DNA from: Dehalococcoidia bacterium | GTDB taxonomy: Bacteria; Chloroflexota; Dehalococcoidia; WHTO01 | Direction: 5' to 3' | DNA length: 64,000 bases | Assembly: GCA_040902555.1 (NCBI GenBank) | Contig: JBBDXC010000001.1 | Span: 150,662 to 214,661 of the forward strand | Shown here: positions 1 through 64,000 of the stretch, piece after piece | Numbering within the stretch: position 1 is the first letter of the stretch | Layout of the letters: every line of letters begins with the position of its first letter | The notes under the pieces: generated by a model | Told to the model about the DNA's origin: nothing | The model's database searches: none | The model's input: the letters and a program-made list of their open reading frames with translations, nothing else | Translations under genes and position numbers: made by a program

Positions 1-2
1 GG

Positions 3-269
3 ATCAGCACCCTCGTCGAGGGCGACACGGTTGAGATCCATCAGATCGACGGCACAGTCCACGTCTATCGGGTCCTCTGGGCGCGCCAGATCTACAAGCC
101 TTCGCTGAGCTGGGAAGACGTAGGTTGCCGGCCGGGCGCGGGCTGCACGTCGCAGAACACGATTACCCTGATCACCTGTGGCGGCGCCTTTGACCGCGGC
201 AGCGGCCACTACATCGACAACACCGTCGTCAGGGCGGAGCTGGTAGAGACGCGGCACGCCATTTCGTGA
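3..269 (+). CDS. Sortase family transpeptidase, C-terminal fragment (5' end lies outside the window).
   Basis: Frame 3 reads ...TQNTITLITCGGAFDRGSGHYIDNTVVRAEL*. The TLITC catalytic-Cys motif with a downstream Arg is typical of sortases. Stop TGA at 267-269. Confidence 0.55.
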   Translation: MSTLVEGDTVEIHQIDGTVHVYRVLWARQIYKPSLSWEDVGCRPGAGCTSQNTITLITCGGAFDRGSGHYIDNTVVRAELVETRHAIS

Positions 270-844
270 GCCGGCGCCTGGTCCTGGTCTCTCTGCTCAC
301 GGGTGTGCTCGGCCTGGCCGCCGGGTTCGCCATTGTCCTGGCCCTTGATGATGAGGACGCGGAGAATGCACCGCAGGCCACCGCGCCAACCGCCACGCCC
401 ACGCCCACGCCCACGCCGACACCTGAGCCCACGCCTGACCCCGGCGAGCGCTTCGTCCGTCGTTTTGCGACGGTGGGCTGCGAGCTCCTCGACTTCGGGA
501 CAAAGCTCAACGCCTGGATTGCGGAGGTACAGGAGAGGGCCGACCGGATCGAGATCCTCGGTGGAATCGGCTTCTGGCGCGAGATCCTCGACGGCGTCCG
601 GCCGCGGATAGCGGAACTGCCGGCCGCGGAACGAAACCTGGGCAAAATCGCTGAAGACTACATCGTGGCAGTCGACGCCTACCTGGCCAAGCTGGGCGAG
701 TACTGGTTCACCGGGCGCCAGGAGTTCAACGAGCAGGCCGCCGGTCAGCTGGCCTTCGCCGAGGCGCAACGTCTGTTGCTGGAAGCGGAAGCCACCTCAT
801 CTGCCGGGGGCTCGTTCAGTCTGGAATGTCCTCGCTCTCCCTAG
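266..844 (+). CDS. Membrane-anchored hypothetical protein: N-terminal TM helix, (TP)n linker, about 110-aa alpha-helical domain.
   Basis: GTG start overlaps the sortase TGA (GTGA), suggesting translational coupling. Hydrophobic N-terminus LVLVSLLTGVLGLAAGFAIVLAL followed by TPTPTPTPTPEPTP. The antisense ORF 209..769 looks non-protein-like. Confidence 0.5.
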   Translation: MSRRLVLVSLLTGVLGLAAGFAIVLALDDEDAENAPQATAPTATPTPTPTPTPEPTPDPGERFVRRFATVGCELLDFGTKLNAWIAEVQERADRIEILGGIGFWREILDGVRPRIAELPAAERNLGKIAEDYIVAVDAYLAKLGEYWFTGRQEFNEQAAGQLAFAEAQRLLLEAEATSSAGGSFSLECPRSP

Positions 845-1565
845 AGCGGGCCCAGATGTAGAGTCCCGCGCCGCCGGCCAGCATCGTCAGGCTGCCCAGG
901 ATCAGGGGCAGCACCCAGCCGTCGCCGCCGCCGTCGCCGTCGCCCGCCACCACCGCCGTTGGCGTTGACGAAGGAGTCGCGGTCGGTGTCAGCGTGGGGG
1001 TGGCTGTAGGAGTCGGCGTCGCGGTTGGCGTGGCCGTCGGCGTGCTGGTGGCGGTATGGATCGGCGGCGCCTGGGTCGCGGTCGGCGTGGGGGTTGGCTC
1101 GGCTTCACGGACGGTGTTGGTCTGGCGGGCGCGGTTGTCCTCGGACTCCTGGTCGCGTTCGCCGGCGTCCAGTTCGACGCGAATCCCGTGCTCGCCGCGT
1201 TCCAGGGCCGTCACGCCGATGCGGATGACGATTTCCTCGCGGGGTTCGACCGCCTGGAAGCCGCAGATGACCTCACCGCCGCGGGGCTCGAACCCGCAGC
1301 GGCCGTCTTCCCCGTCCTCCTCGGTCTCAGCGCTCTCGATCCGGTAACTATTGTTGAACCCGCTGACCGTGGCGATGACGTCGCTGGCCCCGTTGCCGCG
1401 ATTGCCAAAACGGATCACGAAGGCGACTTCCTCACCGACCCGGACCGGGTCGGGCCTGTCCCAGGTGGTGTCGTTGATCACGAAGTCCGGGCGCCCCTCC
1501 TCGCCGCCGGGGGCGGCCGTGGCGAAAACGAGAAAAGCAAAAACCAGCAGCGAAATGCGTTTCAT
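816..1565 (-). CDS. Secreted CARDB-domain surface protein with Thr/Pro-rich stalk and a C-terminal Gly-rich/TM/basic-tail anchor.
   Basis: Signal peptide MKRISLLVFAFLVFATAA; start probably at the internal Met near 1565, while the ORF's first Met is at 1589. CARDB-like stretch FVIRFGNRGNGASD...ESEDNRARQTN. Stalk TPTATPTATPTPTATP. C-terminus GDGDGGGDGWVLPLILGSLTMLAGGAGLYIWARSRESEDIPD. Confidence 0.55.
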   Translation of the reverse strand: MKRISLLVFAFLVFATAAPGGEEGRPDFVINDTTWDRPDPVRVGEEVAFVIRFGNRGNGASDVIATVSGFNNSYRIESAETEEDGEDGRCGFEPRGGEVICGFQAVEPREEIVIRIGVTALERGEHGIRVELDAGERDQESEDNRARQTNTVREAEPTPTPTATQAPPIHTATSTPTATPTATPTPTATPTLTPTATPSSTPTAVVAGDGDGGGDGWVLPLILGSLTMLAGGAGLYIWARSRESEDIPD

Positions 1566-1632
1566 GGCCTGGGCGCGGGCTAGGCCCATCGCACTTCTAT
1601 CATCAGTGCTAAATCAAGTTGGAGGTGAAGGT

Positions 1633-2133
1633 GTGATTGACAGGATGATCAGGGCAGCGCGCCTCGACCCGCAGGCTTACGAAGAGGTCGAGGCGGACGA
1701 AGACGCCACGGCCCAGGCAGCGATCATCGTAGTGCTCGCGGCCATCGCATCGGGCATTGGCGCGATTGATGGCGGCATCGGCGGCGTAATCGGCCTCATC
1801 ATCGCCGGCCTGCTGGGTTGGGTGGTCTACGCGGCGCTGGTCTACTTCGTCGGCACGCGCCTGTTTGCGACGGCGGAGACCTCGTCGAACGTGGGCGAGC
1901 TGCTGCGGACGCTGGGTTTTGCGCAGACACCGAGGCTCTTGCTCTTCACGGGCTTCATCCCCGTCATCGGCCTGATCATTGCCATCATCGTCTTCGTCTG
2001 GATCCTGTTCACGACGATGGTCGCCATACGTCAGGCCCTGGACTTCAGCACGGGACGCGCCATCGGCACGGCGCTGGTCGCCGTTCTCGCCCTGGCAATC
2101 GTGCAGATCGTCCTGTATCTGATCTTGGGCTAG
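1633..2133 (+). CDS. Yip1 family membrane protein.
   Basis: GGAGGTGAAG Shine-Dalgarno at 1621-1630, GTG start at 1633. Polytopic hydrophobic protein with a Yip1-like layout (acidic N-terminus, 4-5 TM helices). The upstream part of ORF 1351..2133 overlaps the convergent CARDB gene and is rejected. Confidence 0.65.
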   Translation: MIDRMIRAARLDPQAYEEVEADEDATAQAAIIVVLAAIASGIGAIDGGIGGVIGLIIAGLLGWVVYAALVYFVGTRLFATAETSSNVGELLRTLGFAQTPRLLLFTGFIPVIGLIIAIIVFVWILFTTMVAIRQALDFSTGRAIGTALVAVLALAIVQIVLYLILG

Positions 2134-2201
2134 ACCCGGGGCATAAAAGAGAGAGGAAGCCTCGTAGCTCCCTCTCGTTTGATGTCAGCCTTGTGCTGGG
2201 C
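2134..2201. terminator. Candidate bidirectional hairpin between convergent genes.
   Basis: gagagg(2151-2156)...cctctc(2171-2176) stem followed by gttt. Lies between Yip1 (+) and the small acidic gene (-). Confidence 0.3.
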
Positions 2202-2540
2202 TTAGTAGGCCATCGGCGTCGAGTTGCGCTCGTGCTCAGCTTCGGCGGCAGCCTCGGCCTTCGCCTGCTGCTTGTTCATGTCCTCGAGGACCTCGTCAAC
2301 CTGTTCGATCGCGTCTTCCTCGAAGCGGTACCAGTCAATGGCCTTGTCGTCGGTAGCGAAGCCCTTCTCGACCGCCACTTCGCGGGAGCCGAGCAGGCCC
2401 ATGTTGGGATCCTCGTGAAGGAACTCCCAGTTGCCCTCGCGGCCTTCGAGCTCATTGCCCTCGGCGACGCGGATCAGGCGGCAGGTTTCCCTGTCGATGT
2501 AGACGCCTGGGCGAGTCGTTGTGCTTTGCATGTGGTCCAC
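2202..2540 (-). CDS. Small acidic hypothetical protein (112 aa).
   Basis: Strong SD (aacGGAGGTGGaccacATG) immediately upstream of the ATG at 2540. Protein-like composition. No family recognised. Confidence 0.55.
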   Translation of the reverse strand: MDHMQSTTTRPGVYIDRETCRLIRVAEGNELEGREGNWEFLHEDPNMGLLGSREVAVEKGFATDDKAIDWYRFEEDAIEQVDEVLEDMNKQQAKAEAAAEAEHERNSTPMAY

Positions 2541-2618
2541 CTCCGTTGGTTCACTGCAAGTGTGCTCCGCGGGTGATAACAGGGCAGGAGAGGACGGGCG
2601 GTGAACGTTGCAGAGCCG

Positions 2619-3932
2619 TTAAGCGACGGCGGGTGCGCCGAGTGAGGACTGAGCCTTGAGGACGTAGGTCGTCATCGTGTCGGTCAGGTCGAGTGCCACG
2701 CCCATGCGGGCTCCCAGCCCTGAGATCAGCCCCATTACGCGGCCAATGAGCAGGAACTCCGTCGGGATGTCGACCAGCGGGTTCTCGCGCAGTACTGCCA
2801 TCATCCTCACGTTCATCTGACGCGTCAGCTCGCGGCGCGGCGTGCTGGTGTCGCTCATACTGCGGGCGAACATATCGCCGACGGCTTCGAGGGCATCGAC
2901 GCTGTCGATTCTGGTGCGGAAGCCCATGCCGCGCAGCGCGCGGCCGATCAGCTTGCGGTCGCGAATGACCATGGCCCAGGTGAGCTCGACGTAGGCGCGA
3001 CGAAATTGCTCGTCGAGGTCCTTGCAGAGTCCGAAGTCGAGAAGGACGATGCGCGGGCCGGGCTGGACCAGGATGTTGCCGGGGTGGGGGTCTGCGTGGA
3101 AGAAGCCATCGACCAGGACCTGCTGCATATAGGCCGTCACGATTTGCCGCATTACCTGCTCGGGCTCAGCGCCGATAGATTCAATGCCGCGCCGGTCCGT
3201 CGCCTTGACGCCCTCGATGTACTCCATGACCAGGAGGCGCCGCGAGCTGTGCTCCCAGACGATGGCCGGCACGACGATCCCGGGGTCGTCGGCGAAGTTT
3301 CGCGCGATGCGCTCGGCGTTGCGGCCCTCGTTGACGAAGTCGAGCTCCTGGGAGGCGGCGAACTGCAACTCGTCGACGAAGGAGCCCAGGTCGAACTCCT
3401 TGAGCCAGAGGCGCTCAGCCGCTTTGGCGATCAGGCGGATGTTCCGCAGGTCGACCTTGACGATCTCCTCGATGTCCGGGTACTGGGCCTTGACCGCCAC
3501 CTGGCGGCCATCGCGGAGGCGCGCCCGGTGCACCTGGGCCAGCGAGGCAGAGGCGATGGGGATCGGGTCGAACTCCGGGAAGACCTCCTCGAGGGGGCGG
3601 CCCAGCTCGGCATCGATGACGGTGCGGATCTCAGCGAAGGGGCGCGGCGGGACGTCGTCGTGCAGCTTGCTGAGGACCTCGACGTATTCGTCGGGGAAGA
3701 GGTCTGCGCGGGCGCCCATGACCTGGCCAGCTTTGATCATCAGGCCTTTGGTACTGGTCGCCAGCTCGAGGAAGCGGCGGGCGCTACCCCTGTGCTGGCC
3801 GGCCAGGCGCCGCTCCTTGACCTCCTCGGGGACGCTGCGGCTGCGCAGGTTGGTCGCGCGATATCCTGCGTAGATTGCGCCGGCTGCGTAGAGGACGCGC
3901 GCCGAGCGCACGGCGCGCTGGACAGGGTTCAA
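2619..3932 (-). CDS. ABC1/UbiB-family atypical protein kinase.
   Basis: ABC1 kinase core motifs: GQVHRA, DFVNEG, HADPHPGNILV, LLDFGL. Proposed TTG start at 3932 overlaps the upstream aminotransferase TGA (TTGA). The longer ORF to 4178 overlaps that gene and is rejected. Confidence 0.75.
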   Translation of the reverse strand: MNPVQRAVRSARVLYAAGAIYAGYRATNLRSRSVPEEVKERRLAGQHRGSARRFLELATSTKGLMIKAGQVMGARADLFPDEYVEVLSKLHDDVPPRPFAEIRTVIDAELGRPLEEVFPEFDPIPIASASLAQVHRARLRDGRQVAVKAQYPDIEEIVKVDLRNIRLIAKAAERLWLKEFDLGSFVDELQFAASQELDFVNEGRNAERIARNFADDPGIVVPAIVWEHSSRRLLVMEYIEGVKATDRRGIESIGAEPEQVMRQIVTAYMQQVLVDGFFHADPHPGNILVQPGPRIVLLDFGLCKDLDEQFRRAYVELTWAMVIRDRKLIGRALRGMGFRTRIDSVDALEAVGDMFARSMSDTSTPRRELTRQMNVRMMAVLRENPLVDIPTEFLLIGRVMGLISGLGARMGVALDLTDTMTTYVLKAQSSLGAPAVA

Positions 3933-5161
3933 GCCGCTGAGGCCTCGTAGGTCTTCTGCAGGGCGACGCCCAGCCGGCGGATAGCCTCGGGGATGTCGTC
4001 GAGGGCGATGTACGAGTAGGCGAGGCGCACGAAGTTGTCGCGGTCCTCGTCGGAGAAGAAGCTGTCGCCGGGGACGACCACTGAGCCTTCGCGATAGGCA
4101 GCGCTGCTCACCTCCTGGGAGGTGTGGCCGGGTTTGAGCTCCAGCCAGATGAAGAACCCGCCTTCGGGCCGCGACCAACTGCAGTAGTCGGCGCAGTGCT
4201 CTTCAAGTCCGGCGAGCATGGCGTCGCGCTTGCTGCGGTAGAGGTCGATCATCTCCTGGCGGTGGCGCTCCATCGTGCCGTCGCGCATCAGCTCGACGAC
4301 CATCCTGGCCAAGAAGGGCGAGGTGCCCATGTCGAAGCGCAGGTTGATGAGGGCCTTTACGACTTCGGGGTCTGCCTGCGAGTAGCCGAGGCGGAGGCCT
4401 GTGGCGATGATCTTCGAGAAGGTGCCGATCCTGATCACGCCCTCGCCGCCGGCGAGCGTGTAGAGCGATGGGAGATCCTCGCCATCGAAGCGCAGGCCAT
4501 CATAGGCGGCGTCCTCGACGATGATGGCGCCGTACTCGCGGGCTATCTCAACCAGCTCGCGCCGGCGGTCGAGCGTCATCGTCACGCCGGCGGGGTTGTG
4601 AAAGTTGGGGATGGTGTAGATCAGCTTGAGCGGGGCGCCACTGGCGCGGACGGCCTCAGCCGTCTCGCGCAGGGCTTCCGTGACCATGCCCTTTTCGTCG
4701 AGGGCGACGCCATGGATGATGGCGCCCGGTCCGCGGAAGGACCTGATCGAGCCGGAGAAGCTGGGGTTCTCGACGATCACAGCGTCGCCGCTATCGAGGA
4801 AGGCGCGGCAGACGTTGTCGAGGGCCTGCGCCGACCCGTTGGTGAGCATGAAGTGTTCGCGGGTCAGCTCGATGCCCTCGGTGCTGCCGATCCAGGCGGC
4901 GAGCTCCTGGCGCAGCGGTGGAGGGCCCTGGGGCCCGCCGTACTGGAGGGCGAGCTTGGCCTCCTCCTCCTGGCTCATGACGGCGCTGGTGGCTTCGGCG
5001 ATGGCGGCGAAGGGCAGGGCGGCAGGGTCGGGGACGCCGCCGGCGAGGATCAACAGCGGGACCGACGGCGGCGCGGCGCTGGCCGGCAGCCAGGACCGCA
5101 CGCCCTGGGCCTGTTTGGAGAGCAAGCGCTCGTGGAAAGGGGGAGATTGGACTTCGGTCAA
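3929..5161 (-). CDS. PLP-dependent aminotransferase, class I/II (fold type I).
   Basis: Length and motifs fit AAT-family aminotransferases (…GTFSKIIATGLRLGY… with the Schiff-base Lys region). First gene of a two-gene operon with the UbiB-like kinase. Confidence 0.8.
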   Translation of the reverse strand: MTEVQSPPFHERLLSKQAQGVRSWLPASAAPPSVPLLILAGGVPDPAALPFAAIAEATSAVMSQEEEAKLALQYGGPQGPPPLRQELAAWIGSTEGIELTREHFMLTNGSAQALDNVCRAFLDSGDAVIVENPSFSGSIRSFRGPGAIIHGVALDEKGMVTEALRETAEAVRASGAPLKLIYTIPNFHNPAGVTMTLDRRRELVEIAREYGAIIVEDAAYDGLRFDGEDLPSLYTLAGGEGVIRIGTFSKIIATGLRLGYSQADPEVVKALINLRFDMGTSPFLARMVVELMRDGTMERHRQEMIDLYRSKRDAMLAGLEEHCADYCSWSRPEGGFFIWLELKPGHTSQEVSSAAYREGSVVVPGDSFFSDEDRDNFVRLAYSYIALDDIPEAIRRLGVALQKTYEASAA

Positions 5162-5362
5162 GGTGGCTTCCCTTCAAGGCTAGTGAGTGCATTCCAATCA
5201 TTACAGACCTTGTTCAGCGGAGGACGTTTACCCCACCCCCGGCCCCTCCCTCTCCATTGGCGAGTCTTCGACCGTAAACAGGGAGGGGAGAAGGGGAGAC
5301 GACCTCACCCCCGCTGTCTCCCCCGCCCAGGCGGGCAGGCAGGCGACTCTTCGAGCGGCTGG

Positions 5363-5385
5363 CCCTCTCCTTGCCAAGGAGAGGG
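5363..5385. repeat. 23-bp palindromic (REP-like) element, copy A: ccctctccttgCcaaggagaggg.
   Basis: Perfect inverted repeat read directly. An identical copy lies at 5509..5531. Confidence 0.8.
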
Positions 5386-5406
5386 GAGAGACGGGGGGCT
5401 GGGGGA

Positions 5407-5487
5407 TTGAACCATTTGAACCTATTGAACCATTTGAACCTATTGAACCATTTGAACCTATTGAACCCTTTGAACCGTTTGAACCGC
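5407..5487. repeat. Tandem array of nine 9-bp units TTGAACCNT (18-bp super-period ttgaaccat/ttgaaccta x3, then ttgaaccct, ttgaaccgt, ttgaaccgc).
   Basis: Counted unit by unit: 5407-5415, 5416-5424, ... 5479-5487. Non-coding; ORF 5187..5645 (EPFEPIEPFEP...) is just its translation. Confidence 0.9.
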
Positions 5488-5508
5488 TGACCCTGGGACC
5501 TCACCCTG

Positions 5509-5531
5509 CCCTCTCCTTGCCAAGGAGAGGG
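5509..5531. repeat. 23-bp palindromic (REP-like) element, copy B, identical to 5363..5385.
   Basis: ccctctccttgccaaggagaggg, preceded by cctcaccctg. Together with copy A it brackets the 9-mer array. Confidence 0.8.
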
Positions 5532-5607
5532 TTTCCCACGCCAGGCGCGCAGGCGGGCGGGAGAGGGGAAAGAAAGGGCACGGGCAGGGATTCCGTCATC
5601 GTTAGTT

Positions 5608-5730
5608 GGCCTTATTTCGCGTTATTTGGCGTTATTTGGGCTTAGTGGGCGCGGGGCCGGGGGCTTAATCGGGCTTATTTGGCGTTAGCGGGGCTTATCG
5701 GGGGCTATTCGGCGTTAGATTGCGTTAGCT
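5608..5730. repeat. Degenerate tandem array built on GCGTTA(TTTGG)/GGCTTAT(TTGG/CGGG) units.
   Basis: gcgttatttgg, cgttatttggg, gcttaatcggg, gcttatttggcgttagcgggg, cttatcggggg, ctattcggcgttagattgcgttagctggg. About 10 imperfect units. Confidence 0.6.
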
Positions 5731-5868
5731 GGGAAAACTTTTTGTTTTTCGGTCGAGGGCTCCTCCTTGTCGCGAAGCCGGGGGTTTTGATCGGGGTTGT
5801 TCGCGAGGTCCGGCTCCGGTTGTTTGATCGATGCTTGGGTCATTTCAGATTCGGCAGGTGGTTGTTGG

Positions 5869-5895
5869 GTTGTTTGAGTTGTTTGAGTTGTTTGA
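5869..5895. repeat. 3 x GTTGTTTGA perfect tandem repeat, plus a degenerate unit upstream (gttgttggg).
   Basis: Units at 5869-5877, 5878-5886 and 5887-5895. Confidence 0.8.
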
Positions 5896-6075
5896 TCTGT
5901 TGCAAGCAGAGAGGTCTCCAGAGGCGACTCTGCGAGGGGAATGGCGGGGAGAGAGGCGGCGGACGCTGTTGGCCTTCGACCAGGGGTGTGGTTCTGCCGC
6001 GGGAGGGATAGCTGGGTTGGGACGAAGCGTCACACGGAGATTGTTAGGGGCCGAGGCGTCAGATCCTGTCGTTGG

Positions 6076-7011
6076 CTACAGAACGTCGCGCACGCGGAGG
6101 TAGATGTCTCCGGTCTGCGCAGCATGGCGGCGCTTTCTCAAGAGGAGATCGTCAAGCTTGATCCTGCCTTCAAGTACAGCGATCAGATCTTCGCCATCCA
6201 TGAGCATCACCAACCGACGACCAGATGAAAAGGCGGTCACGGAATCAGGCGAGAAGCCATTTATTGAAACAAACAGGCCCAGAGTGTTATCAAGGCGGCG
6301 CTCCACCTTGCCCTTAAGCGCATCCAGAGCCTCACGGTCAGTCGGCTCATTCCTCCAGCGAGCTTCGATCAGATAGTCGGTGCCCTCGAAGCCGAACATG
6401 CCGTCAATTTGTTCGCCTGTAACCCTGAATGATTTCTTGGGGTCCAGGTCGAACAGGTCGAAAAGGTCGTGGAGAAGCTTTTCGAGCGCGTAGCCTCGCG
6501 GGACAGGCCTTGTCTTGAAGAGGTCGGAGTAAAGCGTTTTGAGTTGGGTAAGTTGAGATGTGAACTCAGCAATTCGGGTCCGCTGGGCCTCCGCGGACAA
6601 CCGGCGGCGCTCTATCTCGTCAGCTTCGCGGACCAAGTCTTGGTGGCGGGCCGCAAACGGGCGGAGGGCCTCCACGGCTTCACGAGCCGCCTTTTCCCGA
6701 ACCGCACTGTCCTCAAGCCGCGCGAGATGCGGAAAGGATGTGATCTCAGCCACCTGAGCGATGAGCCAAAGGATGTCGTCCTGGTATTTCTGGGGCGCGG
6801 ACGCAAGGAAGTCGACAACAAAGGAAGCTGTGTCCCTTTTTGCTCCTTCCCAGTTCGTCGTAGCGAGTACCGCGTGGCCGGGAAGCGCGTCATGTAGGAA
6901 GATCCTGAGATCCCGCTTGTACCAGAACACAACGGCGAGGGCGTGCTTTAACGCGGTGAGGGCGGCCGCCGAGACCCGGCGTTCATGTAGAGACGCGCTC
7001 ATTGAGCACAT
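6076..7011 (-). CDS. Restriction-endonuclease-like (Mrr-type PD-(D/E)xK) domain protein with uncharacterised N-terminal domain and central coiled coil. Last gene of the type I R-M operon.
   Basis: C-terminal half: ...LEKLLHDLFDLFDL...VTGEQIDGMFGFEGTDYLIEARW..., a D...E-x-(K/R) nuclease core with Mrr_cat-like layout. Central heptad-like Arg/Glu-rich segment (DLVREADEIERRRLSAEAQRTRIAEFTSQLTQLKTL). Co-oriented 33 nt downstream of hsdM. AT-richer than the surroundings. Confidence 0.5.
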   Translation of the reverse strand: MCSMSASLHERRVSAAALTALKHALAVVFWYKRDLRIFLHDALPGHAVLATTNWEGAKRDTASFVVDFLASAPQKYQDDILWLIAQVAEITSFPHLARLEDSAVREKAAREAVEALRPFAARHQDLVREADEIERRRLSAEAQRTRIAEFTSQLTQLKTLYSDLFKTRPVPRGYALEKLLHDLFDLFDLDPKKSFRVTGEQIDGMFGFEGTDYLIEARWRNEPTDREALDALKGKVERRLDNTLGLFVSINGFSPDSVTAFSSGRRLVMLMDGEDLIAVLEGRIKLDDLLLRKRRHAAQTGDIYLRVRDVL

Positions 7012-7044
7012 CTTAGAAGTTTGGCCGGATCTAGGATGTCCGTT

Positions 7045-8556
7045 CTAAAGCAATGCCCTTAGGGACTTGATTGCTTCGTCGACTTCGCGGCCTTTTTGCT
7101 CGATGATGTCCAGCAGCTCTTCGGGGGTGCGTGTGTCCTCGTCGGACTTGCGGTTGGGGTTTACCGCTTTGAGGTCGTAGTTTCGGGCCTCAAGCTCTTC
7201 GCGGGTCACTGTCCAGCTGCGCTCGCTGTCGGCTCGCTCCGGCAAGAGTCGGAAGAAATCCTCAAAGCGTTCGAGCGTCAGCGGCGTTTTCTTGCCGACC
7301 TTGATGTTGGAGAGGTCGTAGTACCAGACCTTCTCGGTTGGGCCGCCGCGGGTGAAGAAGAGGAGATTCGTTTTGACGCCGGCGCCGGCGTTGACGAAGG
7401 CGCCTCCCGGCAGGCTGACGATGCACCAGAGGTCGGTGTCGTTAAGCAGCTTGCGCTTGGTCTGGACGAAGGCGGTCTCGTTGTTGCGGAAGAGGACGCC
7501 CTCATCGACGACGATGCCGGCGCGGCCACCGGGCTTGAGGCTGTCGATGACGTGCTGCAGGAAGAGGACCTGGGTGGAGCCAGTCTTGTAGGGGAAGCGG
7601 GTCTGCGCCTCTTTGCCTTCCTTGCCGCCAAACGGAGGATTCATCAACACCACGTCGTAGAGGTCCGGTGAGCCGTGAAAGAGGCCGCCGTAGGTCTCGG
7701 CGCCGGTCAGGGTGTTGCCGTGCCAGATGTGCGGCTCATCGATGTTATGGAGGACCAGGTTGGCCAGGGCGATGGGATAGATCTGGTTGTCTTTCTCGCG
7801 GCCGAAGAAGGTCTCGTGCTTCAGGACGTCAAGCTGATCGCCCGACTCGATGTTGGCGTTGCCCGGACCGGCCATGTGCTGAAACGACTGGGCCAGGAAA
7901 CCGCCGGTGCCGCAGCCCGGGTCGTAGACCGACTCGCCAATCTTGGGGTCGACGACGCTGACCATGGCGCGGATGATCTCGCGCGGGGTGAAGAACTGGC
8001 CGCCGTCGTTGCCGCGCTCGCCCATTTTGAGCAGAAGTCCTTCGTAGACCTGGGACAGCGGGAAGACGTGGGTCGGGTCGATGGTCTCGTCGGTGATCTG
8101 GTCGACCTTGTCGAGAATGTCGAGGAAGTTGCGCTCGCTGTCGACGCGAGTGCGCTCGACGCCGGACATGATCTGGCTGATGACGCGCTGTCGGGCCGTG
8201 GCGTGTGAGCTGTGGTTGAGGCCGCGCAGGTGAGGCAGCAGGTCGCCGTTGATGAAGGCGAAGAGATCCCCCAACGTCCCGCTCTCGAGCTCTACCCGCT
8301 TTCCGCCATTGGGTGCTCCCCAGTCCTGCCAGCGGTAGGGTGCCTCAAGGGAAGGCGAGAAGGCTGCGGCTACCGCTTCCGCTTCTTCGGCGTCCTTCGT
8401 TTCTCGCTCGTCGAGGATGCGTAGGAAGAGCATCCACGTCAGCTCGGGGACGTACTGGAGGGCCCCGGCGCAGTTAGAGCGGCGCATGATGTCGCAGATG
8501 CCCTTTACGAGGCCATCGACCGACTGACGAGATTGACGGACGCTATTGACCACCAC
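7045..8556 (-). CDS. hsdM: Type I restriction-modification system, N6-adenine DNA methyltransferase subunit HsdM.
   Basis: NPPFG catalytic motif (VVLMNPPFGGKEG), SAM-binding region, HsdM-like N-terminal domain. GTG start at 8556. Confidence 0.9.
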   Translation of the reverse strand: MVVNSVRQSRQSVDGLVKGICDIMRRSNCAGALQYVPELTWMLFLRILDERETKDAEEAEAVAAAFSPSLEAPYRWQDWGAPNGGKRVELESGTLGDLFAFINGDLLPHLRGLNHSSHATARQRVISQIMSGVERTRVDSERNFLDILDKVDQITDETIDPTHVFPLSQVYEGLLLKMGERGNDGGQFFTPREIIRAMVSVVDPKIGESVYDPGCGTGGFLAQSFQHMAGPGNANIESGDQLDVLKHETFFGREKDNQIYPIALANLVLHNIDEPHIWHGNTLTGAETYGGLFHGSPDLYDVVLMNPPFGGKEGKEAQTRFPYKTGSTQVLFLQHVIDSLKPGGRAGIVVDEGVLFRNNETAFVQTKRKLLNDTDLWCIVSLPGGAFVNAGAGVKTNLLFFTRGGPTEKVWYYDLSNIKVGKKTPLTLERFEDFFRLLPERADSERSWTVTREELEARNYDLKAVNPNRKSDEDTRTPEELLDIIEQKGREVDEAIKSLRALL

Positions 8557-9728
8557 TACGCGCGGGCTCCAATCGCCGTCTCGGCCAGGACAGACGCCAA
8601 CTCCCCGGCAGCCCGATCGACCCCTATTGCGGCGTCCCGGATGCGGCCCATTCCGGCCTCAACGAGACGAAATCGGTCAGTAAGCCGAATCTGGTCCGAA
8701 ATCGACGGCAGCGGGACCCGCTCCTCGCGGAGGACAGCGCCGCTAACAATCGGCTGGCCGCCGCCGCGGGCCGCGCTCTCCTGACGCAGCGCAAGGTAGC
8801 GGTAGCGGAACCAAGCTTGCAGAAAATACGAGTCAAATCTGGCCGGCTCGGGGAGAATGCCAAACGCATTTTGACTACAGGTAGAAGGTATGCGAAGGAT
8901 GCCAGTACGCCCTCTGGTTTGGCCTTGGCCCACCATTGCGACAAAAAGTGTGCCGGGGGGAAAGAGCCGCAGATTGTGATCGACCACGGCGGTTTCGCTT
9001 ATGTGCTGGGACGTTTGCCAAACGTCGGCGTCTCTCAATTCAGTCGTGGTAAGCCATGGCACGTCGCCGACGAAGTACTCGGGGTGCACTCGTGACGGAG
9101 TCGAGCCGCTCTTTGTTTCCGCGAAGTCCCCTAGCCGGTGACGCGGCCACCGGGCTGCCTCGCCCTCCTCGAAAACGGCGCGAAGGTAACCGGCTGGAAG
9201 TTGTTTGGCGGCTTCGAGGCGAGCCTGGCTGGCGGCGCGGGCGTTATCTAGCAGGCCCAGTTGCTGCTCCAGCTTCCTAACGATGCGTCTCTGTTCCGGC
9301 AACGAAGGCAATACGAATTCCAACGACTCCAAGTCACTCCTGCCGATGGCTGAAAAGGTGCTCCCACTGCCACGAGCAGCAATATCCTTTTCGCGTGAAC
9401 GCAGCACCCACAGCGCATAGCGTTGATCGAGGCTCGGACCACACCGAATTGCCGCGAGACCCCTGCCAATAGCGGATTCGGTGTCGGCCACGTTGGTCGG
9501 CCCAACCGGCGCACGAACTGAGATTAGAATGTCCCCTGGTTGCGCTATGCAGACCGGATCGGTGCACCATATCCGCGCGATGGGGTGCAGCGAGCCAAAG
9601 TCGGCCTTGCCTTGAAAGAAGGGAAGGCCCTCAGGCTTTGTGCGATAAGTGGAGCCAGGCGGCGACTGGCCCGCGACGATGGTCGCCACGTCCCCCAGCC
9701 GCACATTCGAGGCGCCATACGTCGTCAA
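8556..9728 (-). CDS. hsdS: Type I R-M specificity subunit HsdS.
   Basis: Two target-recognition-domain repeats with conserved central and C-terminal helical spacers (…LPEQRRIV.KLEQQL… / …SISDQIRLTDRF…). TTG start overlaps the hsdR TGA (TTGA). Confidence 0.85.
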   Translation of the reverse strand: MTTYGASNVRLGDVATIVAGQSPPGSTYRTKPEGLPFFQGKADFGSLHPIARIWCTDPVCIAQPGDILISVRAPVGPTNVADTESAIGRGLAAIRCGPSLDQRYALWVLRSREKDIAARGSGSTFSAIGRSDLESLEFVLPSLPEQRRIVRKLEQQLGLLDNARAASQARLEAAKQLPAGYLRAVFEEGEAARWPRHRLGDFAETKSGSTPSRVHPEYFVGDVPWLTTTELRDADVWQTSQHISETAVVDHNLRLFPPGTLFVAMVGQGQTRGRTGILRIPSTCSQNAFGILPEPARFDSYFLQAWFRYRYLALRQESAARGGGQPIVSGAVLREERVPLPSISDQIRLTDRFRLVEAGMGRIRDAAIGVDRAAGELASVLAETAIGARA

Positions 9729-12121
9729 GCGGAGAACATCCGGGACTTGGTCTCGGCCAGAACCTCGACGGGTTTTCCGGCCAGTCGAAGCGCTTTAACG
9801 CCACCGGCTCTGTCTACCGCCGGAACGCTAAATATCTCCGGGTTCTCGATACCCTCAGTGCCGGCGCGCGCAAACTGCTGAGCGATCGCCTTGATCGCGG
9901 CAGCAGCCTGATCAGGCATCCCATCCAGCCAGCGGGAGTGCTTGTAGTCGAAGGCGTCCGTCCGGTGTTTCCTGGTTAGCGGATTTAAGCCGTAGCCGAT
10001 CTCGCCCAGGACGTCGTAAAGGTCGTACTCCTTCATGTTCTCAAGTTCCCTGATAACGGATGCCGAGCGGCCGCCGTCTGGCAGGGCGTTCAGCAGCTCC
10101 CGGCGGTGATCCGGGAGCACCCAGATGTCACGAAAACCGTCCAAGGTGGCTGCTTCCTTCGTCAGGCTTTCGGCCACCATCCCTTTGTACTCCTCGACGG
10201 TAACCGGCGTGGCCTTGCCATCGACACTGGTTAGGATATAGCGGCCGGCGTCGCTGATCCTGACCTCGAAGCCCTCGACCTGTATGGTCCTTTCGCTGTT
10301 GCCTTCATCGGCTTGGTCTTCGGCTGACCCTGAGGGCTCGTCGGTCGTCCGTGTCCCGGGGCTACTGATAAAGTCTTTGCCGAAGAGACGGGTGGCGTTT
10401 GTGTAGTCGTAGACGCGAAACATCAGCTTGGCCGTTTGCGGGTGCAGGCGCGTGCCACGGCCGACCATCTGGTAGAAAGCGATCGGCGACTTCACGTACT
10501 TGAAGAAGACGATGTTGCGGACGATGGGGACGTCGACCCCGGTTGTGAGAAGGTCAACTGTCGTGGCGACGAAGTGACTTCGGGACGAATCTCGTAACTC
10601 CGGCAGGAAGTCATTGCCGAAACTCGCGGCCGTGCATTTGAAGGCATAACTCTCCAGGGGCTTCTTACCCTCGTCCTTACACCACGCTGCATACCAGTTG
10701 TTGAGGCGGATCGCGACCTGTTCGGCGTGGCTGTCGCGAGCGCAGAAGATGATTGTCTTTTGCTCGGGGCCGCCCGTCCGCACCAGGTGACTGAAGAGAT
10801 CGTTGGTCATGCTGTTTACACGCTCAGGAAGCTGGATGCGGTCCTCGAAATCGGGAGCTAGGTACTTCTCACGTACGTCGGATATCGATAGGACTTCCCC
10901 AGTAATCGTGTCAACCAGCTTCTTCCCTTTCAGGTCCGTGTGGGTCAACTCGCTCTCGCGCTCGTTTGCAGGCTGACCGACAAACCAGGGGTCGCGGCGA
11001 ATTATCTCGCAGGCGGCCAGGTAGCCGTCCTCGATGCCCTGGGCGATGTCGTACTCGTAAACGGGCTCCCCGAAGTGGCGGATGTTGTCGGCCTGTATAG
11101 CGAGGTCCACCACCGCGTCCTCGGCGGATTCGGCTACATCGAGGCGGCGTGGGGTGGCCGTGAGGCCAATCTGCACAGCGTCCGGGTTGCGGGTCAGCAA
11201 CTCAGACCACTTGCCCCATGCCGACCGGTGACATTCGTCGATGACGATGTGAGTGAAGTAGTTCTCGGGGTAGTGCGTCCGCAGGAACGAGCTGTCATCC
11301 TCGTCGCTGGCGACTCCCAGGGTCTGGTAGGTAGCGACGTGCACGCGGGCGTTCTTCGCCTTGTTCCGACCGCCGTACTCCTGCTGAACAAGCGCCGCGT
11401 TGCTGCCGAACTCCTGGTTGAGCGCCGCGTGCCCCTGTGTCCGCAGTTCGTCGCGGTCACAAACAAAGAGCGCGCGTCGCATTTGACCAGCGTCGTCGAT
11501 GCGCTTAAGGAGGTTGACCGCGATCTTTGTTTTCCCAGACCCCGTGGCCAGAGAGAGTAGGGCGCGTTTCTCACCCCGCGCCAGCTTTTCGAGGACCGCG
11601 CGGATGGCCGCGTCCTGGTAGTAGCGGATCGAGGCCTGACCGCGAGGATACGGGACCGAGAGGGGCGCTGCGGATGGGTCTGTGAGGCGGAAACCCTTGA
11701 GCTCCTCGTAGCGGTGTTGCAGCTCTTCCGGGGTAGGGAAGGCTGCAATGGGGAGCGGCTCCGAGGTCAAGCTGGTGCCCGCGTCGTACTGCACGAATTG
11801 GTGGCCGTTGCTGGTGAAGGCGAAGGGCAGGTTAAGCCGCTTTGACGCGGCGTAGAGCTTGACCTGCTCGAGGCCGTAAGCGGGCGGGAGATGCTCGGCC
11901 TTGGCCTCGATCAAGGCGACGGCTACCGGGTGACCATCGGGGCGGGCTTTGACGCGCAGGGTGTAGTCGACGCGGCCATGGCTGCGGCGGCGGGCGCGGC
12001 CCTCGGCTATGTAGATGCCGCCGTCCGTCTCCTCGCGGCGGATCATGTCCTCGGTCCAGCCCCGGGCGTAGAGGGCAGGGTCGATGAGCCTGGCTCTGGT
12101 GTCGGCTTCGGAGAGTGTCAT
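9725..12121 (-). CDS. hsdR: Type I R-M restriction subunit HsdR (PD-(D/E)xK nuclease + SF2 helicase).
   Basis: N-terminal HsdR_N nuclease (VDYTL…VALIEAK). Walker A LSLATGSGKT, DECH box (IVIDECHRS), motif VI (QMVGRGTR). Confidence 0.9.
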   Translation of the reverse strand: MTLSEADTRARLIDPALYARGWTEDMIRREETDGGIYIAEGRARRRSHGRVDYTLRVKARPDGHPVAVALIEAKAEHLPPAYGLEQVKLYAASKRLNLPFAFTSNGHQFVQYDAGTSLTSEPLPIAAFPTPEELQHRYEELKGFRLTDPSAAPLSVPYPRGQASIRYYQDAAIRAVLEKLARGEKRALLSLATGSGKTKIAVNLLKRIDDAGQMRRALFVCDRDELRTQGHAALNQEFGSNAALVQQEYGGRNKAKNARVHVATYQTLGVASDEDDSSFLRTHYPENYFTHIVIDECHRSAWGKWSELLTRNPDAVQIGLTATPRRLDVAESAEDAVVDLAIQADNIRHFGEPVYEYDIAQGIEDGYLAACEIIRRDPWFVGQPANERESELTHTDLKGKKLVDTITGEVLSISDVREKYLAPDFEDRIQLPERVNSMTNDLFSHLVRTGGPEQKTIIFCARDSHAEQVAIRLNNWYAAWCKDEGKKPLESYAFKCTAASFGNDFLPELRDSSRSHFVATTVDLLTTGVDVPIVRNIVFFKYVKSPIAFYQMVGRGTRLHPQTAKLMFRVYDYTNATRLFGKDFISSPGTRTTDEPSGSAEDQADEGNSERTIQVEGFEVRISDAGRYILTSVDGKATPVTVEEYKGMVAESLTKEAATLDGFRDIWVLPDHRRELLNALPDGGRSASVIRELENMKEYDLYDVLGEIGYGLNPLTRKHRTDAFDYKHSRWLDGMPDQAAAAIKAIAQQFARAGTEGIENPEIFSVPAVDRAGGVKALRLAGKPVEVLAETKSRMFSA

Positions 12122-12228
12122 GGGTTTGTGTAGTTAGCAAACCACACCTGCGCTCCACGGCGCACGTCCACGACTCTTCCCAGCCGGTTTTTCCGTGGGC
12201 GTTGAATCCTCACTAGAATCAGCTAGCT

Positions 12229-13665
12229 ATGTTTGACACCCTTTCCGACCGCCTGCAGGCGGTATTCGGCCGGCTCGGCCGCAGCTCCAAGATCACCGAG
12301 AAGGACCTCGACGATGCCCTGCGCGAGGTCCGCGTGGCGCTGCTGGAGGCCGACGTCAACTTTAAGGTCGTCCGCGGCTTCATCAACGACGTGCGTGGGA
12401 AGGCGATCGGCGCCGAGGTCACGAAGAGCGTCACGCCGGTCCAGCAGGTGATCGCCATCGTCAACGACGAGCTGGTCGGGATGCTGGGCGGCGAGCAGGC
12501 CACCCTGGCCATGTCGTCGAAGCCCCCTACCGTCCTTGTATTGGTGGGACTCAAAGGGGCTGGCAAGACCACGACAGCGGCAAAGCTGGCGGCGCACCTG
12601 CGCAAGCAGGGAGGCAAACCACTCCTGGCTTCCGTTGACCGCCAACGTGTCGCCGGCGCCGAGCAGCTCGCGTCTCTGTCGCGGCAGTTGGGCGTCGAGT
12701 TCTACTCGCGCGACGCGAAGCCGGACGAGATCGCCCGCGAATCCGTGCTGGAGGCCGCCAAGCGCGGCTCGTCCGTCGTGATCATCGACACGCAGGGCTA
12801 CGTCGAGCTGACCGAAGACGTCGTCAGTGACCTGGGCAAGCTGCGAGACGCCGTCAAGGCCAACGAGATCCTGCTGGTCGCCGACGCCATGACGGGCCAG
12901 GAGGCCGTGAACGTAGCCCAGGAGTTCAACGAAGCCCTGGGCCTGACCGGCCTGATCCTGACGAAGGTCGACAGCGACGCGCGAGGTGGTGCAGCCCTTT
13001 CGATCCGCGCCGTTACCGGCGTGCCAATCAAGTTCGTCGGCACGGGTGAGAAGACAGACGCCCTAGAGCCGTTTTATCCCGACCGCTTCGCCTCGAGGAT
13101 TCTCGGCATGGGTGACGTCGTTTCACTGGTCGAGAAGGCGCAGGAATCGATCGACGAGGACCAGGCGCGGCGGATGGAGGAGAAGCTACGCAAAGGCTCC
13201 TTCGACCTCCAGGACTTCTCCGATCAGCTTCAGCAGGTGCGGAAGATCGGGCCGATGGCCCAGGTCCTTGGCATGCTGCCGGGGTTCGGCCAGATCAAGA
13301 AGCAGCTCAGCGAGTCGCAGCTCGACGAGAGCCAGTTCAAACGGGTGGAGGCGATGATCTCCTCGATGACAGGCCCCGAGCGCCGCCAGCCCGACCTGCT
13401 GGAGCGCAACGGCGGCCGCCGGCGCCGCGTGGCCGACGGCAGCGGGACAAGCCTGGCCGACGTCAACCGGCTGCTCAAGCAGTTCGGCGAGGCCAAGAAG
13501 CTGATGGAAGCGATCAGCAGCGGCCGCATACCCAAGAACATGGCGGCGATGATGCAGGGCATGGAGGGCGGCAACGGCGCTGACGTGCAGGTGGGGGCGG
13601 GAACAAAGGCCAATATGGCCGGGCAGCTATCGCGCCGCCAGCTGCGCAAGCAGCGCCGCCACTAG
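12229..13665 (+). CDS. ffh: Signal recognition particle protein Ffh.
   Basis: N domain, SRP54 G domain (GLKGAGKTTTAAKLA, DTQG, TKVD), Met-rich M domain (MAAMMQGMEG). Confidence 0.9.
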   Translation: MFDTLSDRLQAVFGRLGRSSKITEKDLDDALREVRVALLEADVNFKVVRGFINDVRGKAIGAEVTKSVTPVQQVIAIVNDELVGMLGGEQATLAMSSKPPTVLVLVGLKGAGKTTTAAKLAAHLRKQGGKPLLASVDRQRVAGAEQLASLSRQLGVEFYSRDAKPDEIARESVLEAAKRGSSVVIIDTQGYVELTEDVVSDLGKLRDAVKANEILLVADAMTGQEAVNVAQEFNEALGLTGLILTKVDSDARGGAALSIRAVTGVPIKFVGTGEKTDALEPFYPDRFASRILGMGDVVSLVEKAQESIDEDQARRMEEKLRKGSFDLQDFSDQLQQVRKIGPMAQVLGMLPGFGQIKKQLSESQLDESQFKRVEAMISSMTGPERRQPDLLERNGGRRRRVADGSGTSLADVNRLLKQFGEAKKLMEAISSGRIPKNMAAMMQGMEGGNGADVQVGAGTKANMAGQLSRRQLRKQRRH

Positions 13666-14246
13666 ACGCGCTCTATGCCGTCGATCAGCAGGTCAATGCC
13701 AATAACCACGGCGATGACCGAGAGTACGCGGCCCCCTTCGCGCAGCGGCAGCCGTGTAGTCCCGGTTTCCAACCGGCGAGAGGCGAGCACCGCCGCGGCG
13801 AGGATTGCGAGGGCCCCGGCGAGGGCGCCCAGCGAGCGCAGCGTCCCGCGATCGGCGCCGTAGAAGGCCGAGACGACGATCACGGCCGGCGTAGCCACGG
13901 AGAGGGCCAGCCGGCCCGCTTCTATCGCCCGCTTCCAGCGGCTGGATGGCAGGGGCTCGGGGTTAAAGGGCTCGCGCAGCAGGAGGGTAGGCACAAGCCC
14001 GATGATCAGCAGAAGGCCGGCGCCGCTCTGCCAGCTAGAAACCGAGACGTCGAAGAAGTCGAGTATCTCATCGCCGAGCAGGACGCAGGGGACCAAAAGG
14101 GTGGCCGCGGTGGCAATGGCTGCGAGCGCCCAGCCGCGACGTTGAGGTCTGCCGAAACCGGCGGACAGGGCGTTCCAACGCAGGGCGTTGCCCGACGGGT
14201 TGACGACGACGACGAAGGTCAGGAAGAGGCGCAGGAACTCGATCAG
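13662..14246 (-). CDS. MarC/UPF0056 family integral membrane protein, with a non-canonical start.
   Basis: Read-through of the ORF past its listed TTG start at 14096 gives (L)IEFLRLFLTFVVVVNPSGNALRW..., the MarC N-terminal signature. No ATG/GTG/TTG lies upstream before the in-frame stop at about 14322. CTG at 14246-14244 (or ATC at 14243-14241) overlaps the upstream TGA (CTGA). Confidence 0.5.
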   Translation of the reverse strand: MIEFLRLFLTFVVVVNPSGNALRWNALSAGFGRPQRRGWALAAIATAATLLVPCVLLGDEILDFFDVSVSSWQSGAGLLLIIGLVPTLLLREPFNPEPLPSSRWKRAIEAGRLALSVATPAVIVVSAFYGADRGTLRSLGALAGALAILAAAVLASRRLETGTTRLPLREGGRVLSVIAVVIGIDLLIDGIERV

Positions 14247-15496
14247 CGGTCCGGCTCCCGCCGGCTGCGGTCGTCGAGAGCGTCGCCGGTGTAGATAAGT
14301 CCCGAGATGGCGTGCTGCTGGTCATCCATGCGGGTCAGACCCTCGACAAACCAGGCGCCGTCGATCAATGGGTTGACAGACTCGGCCTGGCGCTTGTGCA
14401 GGATGCCGGCGCCGCAGCGGGCTCGGTCCTCTATGCCCGAGGCCAGGTCGGAGAGCCGTTCGTCATCCTGGGAAAGCCGCCAGAGAGCCGCCATGCCTTC
14501 GACCCACGTGCCGAGAGAGGCCGCCCGGCGGTCGGGGCCGCGCGAGGCGTCGGCGCCGGGGTTGGCGTCTTTCTGGGCCTCGGTGCGGATAAGGAAGCTG
14601 AAGCGGCCGGCGAGGCGGCGCGCGTAGTTGGTGTGGTGGTCTTCGAGGCCCCACTCGGCCATCTCGGCCAGGCCGTAGGCGCCCCAATGGTCGTTGAGCG
14701 GCGGGAACTCGACGTTCTCCAACTCGTCACGGATCAGAGTTATGAAGTCGGCGGCGGCGAAGGCGGCGTCGTCCCAGCCATCGTCGGGAAAGGCCTCGTG
14801 GAGCAGGGCGATGGCCCAGAGCGCCTCGCCCGGGTAGTAGAGCGAGGTTTCGTTGACCTCGGGCTCGTTGCTGTTGAAGTACCACTTGGTGTGGAAGCCG
14901 CCATCCTCGCGCTGGAGTGCAACCATGAAGCGTCCAAGCTGGCGCATCACCTGGTCGTACTGTGTGTCCCCGGTAATCAGCCGCCGTTCGGCCATGGCGA
15001 TGGTCATCAGGGCGGTGGAGCCCAGCTTGCCCTCGCCCACATCGGTCAGCGCTCGCCAGTCGTTATATGATTCCAGTCGCTCCAGCATCCAGGCCAGACC
15101 CAGTTCCGCTGTCGCCATGGCCTCCTCATCGCCGAGGCGGCCGGCGACCTGGTAGAGCGACATCGTGACGCCGGCGTGACGGACGATGTTGTATTCGCTG
15201 GGGAAGGAGTCCTCGTCGCGGTTGTACTCATAGACGTAGGAGCCATCCCCGCGCTGCCCGGCGATCAGCCAGTCGGCCGCCGCCTGGGCCGATGCCCTCG
15301 CCTCGACCGCGCTGAGGTCCGAGCAGGACTCGGCCGGGACAGCAACCAGGCGGACAGCGAAGAGCGCCGCGCCCCAGAAGGCGACAGGCACGAAGAAGCC
15401 GAGTTTGGGCAATTGCCGCCTCTCGCTGACGAGGTTACGCAGTGCCTGGGCGGCACTGCCTTCTGCGTTCAATGTTACTTGCGCGGCCTTGGGCAT
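14243..15496 (-). CDS. Membrane-anchored alpha/alpha-toroid protein (prenyltransferase/squalene-cyclase-like repeats).
   Basis: QxxDG(S/G)(Y/F/W) repeats (GQRGDGSYVY, QREDGGFHTKW). N-terminal TM anchor. Start assigned to the Met at 15496, which has a GAGGT Shine-Dalgarno 6 nt upstream, rather than the Met at 15541. Confidence 0.5.
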   Translation of the reverse strand: MPKAAQVTLNAEGSAAQALRNLVSERRQLPKLGFFVPVAFWGAALFAVRLVAVPAESCSDLSAVEARASAQAAADWLIAGQRGDGSYVYEYNRDEDSFPSEYNIVRHAGVTMSLYQVAGRLGDEEAMATAELGLAWMLERLESYNDWRALTDVGEGKLGSTALMTIAMAERRLITGDTQYDQVMRQLGRFMVALQREDGGFHTKWYFNSNEPEVNETSLYYPGEALWAIALLHEAFPDDGWDDAAFAAADFITLIRDELENVEFPPLNDHWGAYGLAEMAEWGLEDHHTNYARRLAGRFSFLIRTEAQKDANPGADASRGPDRRAASLGTWVEGMAALWRLSQDDERLSDLASGIEDRARCGAGILHKRQAESVNPLIDGAWFVEGLTRMDDQQHAISGLIYTGDALDDRSRREPDR

Positions 15497-15640
15497 GAGG
15501 TAACCTCGCTCTACAGCCCCATCTGGCATGCTTTGACGCAACTAGACACCCCTCCTCCTTCGCCCGGGAGTGAGCCAGGGCCACCTGCCCCAGCCGGCGT
15601 GCTGGGGGCGCCGCGCCGTGGCTGGCGTTCCCTGCGGCGG

Positions 15641-16960
15641 ATGTTCTGGGCCATTACGCCCCACGCCTCGCCGATGCGCGGCCGACGGCTGCAGCTCCTG
15701 GTCAGCTCGCGCTTCCTGTCCGAGTCGTCGCAGCAGATGCTGACCTACGCGGCGTTGATCGCTTTGGGGTCGGGCTCCGCCTTCAAGGCGGCGTTGGTCA
15801 TGATCGCGTCGCTGCTGCCGCAGACGCTGTTCGGGCTGGTTGGCGGCGCAATAGCCGACGTCCTTCCCAAGCGGCTGGCGCTGATCATCGGCTACGCGGC
15901 ACAGGCCGGGATCTGCTTCGCCCTGCCCTTTGTCCTCGGCGACAGCCTGTTCGGCGTGCTCGGCCTGGTCTTCCTGATCTTTGCCGTGGCGCAGATTTCG
16001 GCGCCGGCGGAGGCCTCGATCGTGCCGCTGGTGGTGGAGGAGAAGCAGCTTGTCTCGGCCAACTCCTGGATCAGCTTCTCCGTCGTCGCCGGTTCGGTGG
16101 TCGGCACCGTCATAGGCGCCCCCATCCTGGTCAAACTGTTTGACGTGCGCCCGGTCTTTTTCGTCTCCGGGGTGCTCTTTGCCCTGGCGATGGTGCGGCT
16201 CTTCGCCTTGAGCATCGGCCGCACCCACAAGGCGACGGCCGACCCGCTGAGTACCGAGCGGACGCCTGGGCGTGATTTTGGCTACGTCTTTCATTGGCTG
16301 AGGGGCAACCGGATGCCCTTCCTGATGCTTTCCCTGGGCGTGCTCGCCGGCGCCGCGAACTTCGCCATGGTCATGCTGGCGCCGCGTTACACAGCCGAGG
16401 TACTGGACAGCGACCCGGCGAACGCCGTCTACATCTTCTGGACGTCTGGGCTCGGCCTCTTCCTGGGGCTGTTCCTGGGGCCGCTCATCATCCGGCCGTT
16501 CGGCGCCTGGACCGCGGCGGTGATGGGGTTCGCCCTGATCACGGTCAGCCTTTTCATGCTGGGCATCATCGACGTGACTGTGGACCTGCTTAAGTTTGTC
16601 GGGATCGTCGGCGCCTATAAGCTCGGCTTCCTGCCCGTGTCGGACCGCCTGGCTGCGGCCTCCTTCATGGCGCTCCCGCTCGGCTTCGGCATCACGGTCG
16701 CGACGCTGGCGGCGCAGACCTACCTCAACGCGACCGTACCCGAGGCGTTGCAGGGCCGTGTTTTCGCCGTCTACCTCGTCCTGCGCAACGGCTCGGCCAT
16801 CCTGCCGCTGCTGCTGATGGGGATCGTGGCGGAAGTGACCGGCGTGCAGCCGGTTACGGCGCTGGCGCCCTTCCTGCTGCTCGCGCTGGCAATCTGGGCG
16901 GCGCGGATGCACAAGCGCTGGGCTTCGACGCTGGAGGCGCCGGCCTATTCCGCGCCATAG
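15641..16960 (+). CDS. MFS transporter.
   Basis: 12-14 predicted TM segments. N-terminus …RRLQLLVSSRFLSESSQQMLTYA is typical of the MFS N-terminus. Start at ATG 15641, or 15676 as an alternative. The ORF's upstream 5' extension and the antisense ORF 15542..16912 are rejected. Confidence 0.75.
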   Translation: MFWAITPHASPMRGRRLQLLVSSRFLSESSQQMLTYAALIALGSGSAFKAALVMIASLLPQTLFGLVGGAIADVLPKRLALIIGYAAQAGICFALPFVLGDSLFGVLGLVFLIFAVAQISAPAEASIVPLVVEEKQLVSANSWISFSVVAGSVVGTVIGAPILVKLFDVRPVFFVSGVLFALAMVRLFALSIGRTHKATADPLSTERTPGRDFGYVFHWLRGNRMPFLMLSLGVLAGAANFAMVMLAPRYTAEVLDSDPANAVYIFWTSGLGLFLGLFLGPLIIRPFGAWTAAVMGFALITVSLFMLGIIDVTVDLLKFVGIVGAYKLGFLPVSDRLAAASFMALPLGFGITVATLAAQTYLNATVPEALQGRVFAVYLVLRNGSAILPLLLMGIVAEVTGVQPVTALAPFLLLALAIWAARMHKRWASTLEAPAYSAP

Positions 16961-17001
16961 GGTGTATATGCCCTTCGCGGGAAGCGTTCTACCCTCGATC
17001 C

Positions 17002-19563
17002 ATGACTACAACCACGCCCCAGACGGCTCGCCCTGACAAGTACTTTCGGCTCCCCGAGTCGATCCGGCCACAGCGCTACGACGCAAGGCTCGACGTCTAC
17101 GTCGAAGAGCGCCGATTTGAGGGCGATATTGAGATCGCCCTTGAGCTCGGCGAGGGCTCCGGCGACATGCTACGACTGCATTGCGACCGGCTCGAAGTCA
17201 GCACGGTCGAGCTGGATGGCAAGCCGGCCCGCGGTTGGGAGCTCGAAGCGGAAAGCGAGACCCTGCGCATCGAACTCGACGGCGAGGTTTCGCCGGGGCC
17301 CCGCACCTTGCGGATAAGCTACTCCGGGAAGTTCGCCAGCGGGGACATGTTCGGCCTCTACTGGGCCGGCAACATGGCCGCGACGCAGTTCGAGTCGGCC
17401 TTTGCGCGGCGCGTCTTTCCCTGCTTTGACGAGCCCGCCTTCAAGGCGCCCTGGAAGCTGACTCTCAGTGCCGAGCAGCAATACACGATGCTCTCCAACG
17501 GGATCCCTGAGGACGAGCGCCTGGACGAGGCGACCGGCCGCAGGATGATCTCGTTTTCTGAAACGCGTCCCCTCGCCAGCTATCTGATCGCCTTCGGGAT
17601 CGGCGAGATCAAGGGCAGCGAGCCGCTTCAGCTGGGCGAGACGACGGTCCGCACCTGGGGGAGCGGCGACCAGGCGAAGTTCTCCGAGTTCGCCCAGCAG
17701 ATCGGCCACTACTCGTTGGAGCAGGAGGCCGCCTACTTCGACGTCCCCTACCAGTTCGGCAAGCTGGACCAGCTCGCAGTCAGAGACTTCCAGTTTGGAG
17801 CAATGGAGAATGCTGGGCTGGTTATTTATAACGAGGCCGACCTGCTGATCGACGTCGCCAACACGCCCCTCTCCGGACGGAAGCGCGTTGCAGAAGTGAT
17901 CGCGCACGAGAACGCCCACCAGTGGTTTGGCAACTACGTGACGATGCAATGGTGGGACGACCTCTGGCTCAACGAGTCATTCGCCACCTGGATGGCGCTG
18001 AAGATCATGGACGACTGGAAGCCCGAGTGGAAAATCTGGGAGGAGGTCGAGCTCTTCCGGCGCGAGGCCCTGGCCATCGACGCCCTTGACTGCACCCACC
18101 CGATCCGAGCCGAGATGCGCTCGGTGCAGGAGTCCGACGAGCGCTACCGCCAGATCACCTACTACAAGGGCGGGGCCGTCCTCTATATGCTGGAGGCCTT
18201 CCTGACCGAAGAGAAGTTTCGTGACGGGATGCGCGTCTACATGCGTCAGCACCGGGACGGCAACGCCACCGCCCGCGACCTCTGGGACGCGCTCGGGCAC
18301 GCCTCCGGGCAGCCTGTCCGCGAGATAGCCGAGGACTGGATCAACCGCCCGGGATACCCCCTGGTCGAGGTCAGCCTGGAGGGCAAGCAGCTCAAGCTGC
18401 GCCAGGTGCGCTTCAACCTTCACCGTCGCAGCGAAGAGCGGCCGTGGTCGATCCCCATGGTCGTGCGCTTCATCGACGACCGCGGCGAGCGCTTCCAGCG
18501 CTTCCTCTTCTCCGAGCGGGAGGCCACGCAGACCCTCGAGGCCGAGGGCGAGGTACAGCTGCTCTGCGCCAACGCCGCCGCGAGCGGGTTCTACCGCGTC
18601 GCCTATGCCGACGAGCTCAACGCCAAGCTGATGCAGAGGCTGGACGGCCTCAAGCCGGTCGAGCGCATAGCTTACCTCAACGACCTCTGGGCGCTCGCGC
18701 TCTCCGGCGAGCGCAGCGTGACGCCGTTCCTCGAGGCCGTGGCAGGGTTGGGCGACGAGAGCGAGGAGTCGGTGCTGGGCGCGGCCGCCGGCGGGCTCAG
18801 CTACCTCAACTCCAAGGTTTTGGACGACGCCAGCCGGGAGAGCCTGCGCAAGTTCGTGGTCGACCTCTTCGGGCCGGCCTTCCAGCAGATCGGCTGGGAT
18901 CCTGCCCCTGAGGAGGACGAGCCGCCGCGAGTCCGGCGCGCCGAGCTTCTGCGCCTCGTGGGCCTGGTCGGACGTTCGCCCGAGATGGTGGAGGAGGCCG
19001 GTCGCCGCCTCGACGAGCTTTTAGGCGACCAAAAGGGCTCGACGGACACCAATCTCTACGACGCGGTGACGATCATGGCTGCGCGGGCCGGTGACGACGA
19101 CCGCTTCGGCGTACTGGTCAAGGCATCCCAGGATGCGCCCGACCCGCAGGGACGCCGCCGCTTCCGCAACGCTCTGGCCGCCTTCGAAGACCCGGAGCTG
19201 CAGAAGCAGGCCCTAGCCATGACGCTGACCGACGCGGTACCCGGCCCCGACCTGTTCCGCTTCTTCAGCATCGCGCTGGGCAACCCGCGGACGCGGGACG
19301 CCGCCTGGAAGTTCTACTCCGCGAACTGGCCGTCGCTATCTGAGCGGACAGGCGGAGCCACGATGCTTGGCTACCTGATCGAGTTCGTCCAGCCGGTCGG
19401 CCCTGATTACGCCGACGAGGTCACGAGCTTCTTCAAGGCGAATCCGAGCGAGAAGGGCGCCCGCGCGGTCGAGCAGACGCTGGAGGTCCTGCAGGTCGAC
19501 AAAGCTTTTAAGGCCAAAGCGGCGAGTGAGGTCAGCGCCTGGTTCGCCGGGAGGACAGGTTAG
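17002..19563 (+). CDS. pepN: Aminopeptidase N (M1 family zinc metallopeptidase).
   Basis: GAMEN exopeptidase motif (FGAMENAGL) and HEXXH-(18)-E zinc site (HENAHQWFGN…WLNESFA). Confidence 0.9.
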   Translation: MTTTTPQTARPDKYFRLPESIRPQRYDARLDVYVEERRFEGDIEIALELGEGSGDMLRLHCDRLEVSTVELDGKPARGWELEAESETLRIELDGEVSPGPRTLRISYSGKFASGDMFGLYWAGNMAATQFESAFARRVFPCFDEPAFKAPWKLTLSAEQQYTMLSNGIPEDERLDEATGRRMISFSETRPLASYLIAFGIGEIKGSEPLQLGETTVRTWGSGDQAKFSEFAQQIGHYSLEQEAAYFDVPYQFGKLDQLAVRDFQFGAMENAGLVIYNEADLLIDVANTPLSGRKRVAEVIAHENAHQWFGNYVTMQWWDDLWLNESFATWMALKIMDDWKPEWKIWEEVELFRREALAIDALDCTHPIRAEMRSVQESDERYRQITYYKGGAVLYMLEAFLTEEKFRDGMRVYMRQHRDGNATARDLWDALGHASGQPVREIAEDWINRPGYPLVEVSLEGKQLKLRQVRFNLHRRSEERPWSIPMVVRFIDDRGERFQRFLFSEREATQTLEAEGEVQLLCANAAASGFYRVAYADELNAKLMQRLDGLKPVERIAYLNDLWALALSGERSVTPFLEAVAGLGDESEESVLGAAAGGLSYLNSKVLDDASRESLRKFVVDLFGPAFQQIGWDPAPEEDEPPRVRRAELLRLVGLVGRSPEMVEEAGRRLDELLGDQKGSTDTNLYDAVTIMAARAGDDDRFGVLVKASQDAPDPQGRRRFRNALAAFEDPELQKQALAMTLTDAVPGPDLFRFFSIALGNPRTRDAAWKFYSANWPSLSERTGGATMLGYLIEFVQPVGPDYADEVTSFFKANPSEKGARAVEQTLEVLQVDKAFKAKAASEVSAWFAGRTG

Positions 19564-19967
19564 TCAATACGCGCTGAGGCGGTGCCCCGCAGCACCTCAA
19601 CGCCGTCCTGGTTGACCGTTACCACGTCCAGGTCGACTTCGCCATCCCTGACCTCCTTGACGGTCAGCGTGGCGGTCAGGTCGTCGCCGGGCCAGACCTG
19701 GGCCATGAAGCGGACGCCGTACTTGGTCAGCCGGCCGTCGCCTACAAAGTCGGTGATGGCGCGCCCGGTCATACCCATGGTGAGCATGCCGTGGGCGAAG
19801 ACGGAGGGGAACCCCGCCGCCTTGGTGGCGAACGGCTCGTCGCTGTGCAGTGGGTTGTAGTCGCCCGAGGCGCCGGCGTACTGGACGATTTGCGTCCGTC
19901 GCAGGTCCTCGACCAGCTTCTGCTCGTGTGTCTGGCCCGGCTTTAGCTCTGAAGCTTTGAGAGTCAT
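19560..19967 (-). CDS. MaoC-like (R)-specific enoyl-CoA hydratase/dehydratase, HadB-like hot-dog subunit.
   Basis: Hot-dog fold signature …DYNPLHSDEPFA…GFPSVFAHGML…. Confidence 0.75.
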   Translation of the reverse strand: MTLKASELKPGQTHEQKLVEDLRRTQIVQYAGASGDYNPLHSDEPFATKAAGFPSVFAHGMLTMGMTGRAITDFVGDGRLTKYGVRFMAQVWPGDDLTATLTVKEVRDGEVDLDVVTVNQDGVEVLRGTASARID

Positions 19968-19971
19968 GTTC

Positions 19972-20502
19972 TTACCCCTGCTCCGGTGGTTTCTCGGTCT
20001 GCACTCCGACCATGCGGGTCGTTATCGCCAGCTCGCCATTTTGGTCGTAGTACTCGGTGACTGACTCGGAGAACATCAGCTTGCCGCCCCGCCGCCCTTC
20101 CTTCTCCCAGCGCTTCCCCGGCTTGCTGACCGGCGTGAGCACGTCGCCGGGGCCGACGTGGCGGTGGTATTCGAAGTGTTGCTCGGCGTGGAGACCGCGG
20201 CCGACGCCACCCCCGCCACTGCCTTCCTCCCCATCGTCGGAGCTGCGACGTGGCGCCGCGCCGGTCGGGTTCTTGCCCGATCCAAACCACGACTGGCCGA
20301 CCTTCGGCCTCAGGAAATAGTCCGGGTTGAACTGGGCGCTGGCCTGCGCGAACGTCGGTGGGGCGATGATCTTCCCGGGCTCGGCCTTCGCGGCTTCGCC
20401 GGGATCGCTGTAGATGGGGTTGGGGTCGCCGATCGCGCGGGCGAACATCAAGATGTGACTCGCCTCGACCGGGAACGTGTAGCCGTCGCCTTCCATACGC
20501 AC
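19972..20502 (-). CDS. MaoC N-terminal-type hot-dog protein (HadA-like partner subunit).
   Basis: …MFARAIGDPNPIY… hot-dog N-terminal motif. Adjacent to the catalytic MaoC subunit, as in two-subunit dehydratases. Confidence 0.6.
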   Translation of the reverse strand: MRMEGDGYTFPVEASHILMFARAIGDPNPIYSDPGEAAKAEPGKIIAPPTFAQASAQFNPDYFLRPKVGQSWFGSGKNPTGAAPRRSSDDGEEGSGGGGVGRGLHAEQHFEYHRHVGPGDVLTPVSKPGKRWEKEGRRGGKLMFSESVTEYYDQNGELAITTRMVGVQTEKPPEQG

Positions 20503-20562
20503 TCCTTATCCGAGGCAAGAGTATACAACCGCCGCCGGCTCGCCAAAAGGCGCTGGTGAGGG

Positions 20563-21582
20563 CTAGAAGCCCTTGCCGGCGATGAAGGCCGCCAGGTCGG
20601 CGGTGCGGCAGGAATAGCCCCACTCGTTGTCGTACCAGGCGATGACCTTGGCCAGGTTGCCCATCGACATCGTGCTCAGGCTGTCGACGATAGAGCTGTT
20701 GGGGTTGCCCTTGAAGTCGGAGCTGACGAGGGGCTGATCCTCGTACTGCAGGATTCCGCGCAGGGACTCGGTCGCCGCATCACGGAAGGCCTCGTTGATC
20801 TCCTCCACGGTGGCCTCCCGCTCTAGAGTGGCTACGAAGTCACAGACCGAGACAGTAGGGGTTGGCACGCGGAACGCCATCCCATCGAGCCTGCCCTTCA
20901 GCTCGGGCATTACGAGGGTGACCGCGCGGGCTGCCCCGGTCGTCGTCGGTATGATGTTCTGGCCGGCGCCGCGGGCCCGGCGCAGGTCCTTGTGGACGGT
21001 GTCGAGGATGACCTGGTCGTTGGTGTAAGAGTGGATTGTGGTCATGTAGCCGCGCTGTATGCCGAAGGCCTCGTGCATGACCTTGACCACCGGGGCGATG
21101 CAGTTAGTCGTGCAGGAGGCGTTCGAGACGACGTGGTGCTGCGCTGGGTCATACGTGTCGTCGTTAACGCCGAGGACGAAGGTGCCGTCCTCACCCTTGG
21201 CGGGCGCTGAGATGATGACCTTCTTAGCGCCGCCACCGTCGATGTGGGCGCGGGCCTTGTCACCGTCGGTGAAGAAACCGGTCGACTCTACCACCAGCTC
21301 GATACCGAGGTCACTCCAGGGGATCTGAGCGGGGTCGCGCTGGGCAAAGACCCTGATCGCCTTGCCATTGACCACCAGGCCATCGGCTGAGGGCTCCACA
21401 GTGCCGCTGAAAGGGCCGTAGGTGCTGTCCCAGCGGAGAAGGTGGGCGTTGGTCTCGGTGTCGGTCAGGTCGTTGACGGCGACGACCTCGAGGGCATCCG
21501 GGTGCCGCTCGGAGATGGCCTTGAAGACCTGCCGGCCAATGCGGCCGAAACCGTTGATTCCCACCCTCGTTTTGCCCGCCAT
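20563..21582 (-). CDS. gap: Glyceraldehyde-3-phosphate dehydrogenase.
   Basis: [12 protein letters not shown]-binding motif and ASCTTNC catalytic-Cys motif. Confidence 0.95.
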
Positions 21583-21698
21583 AAACTCCCTCGACTTTCT
21601 GATGAGACGATCTAGGACTGTTAGTCCAAGTCTACGACCGCTCAGATGAAGGGCGGCTTAGGCACATTGTGTGCGCCGAGTCAAGCGATAATCTGGTT

Positions 21699-21845
21699 GT
21701 GAAAGCTTCCGTTTCGTTGCCTGCTGCGCTGCTTAGCCAAGCTGGGGAGGCGGCGAAGGCCCTCGGCATAAGCCGCGACCAGCTCTTTCGCGAAGCGATC
21801 GCCGAATTTCTCATCCGTCACCATCCGGGTTCTGTGACGGCGTGA
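21699..21845 (+). CDS. Ribbon-helix-helix (CopG/Arc-type) antitoxin-like protein, 48 aa.
   Basis: VKASVSLPAALLSQAGEAAKALGISRDQLFREAIAEFL: a beta-strand followed by two helices, the typical RHH pattern. GTG start. Followed after TGATGA by a 30-codon ORF (MNAALTEIDQTPDPWVTEAGRRVLERVEW*) that is too short for a toxin. Confidence 0.45.
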   Translation: MKASVSLPAALLSQAGEAAKALGISRDQLFREAIAEFLIRHHPGSVTA

Positions 21846-21957
21846 TGAATGCGGCCCTGACTGAGATCGACCAGACTCCTGACCCGTGGGTCACAGAGGC
21901 GGGTCGCCGGGTGCTCGAAAGGGTCGAATGGTAGCCGCACGGATCTCCGGACGAACA

Positions 21958-22842
21958 TCAAAGTATGAGCTTCTTGGCGGCTCCGCTTGCGGCACGCCGG
22001 AAATTGAGGACCAGGTAACGGCGCTCGCCGGCCGCCTCGACGGTTTCAATTCGGCAGCGGTTGGGCTGAGCCAGCGTCGCCTGGATCCGCGGCCGCAGGT
22101 CGTCGATTGCCGCGCGCGATTCGGCCGTGACGTTGAATATGTCGTCGGCTATAAGGAGGTAGTGGAGCTGCCGCTCGCACAGCCGTAGCAGCCAGCCGAT
22201 TTCCAGCTCGGCGAACCCGGCGTGGAAGGCCTGGTCGGCGAAGGCGACGAGGATGCGCTGGAGGTTCGACTCGGGCGCCGTGAGAAGGAGCGAGCCCCCA
22301 AAGGGCGTCATCGAGAGGTCGCTGGCCACGCGATAGACCTCTCCGAGCTGCGCATCGCTGGCCAGGATGCCGGCCGCGCGATAGCGGCCCAGATTCAGGT
22401 CGAGCGCCTGGTGCTCGCGGTCCTGCTGCAGGGCGTTGGCCAACCATTGCTCGTAGACGTCCATCTCCGATTCGCGCAGCTGACCCTGGACGCCGATGCA
22501 CTCGGCGGCGGAGCGCACAAGGTGAGGGACCGATGGGTAGCTGCCGCTGGTGAGCAGCGCCATCGCATCACGCATCGCCGCAAACGCCCGCGACCAGAAG
22601 ATGGCGAGCGCGGCAAGTGGCTGGGTTCGGTATCGGGCTGGATGGGAGTCACGCAGCACCTGCAGCTGGACATTCATCGCCTGCTCGAAGAGCTTGAGGT
22701 CGGCGCGCAGTAAGAACCTGGTCTGGCGGTAGGTGTCCTGGATCGTCGGCGACGCGTCGGCCGCCGGCGGGCCGGGTAGACGGTAGTCGTCGGGGAGGAG
22801 AACGGGGGCGACCCTGATCGCGCGTGGGTCGGAAGCCTCCAC
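21958..22842 (-). CDS. Hypothetical protein (about 294 aa).
   Basis: Long ORF with protein-like composition and codon bias. GTG start at 22842 lies 6 nt after the hbd stop. The N-terminal part of ORF 21958..23070 overlaps hbd and is rejected. No family recognised. Confidence 0.4.
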   Translation of the reverse strand: MEASDPRAIRVAPVLLPDDYRLPGPPAADASPTIQDTYRQTRFLLRADLKLFEQAMNVQLQVLRDSHPARYRTQPLAALAIFWSRAFAAMRDAMALLTSGSYPSVPHLVRSAAECIGVQGQLRESEMDVYEQWLANALQQDREHQALDLNLGRYRAAGILASDAQLGEVYRVASDLSMTPFGGSLLLTAPESNLQRILVAFADQAFHAGFAELEIGWLLRLCERQLHYLLIADDIFNVTAESRAAIDDLRPRIQATLAQPNRCRIETVEAAGERRYLVLNFRRAASGAAKKLIL

Positions 22843-22847
22843 GTGGG

Positions 22848-23600
22848 CTACCCCCAGCCTTTGCGGGCCCCCTCGACCATCGCCAGCGGCCCGACCGGCC
22901 AGTTGAAGCCGTAGACCATCGCCTTGTTGATGTCCTCGACCGAGGCGACGCCCTCGTCCATAACCTTCCGCGCCTCGGCCACCGCGGCAAAGTAGATGCG
23001 GTTGCCGACGAAGCCGTAGGAGTTGGGCTGATCCTTGACCCGGATCGGCACCTTCTCGCAAGCCTCGCAAAGGGCGTAGATGGCGTCGACGGCGTCCTGG
23101 GAGGTCTCGGGGCCGTGGATGACCTCGACCATTTTCATGATTGGGGCGGGGCTGAACCAGTGCATGCCGAGGAAGCGGTCGCGGCGCTCGACCGCATCGG
23201 CCAGCTTGGTTATCGAAAAGCCGGATGTGTTGGTGGCGAAGATTGCGTCCTTGCGCACGATGCGCTCGAGCTCCGACCAGACCTTCTTCTTAAGGTCGAA
23301 GTCCTCGGGGACGGCTTCGATGATAAGGTCGACGTCGCGGAGGTCGTCGACGCGGGTGACGAACTTGATGTTGCCGAGGGCGCGATCGGCCTGCTCGCGG
23401 GTTATCTTCTCCCGTTCGACGCCGCCGTCGAGACCATAGCGGCCGCTGGTGATGGTGTCGCGGGTCTTCTGGTTGAGATCGTCGGTGAGGTCCCGACTCA
23501 GAACCTTGTAGCCGTGCAGCGCGAATACCTGGGCGATACCGCCGCCCATCACGCCGCCGCCCATCACGCCGATTGCCTTGATCTCGGGAAGTGAAGCCAT
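22848..23600 (-). CDS. hbd: 3-hydroxyacyl-CoA (3-hydroxybutyryl-CoA) dehydrogenase.
   Basis: N-terminal Rossmann fold IGVMGGG(VMGGG)IAQ and 3HCDH catalytic region (…SNTSGFSITKLA…). Contains a 15-bp tandem duplication; see findings. Confidence 0.85.
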   Translation of the reverse strand: MASLPEIKAIGVMGGGVMGGGIAQVFALHGYKVLSRDLTDDLNQKTRDTITSGRYGLDGGVEREKITREQADRALGNIKFVTRVDDLRDVDLIIEAVPEDFDLKKKVWSELERIVRKDAIFATNTSGFSITKLADAVERRDRFLGMHWFSPAPIMKMVEVIHGPETSQDAVDAIYALCEACEKVPIRVKDQPNSYGFVGNRIYFAAVAEARKVMDEGVASVEDINKAMVYGFNWPVGPLAMVEGARKGWG

Positions 23601-23719
23601 CTAACACGCTCCTGGGGACGATTTTGGGACCCTTACTCTAATCATGCGTGCCGGGGGGCCTGATCGGGCGAGCAGGCCGGGTTCATTGCACCCAACTGTG
23701 TGAGCGATCGTGAGCCCGC

Positions 23720-23929
23720 CTACGGCCGCTCGTGGTCCATATGTCGCATCTCGTCCCAGGAGTCATCGAAGTCCGGGAACTTGCCGGCCAAGTCTATCGC
23801 GCCACGGATCGCCTGCTGCCGCAAAGGTGCGCGGATAGCGGTCTCGACGGCTGCCTCGATCGTCCCGCCCGGACACGCTTGCTTGAGTTGCAACATGAGT
23901 TTGTCAGGAAGATCAATCGTCATCCACAT
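23720..23929 (-). CDS. Small RHH/VapB-like antitoxin-type protein (orphan).
   Basis: MTIDLPDKLMLQLKQ… resembles the 'TIDLPDEL' start of VapB/Rv0623-type antitoxins. No toxin ORF lies in the 119-nt downstream gap. Confidence 0.35.
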   Translation of the reverse strand: MWMTIDLPDKLMLQLKQACPGGTIEAAVETAIRAPLRQQAIRGAIDLAGKFPDFDDSWDEMRHMDHERP

Positions 23930-23974
23930 ACCTTCAGCATGCCTCGTGTCAGCGGACGGGCGAAAGTCTTGATG

Positions 23975-24991
23975 TTAAACAGGCTCGAGGCCCAGGAGGA
24001 TGACGAACCCGGTGCCGTAGGTTTCTTCGCCGATGGGGATGGCGTTGTAGTCTTCGGCGGAGCCCGGCGGGGTCTGCGCTGATACGCCTCCGACTCGACC
24101 ACGGTCGACGCGGGTGAGTAGGCCATCCAACGCTCGGGCTGCTGCCTGCTTGAATTCGTCTTCCAGCAGATGCAGCTGCCACCCACGCAGGAAGGCCAGC
24201 GCGAACATAGCCGAGGCCGAGGTCTCGAGATAGCTGGATGAGTCATCGACCACAGTTGGCCAGAGGCCGGACCTCTTGTCCTGAAGCGCCAACAGCCTCA
24301 TTGACAACTTCTGCAGCAGAGGTCGGTATTGGTCCTCGCCGTTCGCGACAGCGTCCACCAGGGCCAACAGCGCCCATGCGTTGCCGCGCGCCCAGTAGGC
24401 TGGCTCGGCGAGTGGGGCGAAGCCACTTCCTGTAAATCTCGCCGGGCCGTCGTAGCCCTCATCCCAGCAGTGATAGAAGAGGCCGGACCCGGGGTTGTAG
24501 AGGTGCCTCACGTGGCCCTCCAGGTCACGGCTGGCTTCCTCGCGCCAGCGGATCTCGCCCGTCTCGCGGGCGGCGCGGTAGAGCGCCGGCAGCGAGAAGA
24601 ACATGGAATCCACCCAGAGCTGCGGCTGCCCGCCGTGCGTGGCCATCAACCCTTCAGCCGTTTTGGGTGTGCCGCTGGCGATGTGCTCGGCCACCGCCAG
24701 GGCGTACTCGCGATACCTCTTGTCGCCGGTTGTCGCAAACAGGTCCCAGGCGACCATTGGCAGGTGGCCCCAATTCCAGGAGGGTCCGTTGAGGTCGGCG
24801 GCTGCGATCTTCTCGTCGAACCAGGTCCGCGCAACGCCGGTGGCTGTGCCAGCACCGGCTTCTTCGCCTGCGCGATGCAAAGCGTCGATCAGGATGGCAT
24901 CGCCCCAGTGCGGCGCCCTACCGCCGGCCTCCCTGTCCGCAAGGGCACGCGCGACCACCTCGCTAACTACCCCCTTTACGTCGGAGGACAT
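23975..24991 (-). CDS. Glycoside hydrolase family 88/105-like (unsaturated glycuronyl/rhamnogalacturonyl hydrolase fold).
   Basis: (alpha/alpha)6-barrel signature stretches …WNWGHLPMVAWDLF…, …WARGNAWALLAL…, …WDEGY…. Confidence 0.55.
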   Translation of the reverse strand: MSSDVKGVVSEVVARALADREAGGRAPHWGDAILIDALHRAGEEAGAGTATGVARTWFDEKIAAADLNGPSWNWGHLPMVAWDLFATTGDKRYREYALAVAEHIASGTPKTAEGLMATHGGQPQLWVDSMFFSLPALYRAARETGEIRWREEASRDLEGHVRHLYNPGSGLFYHCWDEGYDGPARFTGSGFAPLAEPAYWARGNAWALLALVDAVANGEDQYRPLLQKLSMRLLALQDKRSGLWPTVVDDSSSYLETSASAMFALAFLRGWQLHLLEDEFKQAAARALDGLLTRVDRGRVGGVSAQTPPGSAEDYNAIPIGEETYGTGFVILLGLEPV

Positions 24992-24996
24992 GAAGC

Positions 24997-26797
<1,801 letters not shown>

Positions 26798-26804
26798 GCC
26801 CGGT

Positions 26805-27716
26805 TCAGCCGGCGCGCGGGTGGGTGCGCTCGTACTCGTCCTTCAGACGCTGGTCCGTCAAATGGGTGTAGACCTGCGTCGTCGAGATGTTGGCGTGCCC
26901 CAGAAGCTCCTGCACGTTACGGATGCTGGCGCCGCCGCTCAGCATGTGCGTGGCGAAGCTGTGGCGGAGCGTGTGGGGGGTGACCGGGCTCTTGATCTGG
27001 GCGCTGGCCGCGTAGATCTTGAGAATCAGCCAGAAGCCCTGGCGCGTCAGCCTTTGCCCGCGGCGGTTGACGAATAGCGCCCGCTCGTTACGGTCGCGGA
27101 CCAGGGCGGGCCGCGACTCGGCCAGGTATTTTGCTACCGATTCACCGGCGGAGGAGTCAAAGGGGATGACGCGCTCCTTGGAGCCTTTGCCCAGGCAGCG
27201 CACACGACAGCCGTCGGCGTCGATCTGGACGCTATCGGTGTCGAGCGCCGTGAGCTCCGAGACGCGCATGCCTGTGGTGTAGAGCAGGTCGAGCATCGCT
27301 TTGTCGCGGATAGCCTCGTGCGACCCGCGAAGGAGGGGTTGCTCGAGGAGGTCGTCGATCTCCTGCTTCGTGAGGGCTTTGGGCAGAGTCTTGCCGATCT
27401 TGGGCGAGGCAAGATGCTCGGTCGGATCCTTTTGGACCATGCCCTCGCCTGAGAGGAACTTGTAGAAGGAGCGGATGGCGGCGATTTTGCGCGCGACGCT
27501 GGAGGCCGCATACTTGCGAGACAGCAGGTCGGCCTCGAAATTTCTTACGTCCTCGGGCCGAACCTTGTTCCAGTCACGGGCGTCGGGGGTTGGCACGCTG
27601 CCGTCGAGGAATCGATGCAGTTGATTGAGGTCGTTCTGGTACGCCTGGCGTGTATTCTCCGAGACGCCGTTCTCGAGGACGAGGTAGTCGAGGAACTTCT
27701 GGATCACATGGTCCAA
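26805..27716 (-). CDS. xerD: Tyrosine recombinase XerD-like.
   Basis: Core-binding domain plus catalytic R..H.R.Y set (…HTLRHSFATHML…LLGHANISTTQVYTHL). Confidence 0.85.
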   Translation of the reverse strand: MDHVIQKFLDYLVLENGVSENTRQAYQNDLNQLHRFLDGSVPTPDARDWNKVRPEDVRNFEADLLSRKYAASSVARKIAAIRSFYKFLSGEGMVQKDPTEHLASPKIGKTLPKALTKQEIDDLLEQPLLRGSHEAIRDKAMLDLLYTTGMRVSELTALDTDSVQIDADGCRVRCLGKGSKERVIPFDSSAGESVAKYLAESRPALVRDRNERALFVNRRGQRLTRQGFWLILKIYAASAQIKSPVTPHTLRHSFATHMLSGGASIRNVQELLGHANISTTQVYTHLTDQRLKDEYERTHPRAG

Positions 27717-27802
27717 GGGGGAGACCTCCCGACATAACGCTTTTACCGAATTGTACGTGTGTGAATCCGTCGTTGTCTACATAAAGGCCAAGGAGGAAAC
27801 GA

Positions 27803-28213
27803 ATGCCCGCCATGACGCCAGACCAAAGGGACGAGTTCCTGCGGGCGACGAGGATCGCCAAGCTCGCAACGCTGCGCGACGACGGCGCGCCAAGCGTCGT
27901 GCCGGTCTGGTTCGAGTGGGACGGCGAGCGTGCCAGGGTGTTTTCCTCGGAGGGCACAGGCAAGCTCCAACGGATCAGGCATGACCCCCGCGTGGCATTG
28001 TCGGTTGAGGCGGGGGTTGGAGAGCCCGAAAACTGGGTCACGATCGAGGGCACGGCCGAGGTGCTGGAGCAGGGCGGTTTCGAGCTAGCCAGCCGGCTCG
28101 CCCCTCGCTACTACGGTGCGGAGAAAGCCGCGGCGACGCTCAAGGAGTGGGTAAAGGGCGCCGCCAGCATGCGCCTGATCGAGATCACCCCTAAAAAAAT
28201 TCTCTCCGGATAG
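27803..28213 (+). CDS. PPOX-class (pyridoxamine 5'-phosphate oxidase-like) F420/FMN-binding split-barrel protein.
   Basis: …RIAKLATLRDDGAPSVVPVWFEWDG… signature of PPOX class F420-dependent enzymes. Confidence 0.7.
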   Translation: MPAMTPDQRDEFLRATRIAKLATLRDDGAPSVVPVWFEWDGERARVFSSEGTGKLQRIRHDPRVALSVEAGVGEPENWVTIEGTAEVLEQGGFELASRLAPRYYGAEKAAATLKEWVKGAASMRLIEITPKKILSG

Positions 28214-28278
28214 GGGTCAGAGTTGCTAGAACAGATGTTTTACTTATATCATCTGGTCACAGTAGCTCGGAGGGACAA

Positions 28279-29811
28279 GTGTCGCTCGCCAAAGTCTATT
28301 CCTGCGCCCTCTCCGGCCTCGATGGGGAGCTCATAGAGGTCGAGGTCGATGTAAATACTGGGCAGGTCGCCTTCATCGTCGTTGGGCTCGGCGACACTGC
28401 CGTCCAGGAGGCCAGGGAGCGAATCCGTTCGGCGGTCAAGAACTCCGGCTGCCGGATGCCATTCAACCGCAAGGTCACGGTCAACCTGGCCCCCGCCGAC
28501 ATTCGCAAGGAGGGTCCCAGCTACGACCTGCCGATGGCCGTCGGCCTGCTGATCGCGTCCGGTCAGGTGATCGCCGATGTCAGGGGCTCCGTCTTTATCG
28601 GCGAGCTTTCCCTGGACGGCCGCGTGCGGCACACCCACGGTGTGCTGCCGATGGTCGCGCTGGCCCGCGAGCGCGGTATCCAGCGCGTCTTCGTCCCCGA
28701 GGACGACGCTGCCGAGGCGGCACTGGTCGAGGGCATCGAGGTCATCCCCGTGGCCAGCCTGTCTCAACTGATCAATCACTTGTCGCAGGTGCAGCCGATA
28801 GCAGCCTTCGAAGGGAAGGGGGCGCCTGCGGCGACCTGCCCCCCGGAGGTGATGGACTTCACGCATATCAAGGGTCAGGAGCACGTCAAGAGGGCGCTGG
28901 AAGTCGCCGCCGCGGGAGGGCACAACGTGCTGATGACAGGCCCGCCCGGCGCGGGCAAGACGCTGCTGGCACGTGCGATGCCCTCGATCCTGCCGACGAT
29001 GGCGCCTGATGAGTCGCTGGAGGTCACAAAGATCTACAGCGTCGCCGGGCTCCTGCCCTCGCAAACGCCGCTGCTGCGGCAGCGGCCGTTCCGCGCGCCC
29101 CACCACACGATCTCCCATGCCGGGCTGGTCGGCGGGGGACGAATTCCAAGGCCGGGCGAGATCACTCTCAGCCATCGCGGTGTCCTCTTCCTCGACGAAC
29201 TCCCCGAATTCGGGCACGCGGTGCTCGAAGTCATGCGGCAGCCGCTGGAAGACCGGCTGGTGACGATATCGCGGGCACAGGGCACCCTCACGTTCCCGGC
29301 CAACTTCATGCTCGTCTCGGCGATGAACCCCTGCCCCTGCGGCTACTTCGGGGATTCCGCGCGTGCCTGCACCTGCTCCGACGGCGCGGTGGCTCGCTAT
29401 CAAAAGCGCATATCAGGACCTCTCCTCGACCGCATCGACATCTTCGTCGAGGTGCCACGCGTGGACTTTGAGAAGCTATCCGGCGACGGCTACGGCGAGT
29501 CGTCGGAGGCTGTGCGCGAGCGAGTCGAGGAGGCGCGAGGCCGGCAGTCAATGCGCTTCAGCGAGTCGCGGCTGACCTGCAACGCCGAGATGACGGCGGT
29601 CGAAGTCCGCGAGTACTGCCAGAGCGCCCTGGACGAGGCGTCTCGCTCGCTGTTGCGGATGGCGATGGACCAGCTTTCGTTCTCCGCACGCTCGTTCCAC
29701 CGCATTTTGAAGCTGGCCCGCACGGTCGCGGACCTCGATCACTCCTCGACGATTGAGTCCCGGCACCTGGCCGAAGCGCTGCAGTATCGCCAGCGCAGCA
29801 TGGCCGCTTAG
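28279..29811 (+). CDS. comM: YifB/ComM family Mg-chelatase-like AAA+ ATPase.
   Basis: N-terminal Lon-like domain plus AAA+ core (GPPGAGKT) and C-terminal ChlI-like domain. GTG start with GGAGGGA Shine-Dalgarno. Confidence 0.85.
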   Translation: MSLAKVYSCALSGLDGELIEVEVDVNTGQVAFIVVGLGDTAVQEARERIRSAVKNSGCRMPFNRKVTVNLAPADIRKEGPSYDLPMAVGLLIASGQVIADVRGSVFIGELSLDGRVRHTHGVLPMVALARERGIQRVFVPEDDAAEAALVEGIEVIPVASLSQLINHLSQVQPIAAFEGKGAPAATCPPEVMDFTHIKGQEHVKRALEVAAAGGHNVLMTGPPGAGKTLLARAMPSILPTMAPDESLEVTKIYSVAGLLPSQTPLLRQRPFRAPHHTISHAGLVGGGRIPRPGEITLSHRGVLFLDELPEFGHAVLEVMRQPLEDRLVTISRAQGTLTFPANFMLVSAMNPCPCGYFGDSARACTCSDGAVARYQKRISGPLLDRIDIFVEVPRVDFEKLSGDGYGESSEAVRERVEEARGRQSMRFSESRLTCNAEMTAVEVREYCQSALDEASRSLLRMAMDQLSFSARSFHRILKLARTVADLDHSSTIESRHLAEALQYRQRSMAA

Positions 29812-31002
29812 ACCACGCCGCGTTCGCGGAGAGCGGCGAGCTGCTCCCACGTGTACCCCGCTTCCAGCAGGACCTCCTCGGTGTGCTGGCCCAGTTCGGG
29901 GGCGGCGTTGCCCGTTGCCGCCGGGGTTTCGGAGAAGTTGATCGGGAGCCCCACAACGTCGACCTCGCCCCGCCCGGGGTGGTCGATGGTGACTATGTAG
30001 TTGTTGAGCCGGGCCTGCGGGTCCTCCTTCAGGTCGTTGTAGGTAAGGACCGGGGCGTAAATGAGGTCCTCGGCCTTAAGACGCTCGAGCCACTCCGCAT
30101 TGCTTCGCGTTAGGAACGCTTCTTGAAGCAGTTCGTGCAGTTCGCCCAGGTTGGCCGAACGCACGAAGTGGTTCTCGAAGCGCGGGTCATGCTCTAGATG
30201 CTCGAGGTTGGCGGCCCGGCAGAGGCCCGGCCAGCGGCTCTCGCCGATGCCACAGACGACCAGGAACGAGTCCTTCGTTTTGAAAACGCGCCAGATCGTG
30301 GGCACCAGCCGGTGTCCCTTCTCCGCCTTCTCGCCGTTGATCCCGGTGATCAGGCTGTAGGTGATCTCCCAGGCCTGCATCGCCATCGTGGAGCCAAGTA
30401 GCGAAACGTCGAGCGACTGGCCCTTGCCGGTGCGCTCCCGGACGAACAGCGCCGTGACGATGCCGAGGGCCAGGTTCACAGCGCCCGTGTAGTCGGCGAT
30501 GGCGGCCCCGGCCGGCACCGGAAACTCGCCGTCGCCGGTGACGCCGATAAGGCCGCCCATCGCCTGGCCGGCGATGTCGAACCCTGGTTCGCCCGCCCGC
30601 TCGCCCTGCGTCCCCCAGGCGGTGGCGAAGGCGTAGATCACGTCCGGGTTGACGGCCTTGATGTCCTCATAGGCCAGGACCTAGCCGCTCCATTACCCCC
30701 GGCCGGAAGTTGTGGGCGACCACATCGACTTCGGCCGCGAGCTTGAGGATGACGCTGCGGCCCTCCTTGGCCTTGAGGTCGATGGCGATGCCCCGTTTGC
30801 CGCGGTTGTGGGCCAGGAAGTAGGGCGAGAAACGGTCATCACCGAGGATCGTCATGTAGCGGCCGAGGTCGCCCAGCAATGGCGGCTCGACCTTAATCAC
30901 GTCCGCCCCAAGGTCAGCGAGCATGCGAGTACCCTCGGCGCCCTGCTGGAACATCGTGAAGTCCAAAATGCGTATTCCTTCCAGCGCACCGACCATGGTC
31001 AC
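29808..31002 (-). pseudogene. CaiB/BaiF family III CoA-transferase, interrupted by a 1-nt frameshift near 30655-30668.
   Basis: N-terminal fragment 30667..31002 (…RILDF…VIKVEPP…) ends …MERLGPGL*. C-terminal frame 29808..30641 opens as VLAYEDIKAVNPDVIYAF…. Removing one C from the ggcc run restores the family's LGPGYEDIKAVNP junction. Confidence 0.6.
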
Positions 31003-32609
31003 CCTCCGGAACTGGCGGCTGAAGCCAGTTCGATTTCTTCTTGTTCGAGAACCCGATAAAGCGGTGGATGCACGGTCGCCAGCTCCTCACGGTAGCGCTG
31101 CACTTCGGCCGCCACCCGCTCTTTGGGCCAGTTGAGTTCCGCCCCGAGCATTTGGGCGGCCTCGTGGGCGACGAGGAGGCCCTGACAAGCCATCCAACCA
31201 ACGCGGGTACGTCGGAGGAAAACGTCGGCCAGGCACGTCGCCAGCTCGTTTCGGGCAGCCTCGACGACAGCGGCTTTCGGCTCGAGCGTGTGTTCACATA
31301 TGGGCTCGCGGAGATCGAGCCGATCCTCGTAGCGGGCAAAGACTTCGCCGGCGCGGTTACCCCAAACCTGTTCGAAACCAGCCGGCGTCGGGCCGGCCTC
31401 GCAGATATCCGGCTTCACGGGCCACCTCTGGCCGAGCCGCCGCCTGACGAGGTCAGCAGCTTTGCGGCCGACGCTGCGGTAGGTCGTTAGCTTTCCACCG
31501 ACCAGCGAGTAGAGTCCACCGAGTCCTTCTGAGGCGTGGTCGACAAAGAAGTGGCGGCGGGTGATGGCGCTTTCGGACCCGCCCGGATGATAGGGCAGAG
31601 CCCGAACGCCCGAGTAAGTGTAGATAACGTCGGAGTGAGTGAGCCGAATTTTCAGGAGAAGGTTTGCCTCATCGAGAAGGTAGGCAACCTCTCCGCTCGA
31701 CATCGCGCTCTGATCGGGAGAGCCATCGACTCGGACATCAGTGGTCCCGAGCAGCGTCTGGCCTAGCCATGGGATGAGGAAGAACGGCCGACCGTCGGAG
31801 CGCGCGGGCGCGTAGATGGCCTGCTTGAGTTGCAGGATCTCCGGACGCAGGACAAGGTGGCTGCCGCGGGTGCCGCCGATGCGGCGATGGCCTCCGCCTC
31901 CCGCCACGCCCAGCAACTGGTCGACCCAGGGGCCGGCCGCATTGATAACCACGTCGGCACTGACCTCGATGTCCTCGTCGCTTAACAAATCCCTGGCCGA
32001 GAGCCGAAAGCTCGTGGCGCCCTTAGATTCGATTCTCGCCAGGCCTCGCGCCTCGATGTAGTTGAGGCAGTTGGCGCCAAGGCGGCGTGCTTCCAGGACG
32101 GTTTCCACCGTCAGCCGTTCCGGTAGCTCAGCTTGGCAGTCGGAGAACGTGAACGCCGACCTCAGTCCGGTGGCGCTCAGGTTCGGCTCGGCGCGAAGGG
32201 TTGCCTGCGCGCCAAGGCTCTTGTGCCCGGGCAAGCCGCCGCCGCGGGCCAGGAGGTCGTATAGCGTCAGGCCGGCGCGGACTTTCCAGGCCGGATAGTG
32301 TCCGCCGGCATAGATCGGCATCAGCAGACGCAGTGGTTTAATCAGGTGGGGATATCGCCGCAGGAGCTCCTTTCGTTCCCTTAGAGACTCGCGGACGAGG
32401 CCCAGGTCGGCGTGTTCCAGGTAGCGCAGCCCACCGTGGATCAGCCGCGTCGACTTTGACGTCGTGCCGCTGCCAAAATCGCCCTTCTCGAGCAGCAGCA
32501 CGGAGTAGCCGGCCTGTGCCAGGGCGGCGGCGATGCCCGCGCCATTGATGCCGCCACCGATAACGGCGACCTCGTACCAGTCGCGAAGCTCGTTGAAAAG
32601 TGGTCTCAC
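30999..32609 (-). CDS. glpD: FAD-dependent glycerol-3-phosphate dehydrogenase.
   Basis: [12 protein letters not shown]…[30 protein letters not shown] start at 32609 overlaps the glpK TGA (GTGA). The longer ORF to 32717 is rejected. Confidence 0.85.
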
Positions 32610-34099
32610 GATTGCGCCCAGTGCAGCGATCGCTCGACGGCGCGCCGCCAGGTTTCCCTCATCGCCGCGCGCTGACTCTCGGACATCTGCGGCTCGAAGC
32701 GGGCGTCGACCTTCCAATAACCCCGGAGCTCGTCGATCGATGCCCAGCAGCCGGCCGCCAGGCCGGCCAGGTAGGCGGCGCCCAGCGCCGTGGTCTCGAC
32801 GTATTGGGGCCGGACGACCGGCTTGCCCAGCAGGTCGGCCTGTATCTGCATAAGCAGGTTGTTCGCGCTGGCGCCGCCATCGACGCGCAGCTCCTTCAGC
32901 GCGGCGCCGGATTCCTTCTCCATCAGCTCGATGACGTCGCAGACCTGGAGGGCGATGGCCTCCAGGGTCGCCCTGGCGATGTGACCGGCGCCGGAGCCAC
33001 GCGTCAGGCCCAGGATGGTGCCGCGCGCTGTGGGGTCCCAGTGGGGTGCGCCGAGCCCGGTAAAGGCAGGAACCACGGAGACGCCGCCGCTGTCCGGGAC
33101 AGAGGCGGCGAGGGCCTCGATGTCGGAGGCAGACTTGATCAGGCCGAGCTCATCGCGGAGCCACTGCACGGCGCTGCCGGTGACGAAGATGCTGCCCTCC
33201 AGGGCGAAGCCCTTCTGGCCGTCTGCCGTCGCCGTGGCGGTGGCCAGCAGCCCGGACTCGCTGCGCGGGCGGCGAGCCCCGGTGTTTAAGAGAGCAAAGC
33301 TGCCCGTGCCGTAGGTATTCTTGGCTTCTCCCGGCTCAAAGCAGGCCTGGCCGAAGAGGGCCGCCTGCTGGTCGCCGGCGACGCCCATGATAGGCACGGG
33401 CGTCCCGAGGATGTCGGCGATCGTTTCGCCAAAGCTCCCCGATGAGTGCCGTATATCCGGAAGTACACAGGGTGGAATGGAGAACTCTGACAGCAGGTCG
33501 CCGTCCCACGCACCGCTCTGGAGGTTGTAGAGCAGGGTGCGGGAGGCGTTGGTGACGTCGGTCAGGTGCTCCTTCCCGCCGGTCAGCTTCCAGATCAGCC
33601 AGCTGTCGATTGTGCCGAAGGCCAGCTCGCCGGCCTCGGCCCTGGTTCGGATCCCCAGCGCGTTCTCGAGCAGCCAGCGCAGCTTGGTCGCCGAGAAGTA
33701 GGGGTCGGCAAGGAGGCCTGTCTTCTCCCTGATACCTAGTTCCTTGCCGGCCGCCTTCAGCGATTCGCAATATTCCGCCGTGCGCCGGTCTTGCCAAACG
33801 ATGGCGTTGTAGACCGGTCTGCCCGTGGCGCGCTCCCAGAGCAGCGTGGTTTCGCGCTGGTTGGTGATGCCGATGGCTAGCAGGTCGTCCACTCCGGCAT
33901 TAGCCTTCTCCAGAACGCGGCGGGCGGTGGCCAGCTGCGAGTCCCAGATCGCCTCCGGATCGTGTTCGACCCAGCCGGGCTGGGGGTAGAGCTGGGGAAA
34001 CTCCTGGCTGGCCGCAGCCACCTCCTGGCCCGCCTCGTCGAAGAGGATCGAGCGGGAGCTGGACGTGCCCTGGTCGAGGGCGAGAAGGTAGGGGGCCAC
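32606..34099 (-). CDS. glpK: Glycerol kinase.
   Basis: [12 protein letters not shown]-terminal FGGY motif and full-length FGGY kinase similarity. Confidence 0.95.
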
Positions 34100-34162
34100 G
34101 AGTCAAGACTCATGACCTGCCGGGGCTCGGTCAAGGACGCAGTTCGGATGAAAGGCGTGTGA

Positions 34163-35254
34163 ATGGAAACGGGCGTTAGCTACTTCTCGGCGCGGGACCT
34201 CAGGCACGTCCAGTCGGACCTGGAAGAGATCGTTGGGCACGGCTGTACCTACATCGTCCATTGCTACACCGAGACGGACATGCTCTGGAATCGCGGGACG
34301 ATAGAGAGAATCTTCCGGACCACCCGAGACGCGGGGCTGGGCGTCTGGGCCGACCCATGGGGGGTTGCCGGGATCTTCTCCGGTGAGACACTTAGCCGAT
34401 TTGCCGCCGACCACCTCGATGCCTGGCAGCAACTTTCCGATGGAAGGCGCGTGCCCGTTGCCTGCCCGAGTCATCCCGAGACTCGAGGTTTCATCAAGCG
34501 GTGGGTTCAGGTCGCGGCTGAGGCAGGCGCTGAGGTTGCCTTCTGGGACGAGCCACACCTCTACGCCAGCGCTTGGGCGGGCGACTTCTCGGGCGCCTGG
34601 TCGTGCCATTGCAGCCACTGCGCTGAGCTTCTCAGCCAGCACGGGGGAGGAACTCTGCACGAGGAGTTCGACGCCGGGATGATGGCCTTCCGAGAGACCG
34701 TGTTGCTCGACTTCTTGGCCGGCGTCTGTGCGGCGGGCCGGCAGGCTGGCCTGCGAAACGCTTTGTGTCTCCTGCCCTCGGCTTTCGAACGCCACGGCTT
34801 CCCGGCCGTGGCCGAGGGCATGCGGTCGGGACTTGCCGGACGAGTTCCAGCGGACAAGCTCGAGCAGGTGATCGCGCCGCTGCTGCATTTTGGGATCGAC
34901 GACTGGGACAAGGCTGCGGCAATACCCGACCTGGATATCTTCGGCACTGACCCCTACTGGTTCCTCTTCGATGTCGAGCCTGAGCGGTTCATGAGGAGTT
35001 ACTCGGAGCGAGCCATCGAGACGGCGAATGCTCACGGTCGCGAGTCGCAGCTCTGGCTGCAGGCCTTCAGGGTGCCGGAGGGGCGCGAGGAGGAGCTGCG
35101 AATGGGGGCGGCGGTGGCTGCTGAGCTCGGCGCCGACAGCGTGGCGGCGTGGAGCTACCGCGGGACGGAGAGCATGTCGAAGATCGCCTGTGCCCGGCCC
35201 CAAGTGGTCTGGGGCGTGTTGGGGGAAGCCTTCCGGACCCTCCGCCGCGCCTGA
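34163..35254 (+). CDS. Hypothetical protein (363 aa; possibly a TIM-barrel hydrolase-like fold, not resolved).
   Basis: Clean ORF with protein-like composition. Its last about 14 codons are duplicated in diverged form downstream (35348..35395). Confidence 0.5.
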   Translation: METGVSYFSARDLRHVQSDLEEIVGHGCTYIVHCYTETDMLWNRGTIERIFRTTRDAGLGVWADPWGVAGIFSGETLSRFAADHLDAWQQLSDGRRVPVACPSHPETRGFIKRWVQVAAEAGAEVAFWDEPHLYASAWAGDFSGAWSCHCSHCAELLSQHGGGTLHEEFDAGMMAFRETVLLDFLAGVCAAGRQAGLRNALCLLPSAFERHGFPAVAEGMRSGLAGRVPADKLEQVIAPLLHFGIDDWDKAAAIPDLDIFGTDPYWFLFDVEPERFMRSYSERAIETANAHGRESQLWLQAFRVPEGREEELRMGAAVAAELGADSVAAWSYRGTESMSKIACARPQVVWGVLGEAFRTLRRA

Positions 35255-35275
35255 GCCCCCAATCTGCTCGAAGCT

Positions 35276-35318
35276 CGATCACCCTCACCCTGCCTCTCCC
35301 TCAAGGGAGAGGGGATTA
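35276..35318. repeat. REP-like palindromic element, copy C (atcaccctcaccctg-cctctccc-tcaa-gggagagg-ggat).
   Basis: Stem cctctccc (35293-35300) / gggagagg (35305-35312). Shares the tcaccctg prefix and the CCTCTCC…GGAGAGG stem with the 5.4-kb copies. Confidence 0.7.
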
Positions 35319-35455
35319 CCAAGGGCAGATGTGCCCGGCCTGACGCGGTGTGGCAGGTGCTCGGGGAGGCCTTCGGGAAGATCCGCGGCGCTTAGACGCT
35401 CGTGTACGCCGCTGTAGGTCGATTTGCTGCGAGGCGATTTCTTGTTCGGAGCCCG

Positions 35456-35500
35456 ATCACCGTCACCCTGGCCCTCTGTCTCAAGGGAGAGGGGATAGGC
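35456..35500. repeat. REP-like palindromic element, copy D (degenerate: atcaccgtcaccctggccctctgtctcaagggagaggggat).
   Basis: Stem ccctct (35472-35477) / agaggg (35488-35493) with the same prefix. Part of a diverged tandem duplication with copy C. Confidence 0.6.
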
Positions 35501-35531
35501 TCATCTATTCCAGGCAGCCCCTCTCGCCTTC

Positions 35532-35822
35532 TTAGCGGCGGTAGGTGCGGCGGCGGTAGACGAAGACTTCTTCGACAACCGTTGCAGGCTGGGCTTCGGG
35601 CCGCACAGCTATCGTCTTGGATTCGCTCCTGGTTTGCGGCAGGGTTGGCTCGGGGGAGAGGATGCGGCCGACAACGTGCTTGAGGACGATTCGGGCGACG
35701 GCGCCGGCGGCCATCAGGGCCGCGCCGCGCTTCGCGGTCGTGGCCAGCACCTGCATCGGTGAGACCACGACGGGATAAGGGGTGGCCCTGACCACGGGTA
35801 ATCGAGCGGAGCGTTCGTCCAT
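35532..35822 (-). CDS. Small hypothetical protein (96 aa).
   Basis: ORF sits directly downstream of the formyltransferase-family gene on the same strand. Composition is protein-like, but no family was recognised. Confidence 0.3.
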   Translation of the reverse strand: MDERSARLPVVRATPYPVVVSPMQVLATTAKRGAALMAAGAVARIVLKHVVGRILSPEPTLPQTRSESKTIAVRPEAQPATVVEEVFVYRRRTYRR

Positions 35823-35827
35823 GACCG

Positions 35828-36658
35828 CTACTCCTCTGTTTTTCTGTGCGCTGAGTCTAGAGCCTGCTCGACCTCGGTTGTCAGGTCCAGGGGGGTCGCC
35901 GGGCTGCCGGCCTTGTCGAGGACTGTGCCGGCCTCAACCCGAACGAGCCCCTGGGCGGCGGCCCGGAGGGTTTCCAGCATCAGTGGGCGCTCGCGTTCCA
36001 GGCCCATGGCTCGGATCGCCGTGAATAGGGGCAGGTCCTCGCCCTGCGTAAGCCGGAGCTCGTGGACTTCGCTCGCGTTGAGGGCATCCCACTCGGGCGC
36101 AGCCAAACTATAGCGACAAAACGTCGCGATCGGGCCCTCATCGAGCTCGGGCGTAACGACGTGAATGCTGACGCCGCTCTCGGTGGCGCGACCCTCGATT
36201 AGCTGCCAGATGACCTCCTGCCACGTGCCCTTGGGTCCTCCCGGTTCAGCGGGATGGAGGTTCAGCAAGGGGTATCGCTGGCAAAACTCGGGACTGGTGA
36301 TCAGCATGTAGCCGGCGAGGACGCCGAGGTCGAAGGGGTGCTCGGCCAGGGCCCCGGCGACCGCTTCGTCGTACTGCCCCCGCCATTCGGGGAGGGCCTC
36401 GCCTGGCTTTGAGCGCTCGCCGCCGTGCGCCTTACGGAAGGCTACGGACGAAAGGGATACGACCGGGATGCCCCGTTGGGCGGCGTAGCAGAGGAGGCTG
36501 TCCGTCGGCTCGGCTTCGCCGGGCTCGCGATTGCTGAAAAGCACGCCGATCTCGGCGTCGATGCGGCCGGCAGCTATGCCCTCGACGGCTCCGCGCAGCA
36601 GGGCGAGGGAGCCGGTGCCGCGGCCCGTAGTGAACCAGCCGAGCCGGAGCTTGCTCAC
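35828..36658 (-). CDS. Formyltransferase-family (PurN/Fmt N-terminal-domain-like) protein.
   Basis: …LAGYMLI…LLNLHPAEPGGPKG… and …SGVSIHVVTPELDEGPIATF… resemble the formyl_trans_N catalytic core (N/H/D-region). Confidence 0.5.
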   Translation of the reverse strand: MSKLRLGWFTTGRGTGSLALLRGAVEGIAAGRIDAEIGVLFSNREPGEAEPTDSLLCYAAQRGIPVVSLSSVAFRKAHGGERSKPGEALPEWRGQYDEAVAGALAEHPFDLGVLAGYMLITSPEFCQRYPLLNLHPAEPGGPKGTWQEVIWQLIEGRATESGVSIHVVTPELDEGPIATFCRYSLAAPEWDALNASEVHELRLTQGEDLPLFTAIRAMGLERERPLMLETLRAAAQGLVRVEAGTVLDKAGSPATPLDLTTEVEQALDSAHRKTEE

Positions 36659-37398
36659 GGCAGGGCGGGCCCCGCGGAGCGATTGTGGTTCGAATCATCT
36701 CGGTAAACGGGACGCGCCCCTACAGGGGGTGGTTCCACCTTGAGCACGGGCGAGGCCGGCGGGCCTTTGCGGCGGCGGAGGCGCAGGCGGGTCAGCGGGC
36801 TGGAGCGGCGGCCCACGATCATTCCCTGTCTGAGTGAAGAGAGGAACTCGGAGGCGCCGCTGAAGGCGGGCATGTCGACGTAGGCGGCGCCGAGCTCGCC
36901 GGCAGAGTGGGCGTCGCTGCCACCAGTCATGACCAGGCCTTTCTCGCGGGCCCAGGACACTGTCCGCTCATTGTCTGACCAGAGGAGCGTCCGCGAGTTG
37001 AAGACCTCAACGGCGTCGAGGTAAACGGCGATGCTCTGCAGGGTCGCGCCGTCGATGCGGCGGCGGCGGAAGCGGTCGAAGGGGTGGGGGGCCACGACAA
37101 GGCCGCCTTGCTCGTGAATGGCCTTGGCCGTCTCCGAGGCGAGCATTCCCGCTGGGACAACTTCCTGCAGGAAGAGGCCGATTAGCTCGCCCTCCGAGCT
37201 GTCGATCTCCTCGCCGACGATGACCTGGAAGGGCGCCATTTCGCGAACGGCCAGGGCGCCCTCGAGGGTGTTGTGGTCGGTAATGCAGACGGCGGCGAAG
37301 CCCATCCGTGCGTAGCGGGCAACGAGGGTCTCAGGGTCCAGGGCTGAGTCCTGGCTGAACGTGGTATGGCAGTGGGTGTCGACGCGGATCAGGGCCAA
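36655..37398 (-). CDS. PHP-domain metal-dependent phosphoesterase.
   Basis: VDTHCHTTFSQDS…CITDHNTL…: PHP His motifs. Confidence 0.75.
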   Translation of the reverse strand: MALIRVDTHCHTTFSQDSALDPETLVARYARMGFAAVCITDHNTLEGALAVREMAPFQVIVGEEIDSSEGELIGLFLQEVVPAGMLASETAKAIHEQGGLVVAPHPFDRFRRRRIDGATLQSIAVYLDAVEVFNSRTLLWSDNERTVSWAREKGLVMTGGSDAHSAGELGAAYVDMPAFSGASEFLSSLRQGMIVGRRSSPLTRLRLRRRKGPPASPVLKVEPPPVGARPVYRDDSNHNRSAGPALP

Positions 37399-37641
37399 CT
37401 AGAGGTCCTCCTCCATTTGGTACGTCGCCGGCTCTTCGCGGATGTATTGCTCGCGCAGTTGGGTGATGCGCAGGCTGGCGCTGTCCAGGCGCTCCTGGCA
37501 CACGGCCGCGAGCTTCATGCCCTGCTCGTAGAGGCTGATGGACTCGTCGAGACTCAGGCCGCCAGCCTCCAGGCGGCCGACCAGCTCCTCGAGCTCCTTC
37601 AGGGCAGCCTCGAACGGCTGAGGGTCGGCTTGCTTGCTCAC
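37399..37641 (-). CDS. xseB: Exodeoxyribonuclease VII small subunit.
   Basis: FEAALKELEELVGRLEAGGLSLDESISLYEQG: XseB signature. Confidence 0.9.
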   Translation of the reverse strand: MSKQADPQPFEAALKELEELVGRLEAGGLSLDESISLYEQGMKLAAVCQERLDSASLRITQLREQYIREEPATYQMEEDL

Positions 37642-38888
37642 GCGCCATCCAGGGGAAGAGCTGATTGGTTCGAGGCCACCACGGCGAGCCGGCGGCGTTT
37701 GACCCTCACGCCTTTGCCGGCGATGGCGTCGAGGTCGCCCTGGGCGAGGCGGATGGCCAGCGGTTGGCCGGTCGAGACTTCGGCCGGCGAACGCAGGGCG
37801 CGGCCGCCGGCCTGGACCACAGCATAGCCGCGCTCCAGCGTCGCCAGAGGGCTCAGCGCGGCGACTCGCGCGGAGTAAGACGTGGTTTTGGAAGAACCCT
37901 CGGCGAGGCAGCGGTCGATGGCAAGTGATGCGCTGCGCAGGAGGCGGCTAACCCGATCCTGTTGCAGCTCGGGCGATGGCAGCGCGCGCTCCAGCCGGGT
38001 GATCAGGCGCTCAACGGAGCGCGACTCGGTTTCGCTGAGGCCCTGGACGCAGCGCGAGGCTCGATTCAAGAGAGCGCCGAGGTAGCCTCGGACCTGCGCC
38101 TGGTCGGGGACGGCTCGCTCGGCCGCTACCGAGGGCGTTGAGGCTCTGAGGTCGGCGACGTAGTCGGCGATTGTGGTGTCTGACTCGTGGCCGATGCCGG
38201 TCACGACCGGCACGGGGCAGCGGAAGATGGCGCGGGCCACGGCCTCCTCGTTGAAGGCCCAGAGATCCTCGATGGAGCCGCCACCGCGGGCGACGATGAC
38301 GACGTCGAGTCCGGATCGACTTTGCAGCTCTTCGAGGGCCGCGACCAGGCCGGGGACGGCCGCCACACCCTGCACGGCGGTCGGCACGAGCAGGACCTCG
38401 GCCATTGGCCAGCGGCGCTCGAGGACGCGCTGGATGTCCTGCCAAGCAGCGGCGTCGGGCGACGTAACCACGGCGATGCGCCGGGGAAACAGCGGGAGCG
38501 GGCGCTTTCGTGACTCGTCGAAGAGCCCTTCCTCGTCAAGCTGAGCTTTGAGCCGCTCAAATTCTGCGCCGAGCCGGCCGACGCCGGCGGGCTGCACGAA
38601 GCTCACGTTGAAGGTGATCTCGCCGCGGGGGGCGTAGAACTCGATGTGGCCCTGGCAGAGGACCTGCTCGCCCTGGTCAAAGTTGTAGCCGGGGCTACGG
38701 TCGCGGCGGGCGAAGAGGGCGCAGCGCAGCTGGGCGTCGTTGTCTTTGAGGCTGAAATAGGCGTGGCCGGAGCCGGCCCGCTTGAGGTTGGTGACCTCGC
38801 CCTCGATCCAGATGTCGCTCAGGTTGAGGTCGCTCTCGATCAGCTCGCGGATATAGGAGGCGACCTGGCGAACGCTGTAGAACTGCAC
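37638..38888 (-). CDS. xseA: Exodeoxyribonuclease VII large subunit.
   Basis: N-terminal OB fold (…VWIEGEVTNLKRAGSGHAYFSLKD…) plus ExoVII catalytic domain. Confidence 0.9.
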   Translation of the reverse strand: MQFYSVRQVASYIRELIESDLNLSDIWIEGEVTNLKRAGSGHAYFSLKDNDAQLRCALFARRDRSPGYNFDQGEQVLCQGHIEFYAPRGEITFNVSFVQPAGVGRLGAEFERLKAQLDEEGLFDESRKRPLPLFPRRIAVVTSPDAAAWQDIQRVLERRWPMAEVLLVPTAVQGVAAVPGLVAALEELQSRSGLDVVIVARGGGSIEDLWAFNEEAVARAIFRCPVPVVTGIGHESDTTIADYVADLRASTPSVAAERAVPDQAQVRGYLGALLNRASRCVQGLSETESRSVERLITRLERALPSPELQQDRVSRLLRSASLAIDRCLAEGSSKTTSYSARVAALSPLATLERGYAVVQAGGRALRSPAEVSTGQPLAIRLAQGDLDAIAGKGVRVKRRRLAVVASNQSALPLDGA

Positions 38889-38891
38889 CAG

Positions 38892-39449
38892 CTAGACCCT
38901 CGTCAGGTACTGGCCGGTCCGGGTGTCGACCTTGACCCGTTCGCCGGGGTTGAGGAAGAGGGGGACCTGGACGACGAGGCCGCTTTCGAGGGTGGCCGGT
39001 TTGGTGCCGCCCTGGGCCGTGTCGCCTTTGAAGCCGGGGTCCGTCTTGACGATGTTCATCTCGACCGCGGCGGGGAGCTCGATGCCGATGGGGTTGCCCT
39101 CGTAGGAGATGACCTCGCAGTCGAGGTTCTCGGTCAGGTAGGGGAGCGCGTCCTCGAGCTGGTCGCGGGTCAGGGCTGTCTGGTCGAAGCTCTGGGTGTC
39201 CATGAAGTGGTAGAGGCCGTCGGACTCGTAGAGGAACTGCATCGGGCGCTTCTCGATGCGGGCGCGGGTAAAGCGCTCGCTGGCCTGGAAGCTGCGGTCG
39301 ATGATGTGGCCGCCCTTGACGTCCTTGAGCTTGAGGCGGATCTGGGCGCTGCCGCGCCCGGTTTTGTGGTGGCTGAAGTCGATGACGCGGTAGAGCACAT
39401 CGTCGATTTCGACGGTCACTCCTTTGCGGACTTCACCTGCTCCGATCAT
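38892..39449 (-). CDS. efp: Elongation factor P.
   Basis: KTGRGSAQIRLKLKDVKGG: EF-P KOW and loop region. Confidence 0.95.
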   Translation of the reverse strand: MIGAGEVRKGVTVEIDDVLYRVIDFSHHKTGRGSAQIRLKLKDVKGGHIIDRSFQASERFTRARIEKRPMQFLYESDGLYHFMDTQSFDQTALTRDQLEDALPYLTENLDCEVISYEGNPIGIELPAAVEMNIVKTDPGFKGDTAQGGTKPATLESGLVVQVPLFLNPGERVKVDTRTGQYLTRV

Positions 39450-39729
39450 GGGTTTCCTTTCGGTGTCTTGTGTCGGCCGAGTACGAGGTGAGCGTTGTTT
39501 CGGGGGTTCCGAGGCGCTGCCACCCTTACGTCCGTGTAGTTGCCGGTCTCAGACCGGCCGTCGGTGCGTTTTCGCCGGACGTTTGCACCGACGGGAAGGA
39601 CGACCGATGCCATCAAGACGGTGGCACCCGCATCGGGAGCGCCCGGATGGATTTGGATGGGGCGACGGCGGGTCTGAGACCCGCGAGTACACGGGCTAAG
39701 TCTCGTCTGCCCCAAGTGTCCCGCGGCCC

Positions 39730-40851
39730 TCATGCGGCGAAGGAGAGTTTTGGGGCGTGGGACATAATTCTGGTCTTGCCGTTCTCGATTACGGCCTGGT
39801 CTTCGATGCGCACCCCTCCCCAGCCCGGCAGATAGATTCCGGGCTCGACCGTGAAGACGTGGCCCTCCTCCATCGTGTCCTTCGACGTTCGGGCGAGGCG
39901 GGGCATCTCGTGGATCTGCAGGCCGACGCCGTGGCCGAGACCGTGGCCGAAGTTGTCGCCGTAGCCGGCCTCCTCGATGACGTTGTGGGCGATCATGTGC
40001 GCCGGCTCGCCGCCGGTGCCGGCCTCGATCAGCTCCTCAGCTGTTAGCTGGGCGGACAAGACGATGCTGTAGATCTCTTTGAACTTGTCGTCGGGTTTGC
40101 CGAGGAAGATCGTTCGGGTCAGGTCGGAGCAGTAACCGTTGTGGCGGACGCCCATGTCGATGACGACCATGTCGCCCTTCTGCAGGACATAATCGCGGGG
40201 CTGGGCGTGGGGCATGGCCCCCCAGGGGCCGCCAGCCACAATCGTCTCGAACGAGAGGTCTTCGGCGCCGTTTTCACGGATGTGCTTCTGGATCTCCCAG
40301 GCCGCCTGCTTCTCGGTCCAGCCGGGCTCGATGCGCTCTGACACCGCGACAAAGGCTCGGTCGCCGAGGTCGACCGCCTCCTGGACGGCGGCGATCTCGG
40401 CCGCGTCTTTGATGCTGCGCAGTTGCTCGATGAAGGGTGGGGCCGAGAGGAGCTTAGGCTGGTCGTCCTTGGGCAGCTCCTTGATTGCCTTGTTCATGGC
40501 CTGGAACTGGGCGACGCTGACGTCCGCGGGCTGGAAGCCGATACGCTTGCCGGTTACCCCGGATTCGCCGAGCAGCTTTGGGTACCAATCCTTCCAGGCG
40601 CCCTCGACCTTGAAGAGCGTGTAATCGGGGGCCTCGCGCTCGGCCTGTTCCCAGTAGCGGAAGTCGACGGCGATGAAGGCGTCGTCGCGGGTAATCAGCA
40701 AGTTGCCGAGGGAGCCGCTGAAGCCCGACATGTAGCGGCGGTTAGCACTGAGTTGGCGGTCGTTGGCCTCGGCGGGCGCGGTCACCCAGAAGGCGTCGAG
40801 CTTGGCCTCTTCCATCTTGGCGCGAAGCTTTGCGATGCGTTCTTTGGTCAA
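39730..40851 (-). CDS. pepP: Xaa-Pro aminopeptidase (M24B).
   Basis: M24 pita-bread catalytic residues (…DMGVRHNGYCSDLTRT…HGLGHGVGLQIHE…). Confidence 0.85.
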   Translation of the reverse strand: MTKERIAKLRAKMEEAKLDAFWVTAPAEANDRQLSANRRYMSGFSGSLGNLLITRDDAFIAVDFRYWEQAEREAPDYTLFKVEGAWKDWYPKLLGESGVTGKRIGFQPADVSVAQFQAMNKAIKELPKDDQPKLLSAPPFIEQLRSIKDAAEIAAVQEAVDLGDRAFVAVSERIEPGWTEKQAAWEIQKHIRENGAEDLSFETIVAGGPWGAMPHAQPRDYVLQKGDMVVIDMGVRHNGYCSDLTRTIFLGKPDDKFKEIYSIVLSAQLTAEELIEAGTGGEPAHMIAHNVIEEAGYGDNFGHGLGHGVGLQIHEMPRLARTSKDTMEEGHVFTVEPGIYLPGWGGVRIEDQAVIENGKTRIMSHAPKLSFAA

Positions 40852-41291
40852 GCGGTATCGTCCTTCCGGATGAGGGGGATCAGGGTGTCTACAGCTTCAA
40901 GATAGCCCTGCCAGCCCTTACCCGTGATCAGGGCGCGGGCAGCGGTGGCGGTGATGAAGGAGTGGCGGAAGGGCTCGCGCGTAGCCGGATCGGAGATGTG
41001 GACCTCGACTACGGGCAGGTTGGTGTCGGCCAGGGCATCGCGGAGGGCGACGCTGTAGTGGGCGAGGCCGCCGGGGTTGATGATCACGCCGTCGGCGCCG
41101 GCGGACTCGGCCTGCAGCCAGTCGATCAGGGCGCCCTCGTGGTTGGACTGGAAGTCCCTGAGCTCGGCCCGGTCGCCGAGGCGCTCGCGGACGGCGGCGA
41201 CGACCTCGGCGAGGGTCGTGGTGCCGTAGACAGCGGGGTCGCGGCTACCCAATTTGTTGAGGTTGGGGCCGCTCAGGAGGAGGACGCGCAT
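40848..41291 (-). CDS. aroQ: Type II 3-dehydroquinate dehydratase.
   Basis: LLSGPNLNKLGSRDPAVYGTTTL…HISD: the AroQ family signature. Confidence 0.9.
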   Translation of the reverse strand: MRVLLLSGPNLNKLGSRDPAVYGTTTLAEVVAAVRERLGDRAELRDFQSNHEGALIDWLQAESAGADGVIINPGGLAHYSVALRDALADTNLPVVEVHISDPATREPFRHSFITATAARALITGKGWQGYLEAVDTLIPLIRKDDTA

Positions 41292-41813
41292 GGAACCTCG
41301 GGGGTTTGTGTGGTTGTTCTTTTGTTTGTTTGTTTTGCGGTTTCGTGAAGCTGGCGAGGGCGGGGTTCAGATTCGGCGGGGATTTGTTTGATTGTTTTGC
41401 TGTTTGCGGGTGGGGTGGTGGCGCGGGCGGTTGAGGAGGGATAGAGAGGCATGGGTTTAGAAGATACGTTCTAAGGGGGTATGGTGTCAATCCCCCGGGG
41501 GGTGCTGCCTGTTGGTTTCCGATAACCGGCGTTGTCGTCGTCGAAGGTTGGGGAGGGCTTTGCGGGCTTCGAATGGAATGTCGGCAGCGTGCGGGGGATT
41601 CGGGCGGTATGCGGGCGACGGTCCCCACCAGGGCACAGACCTCCCCTACAGGGGAGCCCCTACACCGATTTTCGGGCTTCGGTCCCGGGGCGTACGTCGT
41701 TTGCGAGGACCGTGCGCGGAAGCACAGGCCTCCCCTACAGAAACGGCCGGATCGCCGGTTTGGCCGGCAAGCAGCGGCGAAGCGGTGCGCTATGGGCCAG
41801 AGGTTTGGACGGG

Positions 41814-43754
41814 TCAGGGGATGCTGGTTACGGTTTCGCAGCCAGCGGCGGCTTCGCCGCCGAGGAAGCTGTCGGGGTTGGCGCCGCCGTGGCACTTATC
41901 GTTGGCGCCGTTCTCGCCGGCAAGCCTGTCCTGCCCGGGGCCGCCGAGGAGGGTGTCATTGGCGTCGCCACCCTTGAGCCTGTCGTTGCCGAGCCTACCC
42001 TCGATTTTGTTGATCGCCGTTGAACCGGTGATCTTGTCGTTGCCGTCGCCGGCGCGGACCCGCTCAACCGAGATGAGGCGGACACCGGCGCCCTCGCCGC
42101 TGGCGGCGCCCGTGGCCAGATTTATGACGCGGCCGAGGTCCCCTGTGAATAGGGCGGTGTCGGTGCCGGCGCCGCCATTGATGGTGTCCTGGCCGGCGCC
42201 GCCGTTGATTGTGTCGTTGCCGGTCCCGGAGCAGATGAGGTCGTTGCCGCCCTTGCCGTTGATCGTGTCGGCACCGCTGAGGCCGAGGATGACATCGACT
42301 CCCGGCGTGCCATTGAGCACGTTGGCGGCGTTGTCGCCGGCGATGGTCTCCGGTTTGCCCTGGCAGAAGCGTGCTTCGAAGGCGCCGATGTCGCAGCTAT
42401 TGCCCTGTGGCCGGGGGATGCCGCGCTGGTCGCGCTTGTTGACCGTGTTCATATCGTCGCACGTTGTGTCATCGCCCTTGTTGAGCGCGGGGCTGCCCGC
42501 CAGCAGGGCATGGGTTAGCGTGGGACCGCCGTTGTCCTGTAAGGGCCCAAGCAGCGGGTCGGTGGAGGGCTGGTCACTGAGCTGATCGAGGTTGCAGGTG
42601 CCATCGCCGTCGATGTTGTTGCCCGCGGAGATGATGTTTCCTTCGCAGTCATCGAAGGTCTTCTGGTCAGTCCCGTCGACGATCGTGTTGCGCAGCGTCA
42701 TGCTGGAATTGCCCGCGAACAATTCTGTTTTGCCATTGAGACGGATGGTGCTGTTGGTGACGGTGGCTGTGCCGCCGCTCAGCCCTATGGCCCCTGCGTT
42801 GCTGCTGCTATTCATGCTGAGCGTGCTGTTAACGACGGTCAGCACTCCGGTATCTGTCTCGACGGCTCCGTTGCTGGCGGACGCAACGTTGTTTGTGAAA
42901 AGGCTCTGGATGATGTCGAACGACGCGCCGTTGTTGAAGATGCCGCCGGCGCTGTGGGCGTTGTTGTCGGCAATGGTGCTGCGGACCAGGTCAACGCTGC
43001 CGAGGGCGCCGTCGTTGTAGATGGCGCCCCCGTCCGCGGCGTCATCGTTTGCTGAAGCCGGCCCGTTGGAGACGATCGCCGAGGCGGTGATCCTCAACGT
43101 GCCCAGGTTGTAGATGCCACCGCCCCTCGGGTCGGAGAAGCTTTCGTCGGTGCCGACGTTGTCTGCGATCAGGCTGTTCATGATTGTCAGGTTGCCGGTG
43201 TTGTTGTTGTGAATGCCGGCACCGTCGTTAGCGGTCGCGTTATCCCTTACGGCGACGTTGTCGAGGGTCAGGAAGCCGGAGTTCCGCAGCCCGCCGCCGA
43301 GGTCGACGTCGTAGCCATTCTGAATGGTGAGGTTGGACATGGTGACTACCGAGGTGCCGATGGCAAAGAGACGGCTGGCATCGCCGCCGTCGATCAGCGT
43401 GATGTCCCGTCCGGCGCCGACGATGTTCAGGCTGCTGTCGGGAATCGTAATCTGGCCGTTATCCACAGTAAACGTGTCGGGGCCGGGCGCGCCGAGGTCG
43501 GGGATGACGATGTCGTCCGGGCTGCCGCTGACGTTGAGGGCAGTGGCGATCGCCCCGCGTAGCGAACAGTCGTTGGCCACGTTGTCGAAACAGTCATCCG
43601 GCACCGGTGCGATGGGGTCGTCGGTCCGATCGACCGTGTAGACGGCGGCGAGAACCCTCTCAGGCTGCGACAGCTGAAGCCCGAGGAGGAGCGCCAAAGC
43701 GACAACGCCAAGAAGTGACAGGCCCAGCCTCGAGAGTCGCAGCGGACGGTTCAT
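41814..43754 (-). CDS. Secreted right-handed beta-helix (Pmp/GGAI-repeat) protein with CSLREA-like N-terminal cap and RTX-type calcium-binding C-terminal module. Paralog 1 of 3.
   Basis: Signal peptide. CSLRGAIATALN cap. GGGIYN/GGAIYN Pmp-like repeats. C-terminal GGxGxD nonapeptides ending …CETVTSIP. Confidence 0.7.
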   Translation of the reverse strand: MNRPLRLSRLGLSLLGVVALALLLGLQLSQPERVLAAVYTVDRTDDPIAPVPDDCFDNVANDCSLRGAIATALNVSGSPDDIVIPDLGAPGPDTFTVDNGQITIPDSSLNIVGAGRDITLIDGGDASRLFAIGTSVVTMSNLTIQNGYDVDLGGGLRNSGFLTLDNVAVRDNATANDGAGIHNNNTGNLTIMNSLIADNVGTDESFSDPRGGGIYNLGTLRITASAIVSNGPASANDDAADGGAIYNDGALGSVDLVRSTIADNNAHSAGGIFNNGASFDIIQSLFTNNVASASNGAVETDTGVLTVVNSTLSMNSSSNAGAIGLSGGTATVTNSTIRLNGKTELFAGNSSMTLRNTIVDGTDQKTFDDCEGNIISAGNNIDGDGTCNLDQLSDQPSTDPLLGPLQDNGGPTLTHALLAGSPALNKGDDTTCDDMNTVNKRDQRGIPRPQGNSCDIGAFEARFCQGKPETIAGDNAANVLNGTPGVDVILGLSGADTINGKGGNDLICSGTGNDTINGGAGQDTINGGAGTDTALFTGDLGRVINLATGAASGEGAGVRLISVERVRAGDGNDKITGSTAINKIEGRLGNDRLKGGDANDTLLGGPGQDRLAGENGANDKCHGGANPDSFLGGEAAAGCETVTSIP

Positions 43755-43756
43755 CG

Positions 43757-46700
43757 TTACGGGATGCTCGTGACGACTTCGCAGCCGGCGCTAACGGCGG
43801 AGCCGCCGATGAACGTGTCGGGGTTGGCGCCGCCGTGGCATTTGTCGTTGGCGCCGTTCTCGCCGGCGAGCTTGTCCTGGCCGGGGCCGCCGAAAAGCTT
43901 GTCATTGGCGTCGCCGCCCCTGAGCCTGTCGTTGCCGAGCATGCCTTCGAGCCTGTTGATTGCCGTTGATCCCGTGATCTTGTCATTGCCGTCGCCGGCG
44001 CGGACGTGCTCGATAGAGGTGAGGCGCACCCCGACGCCCTCACCCGAGGCCGCTCCGGTGGCGAGGTTGATGGTGCGTGCCAGGGTTCCCGGGAACAGGG
44101 CTGTGTCAGGGCCGCCGCCGCCATGGATGGTGTCCTGGCCAGGGCCGCCGTCGATCCTGTCGGCCCCACCCTCGCCGAAGATCTGGTCGCCACCCGCACC
44201 GCCATTGATGATGTCGTTGCCTGCGCGGCCGCAGATCAGGTCCTGGCCGCCCGCACCGTTGATCGTTTCCCCGGCGGCTGTCCCGACGATGACGTCGGCG
44301 CCGTTGGTGCCTTGAATTAGACCGTCGGTATCCTGCCAGATCGTGGCCTTCTGACCGCCGCAGCTGGGGCGGTTGTCGCTGCCGTCGCAGGCGTTGCCGG
44401 CGCCATCCTGGTCGACGTCCTCCTGCCCGGGATTGGCGTTTTCCGGGCAGTTGTCCTGCTCGTCGAGGATGGTGTCGCTGTCGTGGTCGGTCTCCGGGCA
44501 ACCGTCGCCGTCGCCGACGCCGTCGAGGTCTTCAGGCACCAGGGGGCAGGCGTCGTTCTGGTCCTCGACCAGGTCCGCATCGGCGTCGGTTTCGGGGCAG
44601 CCGTCCGTGTCCTCGACGCCGTCGAGGTCTTCGGGCGTGTCGGGGCAGCCGTCGCTGCCATTGGCGATCCCATCGCCGTCCCTGTCCGGGTCGCAGGCGT
44701 CGCCCGCTCCGTCGCCGTCATTGTCCTCCTGGCCGGCGTTGGCTGTGGTTGGACAGTTGTCGGCGGGTGCAACCTGGCAGTCGGAGGGGCCGTCCGTGGC
44801 TGCGCCCGGGTTGCAGATGCCGTCGCCGTCAGCGTCGACCTGGAGCGCGGAGCAGCCGCTGGCGTCGACTGTGGCCCCTGAGGCCGTGTTCGGGCAGAGG
44901 TCGACCCCGTCGTCAACGTCGTCACCATCGGCGTCCGTAATCGGCGTGATCGTGACCTCGTCGTAGTCGTCCTCGGTGGTGACGCCGTTATTGGGAATGG
45001 AGTCAGGGTCCCAGCGGTCGTTGGCGGTGACTTCAGCCGTGTTGGTGACATCGGAAAGCGTATCTACGGTGGCCACTATCGAGAGAGTGGGCGCAGTCCC
45101 CTGCAGCACCTGACCCACGGTCCAGACGCCGTTGCCCGGGTTGTAGGTGCCCTGAGCAGCGGCGTGCGATACGTAGGTCAGCCCGGCAGGAAGCAAGTCC
45201 GTGACCGTCACGTTCTCTGCTTCATCTGTGCTGTTGGCCTGGTTGTGCGTGAGCGTCAGTGTGAAGGTGATGCTCTGGCCCTCGGTGGGCGTCGAGTCGG
45301 TCACTTCTTTATCAAGCTCCAGGTCGGCCCTCGTGCCGGTGATGAATGTGCATGCGGAAAACTCGGAGGTGTTACCGGTGGGGTCGGTGGCTGTGGCGGT
45401 AACGCCTTCTCCGGGCGTCAGAGGCGCGTTGGTGAGGAAGCTGTCTGTACCGCTGGCTGGATAACTGCCATCCGCGTCGGTAAGAACCGTCAGAGTTTTG
45501 ATCAGGGTCTCGCCTTCGCCGAAGGCAGGCGCCACGTTGCAAACTCCGACGAAGAAATCGAGGTCATAGCTCTTGTTCGGCTCGCTCTGCAGGCTGAAGG
45601 TCACGGTTGTGGCTGTACCGGTACTGGCGGCGGTTGCTATGTCCGGGAAATTCTGCAGGTTGTTGGGGCCGCCATCGCTGTCGTTGTTGACGTCGGCGTC
45701 GTTGTTGGTCACGCCGTTATCGGCGAGGTCGATGCCAAGGCCCAGGTTGCCGAAGATGGAGTTTCCGCGGATCCTGTTGTTCGTCGCTAGATCCGAAGGC
45801 GTGTTACCGACGAGCACTGCGTCGCCCTGGTTCCCCTGGATCCGGTTGCACGCCCCGGTGCAGCCATCCTCCGGGGTCAAGCCAGTCGTGCCCCCGATCG
45901 TGTTGTCGTGGGCGCCGTTACCGATGAAAACACCCAAGCCGTTGCCGCCCACGTTCCCACCGCCGGCGGCGGGGCCGATGTAGTTGCCCTGGATCGTATT
46001 GTTCTTGGTCTGCAGGCCGGACAACTGAACGCCGTCGCCGGTGTTGCCTGAAATCACGTTACGCGCGGCGGGGGTGGTCCCGCCGACGGTTGTCCCGCTG
46101 GTCTCGAAGTTGGAGCCCGCCGGCGAAATCGCAATGCCCACGAGGTTGGCGATGGCCGCGGTACCGTTGACGTCGACGCCGATGAAGTTGCCGGCGATTA
46201 CAGCGCTGTTTGGACCGATGCTGGTCCCCTGCACCGCGATGCCGATGCTGCCGTTACCGGAGATCAGGTTGCAGGAACCGCTGCAGGGTCCATCGGGGTC
46301 GGTACCGGTTTCGCCGCCAATTTGGTTACTGGGCGACTGGATCAAGATCCCGCGGCCGCCGTTGCCGAGGTCCGCGATGCCGTCTTTGTCGGTGCCGATA
46401 TAGTTGCCCCTGACGAAGTGCCCACCCGAGCCGGTGAGTATGATGGCATCCTCTGTGTTGCCTGAGATAACGTTGCGGTCGGCGGCGGTTGTACCTCCGA
46501 TAATGTTCCCTGTCGAACCGGTTTGAACAACAATCCCGAGTGAACCAGCGTTGCCGACGGCAGTCCCGGTGGCGTCCGTCCCGATGTAGTTGCCGGCGAT
46601 GATGTTGCTGCCATTGGTGGCGATGTTGAGCCCCGCGCCGGCAGAGTGGTTGATGACCAGGCCACCTATCGTGCTGCCGCCGGCTGTGATAAACAGGCCG

Positions 46701-47152
46701 CGGTCGATGACGATGATCGGTGAGCCGGCGAAGTCGGGTTCGCTGGTCCCGTCGATGCGGATGGACTGAGTAATTTGAGGGAGGTCCGTACCGAGCGTGA
46801 TCGCGTAGGGCGGCGCTCCGCTCAGGTCGAAGTTGATGATATCGACGTCTGCAGTGCCGGCGTTGGCCTCCTGGATGGCGGCGCGCAGCGTACAGGCGCC
46901 GGCGCCGGTGTCGCAGATGTCGTCGTTTAAGTTGGCGTCCGCCCCATCGCCGGTGCTGTTGACGACGAACGGCGCGTGGTTGGCGCTGGCGGCGGGGACT
47001 TCGCTGCTGACCACAGCCAGGGACAGGGCAATGAGCGCCGCCAAGGTTGAGAAGAAGCCCACCGGCCTTGAGATCAGCGCCACTGCACCACCATCGGCCC
47101 CGGACGGGAACCGTAATGCCCGCAGCTTATGTCTGCTACAGCACTGAGTCAA
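43757..47152 (-). CDS. Giant secreted beta-helix/DUF11/thrombospondin-type-3-repeat protein with the same RTX-type C-terminal module. Paralog 2.
   Basis: CTLRAAIQEAN cap. Beta-helix repeats. DUF11-like domain (LELDKEVTDSTPTEGQSITFTLTLTHN…). TSP3-like DxDxDGxxDxxDNCP repeats. C-terminus …CEVVTSIP. Stop lies only 2 nt before the paralog 1 ATG. Confidence 0.7.
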   Translation of the reverse strand: MTQCCSRHKLRALRFPSGADGGAVALISRPVGFFSTLAALIALSLAVVSSEVPAASANHAPFVVNSTGDGADANLNDDICDTGAGACTLRAAIQEANAGTADVDIINFDLSGAPPYAITLGTDLPQITQSIRIDGTSEPDFAGSPIIVIDRGLFITAGGSTIGGLVINHSAGAGLNIATNGSNIIAGNYIGTDATGTAVGNAGSLGIVVQTGSTGNIIGGTTAADRNVISGNTEDAIILTGSGGHFVRGNYIGTDKDGIADLGNGGRGILIQSPSNQIGGETGTDPDGPCSGSCNLISGNGSIGIAVQGTSIGPNSAVIAGNFIGVDVNGTAAIANLVGIAISPAGSNFETSGTTVGGTTPAARNVISGNTGDGVQLSGLQTKNNTIQGNYIGPAAGGGNVGGNGLGVFIGNGAHDNTIGGTTGLTPEDGCTGACNRIQGNQGDAVLVGNTPSDLATNNRIRGNSIFGNLGLGIDLADNGVTNNDADVNNDSDGGPNNLQNFPDIATAASTGTATTVTFSLQSEPNKSYDLDFFVGVCNVAPAFGEGETLIKTLTVLTDADGSYPASGTDSFLTNAPLTPGEGVTATATDPTGNTSEFSACTFITGTRADLELDKEVTDSTPTEGQSITFTLTLTHNQANSTDEAENVTVTDLLPAGLTYVSHAAAQGTYNPGNGVWTVGQVLQGTAPTLSIVATVDTLSDVTNTAEVTANDRWDPDSIPNNGVTTEDDYDEVTITPITDADGDDVDDGVDLCPNTASGATVDASGCSALQVDADGDGICNPGAATDGPSDCQVAPADNCPTTANAGQEDNDGDGAGDACDPDRDGDGIANGSDGCPDTPEDLDGVEDTDGCPETDADADLVEDQNDACPLVPEDLDGVGDGDGCPETDHDSDTILDEQDNCPENANPGQEDVDQDGAGNACDGSDNRPSCGGQKATIWQDTDGLIQGTNGADVIVGTAAGETINGAGGQDLICGRAGNDIINGGAGGDQIFGEGGADRIDGGPGQDTIHGGGGPDTALFPGTLARTINLATGAASGEGVGVRLTSIEHVRAGDGNDKITGSTAINRLEGMLGNDRLRGGDANDKLFGGPGQDKLAGENGANDKCHGGANPDTFIGGSAVSAGCEVVTSIP

Positions 47153-47179
47153 GGATGCGCAGCGACTAACCGGCGTCCG

Positions 47180-50100
47180 TCAGGGGATGCTGGTCACGCT
47201 TTCGCAGCCGGCGGCGACGGCGGTGCCACCGATGAACGAGTCGGGGTTGGCGCCGCCGTGGCACTTGTCGTTGGCGCCATTCTCGCCGGCGATCTTGTCC
47301 TGGCCGGGGCCGCCGAGGAGGGTGTCATTGCCATCGCCGCCCTTGAGCCTGTCGTCGCCGAGCCCGCCCTCCAACCTGTTGATCGCCGTTGAACCGGTGA
47401 TCTTGTCGTTGCCGTCGCCGGCGCGGACGTGCTCGATCAAGATCAGACGGATGCCGGCGCCCTCGCCGGTGGCGGTGCCTATGGCGAGGTTTATGGTGCG
47501 GCCGACGGCGCCGGTGAAGACTGCCGTGTCGGCGCCCGCACCGCCGTTTACGGTGTCCTGGCCGGGGCCACCATCGATGGTGTCGGAACCGCCCTCGCCG
47601 AAGACCTTGTCGGCGCCGCCGCCGGCGTTGATGAGGTCGTTGCCGGCGCCGGCGCAGATGATGTCGTTGCCGCCGTTGCCGTTGATGCTCTCGCCACTGG
47701 CAGTGCCAACGATGACGTCGGCGGCGGCGGTGCCGGTTATAGTGCCGTCGGTGTCCAGCCAGATGGTGGCGAACTGGCCGTCGCAGAGCGGGCGATCGTC
47801 GCTGCCGTCGCAGACATCGCCGATGTCGTCCTGGTCGGTGTCCTGCTGGTTCGTGTTGGCGTTTTCGGCGCAGTTGTCTTGCTCATCGAGGATTGTGTCG
47901 CCGTCGAAGTCAGTCTCCGGGCAACCATCCCCATCGCCGAGGCCGTCGAGGTCTTCGGGCGTCAACGGGCAGGCGTCGTCCTGGTCCTCGACGAGGTCCG
48001 CGTCGGCGTCAGTTTCAGGGCAGCCGTCCGTGTCCTCCACGCCGTCGAAGTCCTCGGCCGAGTCGGGGCAGCCGTCGTTCAGGTTCAGGATCCCGTCTCC
48101 GTCGTTATCATCCCGCTCGAAGGCGCCGATGTCGCAGATTGCCGTCGTGTCGGAGTCGCCGTCGAGCGGCCTTGTCACACCCCGCTGGTCGAAACCGCCG
48201 ATGGCGGTGCAGGTGGCGTCGTCGCCGGCGTCAACCGCTGGGCTGGCGGCCAGCAGGGCGTGGGTTTTGGTCGGGCCGCCGTTCTCGGCCAGTGTGGGCG
48301 AGAGGCCGGCGTCGGCGACGTTGTCCTGGTTGCCGTTGGCGCCGCCTAGGGAGCAGGAGGCGTCGTCAGAGAGGTTGTGGCCTGCGGCGCTGGAGACAAC
48401 AACCTTGCAGTTATCGCCCGTGTTCTGCGCCAGCAACACGTTGGTGATCGTCAGCGTGCCGAAAGCGTCACGTTCGAGGGCGCCGCCGGTTAGGCCGGTG
48501 GCGGACAGGGTGATGGTGGTGTTTGCGATTGAAGCCGTGCCCTGGGTGGCGATCGCACCACCCTGCTGCGTCGCCGAGTTGTCGCTGAAGGTGCTGTTGG
48601 TCACGGTAAGGTCGCCGGCGTAGACGGCGCCCCCGCGGGCGGCGCTGTTGCCATCGAAGGTGCTGTCGGTGATCGTCCCTCCGCCGTGGATGGCGCCTCC
48701 GAAGCCGCCTGTGGCGCTGTTATCGCTGAAGGTGCTGGCGTCAACGGTGAGGGTGCCGAGGCTGCTAATGGCGCCCCCGTTGCCGTCGGTCGCGGTGTTC
48801 GACGTGAATACAGTGCTGGAAACCTGCAGGCTGCCGCCTGCGGCAACGCCGACCCCGCCACCACCCAGGCCGGAGTTGCTTGTGACCTCCAGATTGCTGA
48901 CCTCAGCGGCGAAGCTGCCGGTGACGAGAAGGGCGCCGCCGGGGAAGATCACTCCGCGGGCCGGGTAGTTGGCGAGCCCATTGGTCAGCGTGAGATCGGT
49001 GATGGTCACCGCATAAGGGCCGGGGTCCGCGGCGCTGTCCAGCTCGAAGAGGTGGCGGGTGTCCTGCCCATCGATAATCGTGCTCCCCGGGCCCTGGCCA
49101 TCAATCGTGAGGTTGCCTCGAACGTCCAGGCCTGAGTTGGAGCTCTGGATGAAGTTCACGGCCGGGAGTTTGATGGTGTCATGAGTGACCGGGTCGAAGT
49201 TGGCCTCGTCGAGGGCGGCACGCAGGGTGCACTGGTTGGCCGCCGTGGCGCAGAAGCCGTCGCCGATGTCGCCGTCCTGGGCCTCGGCCGTGCTGTTGAC
49301 GTTGAAGATCCGGGGGTTGGAGCCGTCGCAGACGTCGCCGAGGCCGTCGTTGTCGGTATCGGCCTGATCAGTGTTGACGACGAGCGGGCAGTTGTCCTCC
49401 GGGTCGTTCACGGTATCGCCATCGGTGTCCGCGTCGGCGGCGGCCAGCTCGTAGGCGCCTATGTCGCAGCGCGAGGTGGCGTCCGCGTTGCCGTCCTGGG
49501 GCCGCGCTACACCGCGCTGGTCGGTGGTTGGACAATTGAAGCCGGAGCCGTCGCTCAGGGTGTTGCCCTGGTCGATCGCCGGGCTGCCGGTGAGGAGGGC
49601 GTGGGTCCGGGTCGTGGCCGTCGGACCGGGGTTGAGGGCGAGGGCATCCAGGCTGGCGAACAAACCCGCGTCGGCGGTGATCAGCGGGTTGCCTGCGCCG
49701 CCCCCGCAGCCAGAGTCGCTGGCGAGGTTGTTGCCTTCATTTCTAATCTCGCTGCCGCCGCTGCAGTCGAGGTTCGAGTTGTCGCTGGCGATGATCGAGT
49801 TCGAGACGAACGTGGTGCCGGTCGCCGAGCCGCCGGGGTCGTGGATGTTGCCCCCGTCGGGGTTGGGGTCCAGGTTGGTCGCTGCGTTGTTGTAGAGGGT
49901 GACGCTGATCAGTTGCAGGTGGCCCGGGCCACCGTTGCTGGTGCCGCCGCCCTGGCCGGCGGTGACAAAGTTGGCGCTGAGCGTCGAGTTTGTCACGGTG
50001 GCCAGGGATGTGGAGTGGTTGAAGATAGCGCCGCCGTCGGAGGTCGAGAAGTTGCGGTCGAAGGTGCTGTTGCTGACCAGCAGGCCGCCGGTGTTGTGGA

Positions 50101-50878
50101 TCCCGCCACCCCGACCGGGGAAGGGGTTGGAGCCGGCAAAGTTCTGCAAGAAGGTCGTGTTGTCGACCTCCACGATCCCGCCTGGGTCGTTGTGGATACC
50201 ACCGCCGTGACCGGCGGGCGCGCTGTTTCCGTTGAGGCTGCTGTTGACGACTGTGAGCTTGCCCTGGCCGTCGTTAAAGATGGCGCCGCCGTTGCGGGTG
50301 CCGGCGCCGCCAACCGATGCGTTGCCGGTGAGGACAACGCCGTCGAGGACAAGGTCGGCGTTGGGCCTGTTGCGGATGGCTCCGCCCGGACCGTCGAGGC
50401 GCTCACCGTTGGTGACGGTCAGATTCCTGATGATCACCGCGCAGGTGAAGGTGCCGGGGGCGCCGGCCGGGCAGACGGTTTCGAAAACGCGGTCCTGATG
50501 CTGGCCGCTGATGCTGGTGGAGCCCGAGCCGGCCCCATTTATCTGGAGGTCCTTCGTAATGTCGAGGTCACCCGTCGCGGCGGCCTGCTCGTCGGCGTTG
50601 GGCGGACCGGCGTTGATGATGGAGAGACTGTAGTTGCCGGCCGGCAGGGTGATGATGTCGGGGCCGACAGTGGAGTTCGCCTTGATGATGGCGCCGCGGA
50701 GCGAGCAGTCGCCGGCCGCGCCCGTGCAGGCCTGGAGCGCGGCGCTATCGGTGGTTGTGTCTACTTCTAGCGTGTCGGCGAGCGCCGCGCGTGGCGCAGC
50801 CAGTTGCAGGGCAATGAGAATTGCCGCGCCGATGAGAGCGCTGCTCTTCAAGAGGAGGACGAGTCGAGCGTGCACCAT
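47180..50878 (-). CDS. Giant secreted protein with two CSLREA-capped beta-helix (Pmp GGAI repeat) regions, TSP3-like repeats and RTX-type C-terminal module. Paralog 3.
   Basis: Signal peptide. CSLRGAIIKAN and CTLRAALDEAN caps. Many GGAI/GGGIHN repeats. DxDxDG-rich TSP3 stretch. C-terminus …CESVTSIP. Confidence 0.7.
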   Translation of the reverse strand: MVHARLVLLLKSSALIGAAILIALQLAAPRAALADTLEVDTTTDSAALQACTGAAGDCSLRGAIIKANSTVGPDIITLPAGNYSLSIINAGPPNADEQAAATGDLDITKDLQINGAGSGSTSISGQHQDRVFETVCPAGAPGTFTCAVIIRNLTVTNGERLDGPGGAIRNRPNADLVLDGVVLTGNASVGGAGTRNGGAIFNDGQGKLTVVNSSLNGNSAPAGHGGGIHNDPGGIVEVDNTTFLQNFAGSNPFPGRGGGIHNTGGLLVSNSTFDRNFSTSDGGAIFNHSTSLATVTNSTLSANFVTAGQGGGTSNGGPGHLQLISVTLYNNAATNLDPNPDGGNIHDPGGSATGTTFVSNSIIASDNSNLDCSGGSEIRNEGNNLASDSGCGGGAGNPLITADAGLFASLDALALNPGPTATTRTHALLTGSPAIDQGNTLSDGSGFNCPTTDQRGVARPQDGNADATSRCDIGAYELAAADADTDGDTVNDPEDNCPLVVNTDQADTDNDGLGDVCDGSNPRIFNVNSTAEAQDGDIGDGFCATAANQCTLRAALDEANFDPVTHDTIKLPAVNFIQSSNSGLDVRGNLTIDGQGPGSTIIDGQDTRHLFELDSAADPGPYAVTITDLTLTNGLANYPARGVIFPGGALLVTGSFAAEVSNLEVTSNSGLGGGGVGVAAGGSLQVSSTVFTSNTATDGNGGAISSLGTLTVDASTFSDNSATGGFGGAIHGGGTITDSTFDGNSAARGGAVYAGDLTVTNSTFSDNSATQQGGAIATQGTASIANTTITLSATGLTGGALERDAFGTLTITNVLLAQNTGDNCKVVVSSAAGHNLSDDASCSLGGANGNQDNVADAGLSPTLAENGGPTKTHALLAASPAVDAGDDATCTAIGGFDQRGVTRPLDGDSDTTAICDIGAFERDDNDGDGILNLNDGCPDSAEDFDGVEDTDGCPETDADADLVEDQDDACPLTPEDLDGLGDGDGCPETDFDGDTILDEQDNCAENANTNQQDTDQDDIGDVCDGSDDRPLCDGQFATIWLDTDGTITGTAAADVIVGTASGESINGNGGNDIICAGAGNDLINAGGGADKVFGEGGSDTIDGGPGQDTVNGGAGADTAVFTGAVGRTINLAIGTATGEGAGIRLILIEHVRAGDGNDKITGSTAINRLEGGLGDDRLKGGDGNDTLLGGPGQDKIAGENGANDKCHGGANPDSFIGGTAVAAGCESVTSIP

Positions 50879-51086
50879 ATCCAGCTTTGCGGAGCTAGTA
50901 GCCGGACTCTAGTTGCGCACCCCCGAAAAGTCAACATAAGCGTGTGGTGGTTCGACGTCCCTTGCCGAAGCTTTCGGAGGTGGAGACGGCCCCGCATCCC
51001 CGCCCACCTCACCCCATTCCCCCTTCGCCGAGGCGAATCTTCGATCTCCGCAAGCAGAGAGGGGAAATGGCTAAGGTCGCAGCGGG

Positions 51087-52049
51087 TTATTGGCGGCGGG
51101 GGCTGTGCTGGGCGTAGAAGGCCTGGTCGTAGACCTCCTTCTGCCGGGCCTGGGTCACGTGGGTATAAATCTGCGTGGTGTTGACGTTGGAGTGGCCCAT
51201 GAGCTCCTGGACGATGCGCAGCTCGGCGCCGTTGTCGAGCATGTGGGTGGCGAAGCTGTGGCGCAGGAGGTGGGGGTAGACGCGCTGATCGATGCCTGCC
51301 TTGACGGCGTAGCTGCGCACCAGTTTCTGGACAGAGCGGGCGGAAAGGCGGCCGCCATCGCGGTTGAGGAAGAGCGCAGCGGAGCGGGTATGGCCCGGAA
51401 GGAGGCGGGGGCGGCCGTCCTTGAGGTACTGGCTGATCGCGGCGCGCGCCGGCCGGCCGATGAAGACGCGGCGCTCCTTGTCGCCCTTGCCGCGGACGAC
51501 GAGCTCTTCGCCGTCAGTGCTGAACTGGCCAAGGTCGACCTGCACGAGCTCGCTGACGCGGACGCCGGAGCTGAAGAGGAGCTCGAGGATGGCGCGGTCG
51601 CGCAGGCCCTGGGGGTTGTCGCGCTCGGGCGCGTTGAGCAGGGCCTCGATCTGTTCCATGCGCAGGAAGGAGGGGAGGCGCTGAGGCTTCCTCGGGCTGT
51701 GCAAGGCCAGGAGGCGATTGACCTGGATCTGCCCGTCGCGTTCGAGGTAGCGGAAGAAACCTTTGATCGTGCTGACCTTACGGATGACGCTGCCGCGCGA
51801 CATGCCGCGACCTGATAACTCAGCGAGGTAGCCGCGGACGACGTGGCGGTCGATGTCGAGCAGGCCGAGGCGTCGTTCTTCGACGTGTCGGGCGAAGTCG
51901 GAGAGGTCCTGGCGATAGTTGCGGAGGGTCAGCGGCGAAAGGTTCTTCTCGACGCCGCTGTCGGCAACATAGCGCTCGATGACCGGCGCCAGAGCGCTGG
52001 GGGCTGCCTCGCGGGCAGGACGAGGCGAGGCTGCGATGGAGGCGGTCAT
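51087..52049 (-). CDS. xerC: Tyrosine recombinase XerC-like.
   Basis: …HLLRHSFATHML…LMGHSNVNTTQIYTHV with an N-terminal core-binding domain. Confidence 0.8.
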   Translation of the reverse strand: MTASIAASPRPAREAAPSALAPVIERYVADSGVEKNLSPLTLRNYRQDLSDFARHVEERRLGLLDIDRHVVRGYLAELSGRGMSRGSVIRKVSTIKGFFRYLERDGQIQVNRLLALHSPRKPQRLPSFLRMEQIEALLNAPERDNPQGLRDRAILELLFSSGVRVSELVQVDLGQFSTDGEELVVRGKGDKERRVFIGRPARAAISQYLKDGRPRLLPGHTRSAALFLNRDGGRLSARSVQKLVRSYAVKAGIDQRVYPHLLRHSFATHMLDNGAELRIVQELMGHSNVNTTQIYTHVTQARQKEVYDQAFYAQHSPRRQ

Positions 52050-52125
52050 GCCGGCGGAGCCCTCCTGTCGTGTTCGCGGCCAGTATAAGCCTGCCGCGAG
52101 CGCGCCCGCATAGAATGACTACCTG

Positions 52126-52680
52126 ATGGTCACGACGAGAAAGATGACGCTTGAGGAGTATCTGGAGCTGCCGCAGGCGAAGCCCTACCTGGAGTTCGTC
52201 GACGGGGAGGTTGTGGAGAAGATGTCACCTCAGGCGCAGCACTCACGCATTCAAGGGGCTCTTCTTGCGATGTTTGGGTCGTTGAAACCGTATGGATATG
52301 AGGCGCTTTCAGAATTGCATTCGCTTTTCGGCCGACCGGCCCGCGGCTATATCCCCGATGTCGTAATCGTGGCTACCTCGCGCCTGCAGCGGGACGAACG
52401 GGGCCGCGTTTTCGGCCCAATCAACTTTGCACCAGAGATCGCCATCGAGATATTGTCCCCGGACGACAGAGCGGGGCGTGTGCTTGAGAAGCTCACGTTT
52501 TACATGGATAACGGAGTGCAGTTAGCCCTGGTTATTGACCCCGATATAGAACGTGTCAGCGTGTACAGGCCCGGCCAGGCGCCGCTCCTTTTTCCGCGGT
52601 CGGCGACGATAGACCTTTCACCGGTTATCCCTGACTTCTCAATGGAGTTGGAGAAGGTCTTCGGGGCGCTGGAGGAGTAG
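52126..52680 (+). CDS. Uma2-family (DUF820) PD-(D/E)xK endonuclease-like protein.
   Basis: …YLEFVDGEVVEKMSP…PDVVIV…PEIAIEILSP… Uma2 signature. Confidence 0.8.
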   Translation: MVTTRKMTLEEYLELPQAKPYLEFVDGEVVEKMSPQAQHSRIQGALLAMFGSLKPYGYEALSELHSLFGRPARGYIPDVVIVATSRLQRDERGRVFGPINFAPEIAIEILSPDDRAGRVLEKLTFYMDNGVQLALVIDPDIERVSVYRPGQAPLLFPRSATIDLSPVIPDFSMELEKVFGALEE

Positions 52681-52683
52681 GGG

Positions 52684-55065
52684 TCACGCCGGCACAAGCT
52701 CGCGTTCGGGCTCGGGTTCGGGGGCCGGCGTGGGAGCGGGGCCCTTCCATTCGCACTTCGTGCACTTGGCGTTCTTCGCCGTGGTGGCGACGATCAGGCT
52801 GCCACAGTTGGGGCAGGGCTCCGGGAGGGGCTGGCTCCAGCTCGTCCAGTCGCAGTCCGGGTAGTTGACGCAGCCCCAGAAGGTCTTCTGACGGCCCTTG
52901 CGGCTCGACTTCTCGGCGATCTCGCCGCCGTCCTTCGGGCACGTCACGCCCGCCACCTTCTTGAGGATCGGGCGGGTGCCCTTGCAGTCGGGGTAGCGCG
53001 TGCAGGCCAGGAATGGACCAAAGCGGCCGCGCTTGATCGCCATCGGGGCGTTGCACTCCTGGCAGAACTCGGGCTGCTCGAGCTCGATCTCGGGCTCCAG
53101 CGAGCGCGTGTTCTTGCACTCCGGGTAGCCGCTGCAGGCGAGGAACTTGCCGTTGCGGCCCCAACGGATGACCATCGGATGCCCCGACTTCTCGCAGATC
53201 TCGTCGGTCTGTTCGGCGACGATGTCGGCCTCCCGGGCCTTGCCAATGGCGATCTCAAGAGGGTCGTAGAACTCCTTGACCACCGGCCGCCATTCGCGTT
53301 CGCCACGCGAGACCTCGTCCAGCTCTTCCTCCATCTGGGCGGTGAAGGGTATGGCCAGGAGGTCGGCAAAGTGCTCCTGCAAAAGGTCGTTGACGGTGCA
53401 GCCTAGCTCCGTCGGCCGCAGGGCGCGGCCATCGGCCCGCTCGACGTATTCGCGGTCCTGGATGGTGGACATAATCGCAGCGTAGGTGCTCGGACGGCCG
53501 ATACCGTTCTCCTCGAGCGCTTTGACTAGCGAAGCCTCGGTATAGCGCGGGGGCGGCTCTGTGAAGTGCTGGTCGGGGAAGAGGTCGACGAGGTTCAGGG
53601 CCTGGCCGTGGACGAGGTCGGGCAGGTTGGAGCCCGCGCCCTCTTCGTCCTCTTCCTCGGCGACGCCGCCGTAGAGCTGCAGCCAGCCGGCGAAGCGCAG
53701 GCGGCGCGAGTTGGCGCGGACGATGTAGTTGGGCTCGCCGTCCCGCGGCAGGGCCTCGACGTCGACCGTCGTCACGTCGAACTGGGCATCCGCCATCTGG
53801 CTGGCGAGGAAGCGGTTCCAGATTAGCGAGTAGAGGCGGAACTGGTCGTTGTCGAGGTAGGCACGGACCGACTCGGGGTCGCGCCGGACGGAGCTGGGCC
53901 TAATGGCCTCGTGAGCTTCCTGGGCGTGCTTCGCCTTCTTGCTGAAGGTGCGCGCTGCCGGAGGGACGTAGTCGACACCGAAGCGGCTGCTGATGTAGTG
54001 GCGGGCACCGTCGCGCGCCTCGTCGCTGATGTTCGTCGAGTCGGTGCGCATATAGGTGATGAGGCCGACGTTGCCCTCGTTGGTGCGCACGCCTTCGTAG
54101 AGCTGCTGGGCGAGGGCCATGGCGCGGCGGGCGGTGTAGCCCAGCCGGCGCGAAGCCTCCTGCTGCAGCGTGCTGGTGATAAAGGGGGCGGCGGGGCGGC
54201 GGGCCTGGGTGCGGCGGCGGATGTCGGAGACTCGATAGCGGGCAGGGCGCAGCCGGCCGGTCAGGGCTTCGACCGCCGCGGCCGACGATAGCTCTATCTT
54301 CTCGACCTTGTCGCCGGCGATGCCTTCGAACTTGGCGCGGAAGACCTTGCCCTGGTCCGTTGCCGGCTCGAGGTCCAGGTCGATGGTCCAGTACTCCTGG
54401 GGCACGAAGGCCTGAATCTCACGCTCGCGGTCAACGACCATCTTCAGGGCCGGCGACTGGACGCGGCCGGCCGAGAGCCCGCGACGGACCTTCTGCCCGA
54501 GGATCGGGCTGATCTTGTAGCCGATCAGGCGGTCGAGGACACGGCGGGCCTGCTGGGCGTCGACGAGCTGCGCGTTGATCGGGCGGGGCTCGTCGAAGGC
54601 GCGCTTGACGGCGTCGCGGGTGATCTCGTGGAAGACGAGGCGCTGGTGCGGGATGTTGTTGAGCTCCGCGGCCTCGACGAGGTGCCAGGAGATGGCCTCG
54701 CCCTCGCGGTCGGGGTCCGTGGCCAGCCAGACGGCTTTGGCGTCCTTGGCCTGGCTCTTTATGCGGTTGACGACGGCGCGCTTGTCGGTCGGCACGACGT
54801 AGGTCGGCTCGAAGCCATCATCGACCTCGACGCCCAGCTTGCTCTTGGGCAGGTCGCGGACATGGCCAACGGAGGCCTCGACCACATAGCCGCTGCCGAG
54901 GAAGCCCGCGAGGGTACGAGCCTTGGCCGGGGACTCGACGATGACGAGGTCCTTGCCGGCGGCGCTGACCATGGGGGCGGCCCTGCGGGTGGTGGTCCGG
55001 CTGCTGCCTCGGGCGGCGCCGGCTTTCTTTGTTGTTTTGCGTTTTTTGGTTTTGGTTTCAGGCAC
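52684..55065 (-). CDS. topA: DNA topoisomerase I with C-terminal zinc ribbons.
   Basis: TOPRIM (VIVESPAKA), catalytic Tyr region and repeated C4 ribbons (CPNCGS…CTKC). Confidence 0.95.
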   Translation of the reverse strand: MPETKTKKRKTTKKAGAARGSSRTTTRRAAPMVSAAGKDLVIVESPAKARTLAGFLGSGYVVEASVGHVRDLPKSKLGVEVDDGFEPTYVVPTDKRAVVNRIKSQAKDAKAVWLATDPDREGEAISWHLVEAAELNNIPHQRLVFHEITRDAVKRAFDEPRPINAQLVDAQQARRVLDRLIGYKISPILGQKVRRGLSAGRVQSPALKMVVDREREIQAFVPQEYWTIDLDLEPATDQGKVFRAKFEGIAGDKVEKIELSSAAAVEALTGRLRPARYRVSDIRRRTQARRPAAPFITSTLQQEASRRLGYTARRAMALAQQLYEGVRTNEGNVGLITYMRTDSTNISDEARDGARHYISSRFGVDYVPPAARTFSKKAKHAQEAHEAIRPSSVRRDPESVRAYLDNDQFRLYSLIWNRFLASQMADAQFDVTTVDVEALPRDGEPNYIVRANSRRLRFAGWLQLYGGVAEEEDEEGAGSNLPDLVHGQALNLVDLFPDQHFTEPPPRYTEASLVKALEENGIGRPSTYAAIMSTIQDREYVERADGRALRPTELGCTVNDLLQEHFADLLAIPFTAQMEEELDEVSRGEREWRPVVKEFYDPLEIAIGKAREADIVAEQTDEICEKSGHPMVIRWGRNGKFLACSGYPECKNTRSLEPEIELEQPEFCQECNAPMAIKRGRFGPFLACTRYPDCKGTRPILKKVAGVTCPKDGGEIAEKSSRKGRQKTFWGCVNYPDCDWTSWSQPLPEPCPNCGSLIVATTAKNAKCTKCEWKGPAPTPAPEPEPERELVPA

Positions 55066-55128
55066 TGTTATCTCGTGCTCACCTTAGAGGGAGCTGTCAA
55101 GTCCTTGTCTTTACTAGGCGGTTGAATT

Positions 55129-56214
55129 TCAGCGGGAGCGCACGTAGCTCATGGCGCCGACCTGGCGGACGGCCCCCTTGAGCTCAAGCATGGCGAGGGC
55201 GCTGCTGACCTCGGCTATGCCCAGCCCGGTGCTCCTGCGGACCTCGTCGATATGACGGGGTTCCAGGGTCAGGTTACTGAGCAGGGCAGCCTCGGTCTGA
55301 TCTGCCGGCAGCAACTCCTCCAATTGGATCTGGCGAACGGCCATCGTCAGGTTGAGCTCTTCAAGAATATCGTCCGGGCTGGTCACAAGTTTCGCGGCAC
55401 TGTCACGAATTAGTGAATTTGTGCCCCGGCTGGCGCCCGAATAGATAGGCCCGGGCACGGCGAAGACCTCGCGGTTTTGCTCCAGCGCCTGCTGCGCCGT
55501 GATCAGGGCGCCGCTTTTTTCGCCGGCTTCGATGATCAATACGCCGAGGCTGAGCCCGGAGAGGATGCGATTGCGGCGCGGGAAAAAGTCGCCGCGCGGC
55601 TCGACACCCGGCGGGTACTCCGAGATCAGGGCGCCCTGGTCAATCACAGCCTCCGCCAGGCGCTTGTGCTCGGGCGGGTAGACCATGTCGAGGCCGCAGG
55701 CGAGTACAGCGAGCGTGCGGCCACCAGCTTGGAGGGCGGCGCGATGGGCGATGGCGTCGATGCCGCGGGCGAGGCCGCTGACGATGGTGATGCCGCTTGC
55801 CGAGAGCGCCGCAGTGAGCTGCTCGGCGACCTGGCGGCCATAAGGTGTCGCTCGGCGCGTGCCAACGACGGCAATGGCCCACTGGTCCTGCTCGGCCAGG
55901 CTGCCGCGGACGAAGAGCATGGGCGGCTTGTCGTCGATCTCGGCCAGCTGCCGCGGGTAGCGGGGGTCGTGCCAGGTGATGACGTCCATGCCGTGGCTAA
56001 CGACGATGTCCATCACGGCGTCGGGGTCGATCTCGTGGCGCCCGGCGATGATGCGGTCGCAGGTGCCTTCATCGAGGCCCGCGGCGCGCAGGTCTGAGCG
56101 CGAGGCATTCCAGGCTGATTCCATGTCTGGGAAAGCCGCCTCGAGGCGACCGAAGCGGATGCGGCCCAGGCCGCCGATGGAGTTAAGGGCGATAAAGTAC
56201 TTTAAGTCGGACAT
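55129..56214 (-). CDS. dprA: DNA-processing protein DprA (Smf).
   Basis: Rossmann-like DprA core (…IVSGLARGIDAIAHRAAL…) and C-terminal winged helix. Confidence 0.85.
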   Translation of the reverse strand: MSDLKYFIALNSIGGLGRIRFGRLEAAFPDMESAWNASRSDLRAAGLDEGTCDRIIAGRHEIDPDAVMDIVVSHGMDVITWHDPRYPRQLAEIDDKPPMLFVRGSLAEQDQWAIAVVGTRRATPYGRQVAEQLTAALSASGITIVSGLARGIDAIAHRAALQAGGRTLAVLACGLDMVYPPEHKRLAEAVIDQGALISEYPPGVEPRGDFFPRRNRILSGLSLGVLIIEAGEKSGALITAQQALEQNREVFAVPGPIYSGASRGTNSLIRDSAAKLVTSPDDILEELNLTMAVRQIQLEELLPADQTEAALLSNLTLEPRHIDEVRRSTGLGIAEVSSALAMLELKGAVRQVGAMSYVRSR

Positions 56215-56246
56215 ATGTTCGCAGGGATTCTAACAAAATTAGAGGG

Positions 56247-57341
56247 TCAGCCCGCAAGTACCGGGAGGGGAAGCTCGCCGCGGCGGTGTCCGTGGCGGCC
56301 CGCGCCCTCGCGGATGCCGCGCAACTGGCCGCAGGCGCTTTCGATCTCGACGCCCTTCTCGACGCGGACAGTGCAGGGCACGCCGCGCTCCTGGAGGACG
56401 CGCTGGAAGGCCAGGGTGCGCGAGCGGGCGGGACGCTTGATGTTGGAATCTGGTGTGGGGTTTACCGGGATCAGGTTGACGTGGCAGGGGACGCCGGCCA
56501 CCAGGTCGGCTAACAGCGCGGCCTGCTCGGGTGAGTCATTAACGTGGTCGATCAGGACGTACTCGAAGGTGATGCGCCGGCCGCTGGCCGCGAAGAACTC
56601 CTTAGCCGCCTCTATGAGCTCGCTGATCGGCTGGCCCGCCGTCGGTATGAGCTGGCGGCGCAGCCCATCTGTTGGGGCGTGGAGCGAGATCGCCAGGTTG
56701 ACCTGGAGCGGCTCGCGGGCGAGGCGGCGGATGCCGGGTACAAGGCCCACGGTCGAGATAGTGATGTTGCGGGCGCCGAGGCCGATGCACTGCGGGTGGT
56801 TGATGATTTGGACGGCCTTCCACATCGCGCTGTAGTTGGCCAGGGGCTCGCCCATGCCCATGAAGACGATGTTGGTCACGCGGCCTTCGCTGCGGATGAA
56901 GTGGACCACCTGGGCCACGATGTCGGCCGTCGCGAGGTTGCGCACGAAGCCGGCCTGTCCCGTGGCGCAGAAGACACAGCCCATGGCGCAGCCGACCTGG
57001 GTGGAGACGCAGACGGTGGCGCGGGCTCGGGATTTGGGGCGCGCCGCGTATTGCATCAGCACCGCCTCGACGGTCTCGCCGTCGCCCAATTGGAGGAGGG
57101 CCTTGCGCGTCAGGTTGTCGTCGGCGCTCTGCCAGCGGACCACGGTGGGGAGGGAGAGGTCAATCTCTTCGCCCAGCTTTGCCCGCAGGCCGGCGGGCAG
57201 GTTCGTCATCTGCTCGAAGGTTGTGGCTCCCTCTTTGTAGGCCCAGCGCAGGACCTGGCGGGCGCGGTAGGCGGGCTCGCCCCATTCTGCCATCAGGGTT
57301 TCGATCTCTTCGGGCAGGAGGCCCCAGATTGGTCGGCTCAT
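56247..57341 (-). CDS. rlmN: 23S rRNA/tRNA A2503 C2-methyltransferase RlmN (radical SAM).
   Basis: CxxxCxxC cluster (GCAMGCVFCATGQ) and RlmN N-terminal domain. Confidence 0.9.
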   Translation of the reverse strand: MSRPIWGLLPEEIETLMAEWGEPAYRARQVLRWAYKEGATTFEQMTNLPAGLRAKLGEEIDLSLPTVVRWQSADDNLTRKALLQLGDGETVEAVLMQYAARPKSRARATVCVSTQVGCAMGCVFCATGQAGFVRNLATADIVAQVVHFIRSEGRVTNIVFMGMGEPLANYSAMWKAVQIINHPQCIGLGARNITISTVGLVPGIRRLAREPLQVNLAISLHAPTDGLRRQLIPTAGQPISELIEAAKEFFAASGRRITFEYVLIDHVNDSPEQAALLADLVAGVPCHVNLIPVNPTPDSNIKRPARSRTLAFQRVLQERGVPCTVRVEKGVEIESACGQLRGIREGAGRHGHRRGELPLPVLAG

Positions 57342-58328
57342 CTAGCTCAACCTAGCAACAGAGGTTGCATCGCCGAGCCGGGCCCCGATCAGATCACGTT
57401 CGCCGCGGGCGAAGTCGCCGGCGGGGAGCCGCCGGCGGCCCTCCTTCTGGACCTCCAGAAACGCGAGGCGGCCTGTGCCGCAGGCCACGGCAATGGCCGG
57501 CTCTCTGCCCCAGGGAAAATCATGATCTTCGACCTTCATAACCGTGCCGGGAGGCCCGCCCGGTTCATCGGTAAGCGGCCAGGCCCGCCAGACTTGGAGG
57601 CGGGCGGGGCCGAGCCTGGTTTCTGCTCCGGGCCAGGGGTTGAAGGCGCGCACTTGCTGCCAGATCTCGTCCGCGGCGAGCGACCAATCAATCAAAGCGT
57701 CCTCCGCCTTGATCTGGGGGGAGTAGGTGGCCAGGGCGTCATCCTGCGGCCGCGGTACGAGTTCACCATCCAACCAGCCAGGGAGGGCCTCAAGCAGCAG
57801 GGAGGCGCCCGCTAACGCCAGCCGGCCGCTCAACTCGCCCGCGCTCTCGTTGGGGCCAATCGGCAGGGTGGTCTGTGTCAGGATTGGGCCGGTGTCGAGG
57901 CCCTCGTCCATGGCCATGATTGTCACGCCGGTCTCGGTGTCACCGGCAAGAATGGCGCCCTGGATTGGCGAAGCGCCCCGGTGGCGGGGTAGCAGCGAGG
58001 GATGGACATTGAGCACGTTCCAGGGCGGAAGCTCCAGGACAGCCGGCGGGATCAGAAGTCCGTAGGCGGCCACAACCATGAACCCGGGAACAAGGTCTTC
58101 CAGGAGCTCGATGGTTTCCTGTTCGCGCAGCCTCGCCGGCTGGAAGACGGGCAGGCCGGCCGCTTCCGCCGCCTCCTTCACCGGGGAACTCGTGACTCGT
58201 CGCCCACGGCCCGCCGGCTTGTCGGGGCGGGTGACGACGGCGGCAACCTCATACGGCGAGTCGATCAGCGCTCTCAATGAAGGGAGGGCGAACTCGGGCG
58301 TCCCGAAGAAGACACAGCGCTCACGCAC
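57342..58328 (-). CDS. fmt: Methionyl-tRNA formyltransferase.
   Basis: FFGTPEFA… N-terminus, formyltransferase core and C-terminal Fmt domain. Confidence 0.9.
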   Translation of the reverse strand: MRERCVFFGTPEFALPSLRALIDSPYEVAAVVTRPDKPAGRGRRVTSSPVKEAAEAAGLPVFQPARLREQETIELLEDLVPGFMVVAAYGLLIPPAVLELPPWNVLNVHPSLLPRHRGASPIQGAILAGDTETGVTIMAMDEGLDTGPILTQTTLPIGPNESAGELSGRLALAGASLLLEALPGWLDGELVPRPQDDALATYSPQIKAEDALIDWSLAADEIWQQVRAFNPWPGAETRLGPARLQVWRAWPLTDEPGGPPGTVMKVEDHDFPWGREPAIAVACGTGRLAFLEVQKEGRRRLPAGDFARGERDLIGARLGDATSVARLS

Positions 58329-59127
58329 GGGTCACCCTCACCGGGTCGCGGCGCGACGCGGCCAGCTTCGCGGCCGCCGAGCTGTTGGGCAGCGCCACCG
58401 CCAGCCAGCCGTCGCTCGTGACCAGCGCAAACAGGGCCGATGCCTCGCCGTAGGTCCGGCCCAGGCCCGGCGCGCGGGCGCCGGCGATGTCGACGCTGAT
58501 CGGTCCGGCGGGCAGCCACTCGCCGGGGATGTTGGTGACCAGATTGCCGTAAGTGTCGATGTGCAGGATGCTGCCGTTGATCGCGCCGCCGTCCTGCGTC
58601 GCCGTGGTCCGGGGCAGGGCGTGGACCTCGGCCAGCGCCGGGCCGAGCGCCTCCAACGGAACGCCCGATGCGACGTGGCCGGCGACTGGCCCGAAGAGAT
58701 CGCGGCCGTGGAAGGTATGGCTCACCTCGGCGCGAAAGTACTTGGGCTCCACGAGATGGAAGGCCTCAAAGGTGGGCGGGAGCGTGATAGCACCCTCGGC
58801 GGCGGGGCGGGACTGAGGGGGAAGGCAGGCTGAGAGGAGGCCGTTGTCCGGGCCGATGAAGACGCCCTGTGGCGAGCGGATGGCGATCGCCTTGCGGTCG
58901 GTGCCAACGCCCGGGTCGACGACCGCGAGGTGAACAGCGCCCGGCAGGTAGTAGGGCCAGGCACAAGAGGTGACGTAGACGCCCTCCTCGATGTCCTGTG
59001 GGCCGATCTCGTGCGTGATCTCAACGATCTGGGCCTGCGGGCAGACCGAGAGGATCGCGCCCTTTAGGGCGCCGCTGTAGTTGCCGCGCAGCCCGAAGTC
59101 AGTCGTGAGGGTGATCAGGGCGCTCAT
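58321..59127 (-). CDS. SAM hydroxide adenosyltransferase family protein (DUF62; fluorinase/chlorinase-like fold).
   Basis: …ITLTTDFG…YSGALKG… N-terminal signature of the DUF62 family. Confidence 0.7.
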   Translation of the reverse strand: MSALITLTTDFGLRGNYSGALKGAILSVCPQAQIVEITHEIGPQDIEEGVYVTSCAWPYYLPGAVHLAVVDPGVGTDRKAIAIRSPQGVFIGPDNGLLSACLPPQSRPAAEGAITLPPTFEAFHLVEPKYFRAEVSHTFHGRDLFGPVAGHVASGVPLEALGPALAEVHALPRTTATQDGGAINGSILHIDTYGNLVTNIPGEWLPAGPISVDIAGARAPGLGRTYGEASALFALVTSDGWLAVALPNSSAAAKLAASRRDPVRVTRA

Positions 59128-60767
59128 TCATCCGCCACCCGGCGGGTCTCGACGAACCACTGCCAGACGTTGCTGAAGCGCGAGGCTGCGCTGAACTGTA
59201 CGGCGGGCGCGAAGCCGTGGAGGTCTTCCGGCACAACGTAGAGGTTCGTCGAGTAGAAGAGGACGATGCCCGGCTGGCGCTCGTAGAACGTCTGCTGGAA
59301 GCGCACGTAAAGCTCGGCGCGGCGGTCGTTGTCGACCGACAGGCGGGCCCCCACCAGGTCCTCGTCGGCCAGCGGGTCGCTGTAGGCCGAGATGTTGGCG
59401 CCGCCGTCGGCCTGCGAGCTGTGCCAGGCGGGGAACGGGTCGGGGTCGGTGCCCTGGGCGAACCCGAAGAGGGCCATTTGGTAGTTGTGGGGTTGCAGGA
59501 CCTGCTCGTAGAGCGAGGTGCTGCCGCTGGTCGAGAAGTTGACCCTGATGCCGATCGCCTGCAGGTCGCTGGCGATCTGCGTGGCGACCGCGCTGCGCGT
59601 CGAGTCGTTGTTGGTGATCAGGTCGAAGACGAGCTCGGCGTCGCCACGGACGCGCACGCCGTCAGCTCGCACAGTCCAGCCGGCGTCCTCGAGCAGGGCG
59701 CGGGCGCGCTCAGGATCGTACTCGTAGGGACTGAAGGCGGCGCTCCAGGCCCAGGTCCCCGGCGGAATGACGGAATCGGCGATGACGCCGCGGCCCCCAA
59801 GGTGCCGATCGACCAGCGCTTCGCGGTCGATAGCGAAGGCGATGGCCCGGCGCACGCTGTCCTCCTGAAAGGCGGGCAGCTGCCAGTTGAGGTAGAGCAT
59901 CGTGTAGCTCGAAGCGATTAACTCGTGCACGCGATGGTCGTCCGAAAGCGCGTCGACGTCGTCACGGCCAATCGCGCCGTTCAGGTAGACGCCGTCGGCG
60001 GCGCCTTCGCGGACGGCCTCCAGGGCCGAGTTCTCGTTGGGATAAAAGTCGAAGCGAATGGTCTTGATATAAGGGGAGCCCAGCTGGAAGGCCTCGTTGG
60101 CCGAGAGGATGGCACTCCGGCCGTCGATAGCCTCGAGCTTGTAGGGCCCTGAGCCGACCGGGCGCTCGTTAAACGGCGCATTGGCCAGCAGGGGGACCTC
60201 GACGCCGGCCAGGAGGTGTTCGGGGAGAATGCCTATGGCCGACTGGGCGAGGAACGGGGCGAAAGGCTCCTCCAGGGTGAAGCGCACCGCCAGGTCGCCA
60301 ACGCGCTCGGCTGAGACGGTCTGCCATAGCTCCCCCAGCTGCGGGTCGCCGTTGAACTCCTCGTTAGCCAGTACGCCCGCCGTGAAGACCACGTCGTCCG
60401 CTGTCAGGTCCTCGCCGTCGTGCCAGATGGCGCCATTGCGCAGGGTGAAAGTGTATTCGCGGCCGTCCTCGCTGATCTCCCAGCTCGCGGCGAGGTCGGG
60501 GAGAACGCGGCCGTCGGCGCCGAGGCGGGTCAATCCTGAAAAAACCAGGGCTGAGATGTCGGCGTCGACTGTGTTGGGCGAAGCGTAGAGGGGGTTGATG
60601 CGCTGCGCCGTCCCCACCGCGGCCTCGACGTAAGTCCCGCCATAGGCGGCGACGCGGTCGCCCTCCTGGTCGGACTCGTAGACCCAGAAGCCGAGGACGG
60701 TGGCGACGCCGGCCACGAGAATCCAGGGGACATACCAGCGGCTGCGGCGACTGGATTGGAGGCTCAT
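59124..60767 (-). CDS. ABC transporter substrate-binding protein, family 5 (peptide/nickel type).
   Basis: N-terminal TM/signal anchor. Length and motifs fit SBP_bac_5. Confidence 0.75.
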   Translation of the reverse strand: MSLQSSRRSRWYVPWILVAGVATVLGFWVYESDQEGDRVAAYGGTYVEAAVGTAQRINPLYASPNTVDADISALVFSGLTRLGADGRVLPDLAASWEISEDGREYTFTLRNGAIWHDGEDLTADDVVFTAGVLANEEFNGDPQLGELWQTVSAERVGDLAVRFTLEEPFAPFLAQSAIGILPEHLLAGVEVPLLANAPFNERPVGSGPYKLEAIDGRSAILSANEAFQLGSPYIKTIRFDFYPNENSALEAVREGAADGVYLNGAIGRDDVDALSDDHRVHELIASSYTMLYLNWQLPAFQEDSVRRAIAFAIDREALVDRHLGGRGVIADSVIPPGTWAWSAAFSPYEYDPERARALLEDAGWTVRADGVRVRGDAELVFDLITNNDSTRSAVATQIASDLQAIGIRVNFSTSGSTSLYEQVLQPHNYQMALFGFAQGTDPDPFPAWHSSQADGGANISAYSDPLADEDLVGARLSVDNDRRAELYVRFQQTFYERQPGIVLFYSTNLYVVPEDLHGFAPAVQFSAASRFSNVWQWFVETRRVADE

Positions 60768-60807
60768 GAGACTGAAAGGCGGCGCGGTGGCCGCCAGGCG
60801 AAGGCTA

Positions 60808-61032
60808 TCAGTCCACCCGCGCGGTCAGGATCGCGACGAGGATGAGCAGTCCGGTGAGGACTACGGTTATCTGCAACAGCGTTTTCTCGAGGCCACGCCT
60901 TGTGCGATAGCTGGTGTCGGCGCCGCCGAGCGCCTGACCGAAGCCGGAGCCCTTGACCTGCAACAGGACGGCGAAGATCAGGAAGCAGGAAATCAGGATC
61001 TGCAGGATGAAAAGGAAGTCTTCTAGGGACAT
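60808..61032 (-). CDS. secG: Preprotein translocase subunit SecG.
   Basis: …LLQVKGSGFGQALGGADT…: SecG signature with two TM helices. Confidence 0.8.
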   Translation of the reverse strand: MSLEDFLFILQILISCFLIFAVLLQVKGSGFGQALGGADTSYRTRRGLEKTLLQITVVLTGLLILVAILTARVD

Positions 61033-61035
61033 AAA

Positions 61036-62367
61036 TCAGGGGGCCAGCACGAGCTCTGGCGCCTCGCTGCGCTCCTCTCGGCCGACGCCTTCATCGTAAA
61101 GACGTAGGACGGCTGCGGCAAGCTTGTGCGAGTCGTGACGGTAGCGGTTCTCCTCGCTGACGACGTCGCGCAGGGCGACCTTCACGCCCTTGATTCGTGA
61201 GGTGGGCGGGCGCACCGGCTCTGAGCGGGCCTCCGGCGGGAGCTGGTCGCGGATGTTGGAGTTGGCCAGGACATAGTCGAAGGCGGGAGTGTGGCCGATG
61301 TGGCGCTCCAGGGCGTCGTAGTGCTCGGTGACACTGAAGGCATCCGTCTCGCCGTGCTGCGTTGCCACGTTGCAGACGTAGATCTTGGTGGCGCGGGACT
61401 GGATGAAGGCGCGCCGCAGGTCGGGTACGAGGAAGTTGGGGATGATGCTCGTGAAAAGGCTGCCCGGGCCGGCGACGATGAGGTCGGCGTCGTGGATGGC
61501 TTCGACCGCCTCGGGGTAGGCCTGGGCGTCGGCAGGGTCGATGTGGACGTCGCGGATGCCGCCACCGCGCTCGGTGATGTTGTGCTCGCCATAGACGAGC
61601 TCCTGGTCGTGTGTGCGGGCGTAGAGGTTGACGTCCTCGAGGGTGGAAGGAAGGATCTGGCCGGTGACGGCGAGGACTTTGCTCGTCTCCTTCAGGGCCT
61701 CCTCCATGTTCCCGGTCACGCCAGCCATGGCGACGATGAAGAGGTTGCCGAAGGAATGACCCTCGAGGCCGGAGCCGGCCGGGAAGCGATACTCGAAGAG
61801 CTGGCTCATCAGCCCCTCGGTCGCCGCCATCGAACTGATGCACTTGCGCAGGTCGCCCGGGGCGAGGACGCCCATTTCCCGCCGCAGGCGGCCGGTGCTG
61901 CCGCCGTCATCGGCCACCGTGACGACCGCGGTGAGGTTGCTCGTGTGCTTCTTGAGGCCCTGCAGCAGCCACGACAGCCCGGTACCCCCACCGATGGCTA
62001 CGACGCGCGGGCCGCGGCGCAGCGTGTAGTGGCTGTAGATCGTGCTGACGAAGCCCTTCTCGTTAGGTCGGCGAGACCCGAGAAGAATCCTGAGTATCGT
62101 CTCGTTGAGCTTGATCATTCCGAAGATGACCAGAGATAGGGATACCGTCACGAACAGCAAGGCTCGGGCCAGCCGGGGGAGGAATTGCAAGGTCAGGTAG
62201 TAGAAGGAGCCGGGGTAGTCACCCTCGACGTAGGCCTGGCGCAGGATGTAAGCCAAACCCAGCGCCATGATGGCCATGCCGAGGAGCACCAGTAGCAGCC
62301 AGCGCTTGAGGTGCAGGCCGGGGCTAAGCCAGTCCAGGAAGGCAAAGCGGCGCCTCAGAAAGCGCAT
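61036..62367 (-). CDS. YvcK/UPF0052 (CofD-like) gluconeogenesis-factor family protein with N-terminal membrane domain.
   Basis: VVAIGGGTGLS…TVADDGGSTGRLR… signature. Confidence 0.8.
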   Translation of the reverse strand: MRFLRRRFAFLDWLSPGLHLKRWLLLVLLGMAIMALGLAYILRQAYVEGDYPGSFYYLTLQFLPRLARALLFVTVSLSLVIFGMIKLNETILRILLGSRRPNEKGFVSTIYSHYTLRRGPRVVAIGGGTGLSWLLQGLKKHTSNLTAVVTVADDGGSTGRLRREMGVLAPGDLRKCISSMAATEGLMSQLFEYRFPAGSGLEGHSFGNLFIVAMAGVTGNMEEALKETSKVLAVTGQILPSTLEDVNLYARTHDQELVYGEHNITERGGGIRDVHIDPADAQAYPEAVEAIHDADLIVAGPGSLFTSIIPNFLVPDLRRAFIQSRATKIYVCNVATQHGETDAFSVTEHYDALERHIGHTPAFDYVLANSNIRDQLPPEARSEPVRPPTSRIKGVKVALRDVVSEENRYRHDSHKLAAAVLRLYDEGVGREERSEAPELVLAP

Positions 62368-62387
62368 CTGGCCGTTGTTTTTCGTGG

Positions 62388-63875
62388 CTATTGCGGCGCT
62401 CCGTTGGGTGCGGCGAGCTGGGCGCGGAGGGCCTCTTCGGCGGCCTGCGGATTCGCCCGCCCGCGTGTTTCCTTCATTAGCTGACCCACCAGGAAGCGGA
62501 TCACGGTGTCCTTGCCGGAGCGGAAGTCGGCGACGGCGGCCGGGTTCGCGGCGAGCACCCTCGCGGCAGCTTCGTCGATTTCGCCTCCGCCGGAGATGGG
62601 CGCCAGCCCCTCGCGCTCGATGATTGTGGCGGGGTCGCCGCCCTCGTCGAACATCGTGCGAAAGACGGACTTGGCTATCTTGCTGGTGATCTGGCCGGAT
62701 TCCATGAGGTCGACGAGCTTACTGAGTTCTTCGGACGAGATGCGGCTCTCGGCGTAGGGCGTGCCATCCAAAGCGTGGGCGAAGTCCCCGAGCATCCAGT
62801 TGGCGACGCCCTGGGCCCGCCGCTTTGCATCGCCCAGCTGGCCAGCCCGGGCCGCGCTTTCGAAGTAGTCGGCGGTCGCGCGGGCTTCGGTGAGGAGGGC
62901 GGCTTCGTGATGGCCCAGCCCGTACTCGTTCTGGAAGCGCTGCAGGCGGTCGAGGGGTAGCTCGGGCAGCTTCGCGCGGACCTCGTCGACGAAGTCGGCC
63001 GTCAGCTCCAACGGCGGCAGGTCGGGCTCTGGGAAATAGCGGTAGTCGTGGGCCTGCTCCTTGGACCGCTGGCTGGCAGTCTTGCCTTCCACTTCGAGCC
63101 AGCCGCGGGTCTCCTGGGGAATCCGCTCGCCGGCATCGAGGGCTGCTGCTTGGCGCTCCATCTCGTATTCCAACGCACGAAACACCGAACGGAAGCTGTT
63201 CATGTTCTTGACTTCGACCTTGGCGCCGAATTCGGAGGCTCCAAAGGGGCGGAGGCTGATGTTGGCGTCGCAGCGGAAGTTGCCCTCCTCCATGTTGGCC
63301 GCGCTGACGCCGATGTACTGCAGGATCTGGCGCAGCTTGACGAGGTAGGCGCGCGCTTCCTCGGCCGAGCGCATGTCGGGCTCGGAGACGATCTCCATAA
63401 GGGGGACGCCCGAGCGATTGATGTCGAGCAGGCTGTAGGCCTCGCCCTCGGCGTCGCGATGAAGGAGGCGCGCGGTGTCCTCCTCGAGGTGGACGCGGGT
63501 GATGCCGAGGCGGCGAGTCGTCCCATCGACCTCGACCTCGAGCCAACCGCCAACGCAGAGCGGCATGTCGTACTGAGAAACCTGGTAGCCCTTCATCAGG
63601 TCGGGATAGGGGTAGTTCTTGCGGTCGAACTTCGCCCGGGCGGGTATCTCGCAGTTGAGAGCGAGCCCGGTCATGACCGTGAATTCGACAGCGCGCCGGT
63701 TGATGACCGGCAACACGCCGGGCATGCCCATGCAGATGGGGCAGACGTGGCTGTTGGGGGGGCCGTAGGCGTAGGCGGCGCTGCAGGGGCAGAACATCTT
63801 GCTCGCGGTCAGGAGCTGGCTGTGGACCTCGAGCCCGATGACAGCCTCATAGCGGGTCGTGGCTGTCGTGGTCAT
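62388..63875 (-). CDS. gatB: Asp/Glu-tRNA amidotransferase subunit B.
   Basis: [12 protein letters not shown]…CPVC… N-terminal GatB signature. Confidence 0.95.
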
Positions 63876-64000
63876 CCTCTGGGGGGAGTATAGGAGAGTT
63901 AGGAGGTGATCCTAGCCGGGGGAAAGAAGTCGGCGACCCGACACCTGAAGCCCGGAATAACGTCGCCACCATCAATTTCGTCGTCCTCGTGGAGCACGCG

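Follow-up and report, generated by a model that had tools for sequence, protein, structure and literature searches.

A non-coding patchwork of TM-type hairpins and minisatellites, probably the 3' tail of an acquired type I restriction-modification operon in a Dehalococcoidia genome

Introduction

Three tandem-repeat arrays and a pair of palindromes crowd positions 5187-6075 of the window (the whole stretch of DNA analysed here, 64 kb long), and raise the question of whether such a cluster is a mobile or regulatory module, or a record of what has happened at the locus. On balance we favor, as probable but well short of certain, the view that this repeat stretch is the non-coding 3' tail of an acquired ~7-kb operon of type I restriction-modification (R-M) and Mrr-like genes in the gap between ffh and an aminotransferase gene, a patchwork of triplex-motif (TM) hairpins and slippage minisatellites in which Rho-type termination may occur. 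The operon would have entered the short divergent ffh/aminotransferase intergenic DNA of a Dehalococcoidia genome, where the patchwork would comprise two, possibly three, GC-rich interspersed hairpin repeats of BoxC/PIT/TM type and three minisatellites born of slippage. Since it is built of repeat kinds that are already known, the stretch marks an unstable insertion site rather than a new genetic device.

Setting and coding potential of the repeat stretch

The sequence-only reading had put the aminotransferase gene on one side of the repeats and the 3' end of the R-M block, of type I by annotation, on the other. Annotation agrees: they occupy a 914-nt intergenic gap. On the left is a class I/II aminotransferase gene (Pfam/PADLOC annotation; 3929-5161, minus strand), and on the right a restriction endonuclease-like gene with an Mrr_cat domain (6076-7011, minus strand), which is the final gene of the island operon. 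The genes of a canonical type I R-M system, spanning 7045..12121 and likewise on the minus strand, are hsdM (7045-8556), hsdS (8556-9728) and hsdR (9725-12121); hsdM overlaps hsdS and hsdS overlaps hsdR, the Mrr-like gene being set off from hsdM by 33 nt. No rep, par or transposase gene emerged in the island when all neighbours were annotated with Pfam and PADLOC, and no other DNA-binding regulator gene was found within or adjoining it. A scan of 5000-6300 gave neither sigma-70 promoters nor intrinsic terminators, and blastn of the repeat stretch against plasmids and phages returned no similarity to any record.

The stretch is non-coding, as had been proposed. Six-frame translation and codon-position GC content yielded no coding signal: its ORFs have GC3 values of 0.58-0.68 with GC1, GC2 and GC3 about equal, none showing the bias in GC among codon positions that marks real genes, while GC3 in the native neighbours is 0.84-0.89. 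For structured RNA, there was no Rfam match in the window at the gathering threshold (the best sub-threshold match, whalefall-1, fell on the TM hairpin and scored 19.9 bits, where 37 are required), and no family matched at gathering or permissive thresholds among 34 hairpin-bearing loci. Scanning for tRNA and tmRNA found none, and folding z-scores against shuffles were -1.05 and +0.22.

Insertion of the R-M island

In two relatives whose aminotransferase is 79% identical (L003, L006), ffh and the aminotransferase gene diverge from a shared gap of 96-156 bp, which contains neither R-M genes nor repeats. Because ffh there directly adjoins the aminotransferase gene, ~5214-12204 is, by comparison with the closest relatives, an inserted segment of ~7 kb that takes in the repeat stretch and the Mrr-like, HsdM, HsdS and HsdR genes; the earlier suggestion that the repeats belong with the R-M insertion thus holds. 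The edges are approximate. On the left, alignment persists to about 5213, so that 5162..5213 (minus strand) is the native upstream part of the aminotransferase gene, aligning with the ffh-aminotransferase intergenic DNA of relatives (L003, L004, L006); on the right, CTAGAATCAGC is conserved ahead of ffh. Comparison of the island's own edges and of the relatives gave nothing convincing as a target-site duplication or inverted repeats.

Composition also sets the island apart, with GC3 of 0.67 in the Mrr-like gene and hsdS versus 0.84-0.89 in native genes, and GC of 0.585-0.63 over 5-11 kb versus about 0.66 elsewhere in the window. A search with the Mrr-like protein for a sibling island found a best homologue just 54% identical. 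The repeat stretch is most likely the trailing, non-coding end of a horizontally acquired block of R-M genes, and the locus is a clear case from nature of a defence island, here type I R-M with an Mrr-like nuclease, that has landed in a 100-bp divergent promoter region.

Hairpins of the BoxC/PIT/TM family

The two palindromes that bracket the first array had been described as identical, and they are: the same 23-mer, CCCTCTCCTTGCCAAGGAGAGGG, stands at 5363-5385 and 5509-5531, with an identity of even 24 nt counting the preceding G, which 0 of 100 shuffles matched. Hairpin 1, GCCCTCTCCTTGCCAAGGAGAGGG (5362..5385, minus strand), has an 11-bp stem and contains only the C-block and G-block of a BoxC/TM-type element. 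Hairpin 2 is part of a complete three-block element that a regular expression matched on the minus strand at 5497-5531, CCCTCTCC-TTGGCAA-GGAGAGGG-CA-GGGTGAGG(TC), the 35-mer being CCCTCTCCTTGGCAAGGAGAGGGCAGGGTGAGGTC and the three blocks occupying 5499-5531. A displaced third-block motif, GACCTCACCCCC (GGGGGTGAGGTC on the minus strand), lies at 5301..5312, 50 nt off hairpin 1, and the 10-nt GACCTCACCC found there is repeated at 5497. Weak inverted repeats on the plus strand at 5242..5299, CCCCTCCC...GGGAGGGG followed by AGAAGGGGAGA, may be a degenerate third hairpin or purine block.

By their sequence architecture we assign the palindromes to the known BoxC/PIT/TM family, a relationship that the sequence-only reading had missed. 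Our working definition was three consecutive blocks, namely a C-rich CCCTCNCC(C), a complementary GG(G)NGAGGG and a second GGGNGAGG(G) (as a loose pattern, CCCTCNCC-N1-12-GGNGAGGG-N0-8-GGGNGAGG). All three occur at 5499-5531, whereas hairpin 1 at 5363-5385 has two adjacent blocks only. The published TMECO consensus, CCCTCNCCC-N3-6-GGGNGAGGG-N3-GGGNGAGGG, has 9-nt blocks (PMC4666352), as against blocks of 8 nt and loops of 7 and 2 nt here, the 7-nt first loop being partly self-paired to give the 11-bp stem; loop 1 also exceeds the ITxF definition (stems of 6-15 and loops of 1-6 nt) by 1 nt, unless TTG/CAA is assigned to the stem. Given these loops and blocks, and a hairpin 1 without an adjacent third block, membership is one of architecture and not of strict consensus. 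In E. coli the motif has been interpreted as an intrastrand-triplex repeat (Holder et al. 2015; PMC4666352) and as a G-quadruplex-hairpin-duplex switch (Kaplan et al. 2016; PMC5100583); the element here is a candidate for triplex formation.

Location fits as well. In E. coli, related elements are invariably intergenic, lying close to 3' UTRs and in the gaps between operons (PMC5100583); their loci are variable ones (PMC4666352), and the elements are linked to locally raised rearrangement. Likewise, both hairpins here are inside the 914-nt gap separating two genes, 3' of an operon, between operons and in a variable or rearranged locus. The host differs, being a Dehalococcoidia MAG; members of the family typically number many per genome, and here a single complete copy was seen in 64 kb (two hairpin copies in all, and none in ~60 kb of relatives). 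The BoxC/TM hairpin family is thereby extended to Dehalococcoidia.

Like the family at large, the hairpin of this element is spread widely across bacteria. The exact 23-mer was found in more than 103 stretches of species-representative genomes from many phyla, with a third block at most 40 nt from the hairpin in 93 of 104 copies, and copies in other phyla are 94-97% identical over 35-38 nt to the element at 5497-5531. The unit ACCTCACCC-CCCTCTCCTTGCCAAGGAGAGGG (23-37 nt) is nearly identical in a 65%-GC Dehalococcoidia MAG, 33-45%-GC Patescibacteria/Ignavibacteria, cyanobacteria and Armatimonadota. That one exact 23-nt variant is common to many phyla sharpens the question of the route by which these elements spread and of their possible role in promoting island insertion. 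A bolder reading, to which we give little credence, is that the hairpin is a micro-element so far overlooked and actively spreading, or a site acted on by some conserved enzyme of the host or of mobile elements, and that it creates landing pads or recombination hot spots for defence islands, the arrays being by-products of the same instability.

A probable 3' tail of the R-M operon

Under our preferred reading of the stretch as an operon tail, minus-strand transcription of the R-M operon would run through the repeats. For ~520 nt beyond the Mrr stop codon the RNA would be untranslated, C-rich, G-poor and unstructured, and it would then enter the strong TM hairpins. The composition of this rut-like tail (5550..6075, minus strand; C/G scan and folding) can be stated directly: from 6070 to 5550, the minus-strand RNA sustains a C/G ratio of 1.5-3.1 for ~520 nt, in the top 1-5% of windows, and folds no better than shuffles (z = +0.22). 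We took as rut-like a 78-nt window with C/G > 1 and a C every 11-13 nt, followed at most 150 nt downstream by a GC-rich hairpin (PMC6407284). Windows with that C/G and C spacing number 389 of 812, and the best has a C/G of 4.67 at 5895..5818; these criteria discriminate poorly (for E. coli, RhoTermPredict yields about 24,000 predictions; PMC6407284); the TM hairpin at 5531-5509 comes less than 60 nt past the end of the C>G zone.

This layout appears compatible with Rho-dependent termination. The tail resembles a Rho-dependent terminator in being untranslated, unstructured, C>G with spaced C, much longer than 78 nt and followed by a hairpin within 150 nt; unlike a proven terminator, it is recognised here from nucleotide composition, by loose criteria. 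The plus-strand G richness may also be simply a consequence of the repeat units. At this position, a Rho-dependent terminator or insulator would keep the foreign operon and the aminotransferase gene apart. The long non-coding tail, whether brought or acquired by the island, probably shields the host gene against transcription coming from the island.

The tandem arrays

Array (a) consists of nine contiguous units of TTGAACCNN at 5407-5487 (plus strand). The count and position had been read correctly, but not the unit's end, given as NT: the terminal pair is AT, TA, CT, GT or GC, hence NN. Tandem Repeats Finder (TRF) reported period 9 with 8.8 copies (score 102), and better fitted an 18-nt super-unit, ATTGAACCATTTGAACCT, with 4.4 copies, a score of 139 and 95% matches. 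Array (b), which had been described as degenerate and put at about 5608-5730, is present at 5598-5734 (plus strand) as ~12 units of 10 nt, (G)CGTTATTTG / GGCTTATNNG, in two registers, one on either side of a G-rich spacer of 23 nt; its TTA motif is strictly phased at 10 nt in blocks 5602-5642 and 5665-5725 (the latter with one degenerate unit), and its period-10 power exceeds that of all 500 shuffles. Array (c), GTTGTTTGA at 5861-5895 (plus strand), contains the three exact copies already noticed, preceded by a degenerate one (4.0 copies by TRF); a single GTTGTTTGATC at 5819-5829 was counted with it (5819..5895), and on the minus-strand RNA the array reads (UCAAACAAC)n.

These arrays appear foreign to this genome. 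Of the 11 TRF rows that score at least 50 across the whole window, seven lie within 5406-5901, while a dinucleotide-shuffled window averages 0.57 rows; neither array nor hairpin motifs recur elsewhere within the 64 kb, and the sole tandem repeats outside the repeat stretch and in the relatives are coding, with periods that are multiples of 3. They are most simply explained as three short-unit minisatellites (9, 10 and 9 nt) that would have arisen by replication slippage in unconstrained DNA. Elsewhere, viruses have arrays of the TTGAACC 9-mer inside coding sequence, and high-GC metagenome contigs have them in non-coding DNA; short arrays of diverse motifs occur in the latter contigs at roughly one per kb. 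A literature search on TTGAACC tandem arrays found nothing relevant. A tRNA T-arm-like origin of the GGTTCAA units was considered and set aside, as was the idea that the arrays might be clustered recognition sites of the island's own HsdS. Further small dispersed duplications in the repeat stretch show local reshuffling.

Selection, for example for protein binding on one helix face, could instead of neutral slippage account for how strictly (b) is phased at 10 nt and how perfectly the units of (a) alternate. The arrays might accordingly be functional protein-binding sites, iteron-like, centromere-like or regulatory, that control the aminotransferase promoter, silence the island, or once replicated or partitioned a plasmid that delivered the R-M genes. 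The 18-nt super-unit is of iteron size and nearly perfect at 95% matches, the TTA motifs of the two blocks stand exactly one helical turn apart, the motifs are unique within the window, and head-to-tail repeats of 9-18 nt are what plasmid iterons and parC/parS-type centromere arrays share. Yet we consider this unlikely, and the earlier suggestion that TTGAACC units are repeated protein-binding half-sites gained no support from any result here. Such an origin or partition array lies beside its cognate rep or par gene, and here neither these nor any other DNA-binding regulator gene is in or beside the island, no plasmid or phage record is similar, and an AT-rich unwinding element is lacking. Array (a) begins 246 nt from the aminotransferase start codon, when relatives need a promoter region of only 96 nt. 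Tandem 10-mers are phased at 10 nt by construction, and comparable arrays, with a wide range of motifs, are scattered over other high-GC contigs in no constant place. Three other identities were rejected: a type III toxin-antitoxin system with a ToxI-like repeat RNA (a toxin gene is lacking downstream), CRISPR (the units directly adjoin one another, with no spacers between them) and an oriC/DnaA-box cluster (cumulative GC skew climbs across the window with small dips only and no sustained reversal).

Somewhat less probable than protein-binding arrays is that the interior, ~5272-5909, is mis-assembled or collapsed, so that copy numbers and even the order of parts are artefacts. In a second, independent assembly made from the sample's short reads (Logan, SRR27977660), contigs stop at ~5271 on the left and ~5910 on the right, and interior copy numbers therefore rest on a single assembly. 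Both contigs, however, agree exactly with the window to their ends, each array is shorter than one read, and an assembler of k=31 unitigs is expected to break at repeats.

Hairpins and arrays as a composite

The palindrome-array-palindrome arrangement had been likened to a MITE-like or iteron-like module, with a proposal to look for recurrence of the unit; the composite was seen nowhere else in the 64 kb, nor among the hairpin and array loci compared from outside it. Although the hairpin recurs in more than 100 genomes, it does so alone: a short tandem array lies within 300 nt of it in four of 104 copies, which is the chance level, and no hairpins were found near TTGAACC arrays in other contigs. 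Hairpin and array do not travel together, hence there is no recurrent hairpin-array unit, and the layout is an accident of the locus, not a functional unit.

That it is a MITE-like mobile unit with the palindromes as terminal repeats is, accordingly, very improbable. In its favor are the wide dispersal of the hairpin sequence among genomes and the symmetry of the identical 24-nt palindromes, 21 nt from the array on each side (spacers of 23 and 21 nt had been claimed, of which the second stands). But a MITE combines terminal inverted repeats, a target-site duplication and several copies of the whole unit. Here the unit is unrepeated, no target-site duplication surrounds the hairpin pair, and the two 21-nt spacers are unrelated in sequence; moreover, the third-block motifs are typical of BoxC/TM elements, for which no association with mobile elements was found in E. 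coli (PMC4666352). REP/BIME elements are, like MITEs and the hairpins here, short palindromic interspersed repeats of intergenic DNA, but the GTAG/CTAC REP signature and a RAYT gene are absent.

We give equally scant weight to the idea that the stretch is the wreck of a coding gene with tripeptide repeats (xEP on the plus strand or collagen-like Gly-Ser-X on the minus strand): although open frames of 600 nt or more contain 240 of the 317 TTGAACCNN arrays known from other contigs (as VEP, LEP, IEP, FEP or T/S-G-S repeats) and the 152-aa ORF here reads IEPFEPIEPFEP..., the local ORFs have no codon-position GC bias, every longer frame is broken by stop codons, the array is flanked by hairpin repeats unlike coding sequence, and the same 9-mer forms non-coding arrays in high-GC contigs. 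For annotation, the lesson is that such patches are better labeled as repeat/terminator regions than as ORFs or novel regulatory modules.

Short tandemly repeated repetitive (STRR) sequences are heptamers of heterocystous cyanobacteria. The minisatellites described here resemble them as non-coding short-unit tandem arrays with several unrelated motifs per genome, and differ in their units of 9-10 nt rather than 7, their non-cyanobacterial host and their single cluster in 64 kb. Heptamer arrays were present in cyanobacterial loci retrieved via the hairpin.

An island junction between ffh and an aminotransferase gene

Pfam and PADLOC place the gene-free repeat region (5187–6075) in a run of minus-strand genes, namely UbiB (2619–4178), a class I/II aminotransferase (3929–5161), an Mrr_cat protein (6076–7011) and HsdM, HsdS and HsdR (7045–12121), followed on the plus strand by ffh (12229–13665). 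The hsdM/hsdS and hsdS/hsdR pairs overlap, and the Mrr-like gene and hsdM are 33 nt apart. A Dehalococcoidia MAG has a protein 100% identical to the aminotransferase. The nearest relatives (79% identity; JGI contigs L003, L004 and L006) have ffh and the aminotransferase gene in divergent orientation, 96–156 bp apart, with no R-M genes between them. Homology in the alignment runs from the aminotransferase start to ~5213, and the ffh-proximal CTAGAATCAGC box is retained on the far side, at ~12205–12222. Because homology stops at ~5213 and resumes at ~12205, and the R-M genes are missing from the relatives, ~5214–12204 is a ~7-kb insertion, with the repeat region its trailing non-coding end; these island-free orthologous loci support the earlier suggestion, made in the sequence-only reading, of an R-M insertion scar. 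Of the native sequence upstream of the aminotransferase gene, only ~50 nt is left. GC3 is 0.67 in the Mrr-like and HsdS genes, and the GC content of the region is below that of its surroundings. No integrase, transposase, rep or par gene was found in or beside the island, nor did a search there find a target-site duplication. Two Xer-type tyrosine recombinase genes with Phage_integrase and SAM-like N domains (26805–27716 and 51087–52049) are far from the island and are probably xerC and xerD rather than island integrases.

Anatomy of the repeat region

The repeats and palindromes described in the sequence-only reading are present. Array (a), of TTGAACC 9-mers, was detected by TRF at 5406–5485 (period 9, 8.8 copies, score 102) and is better described by the 18-nt unit ATTGAACCATTTGAACCT (4.4 copies, 95% matches, score 139); its two-unit motif has 8 overlapping matches, vs. 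0.04 expected by chance. The palindrome CCCTCTCCTTGCCAAGGAGAGGG has two identical copies, at 5363–5385 (hairpin 1) and 5509–5531, a pairing with zero matches in shuffles and with identity reaching 24 nt. The spacers between palindromes and array, put earlier at 23 and 21 nt, are 21 nt on both sides, bearing out the second figure and correcting the first. Array (b) is a 10-nt repeat whose TTA recurs in two strict 10-nt registers (5602, 5612, 5622, 5632 and 5642; then 5665, 5675, 5685, 5695, 5715 and 5725) with a G-rich spacer between, and its period-10 power exceeds that of all 500 shuffles. Array (c), at 5861–5895 (GTTGTTTGA, 4.0 copies by TRF), has three exact units preceded by a degenerate one, with a lone copy at 5819. 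This 0.5 kb holds 7 of the 11 TRF rows scoring ≥50 in the whole 64-kb window, shuffled windows giving 0.57 such rows, and the region's motifs recur nowhere else in the window. Dispersed short duplications inside the region (families D5, D10, D11 and D14) indicate a reshuffled segment, which fits the instability reported around elements of the BoxC/PIT/triplex-motif (TM) hairpin family (Holder et al. 2015, PMC4666352).

That the arrays serve as protein-binding sites or iterons is unlikely: there is no cognate gene, plasmid/phage blastn gave no plasmid similarity, and the promoter is far away. An assembly artefact in the interior is a distinctly unlikely reading; Logan contigs, an independent assembly of the same sequencing run, end at ~5271 and ~5910, so that the interior is backed by one assembly only, but every array is shorter than the read length and the flanks match exactly. 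Logan contigs end or join at ~5271 and ~5910, inside the repeat region, and also at 7970–7999, inside hsdM; these breaks may reflect strain heterogeneity (island-plus and island-minus graph branches) or be repeat-induced.

The hairpins as variant TM elements

The BoxC/PIT/TM consensus is CCCTCNCCC-N3-6-GGGNGAGGG-N3-GGGNGAGGG; the element, present in >260 genomes, folds into an intrastrand triplex in vitro, is tied to locally elevated rearrangement and in E. coli lies in intergenic DNA without exception (Holder et al. 2015, PMC4666352). Kaplan et al. (2016, PMC5100583) reported this E. coli motif from intergenic regions only, close to 3' UTRs and in the gaps between operons. The minus strand of 5499–5531 reads CCCTCTCC-TTGGCAA-GGAGAGGG-CA-GGGTGAGG, a complete three-block element, and 5497–5533 is 94–97% identical over 35–38 nt to copies elsewhere, e.g. 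in a Saccharibacteria MAG. Hairpin 1 has only two paired blocks, a GGGGGTGAGGTC block lying 50 nt off at 5301–5312; both copies share the 10-mer GACCTCACCC (duplication D14). Since its blocks and loops depart slightly in length from the E. coli consensus, we file the element by architecture as a variant member; the two hairpins are thus a new member, or a variant, within a repeat family already known. No other TM element was found in the 64-kb window or in ~60 kb of the relatives, and no Rfam family corresponds to the hairpin in the window or in hairpin-bearing loci.

Scanning one genome per species, we found the exact 23-mer in >103 stretches of species-representative genomes. These span at least 10 phyla and 33%–74% GC, and the hosts include Chloroflexota/Dehalococcoidia, Cyanobacteria, Ignavibacteria, Patescibacteria, Bacteroidota, Armatimonadota, Leptospirales, Fibrobacteres, SAR324 and Binatia. 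Among the matches listed, 93 of 104 copies had CCTC[AT]CC ≤40 nt upstream and/or GG[AT]GAGG ≤40 nt downstream, the hairpin usually being nested within ACCTCACCCC...GGGGTGAGGT. This cross-phylum identity, together with the island-junction position, is the most interesting residue of a region of modest overall interest.

Sub-threshold Rfam matches to whalefall-1, a metagenome-derived motif that may be a relative of BoxC/TM hairpins, cover both elements on the minus strand (5497–5533 and 5301–5392; 19.9 and 16.7 bits vs. a gathering score of 37). The exact hairpin occurs on at least 14 contigs of the Armatimonadetes MAG JACPDV01 (71% GC), and in 10 of these (L028, L044, L056, L063, L068, L078, L093, L096, L100 and L110) it forms part of a fixed composite of hairpin, GGGGTGAGGTCC, ~15–30 variable nt, GGACCTCCCCCTG and a second CCCCCTCCTTGGC... 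hairpin, which is a family expansion.

Tandem arrays elsewhere

Three tandem copies of TTGAACCNN are abundant in public metagenome and viral sequence (lower bounds, from the matches listed). Among these, 240 of 317 TTGAACC arrays lie in long open frames encoding xEP or Gly-Ser-X tripeptide repeats and are irrelevant to the window. Phage and giant-virus contigs (L231–L350, e.g. L251 at 4079–4294) carry TTGAACCNN arrays inside long ORFs, encoding up to 24 units of (V/L/I/F)-E-P or (T/S)-G-S.

Some 40 high-GC metagenome contigs (0.59–0.74; matches listed) have TTGAACC arrays that are mostly non-coding in appearance, in many cases begin right at a stop codon, and are frequently paired in inverted orientation, (GGTTCANNN)n then (NNNTGAACC)n, as between two urease accessory genes in contig L163 (1453–1845). 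Intergenic pairs in soil and rhizosphere contigs reach ~400 nt, between those two genes inside an operon; L144, L151, L152, L155, L161, L172, L174, L183, L224 and L230 have further pairs. We found no literature on such pairs. Short tandem arrays occur about once per kb in these high-GC contigs, in many other 7–9-nt motifs and often also as inverted pairs; TTGAACC thus belongs to an array-rich genomic style in which it is one of many motifs. In the rest of the window and the relatives' loci, every repeat is coding and has a period divisible by three, so that the arrays are out of keeping with this genome and restricted to the island tail. They are ordinary minisatellites, a type common in some other genomes, and would most simply be slippage products in unconstrained DNA. 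Several STRR-like heptamer arrays occur within a few kb at cyanobacterial hairpin loci (L014, L023, L032, L080 and L084).

Module and coding status

Across all loci, a short array lay ≤300 nt from 4 of the 104 hairpins among the matches listed, the chance expectation, and no TM-type hairpin flanked a TTGAACC array elsewhere among the arrays listed. Hairpins and arrays recur independently of each other, so palindrome-array-palindrome is no recurrent element, and the MITE- or iteron-like module proposed earlier finds no support. A MITE is very improbable, having neither a target-site duplication nor a second copy. A decayed repeat-protein gene is equally hard to credit, since codon-position GC and reading frames lack coding signal. 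Codon-position GC is flat in the region's ORFs (GC3 0.58–0.68; native genes 0.84–0.89), and stop codons break all longer frames in a six-frame reading, in agreement with the earlier judgment that no ORF is credible.

A putative terminator

With two overlapping junctions and one 33-nt gap, the four genes of the island make up a single operon on the minus strand, and the region is therefore the 3' tail of that operon. The minus-strand RNA from 6070 to 5550 has C/G ratios of 1.5–3.1 (top 1–5% of all 78-nt windows); the highest ratio, C/G 4.67, falls exactly on array (c), (UCAAACAAC)n, where the C residues recur at regular spacing. The C-rich stretch shows no more folding than its shuffles (z = +0.22) and is followed within 60 nt by the strong TM hairpin. 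RhoTermPredict uses these three features as its criteria, which are loose (PMC6407284), and a scan of the region found no intrinsic terminator; on these grounds we propose that the untranslated C-rich tail and TM hairpin are a putative Rho-dependent terminator/insulator, which would separate the foreign operon from the aminotransferase gene.

Elsewhere in the window, three tandem paralogous large proteins (41814–50878) have RTX (HemolysinCabind), TSP_3 and DUF11 domains and 3' ends conserved over 300 nt, and downstream of them the intergenic minus-strand RNA has another long C>G (rut-like) stretch, at 41250–41620.

Follow-up and report, generated by a model that had tools for sequence, protein, structure and literature searches.

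A 7,068-bp segment of an uncultured Dehalococcoidia bacterium probably carries two separate defence modules, a type I restriction-modification (R-M) cassette and an independent single-gene nuclease. The segment occupies positions 5161–12228 of the window, the 64,000-nucleotide stretch analyzed here (GCA_040902555.1 JBBDXC010000001.1:150662-214661), and as part of the same probable explanation we regard it as a horizontally acquired insertion that separates ffh from a housekeeping aminotransferase gene. Its R-M part is ordinary. The gene that follows it, gene 4, is a stand-alone family member and not an R-M subunit; the best reading of its family is that of a widespread, uncharacterized, single-gene nuclease, whose mechanism we infer below.

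A low-GC gene block between an aminotransferase gene and ffh

The block consists of four co-oriented minus-strand ORFs spanning 6076–12121, at exactly the positions given in the first-pass annotation, and the junctions also agree with that description. The TTG start of hsdS overlaps the TGA stop of hsdR by 4 nt ('gcTTGAcg'), hsdS and hsdM share 1 nt in a TAG/GTG overlap ('gcgTAGTGgtg'), and between the hsdM stop and the gene 4 ATG lie 33 nt. No terminator-like site was found between hsdM and gene 4 and, given this, their common orientation and the 33-nt gap, the two genes are likely co-transcribed.

In a blastn alignment with the closest relative, L095, positions 202–3130 of L095 correspond to window 2230–5160 and positions 3228–4553 to window 12229–13554; the aminotransferase-to-ffh spacing is 97 bp in L095 and 7,068 bp here. 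The break in synteny is an indel; in formal terms, the L095 lineage could have lost the segment instead of this one having gained it. At 0.610, the GC content of 5161–12228 is the lowest among all 7-kb stretches of the 64 kb, the remaining ones averaging 0.658 ± 0.007 and none falling below 0.646. The genes deviate to different degrees: relative to 30 background genes, gene 4 and hsdS are GC3 outliers (z = −3.7 and −3.8; GC3 0.67 in both), while z is −1.4 for hsdR and 0.0 for hsdM (GC3 0.84). The HsdM homologues recovered by BLASTP are 76–81% identical and their named sources span several phyla, while Ffh identity drops to about 60% past its few nearest relatives, most of the named ones still being Dehalococcoidia/Chloroflexi. 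The indel, the low GC and this difference between HsdM and Ffh together lead us to consider the island acquired, as the first-pass annotation had proposed when it described the block as AT-richer than its flanks and called for a GC and codon comparison. Direct repeats flanking the island ends and a tRNA serving as attachment site were both sought and none was found, and when strain variants of the MAG lacking the island were sought by exact-protein look-up with Ffh and gene 4, only the same sample matched.

The bounds proposed earlier, divergent ffh on one side and repeat-rich non-coding DNA on the other, were also recovered. Downstream of gene 4, the island ends in a 914-bp tail (5162–6075; GC 0.588) with no credible gene. 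In this tail the palindrome CCCTCTCCTTGCCAAGGAGAGGG is duplicated, at 5363 and 5509, and brackets about nine 9-nt units TTGAACCNT (5406–5485); a GGCGTTATTT-like 10-nt array spans 5588–5735 and four copies of GTTGTTTGA span 5861–5900. An Rfam search for RNA families in the repeat region returned no match anywhere in the window, and the 9-nt array had no match among viral contigs. On the other side, hsdR and ffh are divergent and the ffh start is 107 bp away; this intergenic region (12122–12228) contains one terminator-like hairpin on the minus strand (12149–12164). A sigma-70 promoter scan of 5000–12400 found nothing, which weighs little for a Chloroflexota genome.

hsdR, hsdS and hsdM as a type I cassette

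The hsdR gene (9725–12121, minus strand) encodes a 798 aa restriction subunit with Pfam matches to ResIII (3.7e-35), SWI2_SNF2, Helicase_C and EcoEI_R_C and a PADLOC match to REase_I (1.7e-89). As in type I enzymes, an N-terminal PD-(D/E)xK nuclease is joined to an SF2 (DEAD-box) translocase, and the translation displays the nuclease D...EAK motif ('VDYTL...ALIEAKA'), a Walker A motif ('ATGSGKT') and a DEAD-box ('DECH'). The best-matching NCBIfam family is EcoAI/FtnUII NF046051, with 437.8 bits over residues 3–776 against a cut-off of 550 bits; because this score is below equivalog level, we name the protein EcoAI/EcoEI-like. The hsdS gene (8556–9728, minus strand) encodes a 390 aa specificity subunit with the two target-recognition domains characteristic of type I systems, Pfam Methylase_S (9e-22) matching in two stretches and PADLOC Specificity_I (3.7e-46) covering residues 11–354. 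The hsdM product (7045–8556, minus strand; 503 aa) is a gamma-class N6-adenine methyltransferase subunit with HsdM_N (Pfam N6_Mtase 1.9e-57, HsdM_N 7.2e-8; PADLOC MTase_I 1.8e-183), with 'DPGCGTGGF' and 'NPPF' in its translation. As judged from these families and motifs, the three genes are a complete EcoAI/EcoEI-like type I cassette, which bears out the completeness claimed at first pass. A reading of hsdM and hsdS as MADS genes was rejected, NCBIfam MAD2 reaching 93.7 bits for a cut-off of 720 and the other mad genes being absent from the block.

The cassette resembles type IB-like (EcoAI/EcoEI) systems in having three subunits with the expected domains and motifs, in the EcoEI_R_C tail of HsdR and in the EcoAI/FtnUII model being the best NCBIfam match of that protein. 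It differs in the HsdR score below the cut-off, in the unrelated fourth gene appended here and in the order hsdR-hsdS-hsdM, which is common to its close relatives. Three such relatives (L096, L097 and L100/L101) keep this order between housekeeping genes and lack gene 4, and the cassette is thus independent of it; two of the three carry other cargo (a PIN gene, DUF3800).

Gene 4 couples a Death-like domain to an Mrr-type nuclease in a predicted structure

Gene 4 (6076–7011, minus strand) encodes a 311 aa protein in which a Death-like domain, a coiled coil and an Mrr-type nuclease follow one another. Pfam Mrr_cat matches residues 174–279 (6175–6492, minus strand; E=5e-6, 27 bits for a cut-off of 21), and the best Foldseek matches of this PD-(D/E)xK domain are MspJI (top), FokI and EndoMS/NucS; as the earlier reading had it, the protein is an Mrr_cat family member and not a standard type I component. 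In the AF2 model (pLDDT 87), residues 10–120 (6652–6984, minus strand) form an all-helical Death-like (EAD8-like) domain and residues 124–166 (6514–6642, minus strand) a coiled-coil linker, which DSSP assigns as a single long helix and in which conservation is lowest within the protein (mean pairwise identity 0.33). The first-pass annotation had listed a coiled coil, which the model retains, and an N-terminal domain of unknown kind, for which the model gives a Death-like six-helix fold related to EAD8. This domain is small, non-enzymatic and all-alpha, as EADs are, and its fold matches are CARD/PYD/DD, where the fold mediates protein-protein interaction. EAD8 (Pfam PF19961) is matched by 24 of 32 relatives, at best with 26.3 bits (1.2e-5) for a gathering cut-off of 27, and has no match at E≤0.1 in the window copy. 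The latter is the most divergent member sampled, with an N-terminal domain identity of 39% compared to a family mean of 50% across phyla.

The family comprises at least 839 homologues of about 305 aa, with relatives in 433 GTDB species; it is spread over many bacterial phyla, with two DPANN-archaeal matches in addition, and is present in Pacearchaeota and Paceibacterota MAGs (L006 and L082). Complete genomes with the gene include those of Desulfosporosinus paludis (CP144211), Fluviicola (CP170456) and Algoriphagus halophytocola. Public databases label its members only 'restriction endonuclease' (NCBI) or 'hypothetical', and the family is absent from PADLOC v2 and NCBIfam. When a profile of the N-terminal domain was run against 1.84 billion representatives, 590 matches were obtained, the best 150 of which are all ≤386 aa; among these 150, 48 have a complete C-terminal nuclease domain, many have part of it and most others are short. 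Read from these sequences, the architecture appears fixed and stand-alone, and effector variants are found in which a TIR domain is fused (P0097/L014) or an HNH domain replaces Mrr (P0207). A search by sequence found no solved structure for the family, tblastn against 50,697 phage records revealed no phage-encoded homologues or decoys, and a Foldseek search of BFVD with the N-terminal domain had no match below E=1.8. PADLOC matches of gene 4 to Cas11a and to PDC-S02 were dismissed as weak and partial.

The first-pass annotation had made its nuclease assignment depend on conserved catalytic residues, and they are conserved: over 83 family sequences, E177 is found in 82 and both D203 and E216 in all 83, while position 218 is occupied by K in 77 sequences and by R in the other 6. 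In the window copy Arg (R218) takes the place of the canonical catalytic Lys, and this copy may for that reason be weakened or inactive. Its ORF is full length and intact, and E177, D203, E216 and all other invariant positions checked are retained.

Gene 4 homologues lie in varied neighbourhoods

We surveyed ±10 kb around 82 homologous loci. R-M-type genes were found within this distance at 20 of them and none was detected at the other 62; enrichment in defence islands was judged against an assumed base rate. Where restriction genes directly adjoin a homologue, upstream and co-oriented, they are of type I (HsdR), type III (Mod and Res) or Type ISP, and some homologues sit 6–47 nt behind them. 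GmrSD or Schlafen-AlbA_2 genes lie downstream of some homologues, a distant relative on a Delftia plasmid has AbiEii and QatABCD on its flanks, and at other loci, for instance L087, the surroundings are housekeeping genes.

All-against-all clustering of the neighbouring ORFs revealed no conserved partner, no family being present in more than 12 of the 82 loci; the largest cluster (12 loci) encodes proteins of about 330 aa at a median distance of 5 kb. The ORFs immediately upstream and downstream do not resemble one another from locus to locus (phmmer, E≤1e-3) and their Pfam content is heterogeneous. Besides, neither an ATPase nor a protease was found as a conserved neighbour, and hmmsearch with the N-terminal domain profile detected no second copy of the domain in the 64-kb window or in the ±10 kb flanks of the 82 loci.

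Relation of gene 4 to known systems

Gene 4 can be compared with four kinds of described or candidate system. It shares with the EAD-coupled effectors (Kaur, Burroughs, Iyer, Aravind 2020/2021; EAD8 PF19961) the fusion of an enzymatic effector to a small all-helical domain of Death-like, adaptor type, and Mrr-like REase, TIR and HNH versions all occur within the family. In contrast to those effectors, no cognate EAD was found on a neighbouring core protein at any of the 82 loci, family members keep to one architecture of about 305 aa and are not promiscuous, and their EAD8 scores stay below the threshold. Bacterial CARD-like defence (type II gasdermin and related operons; PMC10312443; PDB 8ss1) relies on multi-gene operons which, as defined by Wein et al., place an NLR-like ATPase and CARD-bearing protease(s) beside a separate effector gene, whereas gene 4 is single, comes with no ATPase or protease and has its Death-like domain fused to the nuclease via the coiled coil. 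With the Mrr/MspJI type IV enzymes it has in common a C-terminal catalytic domain of the Mrr_cat family, with MspJI as the best structural match, but not the Mrr_N winged helix and SRA-like reader, since its N-terminal half is a Death-like bundle with a coiled coil. Finally, PDC-S02, a candidate single-gene system in PADLOC, matches the nuclease core weakly (E=4.3e-5; residues 204–279 against model positions 243–317 of 346). As the match is confined to these roughly 75 residues and leaves out the N-terminal two thirds of gene 4, we do not assign gene 4 to that family.

Several explanations other than an independent nuclease were weighed. In the first, gene 4 would be an EAD-coupled effector as defined by Kaur et al., its EAD8-like domain docking in trans on an EAD8-bearing core encoded elsewhere in the genome (a STAND NTPase-FGS, iSTAND2 or VMAP ternary system), which would sense the invader and activate the nuclease. 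We consider this possible but doubtful: the EAD8 matches in 24 of 32 relatives argue for it, as does the naming of Mrr-like REases among the effectors of those systems, while no second copy of the N-terminal domain was detected in the window or around the 82 loci and none of the best 150 matches to its profile is NTPase-sized, all being ≤386 aa. The Pacearchaeota and Paceibacterota, in which the family also occurs, are lineages whose very small genomes would hardly accommodate large ternary systems. The 50% mean identity of the domain across phyla likewise sits poorly with EAD pairs, which are described as lineage-specific. The type IV activity raised in the first-pass annotation, a modification-dependent enzyme of the Mrr/MspJI kind cutting modified phage DNA beside the type I system, would fit the Mrr_cat domain, the MspJI-like nearest solved fold, the recurrence of the gene beside R-M systems and the 'restriction endonuclease' label at NCBI. 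We nevertheless find it unlikely, because the protein lacks an Mrr_N winged helix, an SRA domain and any other known reader of modified bases (Pfam and NCBIfam find Mrr_cat only), so that such a role gains no support beyond the shared catalytic fold; the N-terminal half instead resembles the interaction folds CARD/PYD/DD, and the TIR fusion and HNH swap recall effectors of conflict systems rather than site readers.

Akin to the second proposal of the first-pass annotation, an accessory effector or regulator, is a reading of gene 4 as an accessory subunit or regulator of the adjoining type I system, which might act as an additional nuclease or in anti-restriction control. This reading would account for the co-orientation with hsdM across a gap of 33 nt with no terminator-like site and for homologues placed closely behind restriction genes elsewhere. 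It appears highly improbable, as nothing was found that ties gene 4 functionally to the cassette. The restriction systems upstream of the homologues differ in kind and are unrelated (type I of another family, type III, Type ISP), which leaves no common partner; most of the loci (62 of 82) have no R-M-type gene detected within 10 kb, and conserved neighbour families are lacking; three cassettes closely related to this very one do without gene 4; and the codon composition of gene 4 is far from that of hsdM. The window copy could also be a remnant that no longer functions, either decaying or catalytically dead, in line with R218 where 77 of 83 sequences have the catalytic Lys, with its position as the most divergent member and with one relative, L038, that is a clear pseudogene. 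Such decay is distinctly unlikely here given the intact ORF, the retained acidic residues and the confident AF2 model; moreover, five other sequences among the 83 carry R at position 218, which makes it a recurrent variant.

A proposed mechanism for the two modules

Canonical type I action is established knowledge for the family of the cassette, and the R-M module would work in this way, M2S methylating a bipartite target and R2M2S translocating on unmodified DNA and cutting it. Gene 4, at the 3' end of the cassette and probably co-transcribed with it, would encode a nuclease that is kept latent. Infection or stress may trigger homotypic assembly through the Death-like domain and the coiled coil, either by self-oligomerization or by recruitment to another Death-like/EAD8 protein, and thereby switch the nuclease on; the active enzyme would then degrade DNA as a second-line defence of the abortive-infection type. 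The position behind hsdM probably reflects a habit of landing in defence islands, often 3' of restriction operons, with no subunit relationship. EADs and Death-like domains have been proposed as homotypic adaptors for effectors (PMC7159879, PMC8195603), and gasdermin-type defence in bacteria cannot do without CARD-like domains (PMC10312443). A further, tentative reading is that the proteins of about 305 aa with the Death-like/coiled-coil/Mrr architecture are a previously unrecognized, self-contained immune module, in which infection-triggered self-assembly activates the fused nuclease and an NTPase sensor is not needed. They might then serve bacteria and archaea as a minimal counterpart of death-fold signalling, with TIR and HNH variants, tending to piggy-back on the 3' ends of restriction operons.

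The type I system is routine, and shows in clear form a highly mobile hsdR-hsdS-hsdM cassette placed between housekeeping genes, whose relatives acquire differing cargo genes. Gene 4 is weightier than the R-M part and moderately interesting, being a member of a family found in hundreds of species. If the Death-like domain does control the nuclease with no linked NTPase, the family would be a very compact addition to the catalogue of phage defences and would extend prokaryotic death-fold signalling past the multi-gene systems known to date. It would likewise provide a small, tractable protein in which to study the activation of an enzyme by death-fold assembly.

A low-GC segment carrying a type I R-M operon and a fourth gene

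The island (window 5161-12228) carries four minus-strand ORFs, at positions identical to those in the first-pass annotation: hsdR (9725..12121, 798 aa), hsdS (8556..9728, 390 aa), hsdM (7045..8556, 503 aa) and, behind hsdM, gene 4 (6076..7011, 311 aa). Read in the sequence, the hsdR stop and hsdS start meet in TTGA and the hsdS stop and hsdM start in TAGTG; hsdM and gene 4 are separated by 33 nt, in which no terminator-like hairpin was found. The ffh gene is divergent from hsdR, its start lying 107 bp away. HsdR has ResIII/SWI2_SNF2/Helicase_C domains and an EcoEI_R_C tail, with the motifs D...EAK, GSGKT and DECH in its translation, and its best NCBIfam model is EcoAI/FtnUII (437.8 bits, under the equivalog cut-off of 550). 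HsdM matches N6_Mtase (1.9e-57) and HsdM_N and displays the motifs NPPF and DPGCGTGGF, while Methylase_S is matched in two stretches of HsdS. Judged from its sequence, no part of the type I system is missing and it looks intact, and from family knowledge it should work like other type I enzymes; the cassette is an ordinary one of a very well known kind.

The GC content of the island, 0.610, is the minimum among all 7-kb windows of the 64 kb; those not overlapping the island have a mean of 0.658 +/- 0.007 and a minimum of 0.646. This compositional deviation is mosaic, with a GC3 of 0.67 in both gene 4 and hsdS (z about -3.7 versus 30 background genes), 0.78 in hsdR and a host-like 0.84 in hsdM. 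The sole strongly low-GC gene of the window outside the island (52126-52680, plus strand; GC 0.576, GC3 0.70) encodes a 184-aa Uma2-family putative restriction endonuclease (Pfam 4.2e-26).

Stronger evidence for an island than composition comes from synteny. Among the contigs long enough to examine, L095 has the most similar Ffh (79% identical), and its gene order is ABC1 kinase, aminotransferase, 97 bp, ffh. By blastn, L095 202-3130 corresponds to window 2230-5160 and L095 3228-4553 to window 12229-13554; with both flanks aligned, the intervening 7,068 bp are therefore an indel. HsdM (window 7045-8556) is 76-81% identical to proteins from named sources across several phyla, including Binatia, Acidobacteriota, Nitrospirota, Rokubacteria, Methylomirabilia and Chloroflexota, whereas for Ffh (window 12229-13665) identity is 72-79% with a few nearest relatives and then ~60%, most named ones still being Dehalococcoidia/Chloroflexi. 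Because of this contrast and the low GC, an insertion in the window lineage is much more likely than a deletion in L095. The segment is flanked by housekeeping genes (ABC1 kinase, aminotransferase, Ffh and an MFS transporter); a search for a tRNA, flanking direct repeats or an integrase inside the segment found none. The view that this block is an island, first taken from the sequence alone, is thus borne out by the indel, the lowest 7-kb GC and the HsdM and Ffh identities. Given these identities and the host-like GC3 of hsdM versus that of hsdS and gene 4, the island may be built from parts differing in age or origin.

On the side opposite ffh the island ends in 914 bp (5162-6075) without a credible gene, where tandem arrays of 9-10-nt units occur several times and a 23-nt palindrome occurs twice. 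This perfect palindrome, CCCTCTCCTTGCCAAGGAGAGGG, lies at 5363 and 5509, on either side of about nine 9-nt units TTGAACCNT, and is confined to the tail within the 64-kb window. About fourteen 10-nt GGCGTTATTT-like units follow at 5588-5735 and four GTTGTTTGA units at 5861-5900, and the spacing of the repeats is iteron-like. No Rfam family matched in the tail, and the 9-nt array had no match in viral contigs.

Two further observations concern the rest of the window. The products of three consecutive large genes at 41814-50878 (minus strand; 646, 1131 and 1232 aa) share RTX calcium-binding repeats and look secreted or surface-located; thrombospondin type 3 repeats are also present in the two largest, and DUF11 in one of the two. 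A 432-aa candidate ORF at 14243-15541 (minus strand) has no Pfam match and is overlapped by antisense ORFs, and a 417-aa gene is called at the equivalent position in a relative (L083).

The gene 4 family and its nuclease domain

In Pfam, gene 4 matches Mrr_cat only (residues 174-279, 27 bits versus a cut-off of 21); it has no match in NCBIfam, and in PADLOC a partial match to the candidate PDC-S02 and nothing else. Homologues number more than 800, nearly all of 303-317 aa and with a full-length identity of about 50%, and are spread over many bacterial phyla, with two DPANN-archaeal matches (Pacearchaeota). When one genome of each GTDB species was scanned with a degenerate pattern, relatives turned up in 433 species. 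Carriers with complete genomes include Desulfosporosinus paludis (CP144211), Fluviicola (CP170456) and Algoriphagus halophytocola. The AlphaFold2 model is confident (pLDDT 87, 32 sequences) and consists of a helical N-terminal domain, a single long helix (124-166) and an alpha/beta C-terminal domain, for which the closest solved structures are MspJI, FokI and EndoMS/NucS. The PD-(D/E)xK residues, whose lack of conservation would have counted against the first reading, proved near-invariant in an 83-sequence alignment (E177 in 82/83, D203 and E216 in 83/83), so that this objection falls away. At position 218, 77 of the 83 sequences have Lys and six, the window copy among them, have Arg; this Lys-to-Arg change remains a caveat on the nuclease of the window copy. 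Mean pairwise identity in the family is 0.50 in the N-terminal domain (NTD, residues 10-120), 0.33 in the coiled coil and 0.68 in the nuclease. One homologue, in a Thermoanaerobaculia MAG (L038 9905-10906), is cut by an in-frame stop into two ORFs and is either a pseudogene or a sequencing error. We found no published description of a Death-like/coiled-coil/Mrr family in the literature and no solved structure, and PADLOC v2 and NCBIfam hold no model for it. The fourth gene is, as first proposed, not a standard type I component.

The N-terminal domain and the search for a partner

Pfam EAD8 (Effector-associated domain 8) is matched by 24 of 32 aligned relatives at E<=0.1, and a few also match EAD1; the best EAD8 score in the family is 26.3 bits versus a cut-off of 27, and the window copy has no match to EAD8. 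Fold matches of the NTD include pyrin domains and the death domains of FADD and TRADD, a few unrelated helical bundles scoring in the same range. Since the EAD8 matches are sub-threshold and the fold is small, we assign the NTD to a Death-like fold related to EAD8 with moderate confidence. The family is modular in its effectors: in candidate division KSB1 an extra TIR stands in front of the full Death-like/coiled-coil/Mrr protein (P0097; L014 9581-10942; L085 10001-11362), and in P0207 (245 aa) the Death-like domain is followed by an HNH nuclease in place of Mrr.

EADs have been described by Kaur et al. as working in pairs, with one copy on a core protein (VMAP, iSTAND, STAND-FGS, GAP1) and a second on an effector, which is mostly encoded next door but in some cases at another genomic site; these authors count EAD8 among the EADs that recruit effectors (PMC7159879, PMC8195603). 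An HMM search over all frames of the 64-kb window and of 10 kb on either side of 82 homologous loci found no second NTD copy. Run against 1.84 billion cluster representatives, the NTD profile retrieved 590 proteins, and every one of the best 150 (E < 1e-21) is <=386 aa long. Among these 150, 48 have a complete C-terminal nuclease domain and many others part of one; most of the remainder are short and fragment-like, and one has HNH instead of Mrr. From these profile searches, the NTD is, at least among its strong matches, tied to a fixed short architecture and not common to large NTPases. When all neighbour ORFs of the 82 loci were clustered, no partner proved conserved: the most widespread family of neighbours was present at 12 loci, with a median of 5 kb between it and the homologue, and no similarity was found across loci between the immediate neighbours. 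Gene 4 is distributed as a stand-alone gene.

Genomic company of gene 4 and of the cassette

Defence genes are frequent neighbours of the family. R-M-type genes, as detected with iterated profiles that covered HsdS, the type I/III methyltransferases and the SF2 restriction subunits, lie within 10 kb of the homologue in 20/82 loci. In several independent contexts the homologue lies directly downstream of a co-oriented restriction gene: a HindI-type type I hsdR (L071/L072, gap 30 nt), a type III Mod+Res pair (L033/L034/L040, 6-10 nt) or a Type ISP enzyme (L043, 47 nt). Among the other genes nearby are GmrSD, Schlafen-AlbA_2, DUF6119, SF1-helicase/MTES_1575 nuclease, CcdAB and Phd toxin-antitoxin genes and transposases; in some loci, such as L087, the homologue sits purely among housekeeping genes. 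By tblastn, 1,393 plasmid records matched, 1,136 of them from Klebsiella, mostly through the C-terminal nuclease domain alone; the one Klebsiella record inspected (L103, NZ_KP893385.1, 3911-4453) has the match in a 180-aa 'restriction endonuclease' beside IS elements. Full-length relatives among the plasmid records were confined to two Delftia plasmids (32% identical; for example L102, NZ_CP065697.1, 6950-7867), where the gene overlaps an AbiEii toxin gene upstream of QatABCD. The pattern resembles that of a family travelling through defence islands.

In three close relatives of the cassette, whose HsdM is 77-79% identical, the genes likewise run hsdR-hsdS-hsdM with housekeeping genes on both sides, and gene 4 is missing from all three. 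One has a 139-aa gene and a PIN-domain gene between hsdS and hsdM (L097 6157-7004), and in another (L100/L101 5031-5708) DUF3800 separates hsdR from hsdS. The cassette thus moves as a unit and gathers variable cargo, and gene 4 is the cargo of the window's copy.

Possible mode of action

We propose that the gene 4 protein would be a latent nuclease, activated by homotypic assembly via the Death-like domain and the coiled coil. Such activation is suggested by analogy with death-fold assemblies, with the role proposed for EADs and with bacterial gasdermin-type systems, for which CARD-like domains have been shown to be essential (PMC10312443). Alternatively, gene 4 could be an EAD effector recruited in trans; its domain type fits the EAD-coupled effectors, but no paired copy was found in the 64-kb window or beside the 82 homologous loci. 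Self-driven assembly is tentatively favoured over nucleation by an unlinked partner because members of the family are found in MAGs of Pacearchaeota and Paceibacterota (L006, L082), which are known for very small genomes, and because the NTD is fairly well conserved across phyla.

A type IV enzyme is another, less likely alternative; gene 4 has only the catalytic domain in common with Mrr-type enzymes. An accessory role in the type I system, one of the possibilities raised on first reading, found no support: homologues of gene 4 lie beside restriction systems of several unrelated kinds, which speaks against a specific subunit relationship with any one, and the close cassette relatives do without the gene. 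The window copy might also be a dead copy, given the Arg at 218, even if it retains the other nuclease residues. The fold of the gene 4 protein fits the CARD-like defence operons, but the gene comes without an ATPase or protease. Gene 4 resembles Mrr-type enzymes, EAD-coupled effectors and CARD-like operons and is a full member of none, and its Death-like/coiled-coil/Mrr family is worth considering as a possible compact defence gene.

Follow-up and report, generated by a model that had tools for sequence, protein, structure and literature searches.

A three-part protein with an EAD8-like domain, a coiled coil and an Mrr-type nuclease core: a candidate defence effector at the end of a type I restriction–modification operon

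What does the short gene at the end of a type I restriction–modification (R-M) operon in a Dehalococcoidia genome encode, and does it act with that operon or alone? We addressed this question in a 64,000-nt stretch of one contig (64 kb; hereafter the window). The open reading frame reported at this position in an initial annotation proved to be real, encoding 311 aa on the minus strand, and the sequence strings quoted from it are present (RVTGEQIDGMFGFEGTDYLIEARW, aa 196–219, and SINGF, aa 249–253). An alternative start at position 7002, corresponding to M4, is used in the NCBI model of a 100% identical protein (P0001), which is accordingly 308 aa long and named 'restriction endonuclease [Dehalococcoidia bacterium]'. 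The gene and its operon partners are the following:

6076–7011, minus strand: whole gene, EAD8-like/coiled-coil/Mrr-type nuclease (open reading frame list; 311 aa from the ATG at 7011, stop codon at 6076–6078)
7045–8556, minus strand: hsdM, type I R-M methyltransferase, immediately upstream of the nuclease gene (Pfam N6_Mtase, 1.9e-57, and HsdM_N; PADLOC MTase_I, 1.8e-183)
8556–9728, minus strand: hsdS, specificity subunit (Pfam Methylase_S in two stretches; PADLOC Specificity_I)
9725–12121, minus strand: hsdR of the EcoAI family (type IB), first gene of the operon (NCBIfam restrict_EcoAI; Pfam ResIII, EcoEI_R_C and HSDR_N)

The operon thus reads hsdR–hsdS–hsdM–nuclease gene, with the nuclease gene as its fourth and last cistron; the score of hsdR against NCBIfam restrict_EcoAI was 438 bits, under the model cutoff of 550. 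Only 33 nt separate hsdM from the nuclease gene, and this gap contains no promoter or terminator consensus, in line with co-transcription of the two. Promoter and terminator scans of the locus were likewise empty, and an Rfam scan of the locus returned no match. Together, the type IB R-M genes and the nuclease gene form a 7-kb island of lower G+C content (0.57–0.64, compared with 0.65–0.68 in the flanks) between an aminotransferase gene and ffh, with housekeeping genes around it; in the Dehalococcoidia genome it would represent a horizontally acquired defence islet.

The protein itself is built of three parts, followed by a conserved tail:

6718–6984, minus strand: N-terminal five-helix bundle, an EAD8-like/death-fold-like adaptor domain, aa ~10–98 (AF2, Pfam EAD8 in relatives, Foldseek)
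6514–6708, minus strand: single long alpha-helix, probable coiled coil, aa 102–166, 65 residues (AF2, periodicity)
6172–6507, minus strand: Mrr-type PD-(D/E)xK nuclease core, aa 169–280 (Pfam Mrr_cat, AF2, Foldseek)
6358–6483, minus strand: predicted active site, E177 (6481–6483), D203 (6403–6405) and E216-A-R218 (6358–6366)
6079–6162, minus strand: conserved basic C-terminal helix and tail, aa 284–311, LLLRKRRHAAQTGxIYL (alignment, AF2 helix 286–300)

As the initial annotation had proposed, the C-terminal part is an Mrr-like nuclease domain. Pfam Mrr_cat (PF04471) matched aa 174–279 over 108 of its 115 model positions (E=5e-6; 27 bits, above the gathering score of 21), and the AF2 model of the protein (pLDDT 89) displayed an alpha-beta-beta-beta-alpha-beta core consisting of helix 169–186, strands 196–198, 201–208 and 211–218, helix 226–238 and strand 243–249. 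In a Foldseek search of the PDB, this core matched MspJI (4f0p, E=7e-4) as well as FokI, NucS/EndoMS and the cA3-activated nuclease Cdn1. Compared with PDB entries by sequence, the full-length protein had a sole match, at an E-value of 1.4, which we attribute to chance. Across 200 aligned relatives the acidic active-site residues were near-invariant (E177 in 199, D203 and E216 in all 200), as was W219 (200 of 200), whereas the third element of the D/E/K signature was less strict: position 218 is the catalytic lysine in 179 relatives and arginine in 21. Because the window copy carries R218 in place of this lysine, its activity is uncertain. The C-terminal helix and tail, in which K293, R295 and G301 are nearly invariant among relatives, lie beyond the Mrr_cat match, yet are common to relatives with a different N-terminus.

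Globally, at least 567 species representatives from many phyla carry a member of the family, whose proteins are ~300 aa long and conserved end to end. From 8000 scored candidates we collected 839 homologues, each standing for a cluster at 90% identity, which are ~50% identical over 96–100% of their length, a degree of full-length identity across phyla that favours selection on the intact protein. The distribution is patchy and includes many unicellular lineages, among them one with a small genome (Saccharibacteria). The gene is not typical of phages: GenBank phages contained no homologue, and IMG/VR contained one on only eight contigs. Our literature search found neither a characterised family member nor experimental work, and NCBIfam holds no family for the window protein; a PADLOC match of the window protein to Cas11a was spurious. 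The fold similarity to NucS/EndoMS and the K218R exchange might also fit a housekeeping nuclease of DNA repair or recombination, akin to NucS/EndoMS or to a resolvase, or else a remnant that has lost its activity, and split or truncated copies do exist (L022, P0192 and copies on Klebsiella plasmids). We nevertheless regard these readings as scarcely probable, given the identity retained across phyla, the patchy distribution, the variable genomic context and the location in a low-G+C island. Moreover, neither of the two findings that the initial annotation had named as fatal to its reading was made, since no housekeeping family in Pfam or NCBIfam matched the protein and relatives retain the acidic residues of the active site almost without exception.

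The modules also occur in other combinations. The nuclease module was found joined to a different N-terminus, and one lineage (P0097) carries an extra N-terminal TIR domain. The existence of this lineage suggests that the adaptor and coiled coil together constitute a scaffold for assembly, capable of driving a further effector that depends on oligomerisation. One relative matched PADLOC PDC-S66 (3e-60); as the other 34 relatives lack this match, its most probable source is the TIR portion of the P0097 fusion protein.

Upstream of the nuclease core, AF2 predicted one uninterrupted helix from aa 102 to 166 (mean pLDDT 89). Hydrophobic periodicity in the 200-sequence alignment peaked at 3.5 residues (power 0.53, compared with ≤0.20 at other periods), consistent with the Arg/Glu-rich, heptad-like helix noted before, and in the same alignment this segment is the least conserved of the protein (29% identity to the window protein). 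The unassigned N-terminal region had been drawn as extending to about residue 140, which is too far: the globular domain stops near aa 98, and aa 102–166 belong to the coiled coil. This domain of ~90 residues folds into AF2 helices 15–28, 32–42, 47–51, 58–70 and 73–88; modelled alone, it gave a pLDDT of 87.7 and a pTM of 0.78. The statement that it matches no family that could be named no longer holds for the family as a whole: of 35 relatives, 27 matched Pfam EAD8 (PF19961) with E-values of 0.1 or lower (1.2e-5 at best) and in a consistent register, although the best scores of 26.3 and 24.3 bits lie below the gathering score of 27; the window protein itself gave no match to this model. The Foldseek comparison suggested for this domain ranked the PYD-like domain of CENP-N, CARDs and PYDs at the top, but none of these was significant (E>1). 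EADs have been described as homotypic adaptors for effectors, Mrr-like REases among them (Kaur et al. 2020, PMC7159879). Of the 35 architectures published for EAD8, 26 have it at the N-terminus. EAD8 is typically a small all-alpha domain without enzymatic function, placed at one end of a protein and joined to an effector, and this is also what AF2 predicted here, with a bundle at aa 15–88 joined to a nuclease. The predicted fold argues for an adaptor or oligomerisation role of the domain over a sensor role.

We then asked what the gene is found next to in other genomes. All-against-all clustering of 2691 neighbouring ORFs from 81 loci revealed no conserved neighbour, with the commonest real neighbour family present at 11 loci, and most copies appear to be monocistronic amid unrelated genes. 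At the same time, the family is repeatedly sited beside R-M and other defence genes: about a dozen of 125 immediate neighbours (~10%, a rough estimate made without a background control) matched R-M or defence models, including type I, IIG and III R-M enzymes, HamB, GajA, AbiP2 and SduA. A relative on a Delftia plasmid lies between AbiEii and a Qat system, past which a Gabija-like pair follows, and a Bacillus copy is close to AbiJ-like and KAP NTPase genes. The general architecture initially described, a non-catalytic N-terminal domain joined to a nuclease, is borne out, and it occurs in defence neighbourhoods. In the window and at L013, L019, L038, L042, L048, L055 and L056 the gene lies directly downstream of R-M enzyme genes, and at L013, L038, L042 and L048, which come from different phyla, it comes last, after type I enzyme genes.

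This recurrent tail position, together with the place of the window gene as last cistron of the hsd operon after a 33-nt gap devoid of a promoter consensus, could indicate that the nuclease guards the linked type I system, being held inactive by the Hsd complex until a phage anti-restriction protein releases it. A precedent is PrrC, an anticodon nuclease embedded as a suicide nuclease in the type I R-M locus EcoprrI, where an extra nuclease gene is likewise co-located, and probably co-transcribed, with hsd genes. However, the fold and target of PrrC are unrelated, the window protein has no similarity to PrrC or RloC, and linkage to hsd genes is not conserved in the family. The question raised in the initial annotation, whether the gene is always downstream of hsdM, was answered in the negative, with type I R-M genes within 10 kb at only ~7 of the 81 loci (tblastn with HsdM, HsdS and HsdR of the window and neighbour clustering). 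We consider a guard function very unlikely.

Proximity to R-M enzyme genes would also suit a type IV, modification-dependent enzyme of the Mrr/MspJI kind, whose bundle reads modified or foreign DNA, whose coiled coil dimerises and which complements the adjacent type I system; in E. coli K-12, mrr adjoins hsdRMS. Such enzymes share with the window family the catalytic domain family (Mrr_cat), the E...D...ExK geometry (with R218 at the Lys position in the window copy) and the fold, MspJI being the best match among solved structures, and both are often located beside type I R-M genes; PADLOC mREase_IV was also weakly matched by 3 of 35 relatives. A modification-dependent role would yield an identical picture at the sequence level. 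We nonetheless regard it as doubtful. Searches of Pfam, NCBIfam and folds identified no known DNA-modification reader (Mrr_N winged helix, SRA or similar), and in its place the window family has a bundle made up entirely of helices, adaptor-like in character, together with a coiled coil of 65 residues. The bundle resembles protein–protein adaptors, and the TIR-fused relative better suits an abortive-infection effector than a restriction enzyme.

If the bundle is an adaptor, a sensor encoded elsewhere could be its partner. According to the 'EAD principle' that Kaur, Burroughs, Iyer and Aravind put forward for NTPase-centred conflict systems (Kaur et al. 2020, eLife, PMC7159879; Kaur et al. 2021, PMC8195603), an EAD8-bearing STAND, iSTAND2 or GTPase sensor would, once it senses an invader, activate the nuclease through EAD8–EAD8 contacts. 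The window family resembles the effectors of these systems in fusing an all-alpha, non-catalytic N-terminal domain to an enzymatic effector, in its sub-threshold but recurrent sequence similarity to EAD8 (PF19961) and in its death-like fold neighbourhood. Mrr-like REases are listed among the effectors, and the partners published for EAD8 comprise, among others, iSTAND2, nSTAND1+FGS, TIR+NACHT+FGS and AP-GTPase proteins. In one case, a Micromonospora locus (L071), a divergently oriented gene 229 bp away encodes a protein of 1484 aa that weakly matches NACHT and HEAT. Several observations nevertheless make recruitment in trans unlikely. No second copy of the N-terminal domain was detected within 10 kb at any of the 81 loci, or anywhere in the 64-kb window, using a family-specific HMM of limited reach that may miss canonical EAD8. 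EAD8 was also absent from the listed families of the 125 immediate neighbours and from eight large neighbours, and the window yielded no gene for a STAND protein or NTPase. An exhaustive HMMER search of 1.84 billion representative proteins with the N-domain profile gave 502 matches, of which the best 150 were all ≤386 aa long and showed only the ~300-aa architecture or fragments of it; canonical EAD8 proteins may be among the weaker matches below these. A word-indexed search with the N-domain profile matched short proteins exclusively (77–173 aa); of the two that were checked, P0124 is a fragment at a contig end and P0192 comes from a split gene, so neither is a free-standing adaptor. Furthermore, 'EAD8+REase' is missing from the architecture tables of the Aravind lab, the window family has a long coiled coil between adaptor and effector, and, with its many unicellular lineages, it is not confined to multicellular bacteria.

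We favour, at roughly even odds (a probability of about 0.5), the reading that the gene encodes a stand-alone, oligomerisation-controlled DNA nuclease for defence against mobile elements, be it phage or plasmid. For the window protein, we infer nuclease activity, oligomerisation, a trigger and a defence phenotype as follows. The Mrr-type PD-(D/E)xK domain would be the catalytic part, the heptad helix would join protomers through a coiled coil, as a dimer or a larger oligomer, and the EAD8-like, death-fold-like bundle would provide homotypic clustering or bind the trigger. Clustering of the N-terminal domains would then juxtapose the nuclease domains and permit double-stranded DNA to be cut, with destruction of the invader's DNA or abortive infection as the end result. 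FokI and MspJI, which require paired cleavage domains, are our model for the window protein, and CARD/PYD assemblies, which activate fused effectors, for its N-terminal domain. A more specific and tentative proposal, to which we give little weight, is a minimal, sensor-less 'death-fold nuclease', in which the EAD8-like bundle would dispense with an NTPase partner and polymerise with its own kind or in response to a cue from a phage, the coiled coil would relay this and the Mrr domain, in one lineage also TIR, would be switched on. This would amount to a bacterial single-polypeptide counterpart of effector activation by CARD/PYD domains, spread horizontally through >15 phyla and often placed after R-M operons.

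Should the stand-alone model hold, the family would be among the more widespread uncharacterised single-gene defence candidates. It would also offer a simple test case for bacterial death-like adaptors acting by homotypic assembly, an idea that so far rests mostly on the gene neighbourhoods of large multi-gene NTPase systems. With a single adaptor, coiled coil and nuclease in 300 aa, the protein lends itself to experiment. For annotation, a defined three-domain architecture could supersede 'restriction endonuclease' or 'hypothetical protein'.

Among known single-gene systems, the closest in logic is Shedu (SduA, DUF4263), a single-protein defence nuclease of the PD-(D/E)xK superfamily whose N-terminal regulatory domains vary and which is activated by a change in assembly. 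The window family shares with it the single-gene organisation, the nuclease superfamily, a nuclease module with alternative N-termini and the expected control by oligomerisation. It belongs to another nuclease family, however, as neither the window protein nor 35 relatives matched SduA/DUF4263 in PADLOC or Pfam. The PADLOC candidate PDC-S02 showed a weak similarity to the nuclease core (21 bits; aa 204–279 against model positions 243–317 of 346), but this covers only ~75 residues and leaves the N-terminal two-thirds unmatched, so the two are not the same family; PDC-S02 was matched by 9 of the 35 relatives.

The ORF at window positions 6076-7011 (-) is intact and encodes 311 aa; the identical protein in NCBI is recorded as 'MAG: restriction endonuclease [Dehalococcoidia bacterium]', with 308 aa and a start at the second in-frame Met. 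Pfam Mrr_cat covers aa 174-279 of the product (27 bits vs a gathering score of 21, E=5e-6). In a 200-sequence alignment of relatives, D203 (strand 2), E216 (strand 3) and W219 were present in 200/200 and E177 (helix 1) in 199/200, while position 218, canonically Lys, was K in 179 and R in 21, with R in the window protein. The D-x(n)-E-x-(K/R) motif read from the sequence in the initial annotation was correct, D and E being invariant and the Lys position K or R, and the window copy is predicted to be a nuclease bearing the minority Arg at the catalytic Lys position. An AlphaFold2 model of the whole protein, built from a 35-sequence alignment (mean pLDDT 89.2), contained the expected alpha-beta-beta-beta-alpha-beta core, and its Foldseek matches in the PDB were MspJI (E=7e-4), the cA3-bound nuclease Cdn1, FokI, NucS/EndoMS and RPB5. 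By profile, by fold and, apart from the K-to-R change, by motif, the protein belongs to the Mrr_cat superfamily; it is very unlikely to be a housekeeping or decayed nuclease. It shares this superfamily with Mrr but has no Mrr_N, which rules out an Mrr orthologue, and it is not a member of Shedu or of PDC-S02. Outside the Pfam model there is a near-invariant basic helix at the C-terminus (aa 286-300, 'LLLRKRRHAAQTG'), which relatives with a different N-terminus also keep. A type IV, modification-dependent enzyme would look identical at the sequence level, its DNA reader apart, but the target protein has no known DNA-reader domain, and we regard this reading as doubtful.

In the AlphaFold2 model, the globular N-terminal domain consists of five helices (aa 15-88), followed by one unbroken helix (aa 102-166), so that the ∼140 residues initially assigned to the domain were too many. 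The heptad-like helix proposed at the same time was borne out: across the family, the hydrophobic power of helix 102-166 peaked at a period of 3.5 (0.53, compared with ≤0.20 at other periods), which is a coiled-coil signature. The N-terminal domain had also been said to match no family. However, in single scans of the 35 aligned relatives against Pfam at E≤0.1, 27 matched EAD8 (PF19961), always in constant register (best scores 26.3 and 24.3 bits, gathering score 27), and six also touched EAD1. The window protein itself had no EAD8 match in Pfam; its N-terminal domain is on average 40% identical to those of its relatives. The fold search that had been suggested for this domain returned no significant PDB neighbour for an N-domain-only model (pLDDT 87.7, pTM 0.78), but its top 15 matches, none of them significant, were led by the PYD-like N-terminal domain of CENP-N (TM 0.54-0.58) and included the CARDs of Bcl10, Apaf-1 and Nod1 and the PYDs of NALP3 and NALP10. 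EADs are small, non-catalytic, mostly all-alpha adaptors for which a role in coupling effectors and core NTPases via homotypic contacts, in the style of death-fold domains, has been proposed (Kaur et al. 2020, PMC7159879). Published tables hold profile-profile links among EAD8, EAD1, EAD2 and EAD5, as well as from EAD6 to a PDB CARD. The EAD8 matches and the CARD/PYD-like neighbours agree with this literature; the N-terminal domain probably descends from EAD8 and may work like an EAD.

A whole-protein search yielded 839 clusters at E≤1e-3 among 8000 scored candidates, nearly all of 300-317 aa and 47-54% identical across 96-100% of the query. Scanning one genome per GTDB species, we found relatives in at least 567 species, from phyla including Chloroflexota, Bacteroidota, Bacillota, Actinomycetota, Pseudomonadota, Planctomycetota, Gemmatimonadota, Acidobacteriota, Cyanobacteria and Saccharibacteria. 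No homologue was found in GenBank phages, and eight IMG/VR contigs carried one. We also searched 1.84 billion representatives exhaustively with HMMER and the N-domain profile; of the 502 matches, the best 150 were all ≤386 aa and had the target architecture or were fragments of it. Of the short 'N-domain-only' proteins from an indexed search, two were examined more closely; one was a fragment at a contig end and the other came from a split gene. At two loci (L097 4001-4910, Bacillus wiedmannii, and L022 9920-10909), two adjacent ORFs together make up the family gene, in B. wiedmannii with ∼10 nt between the N-domain plus coiled coil ORF and the Mrr ORF; such copies are pseudogenes or, alternatively, split by nature. 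A 285-aa 'restriction endonuclease' on a Mesorhizobium mediterraneum plasmid (L087 4626-5483) has only aa 152-311 in common with the target (44% identity), and its N-terminal ∼125 aa are unrelated and unannotated. Because the shared helix-plus-nuclease module is here paired with an unrelated N-terminus, this protein demonstrates that N-terminal domains are swapped on the nuclease module. Both Mrr-like nucleases and effectors linked to EADs have been described (Kaur et al. 2020, PMC7159879), but the stand-alone EAD8-like/coiled-coil/Mrr combination is absent from the tables of that study and from PADLOC 2.0. We found no experimental study of the family in the literature; it is widespread and tractable, yet conceptually unsurprising.

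For genomic context, 80 loci kept from the GTDB species scan (10 kb each side) were analyzed together with the window. All-against-all clustering of 2691 neighbour ORFs from these 81 loci revealed no conserved partner, the largest real cluster being present in 11 loci and non-adjacent. EAD systems are defined by a paired copy in an adjacent gene, which the family lacked in 81/81 loci; the N-domain HMM detected no second copy in any of them or in the 64-kb window. Because there is no conserved partner gene and, among the best 150 of the 502 matches, the N-terminal domain occurs with an Mrr nuclease only, we favour autonomous action of the target protein (probability about one half) over recruitment in trans by an EAD8-bearing NTPase, which the same evidence makes improbable.

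Cleavage domains of the FokI/MspJI PD-(D/E)xK type must pair to cut both strands. The anatomy of the protein suggests a nuclease with assembly-dependent activity, in which the coiled coil would pair protomers constitutively and the death-like adaptor would build higher-order clusters, with itself or on a cue. A 453-aa relative from the KSB1 lineage (P0097, L082 10001-11362) carries an extra TIR domain at its N-terminus, ahead of the EAD8-like, coiled-coil and Mrr regions; since TIR NADases likewise require oligomerisation, this lineage fits the assembly model, with one scaffold possibly driving two effectors. Its locus has no obvious partner gene and is surrounded by housekeeping and toxin-antitoxin genes, with CcdAB and Phd-type antitoxin genes nearby.

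In about a quarter of the copies, one flank is occupied by a closely spaced gene on the same strand, and these neighbours are heterogeneous. Among 125 immediate neighbours, Pfam identified ResIII (8), SWI2_SNF2 (3), HSDR_N (2), Eco57I methylase (2), Mrr_cat (2) and integrase (2), and PADLOC type I, IIG and III restriction enzymes, HamB, GajA, AbiP2, SduA and several candidate systems; the defence share of ∼10% is a rough estimate with no formal background control. The gene lies directly behind a same-strand R-M enzyme gene in at least eight loci, which come from different phyla (the window, L013, L019, L038, L042, L048, L055 and L056). On a Delftia plasmid, a full-length relative (33% identical) has an AbiEii toxin gene on one side and a Qat system on the other, beyond which lies a Gabija-like pair, and the split B. 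wiedmannii copy is close to AbiJ-like and KAP-NTPase genes. Overall, these contexts depict a mobile module of a single gene, with a tendency to settle in defence neighbourhoods and frequently found behind R-M operons, but bound to none of them. In Micromonospora wenchangensis (L071 1351-5802, -), a protein of 1484 aa, which has HEAT repeats and weak matches to NACHT and nSTAND5 P-loop models, is encoded divergently to the family gene, 229 bp apart; no STAND-like neighbour was seen at any other locus, and the protein had no EAD8 match at E≤0.01.

In the window, the gene and its surroundings comprise the following features.

5162-6075, non-coding stretch of 0.9 kb, downstream of the target gene
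5406-5485, tandem repeat, 18-mer ATTGAACCATTTGAACCT, 4.4 copies
5600-5639, tandem repeat, 10-mer CGTTATTTGG, 4 copies
5660-5718, tandem repeat, 30-mer, 2 copies
5861-5895, tandem repeat, 9-mer GTTGTTTGA, 4 copies
6076-7011, -, target gene, last of four same-strand genes
7045-8556, -, hsdM
8556-9728, -, hsdS
9725-12121, -, hsdR, EcoAI (type IB) family-like, first of the four

The three hsd genes form a complete operon (7045-12121) with stop and start codons overlapping by 4 and 1 nt; hsdR scored 438 bits against NCBIfam restrict_EcoAI, under the model cutoff of 550. Since only 33 nt separate hsdM from the target gene and a site scan detected no promoter-like or terminator-like site at this junction, co-transcription is likely. 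The idea that the nuclease guards the local type I system in the manner of PrrC is attractive at this locus but without family-wide support, and we consider it highly improbable; relatives of the window HsdM, HsdS and HsdR were found in only ∼7 of the 81 loci, which answers in the negative the initial question of whether the gene is always downstream of hsdM. The G+C content of the four genes and the non-coding stretch is 0.57-0.64, compared with 0.65-0.68 in the flanks, giving a lower-G+C island of ∼7 kb bounded by an aminotransferase gene (3929-5161) and ffh (12229-13665). The four-gene region looks like a small islet acquired horizontally, and the non-coding stretch, whose four repeats are mutually unrelated and which has no Rfam match or convincing ORF, may represent either an island boundary or a scar.

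Klebsiella plasmids very often carry a related Mrr-type nuclease domain, 33-41% identical to aa 152-310, which is present in most of 1136 plasmid records; in the one record inspected (K. pneumoniae NZ_CP146027.1, L086 4911-5453), it is a 180-aa remnant adjoining an ISKpn26 transposase gene. The remaining large ORFs scanned in the window encode housekeeping proteins (aminopeptidase N, glpK, glpD-like, topA, gatB, ABC-transporter binding protein) or RTX-repeat protein. Three consecutive large ORFs at 41814-50878 (-), of 646, 1131 and 1232 aa, with RTX calcium-binding repeats, thrombospondin type 3 repeats and DUF11, look like a secreted or surface repeat protein cluster with no relation to the target gene. 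An ORF at 816-1589 (-) encodes a probable cell-surface protein of 257 aa: its N-terminus is signal-like, its long linker is rich in Thr and Pro (TPTPTATPT repeats), and a hydrophobic segment lies at the C-terminus.
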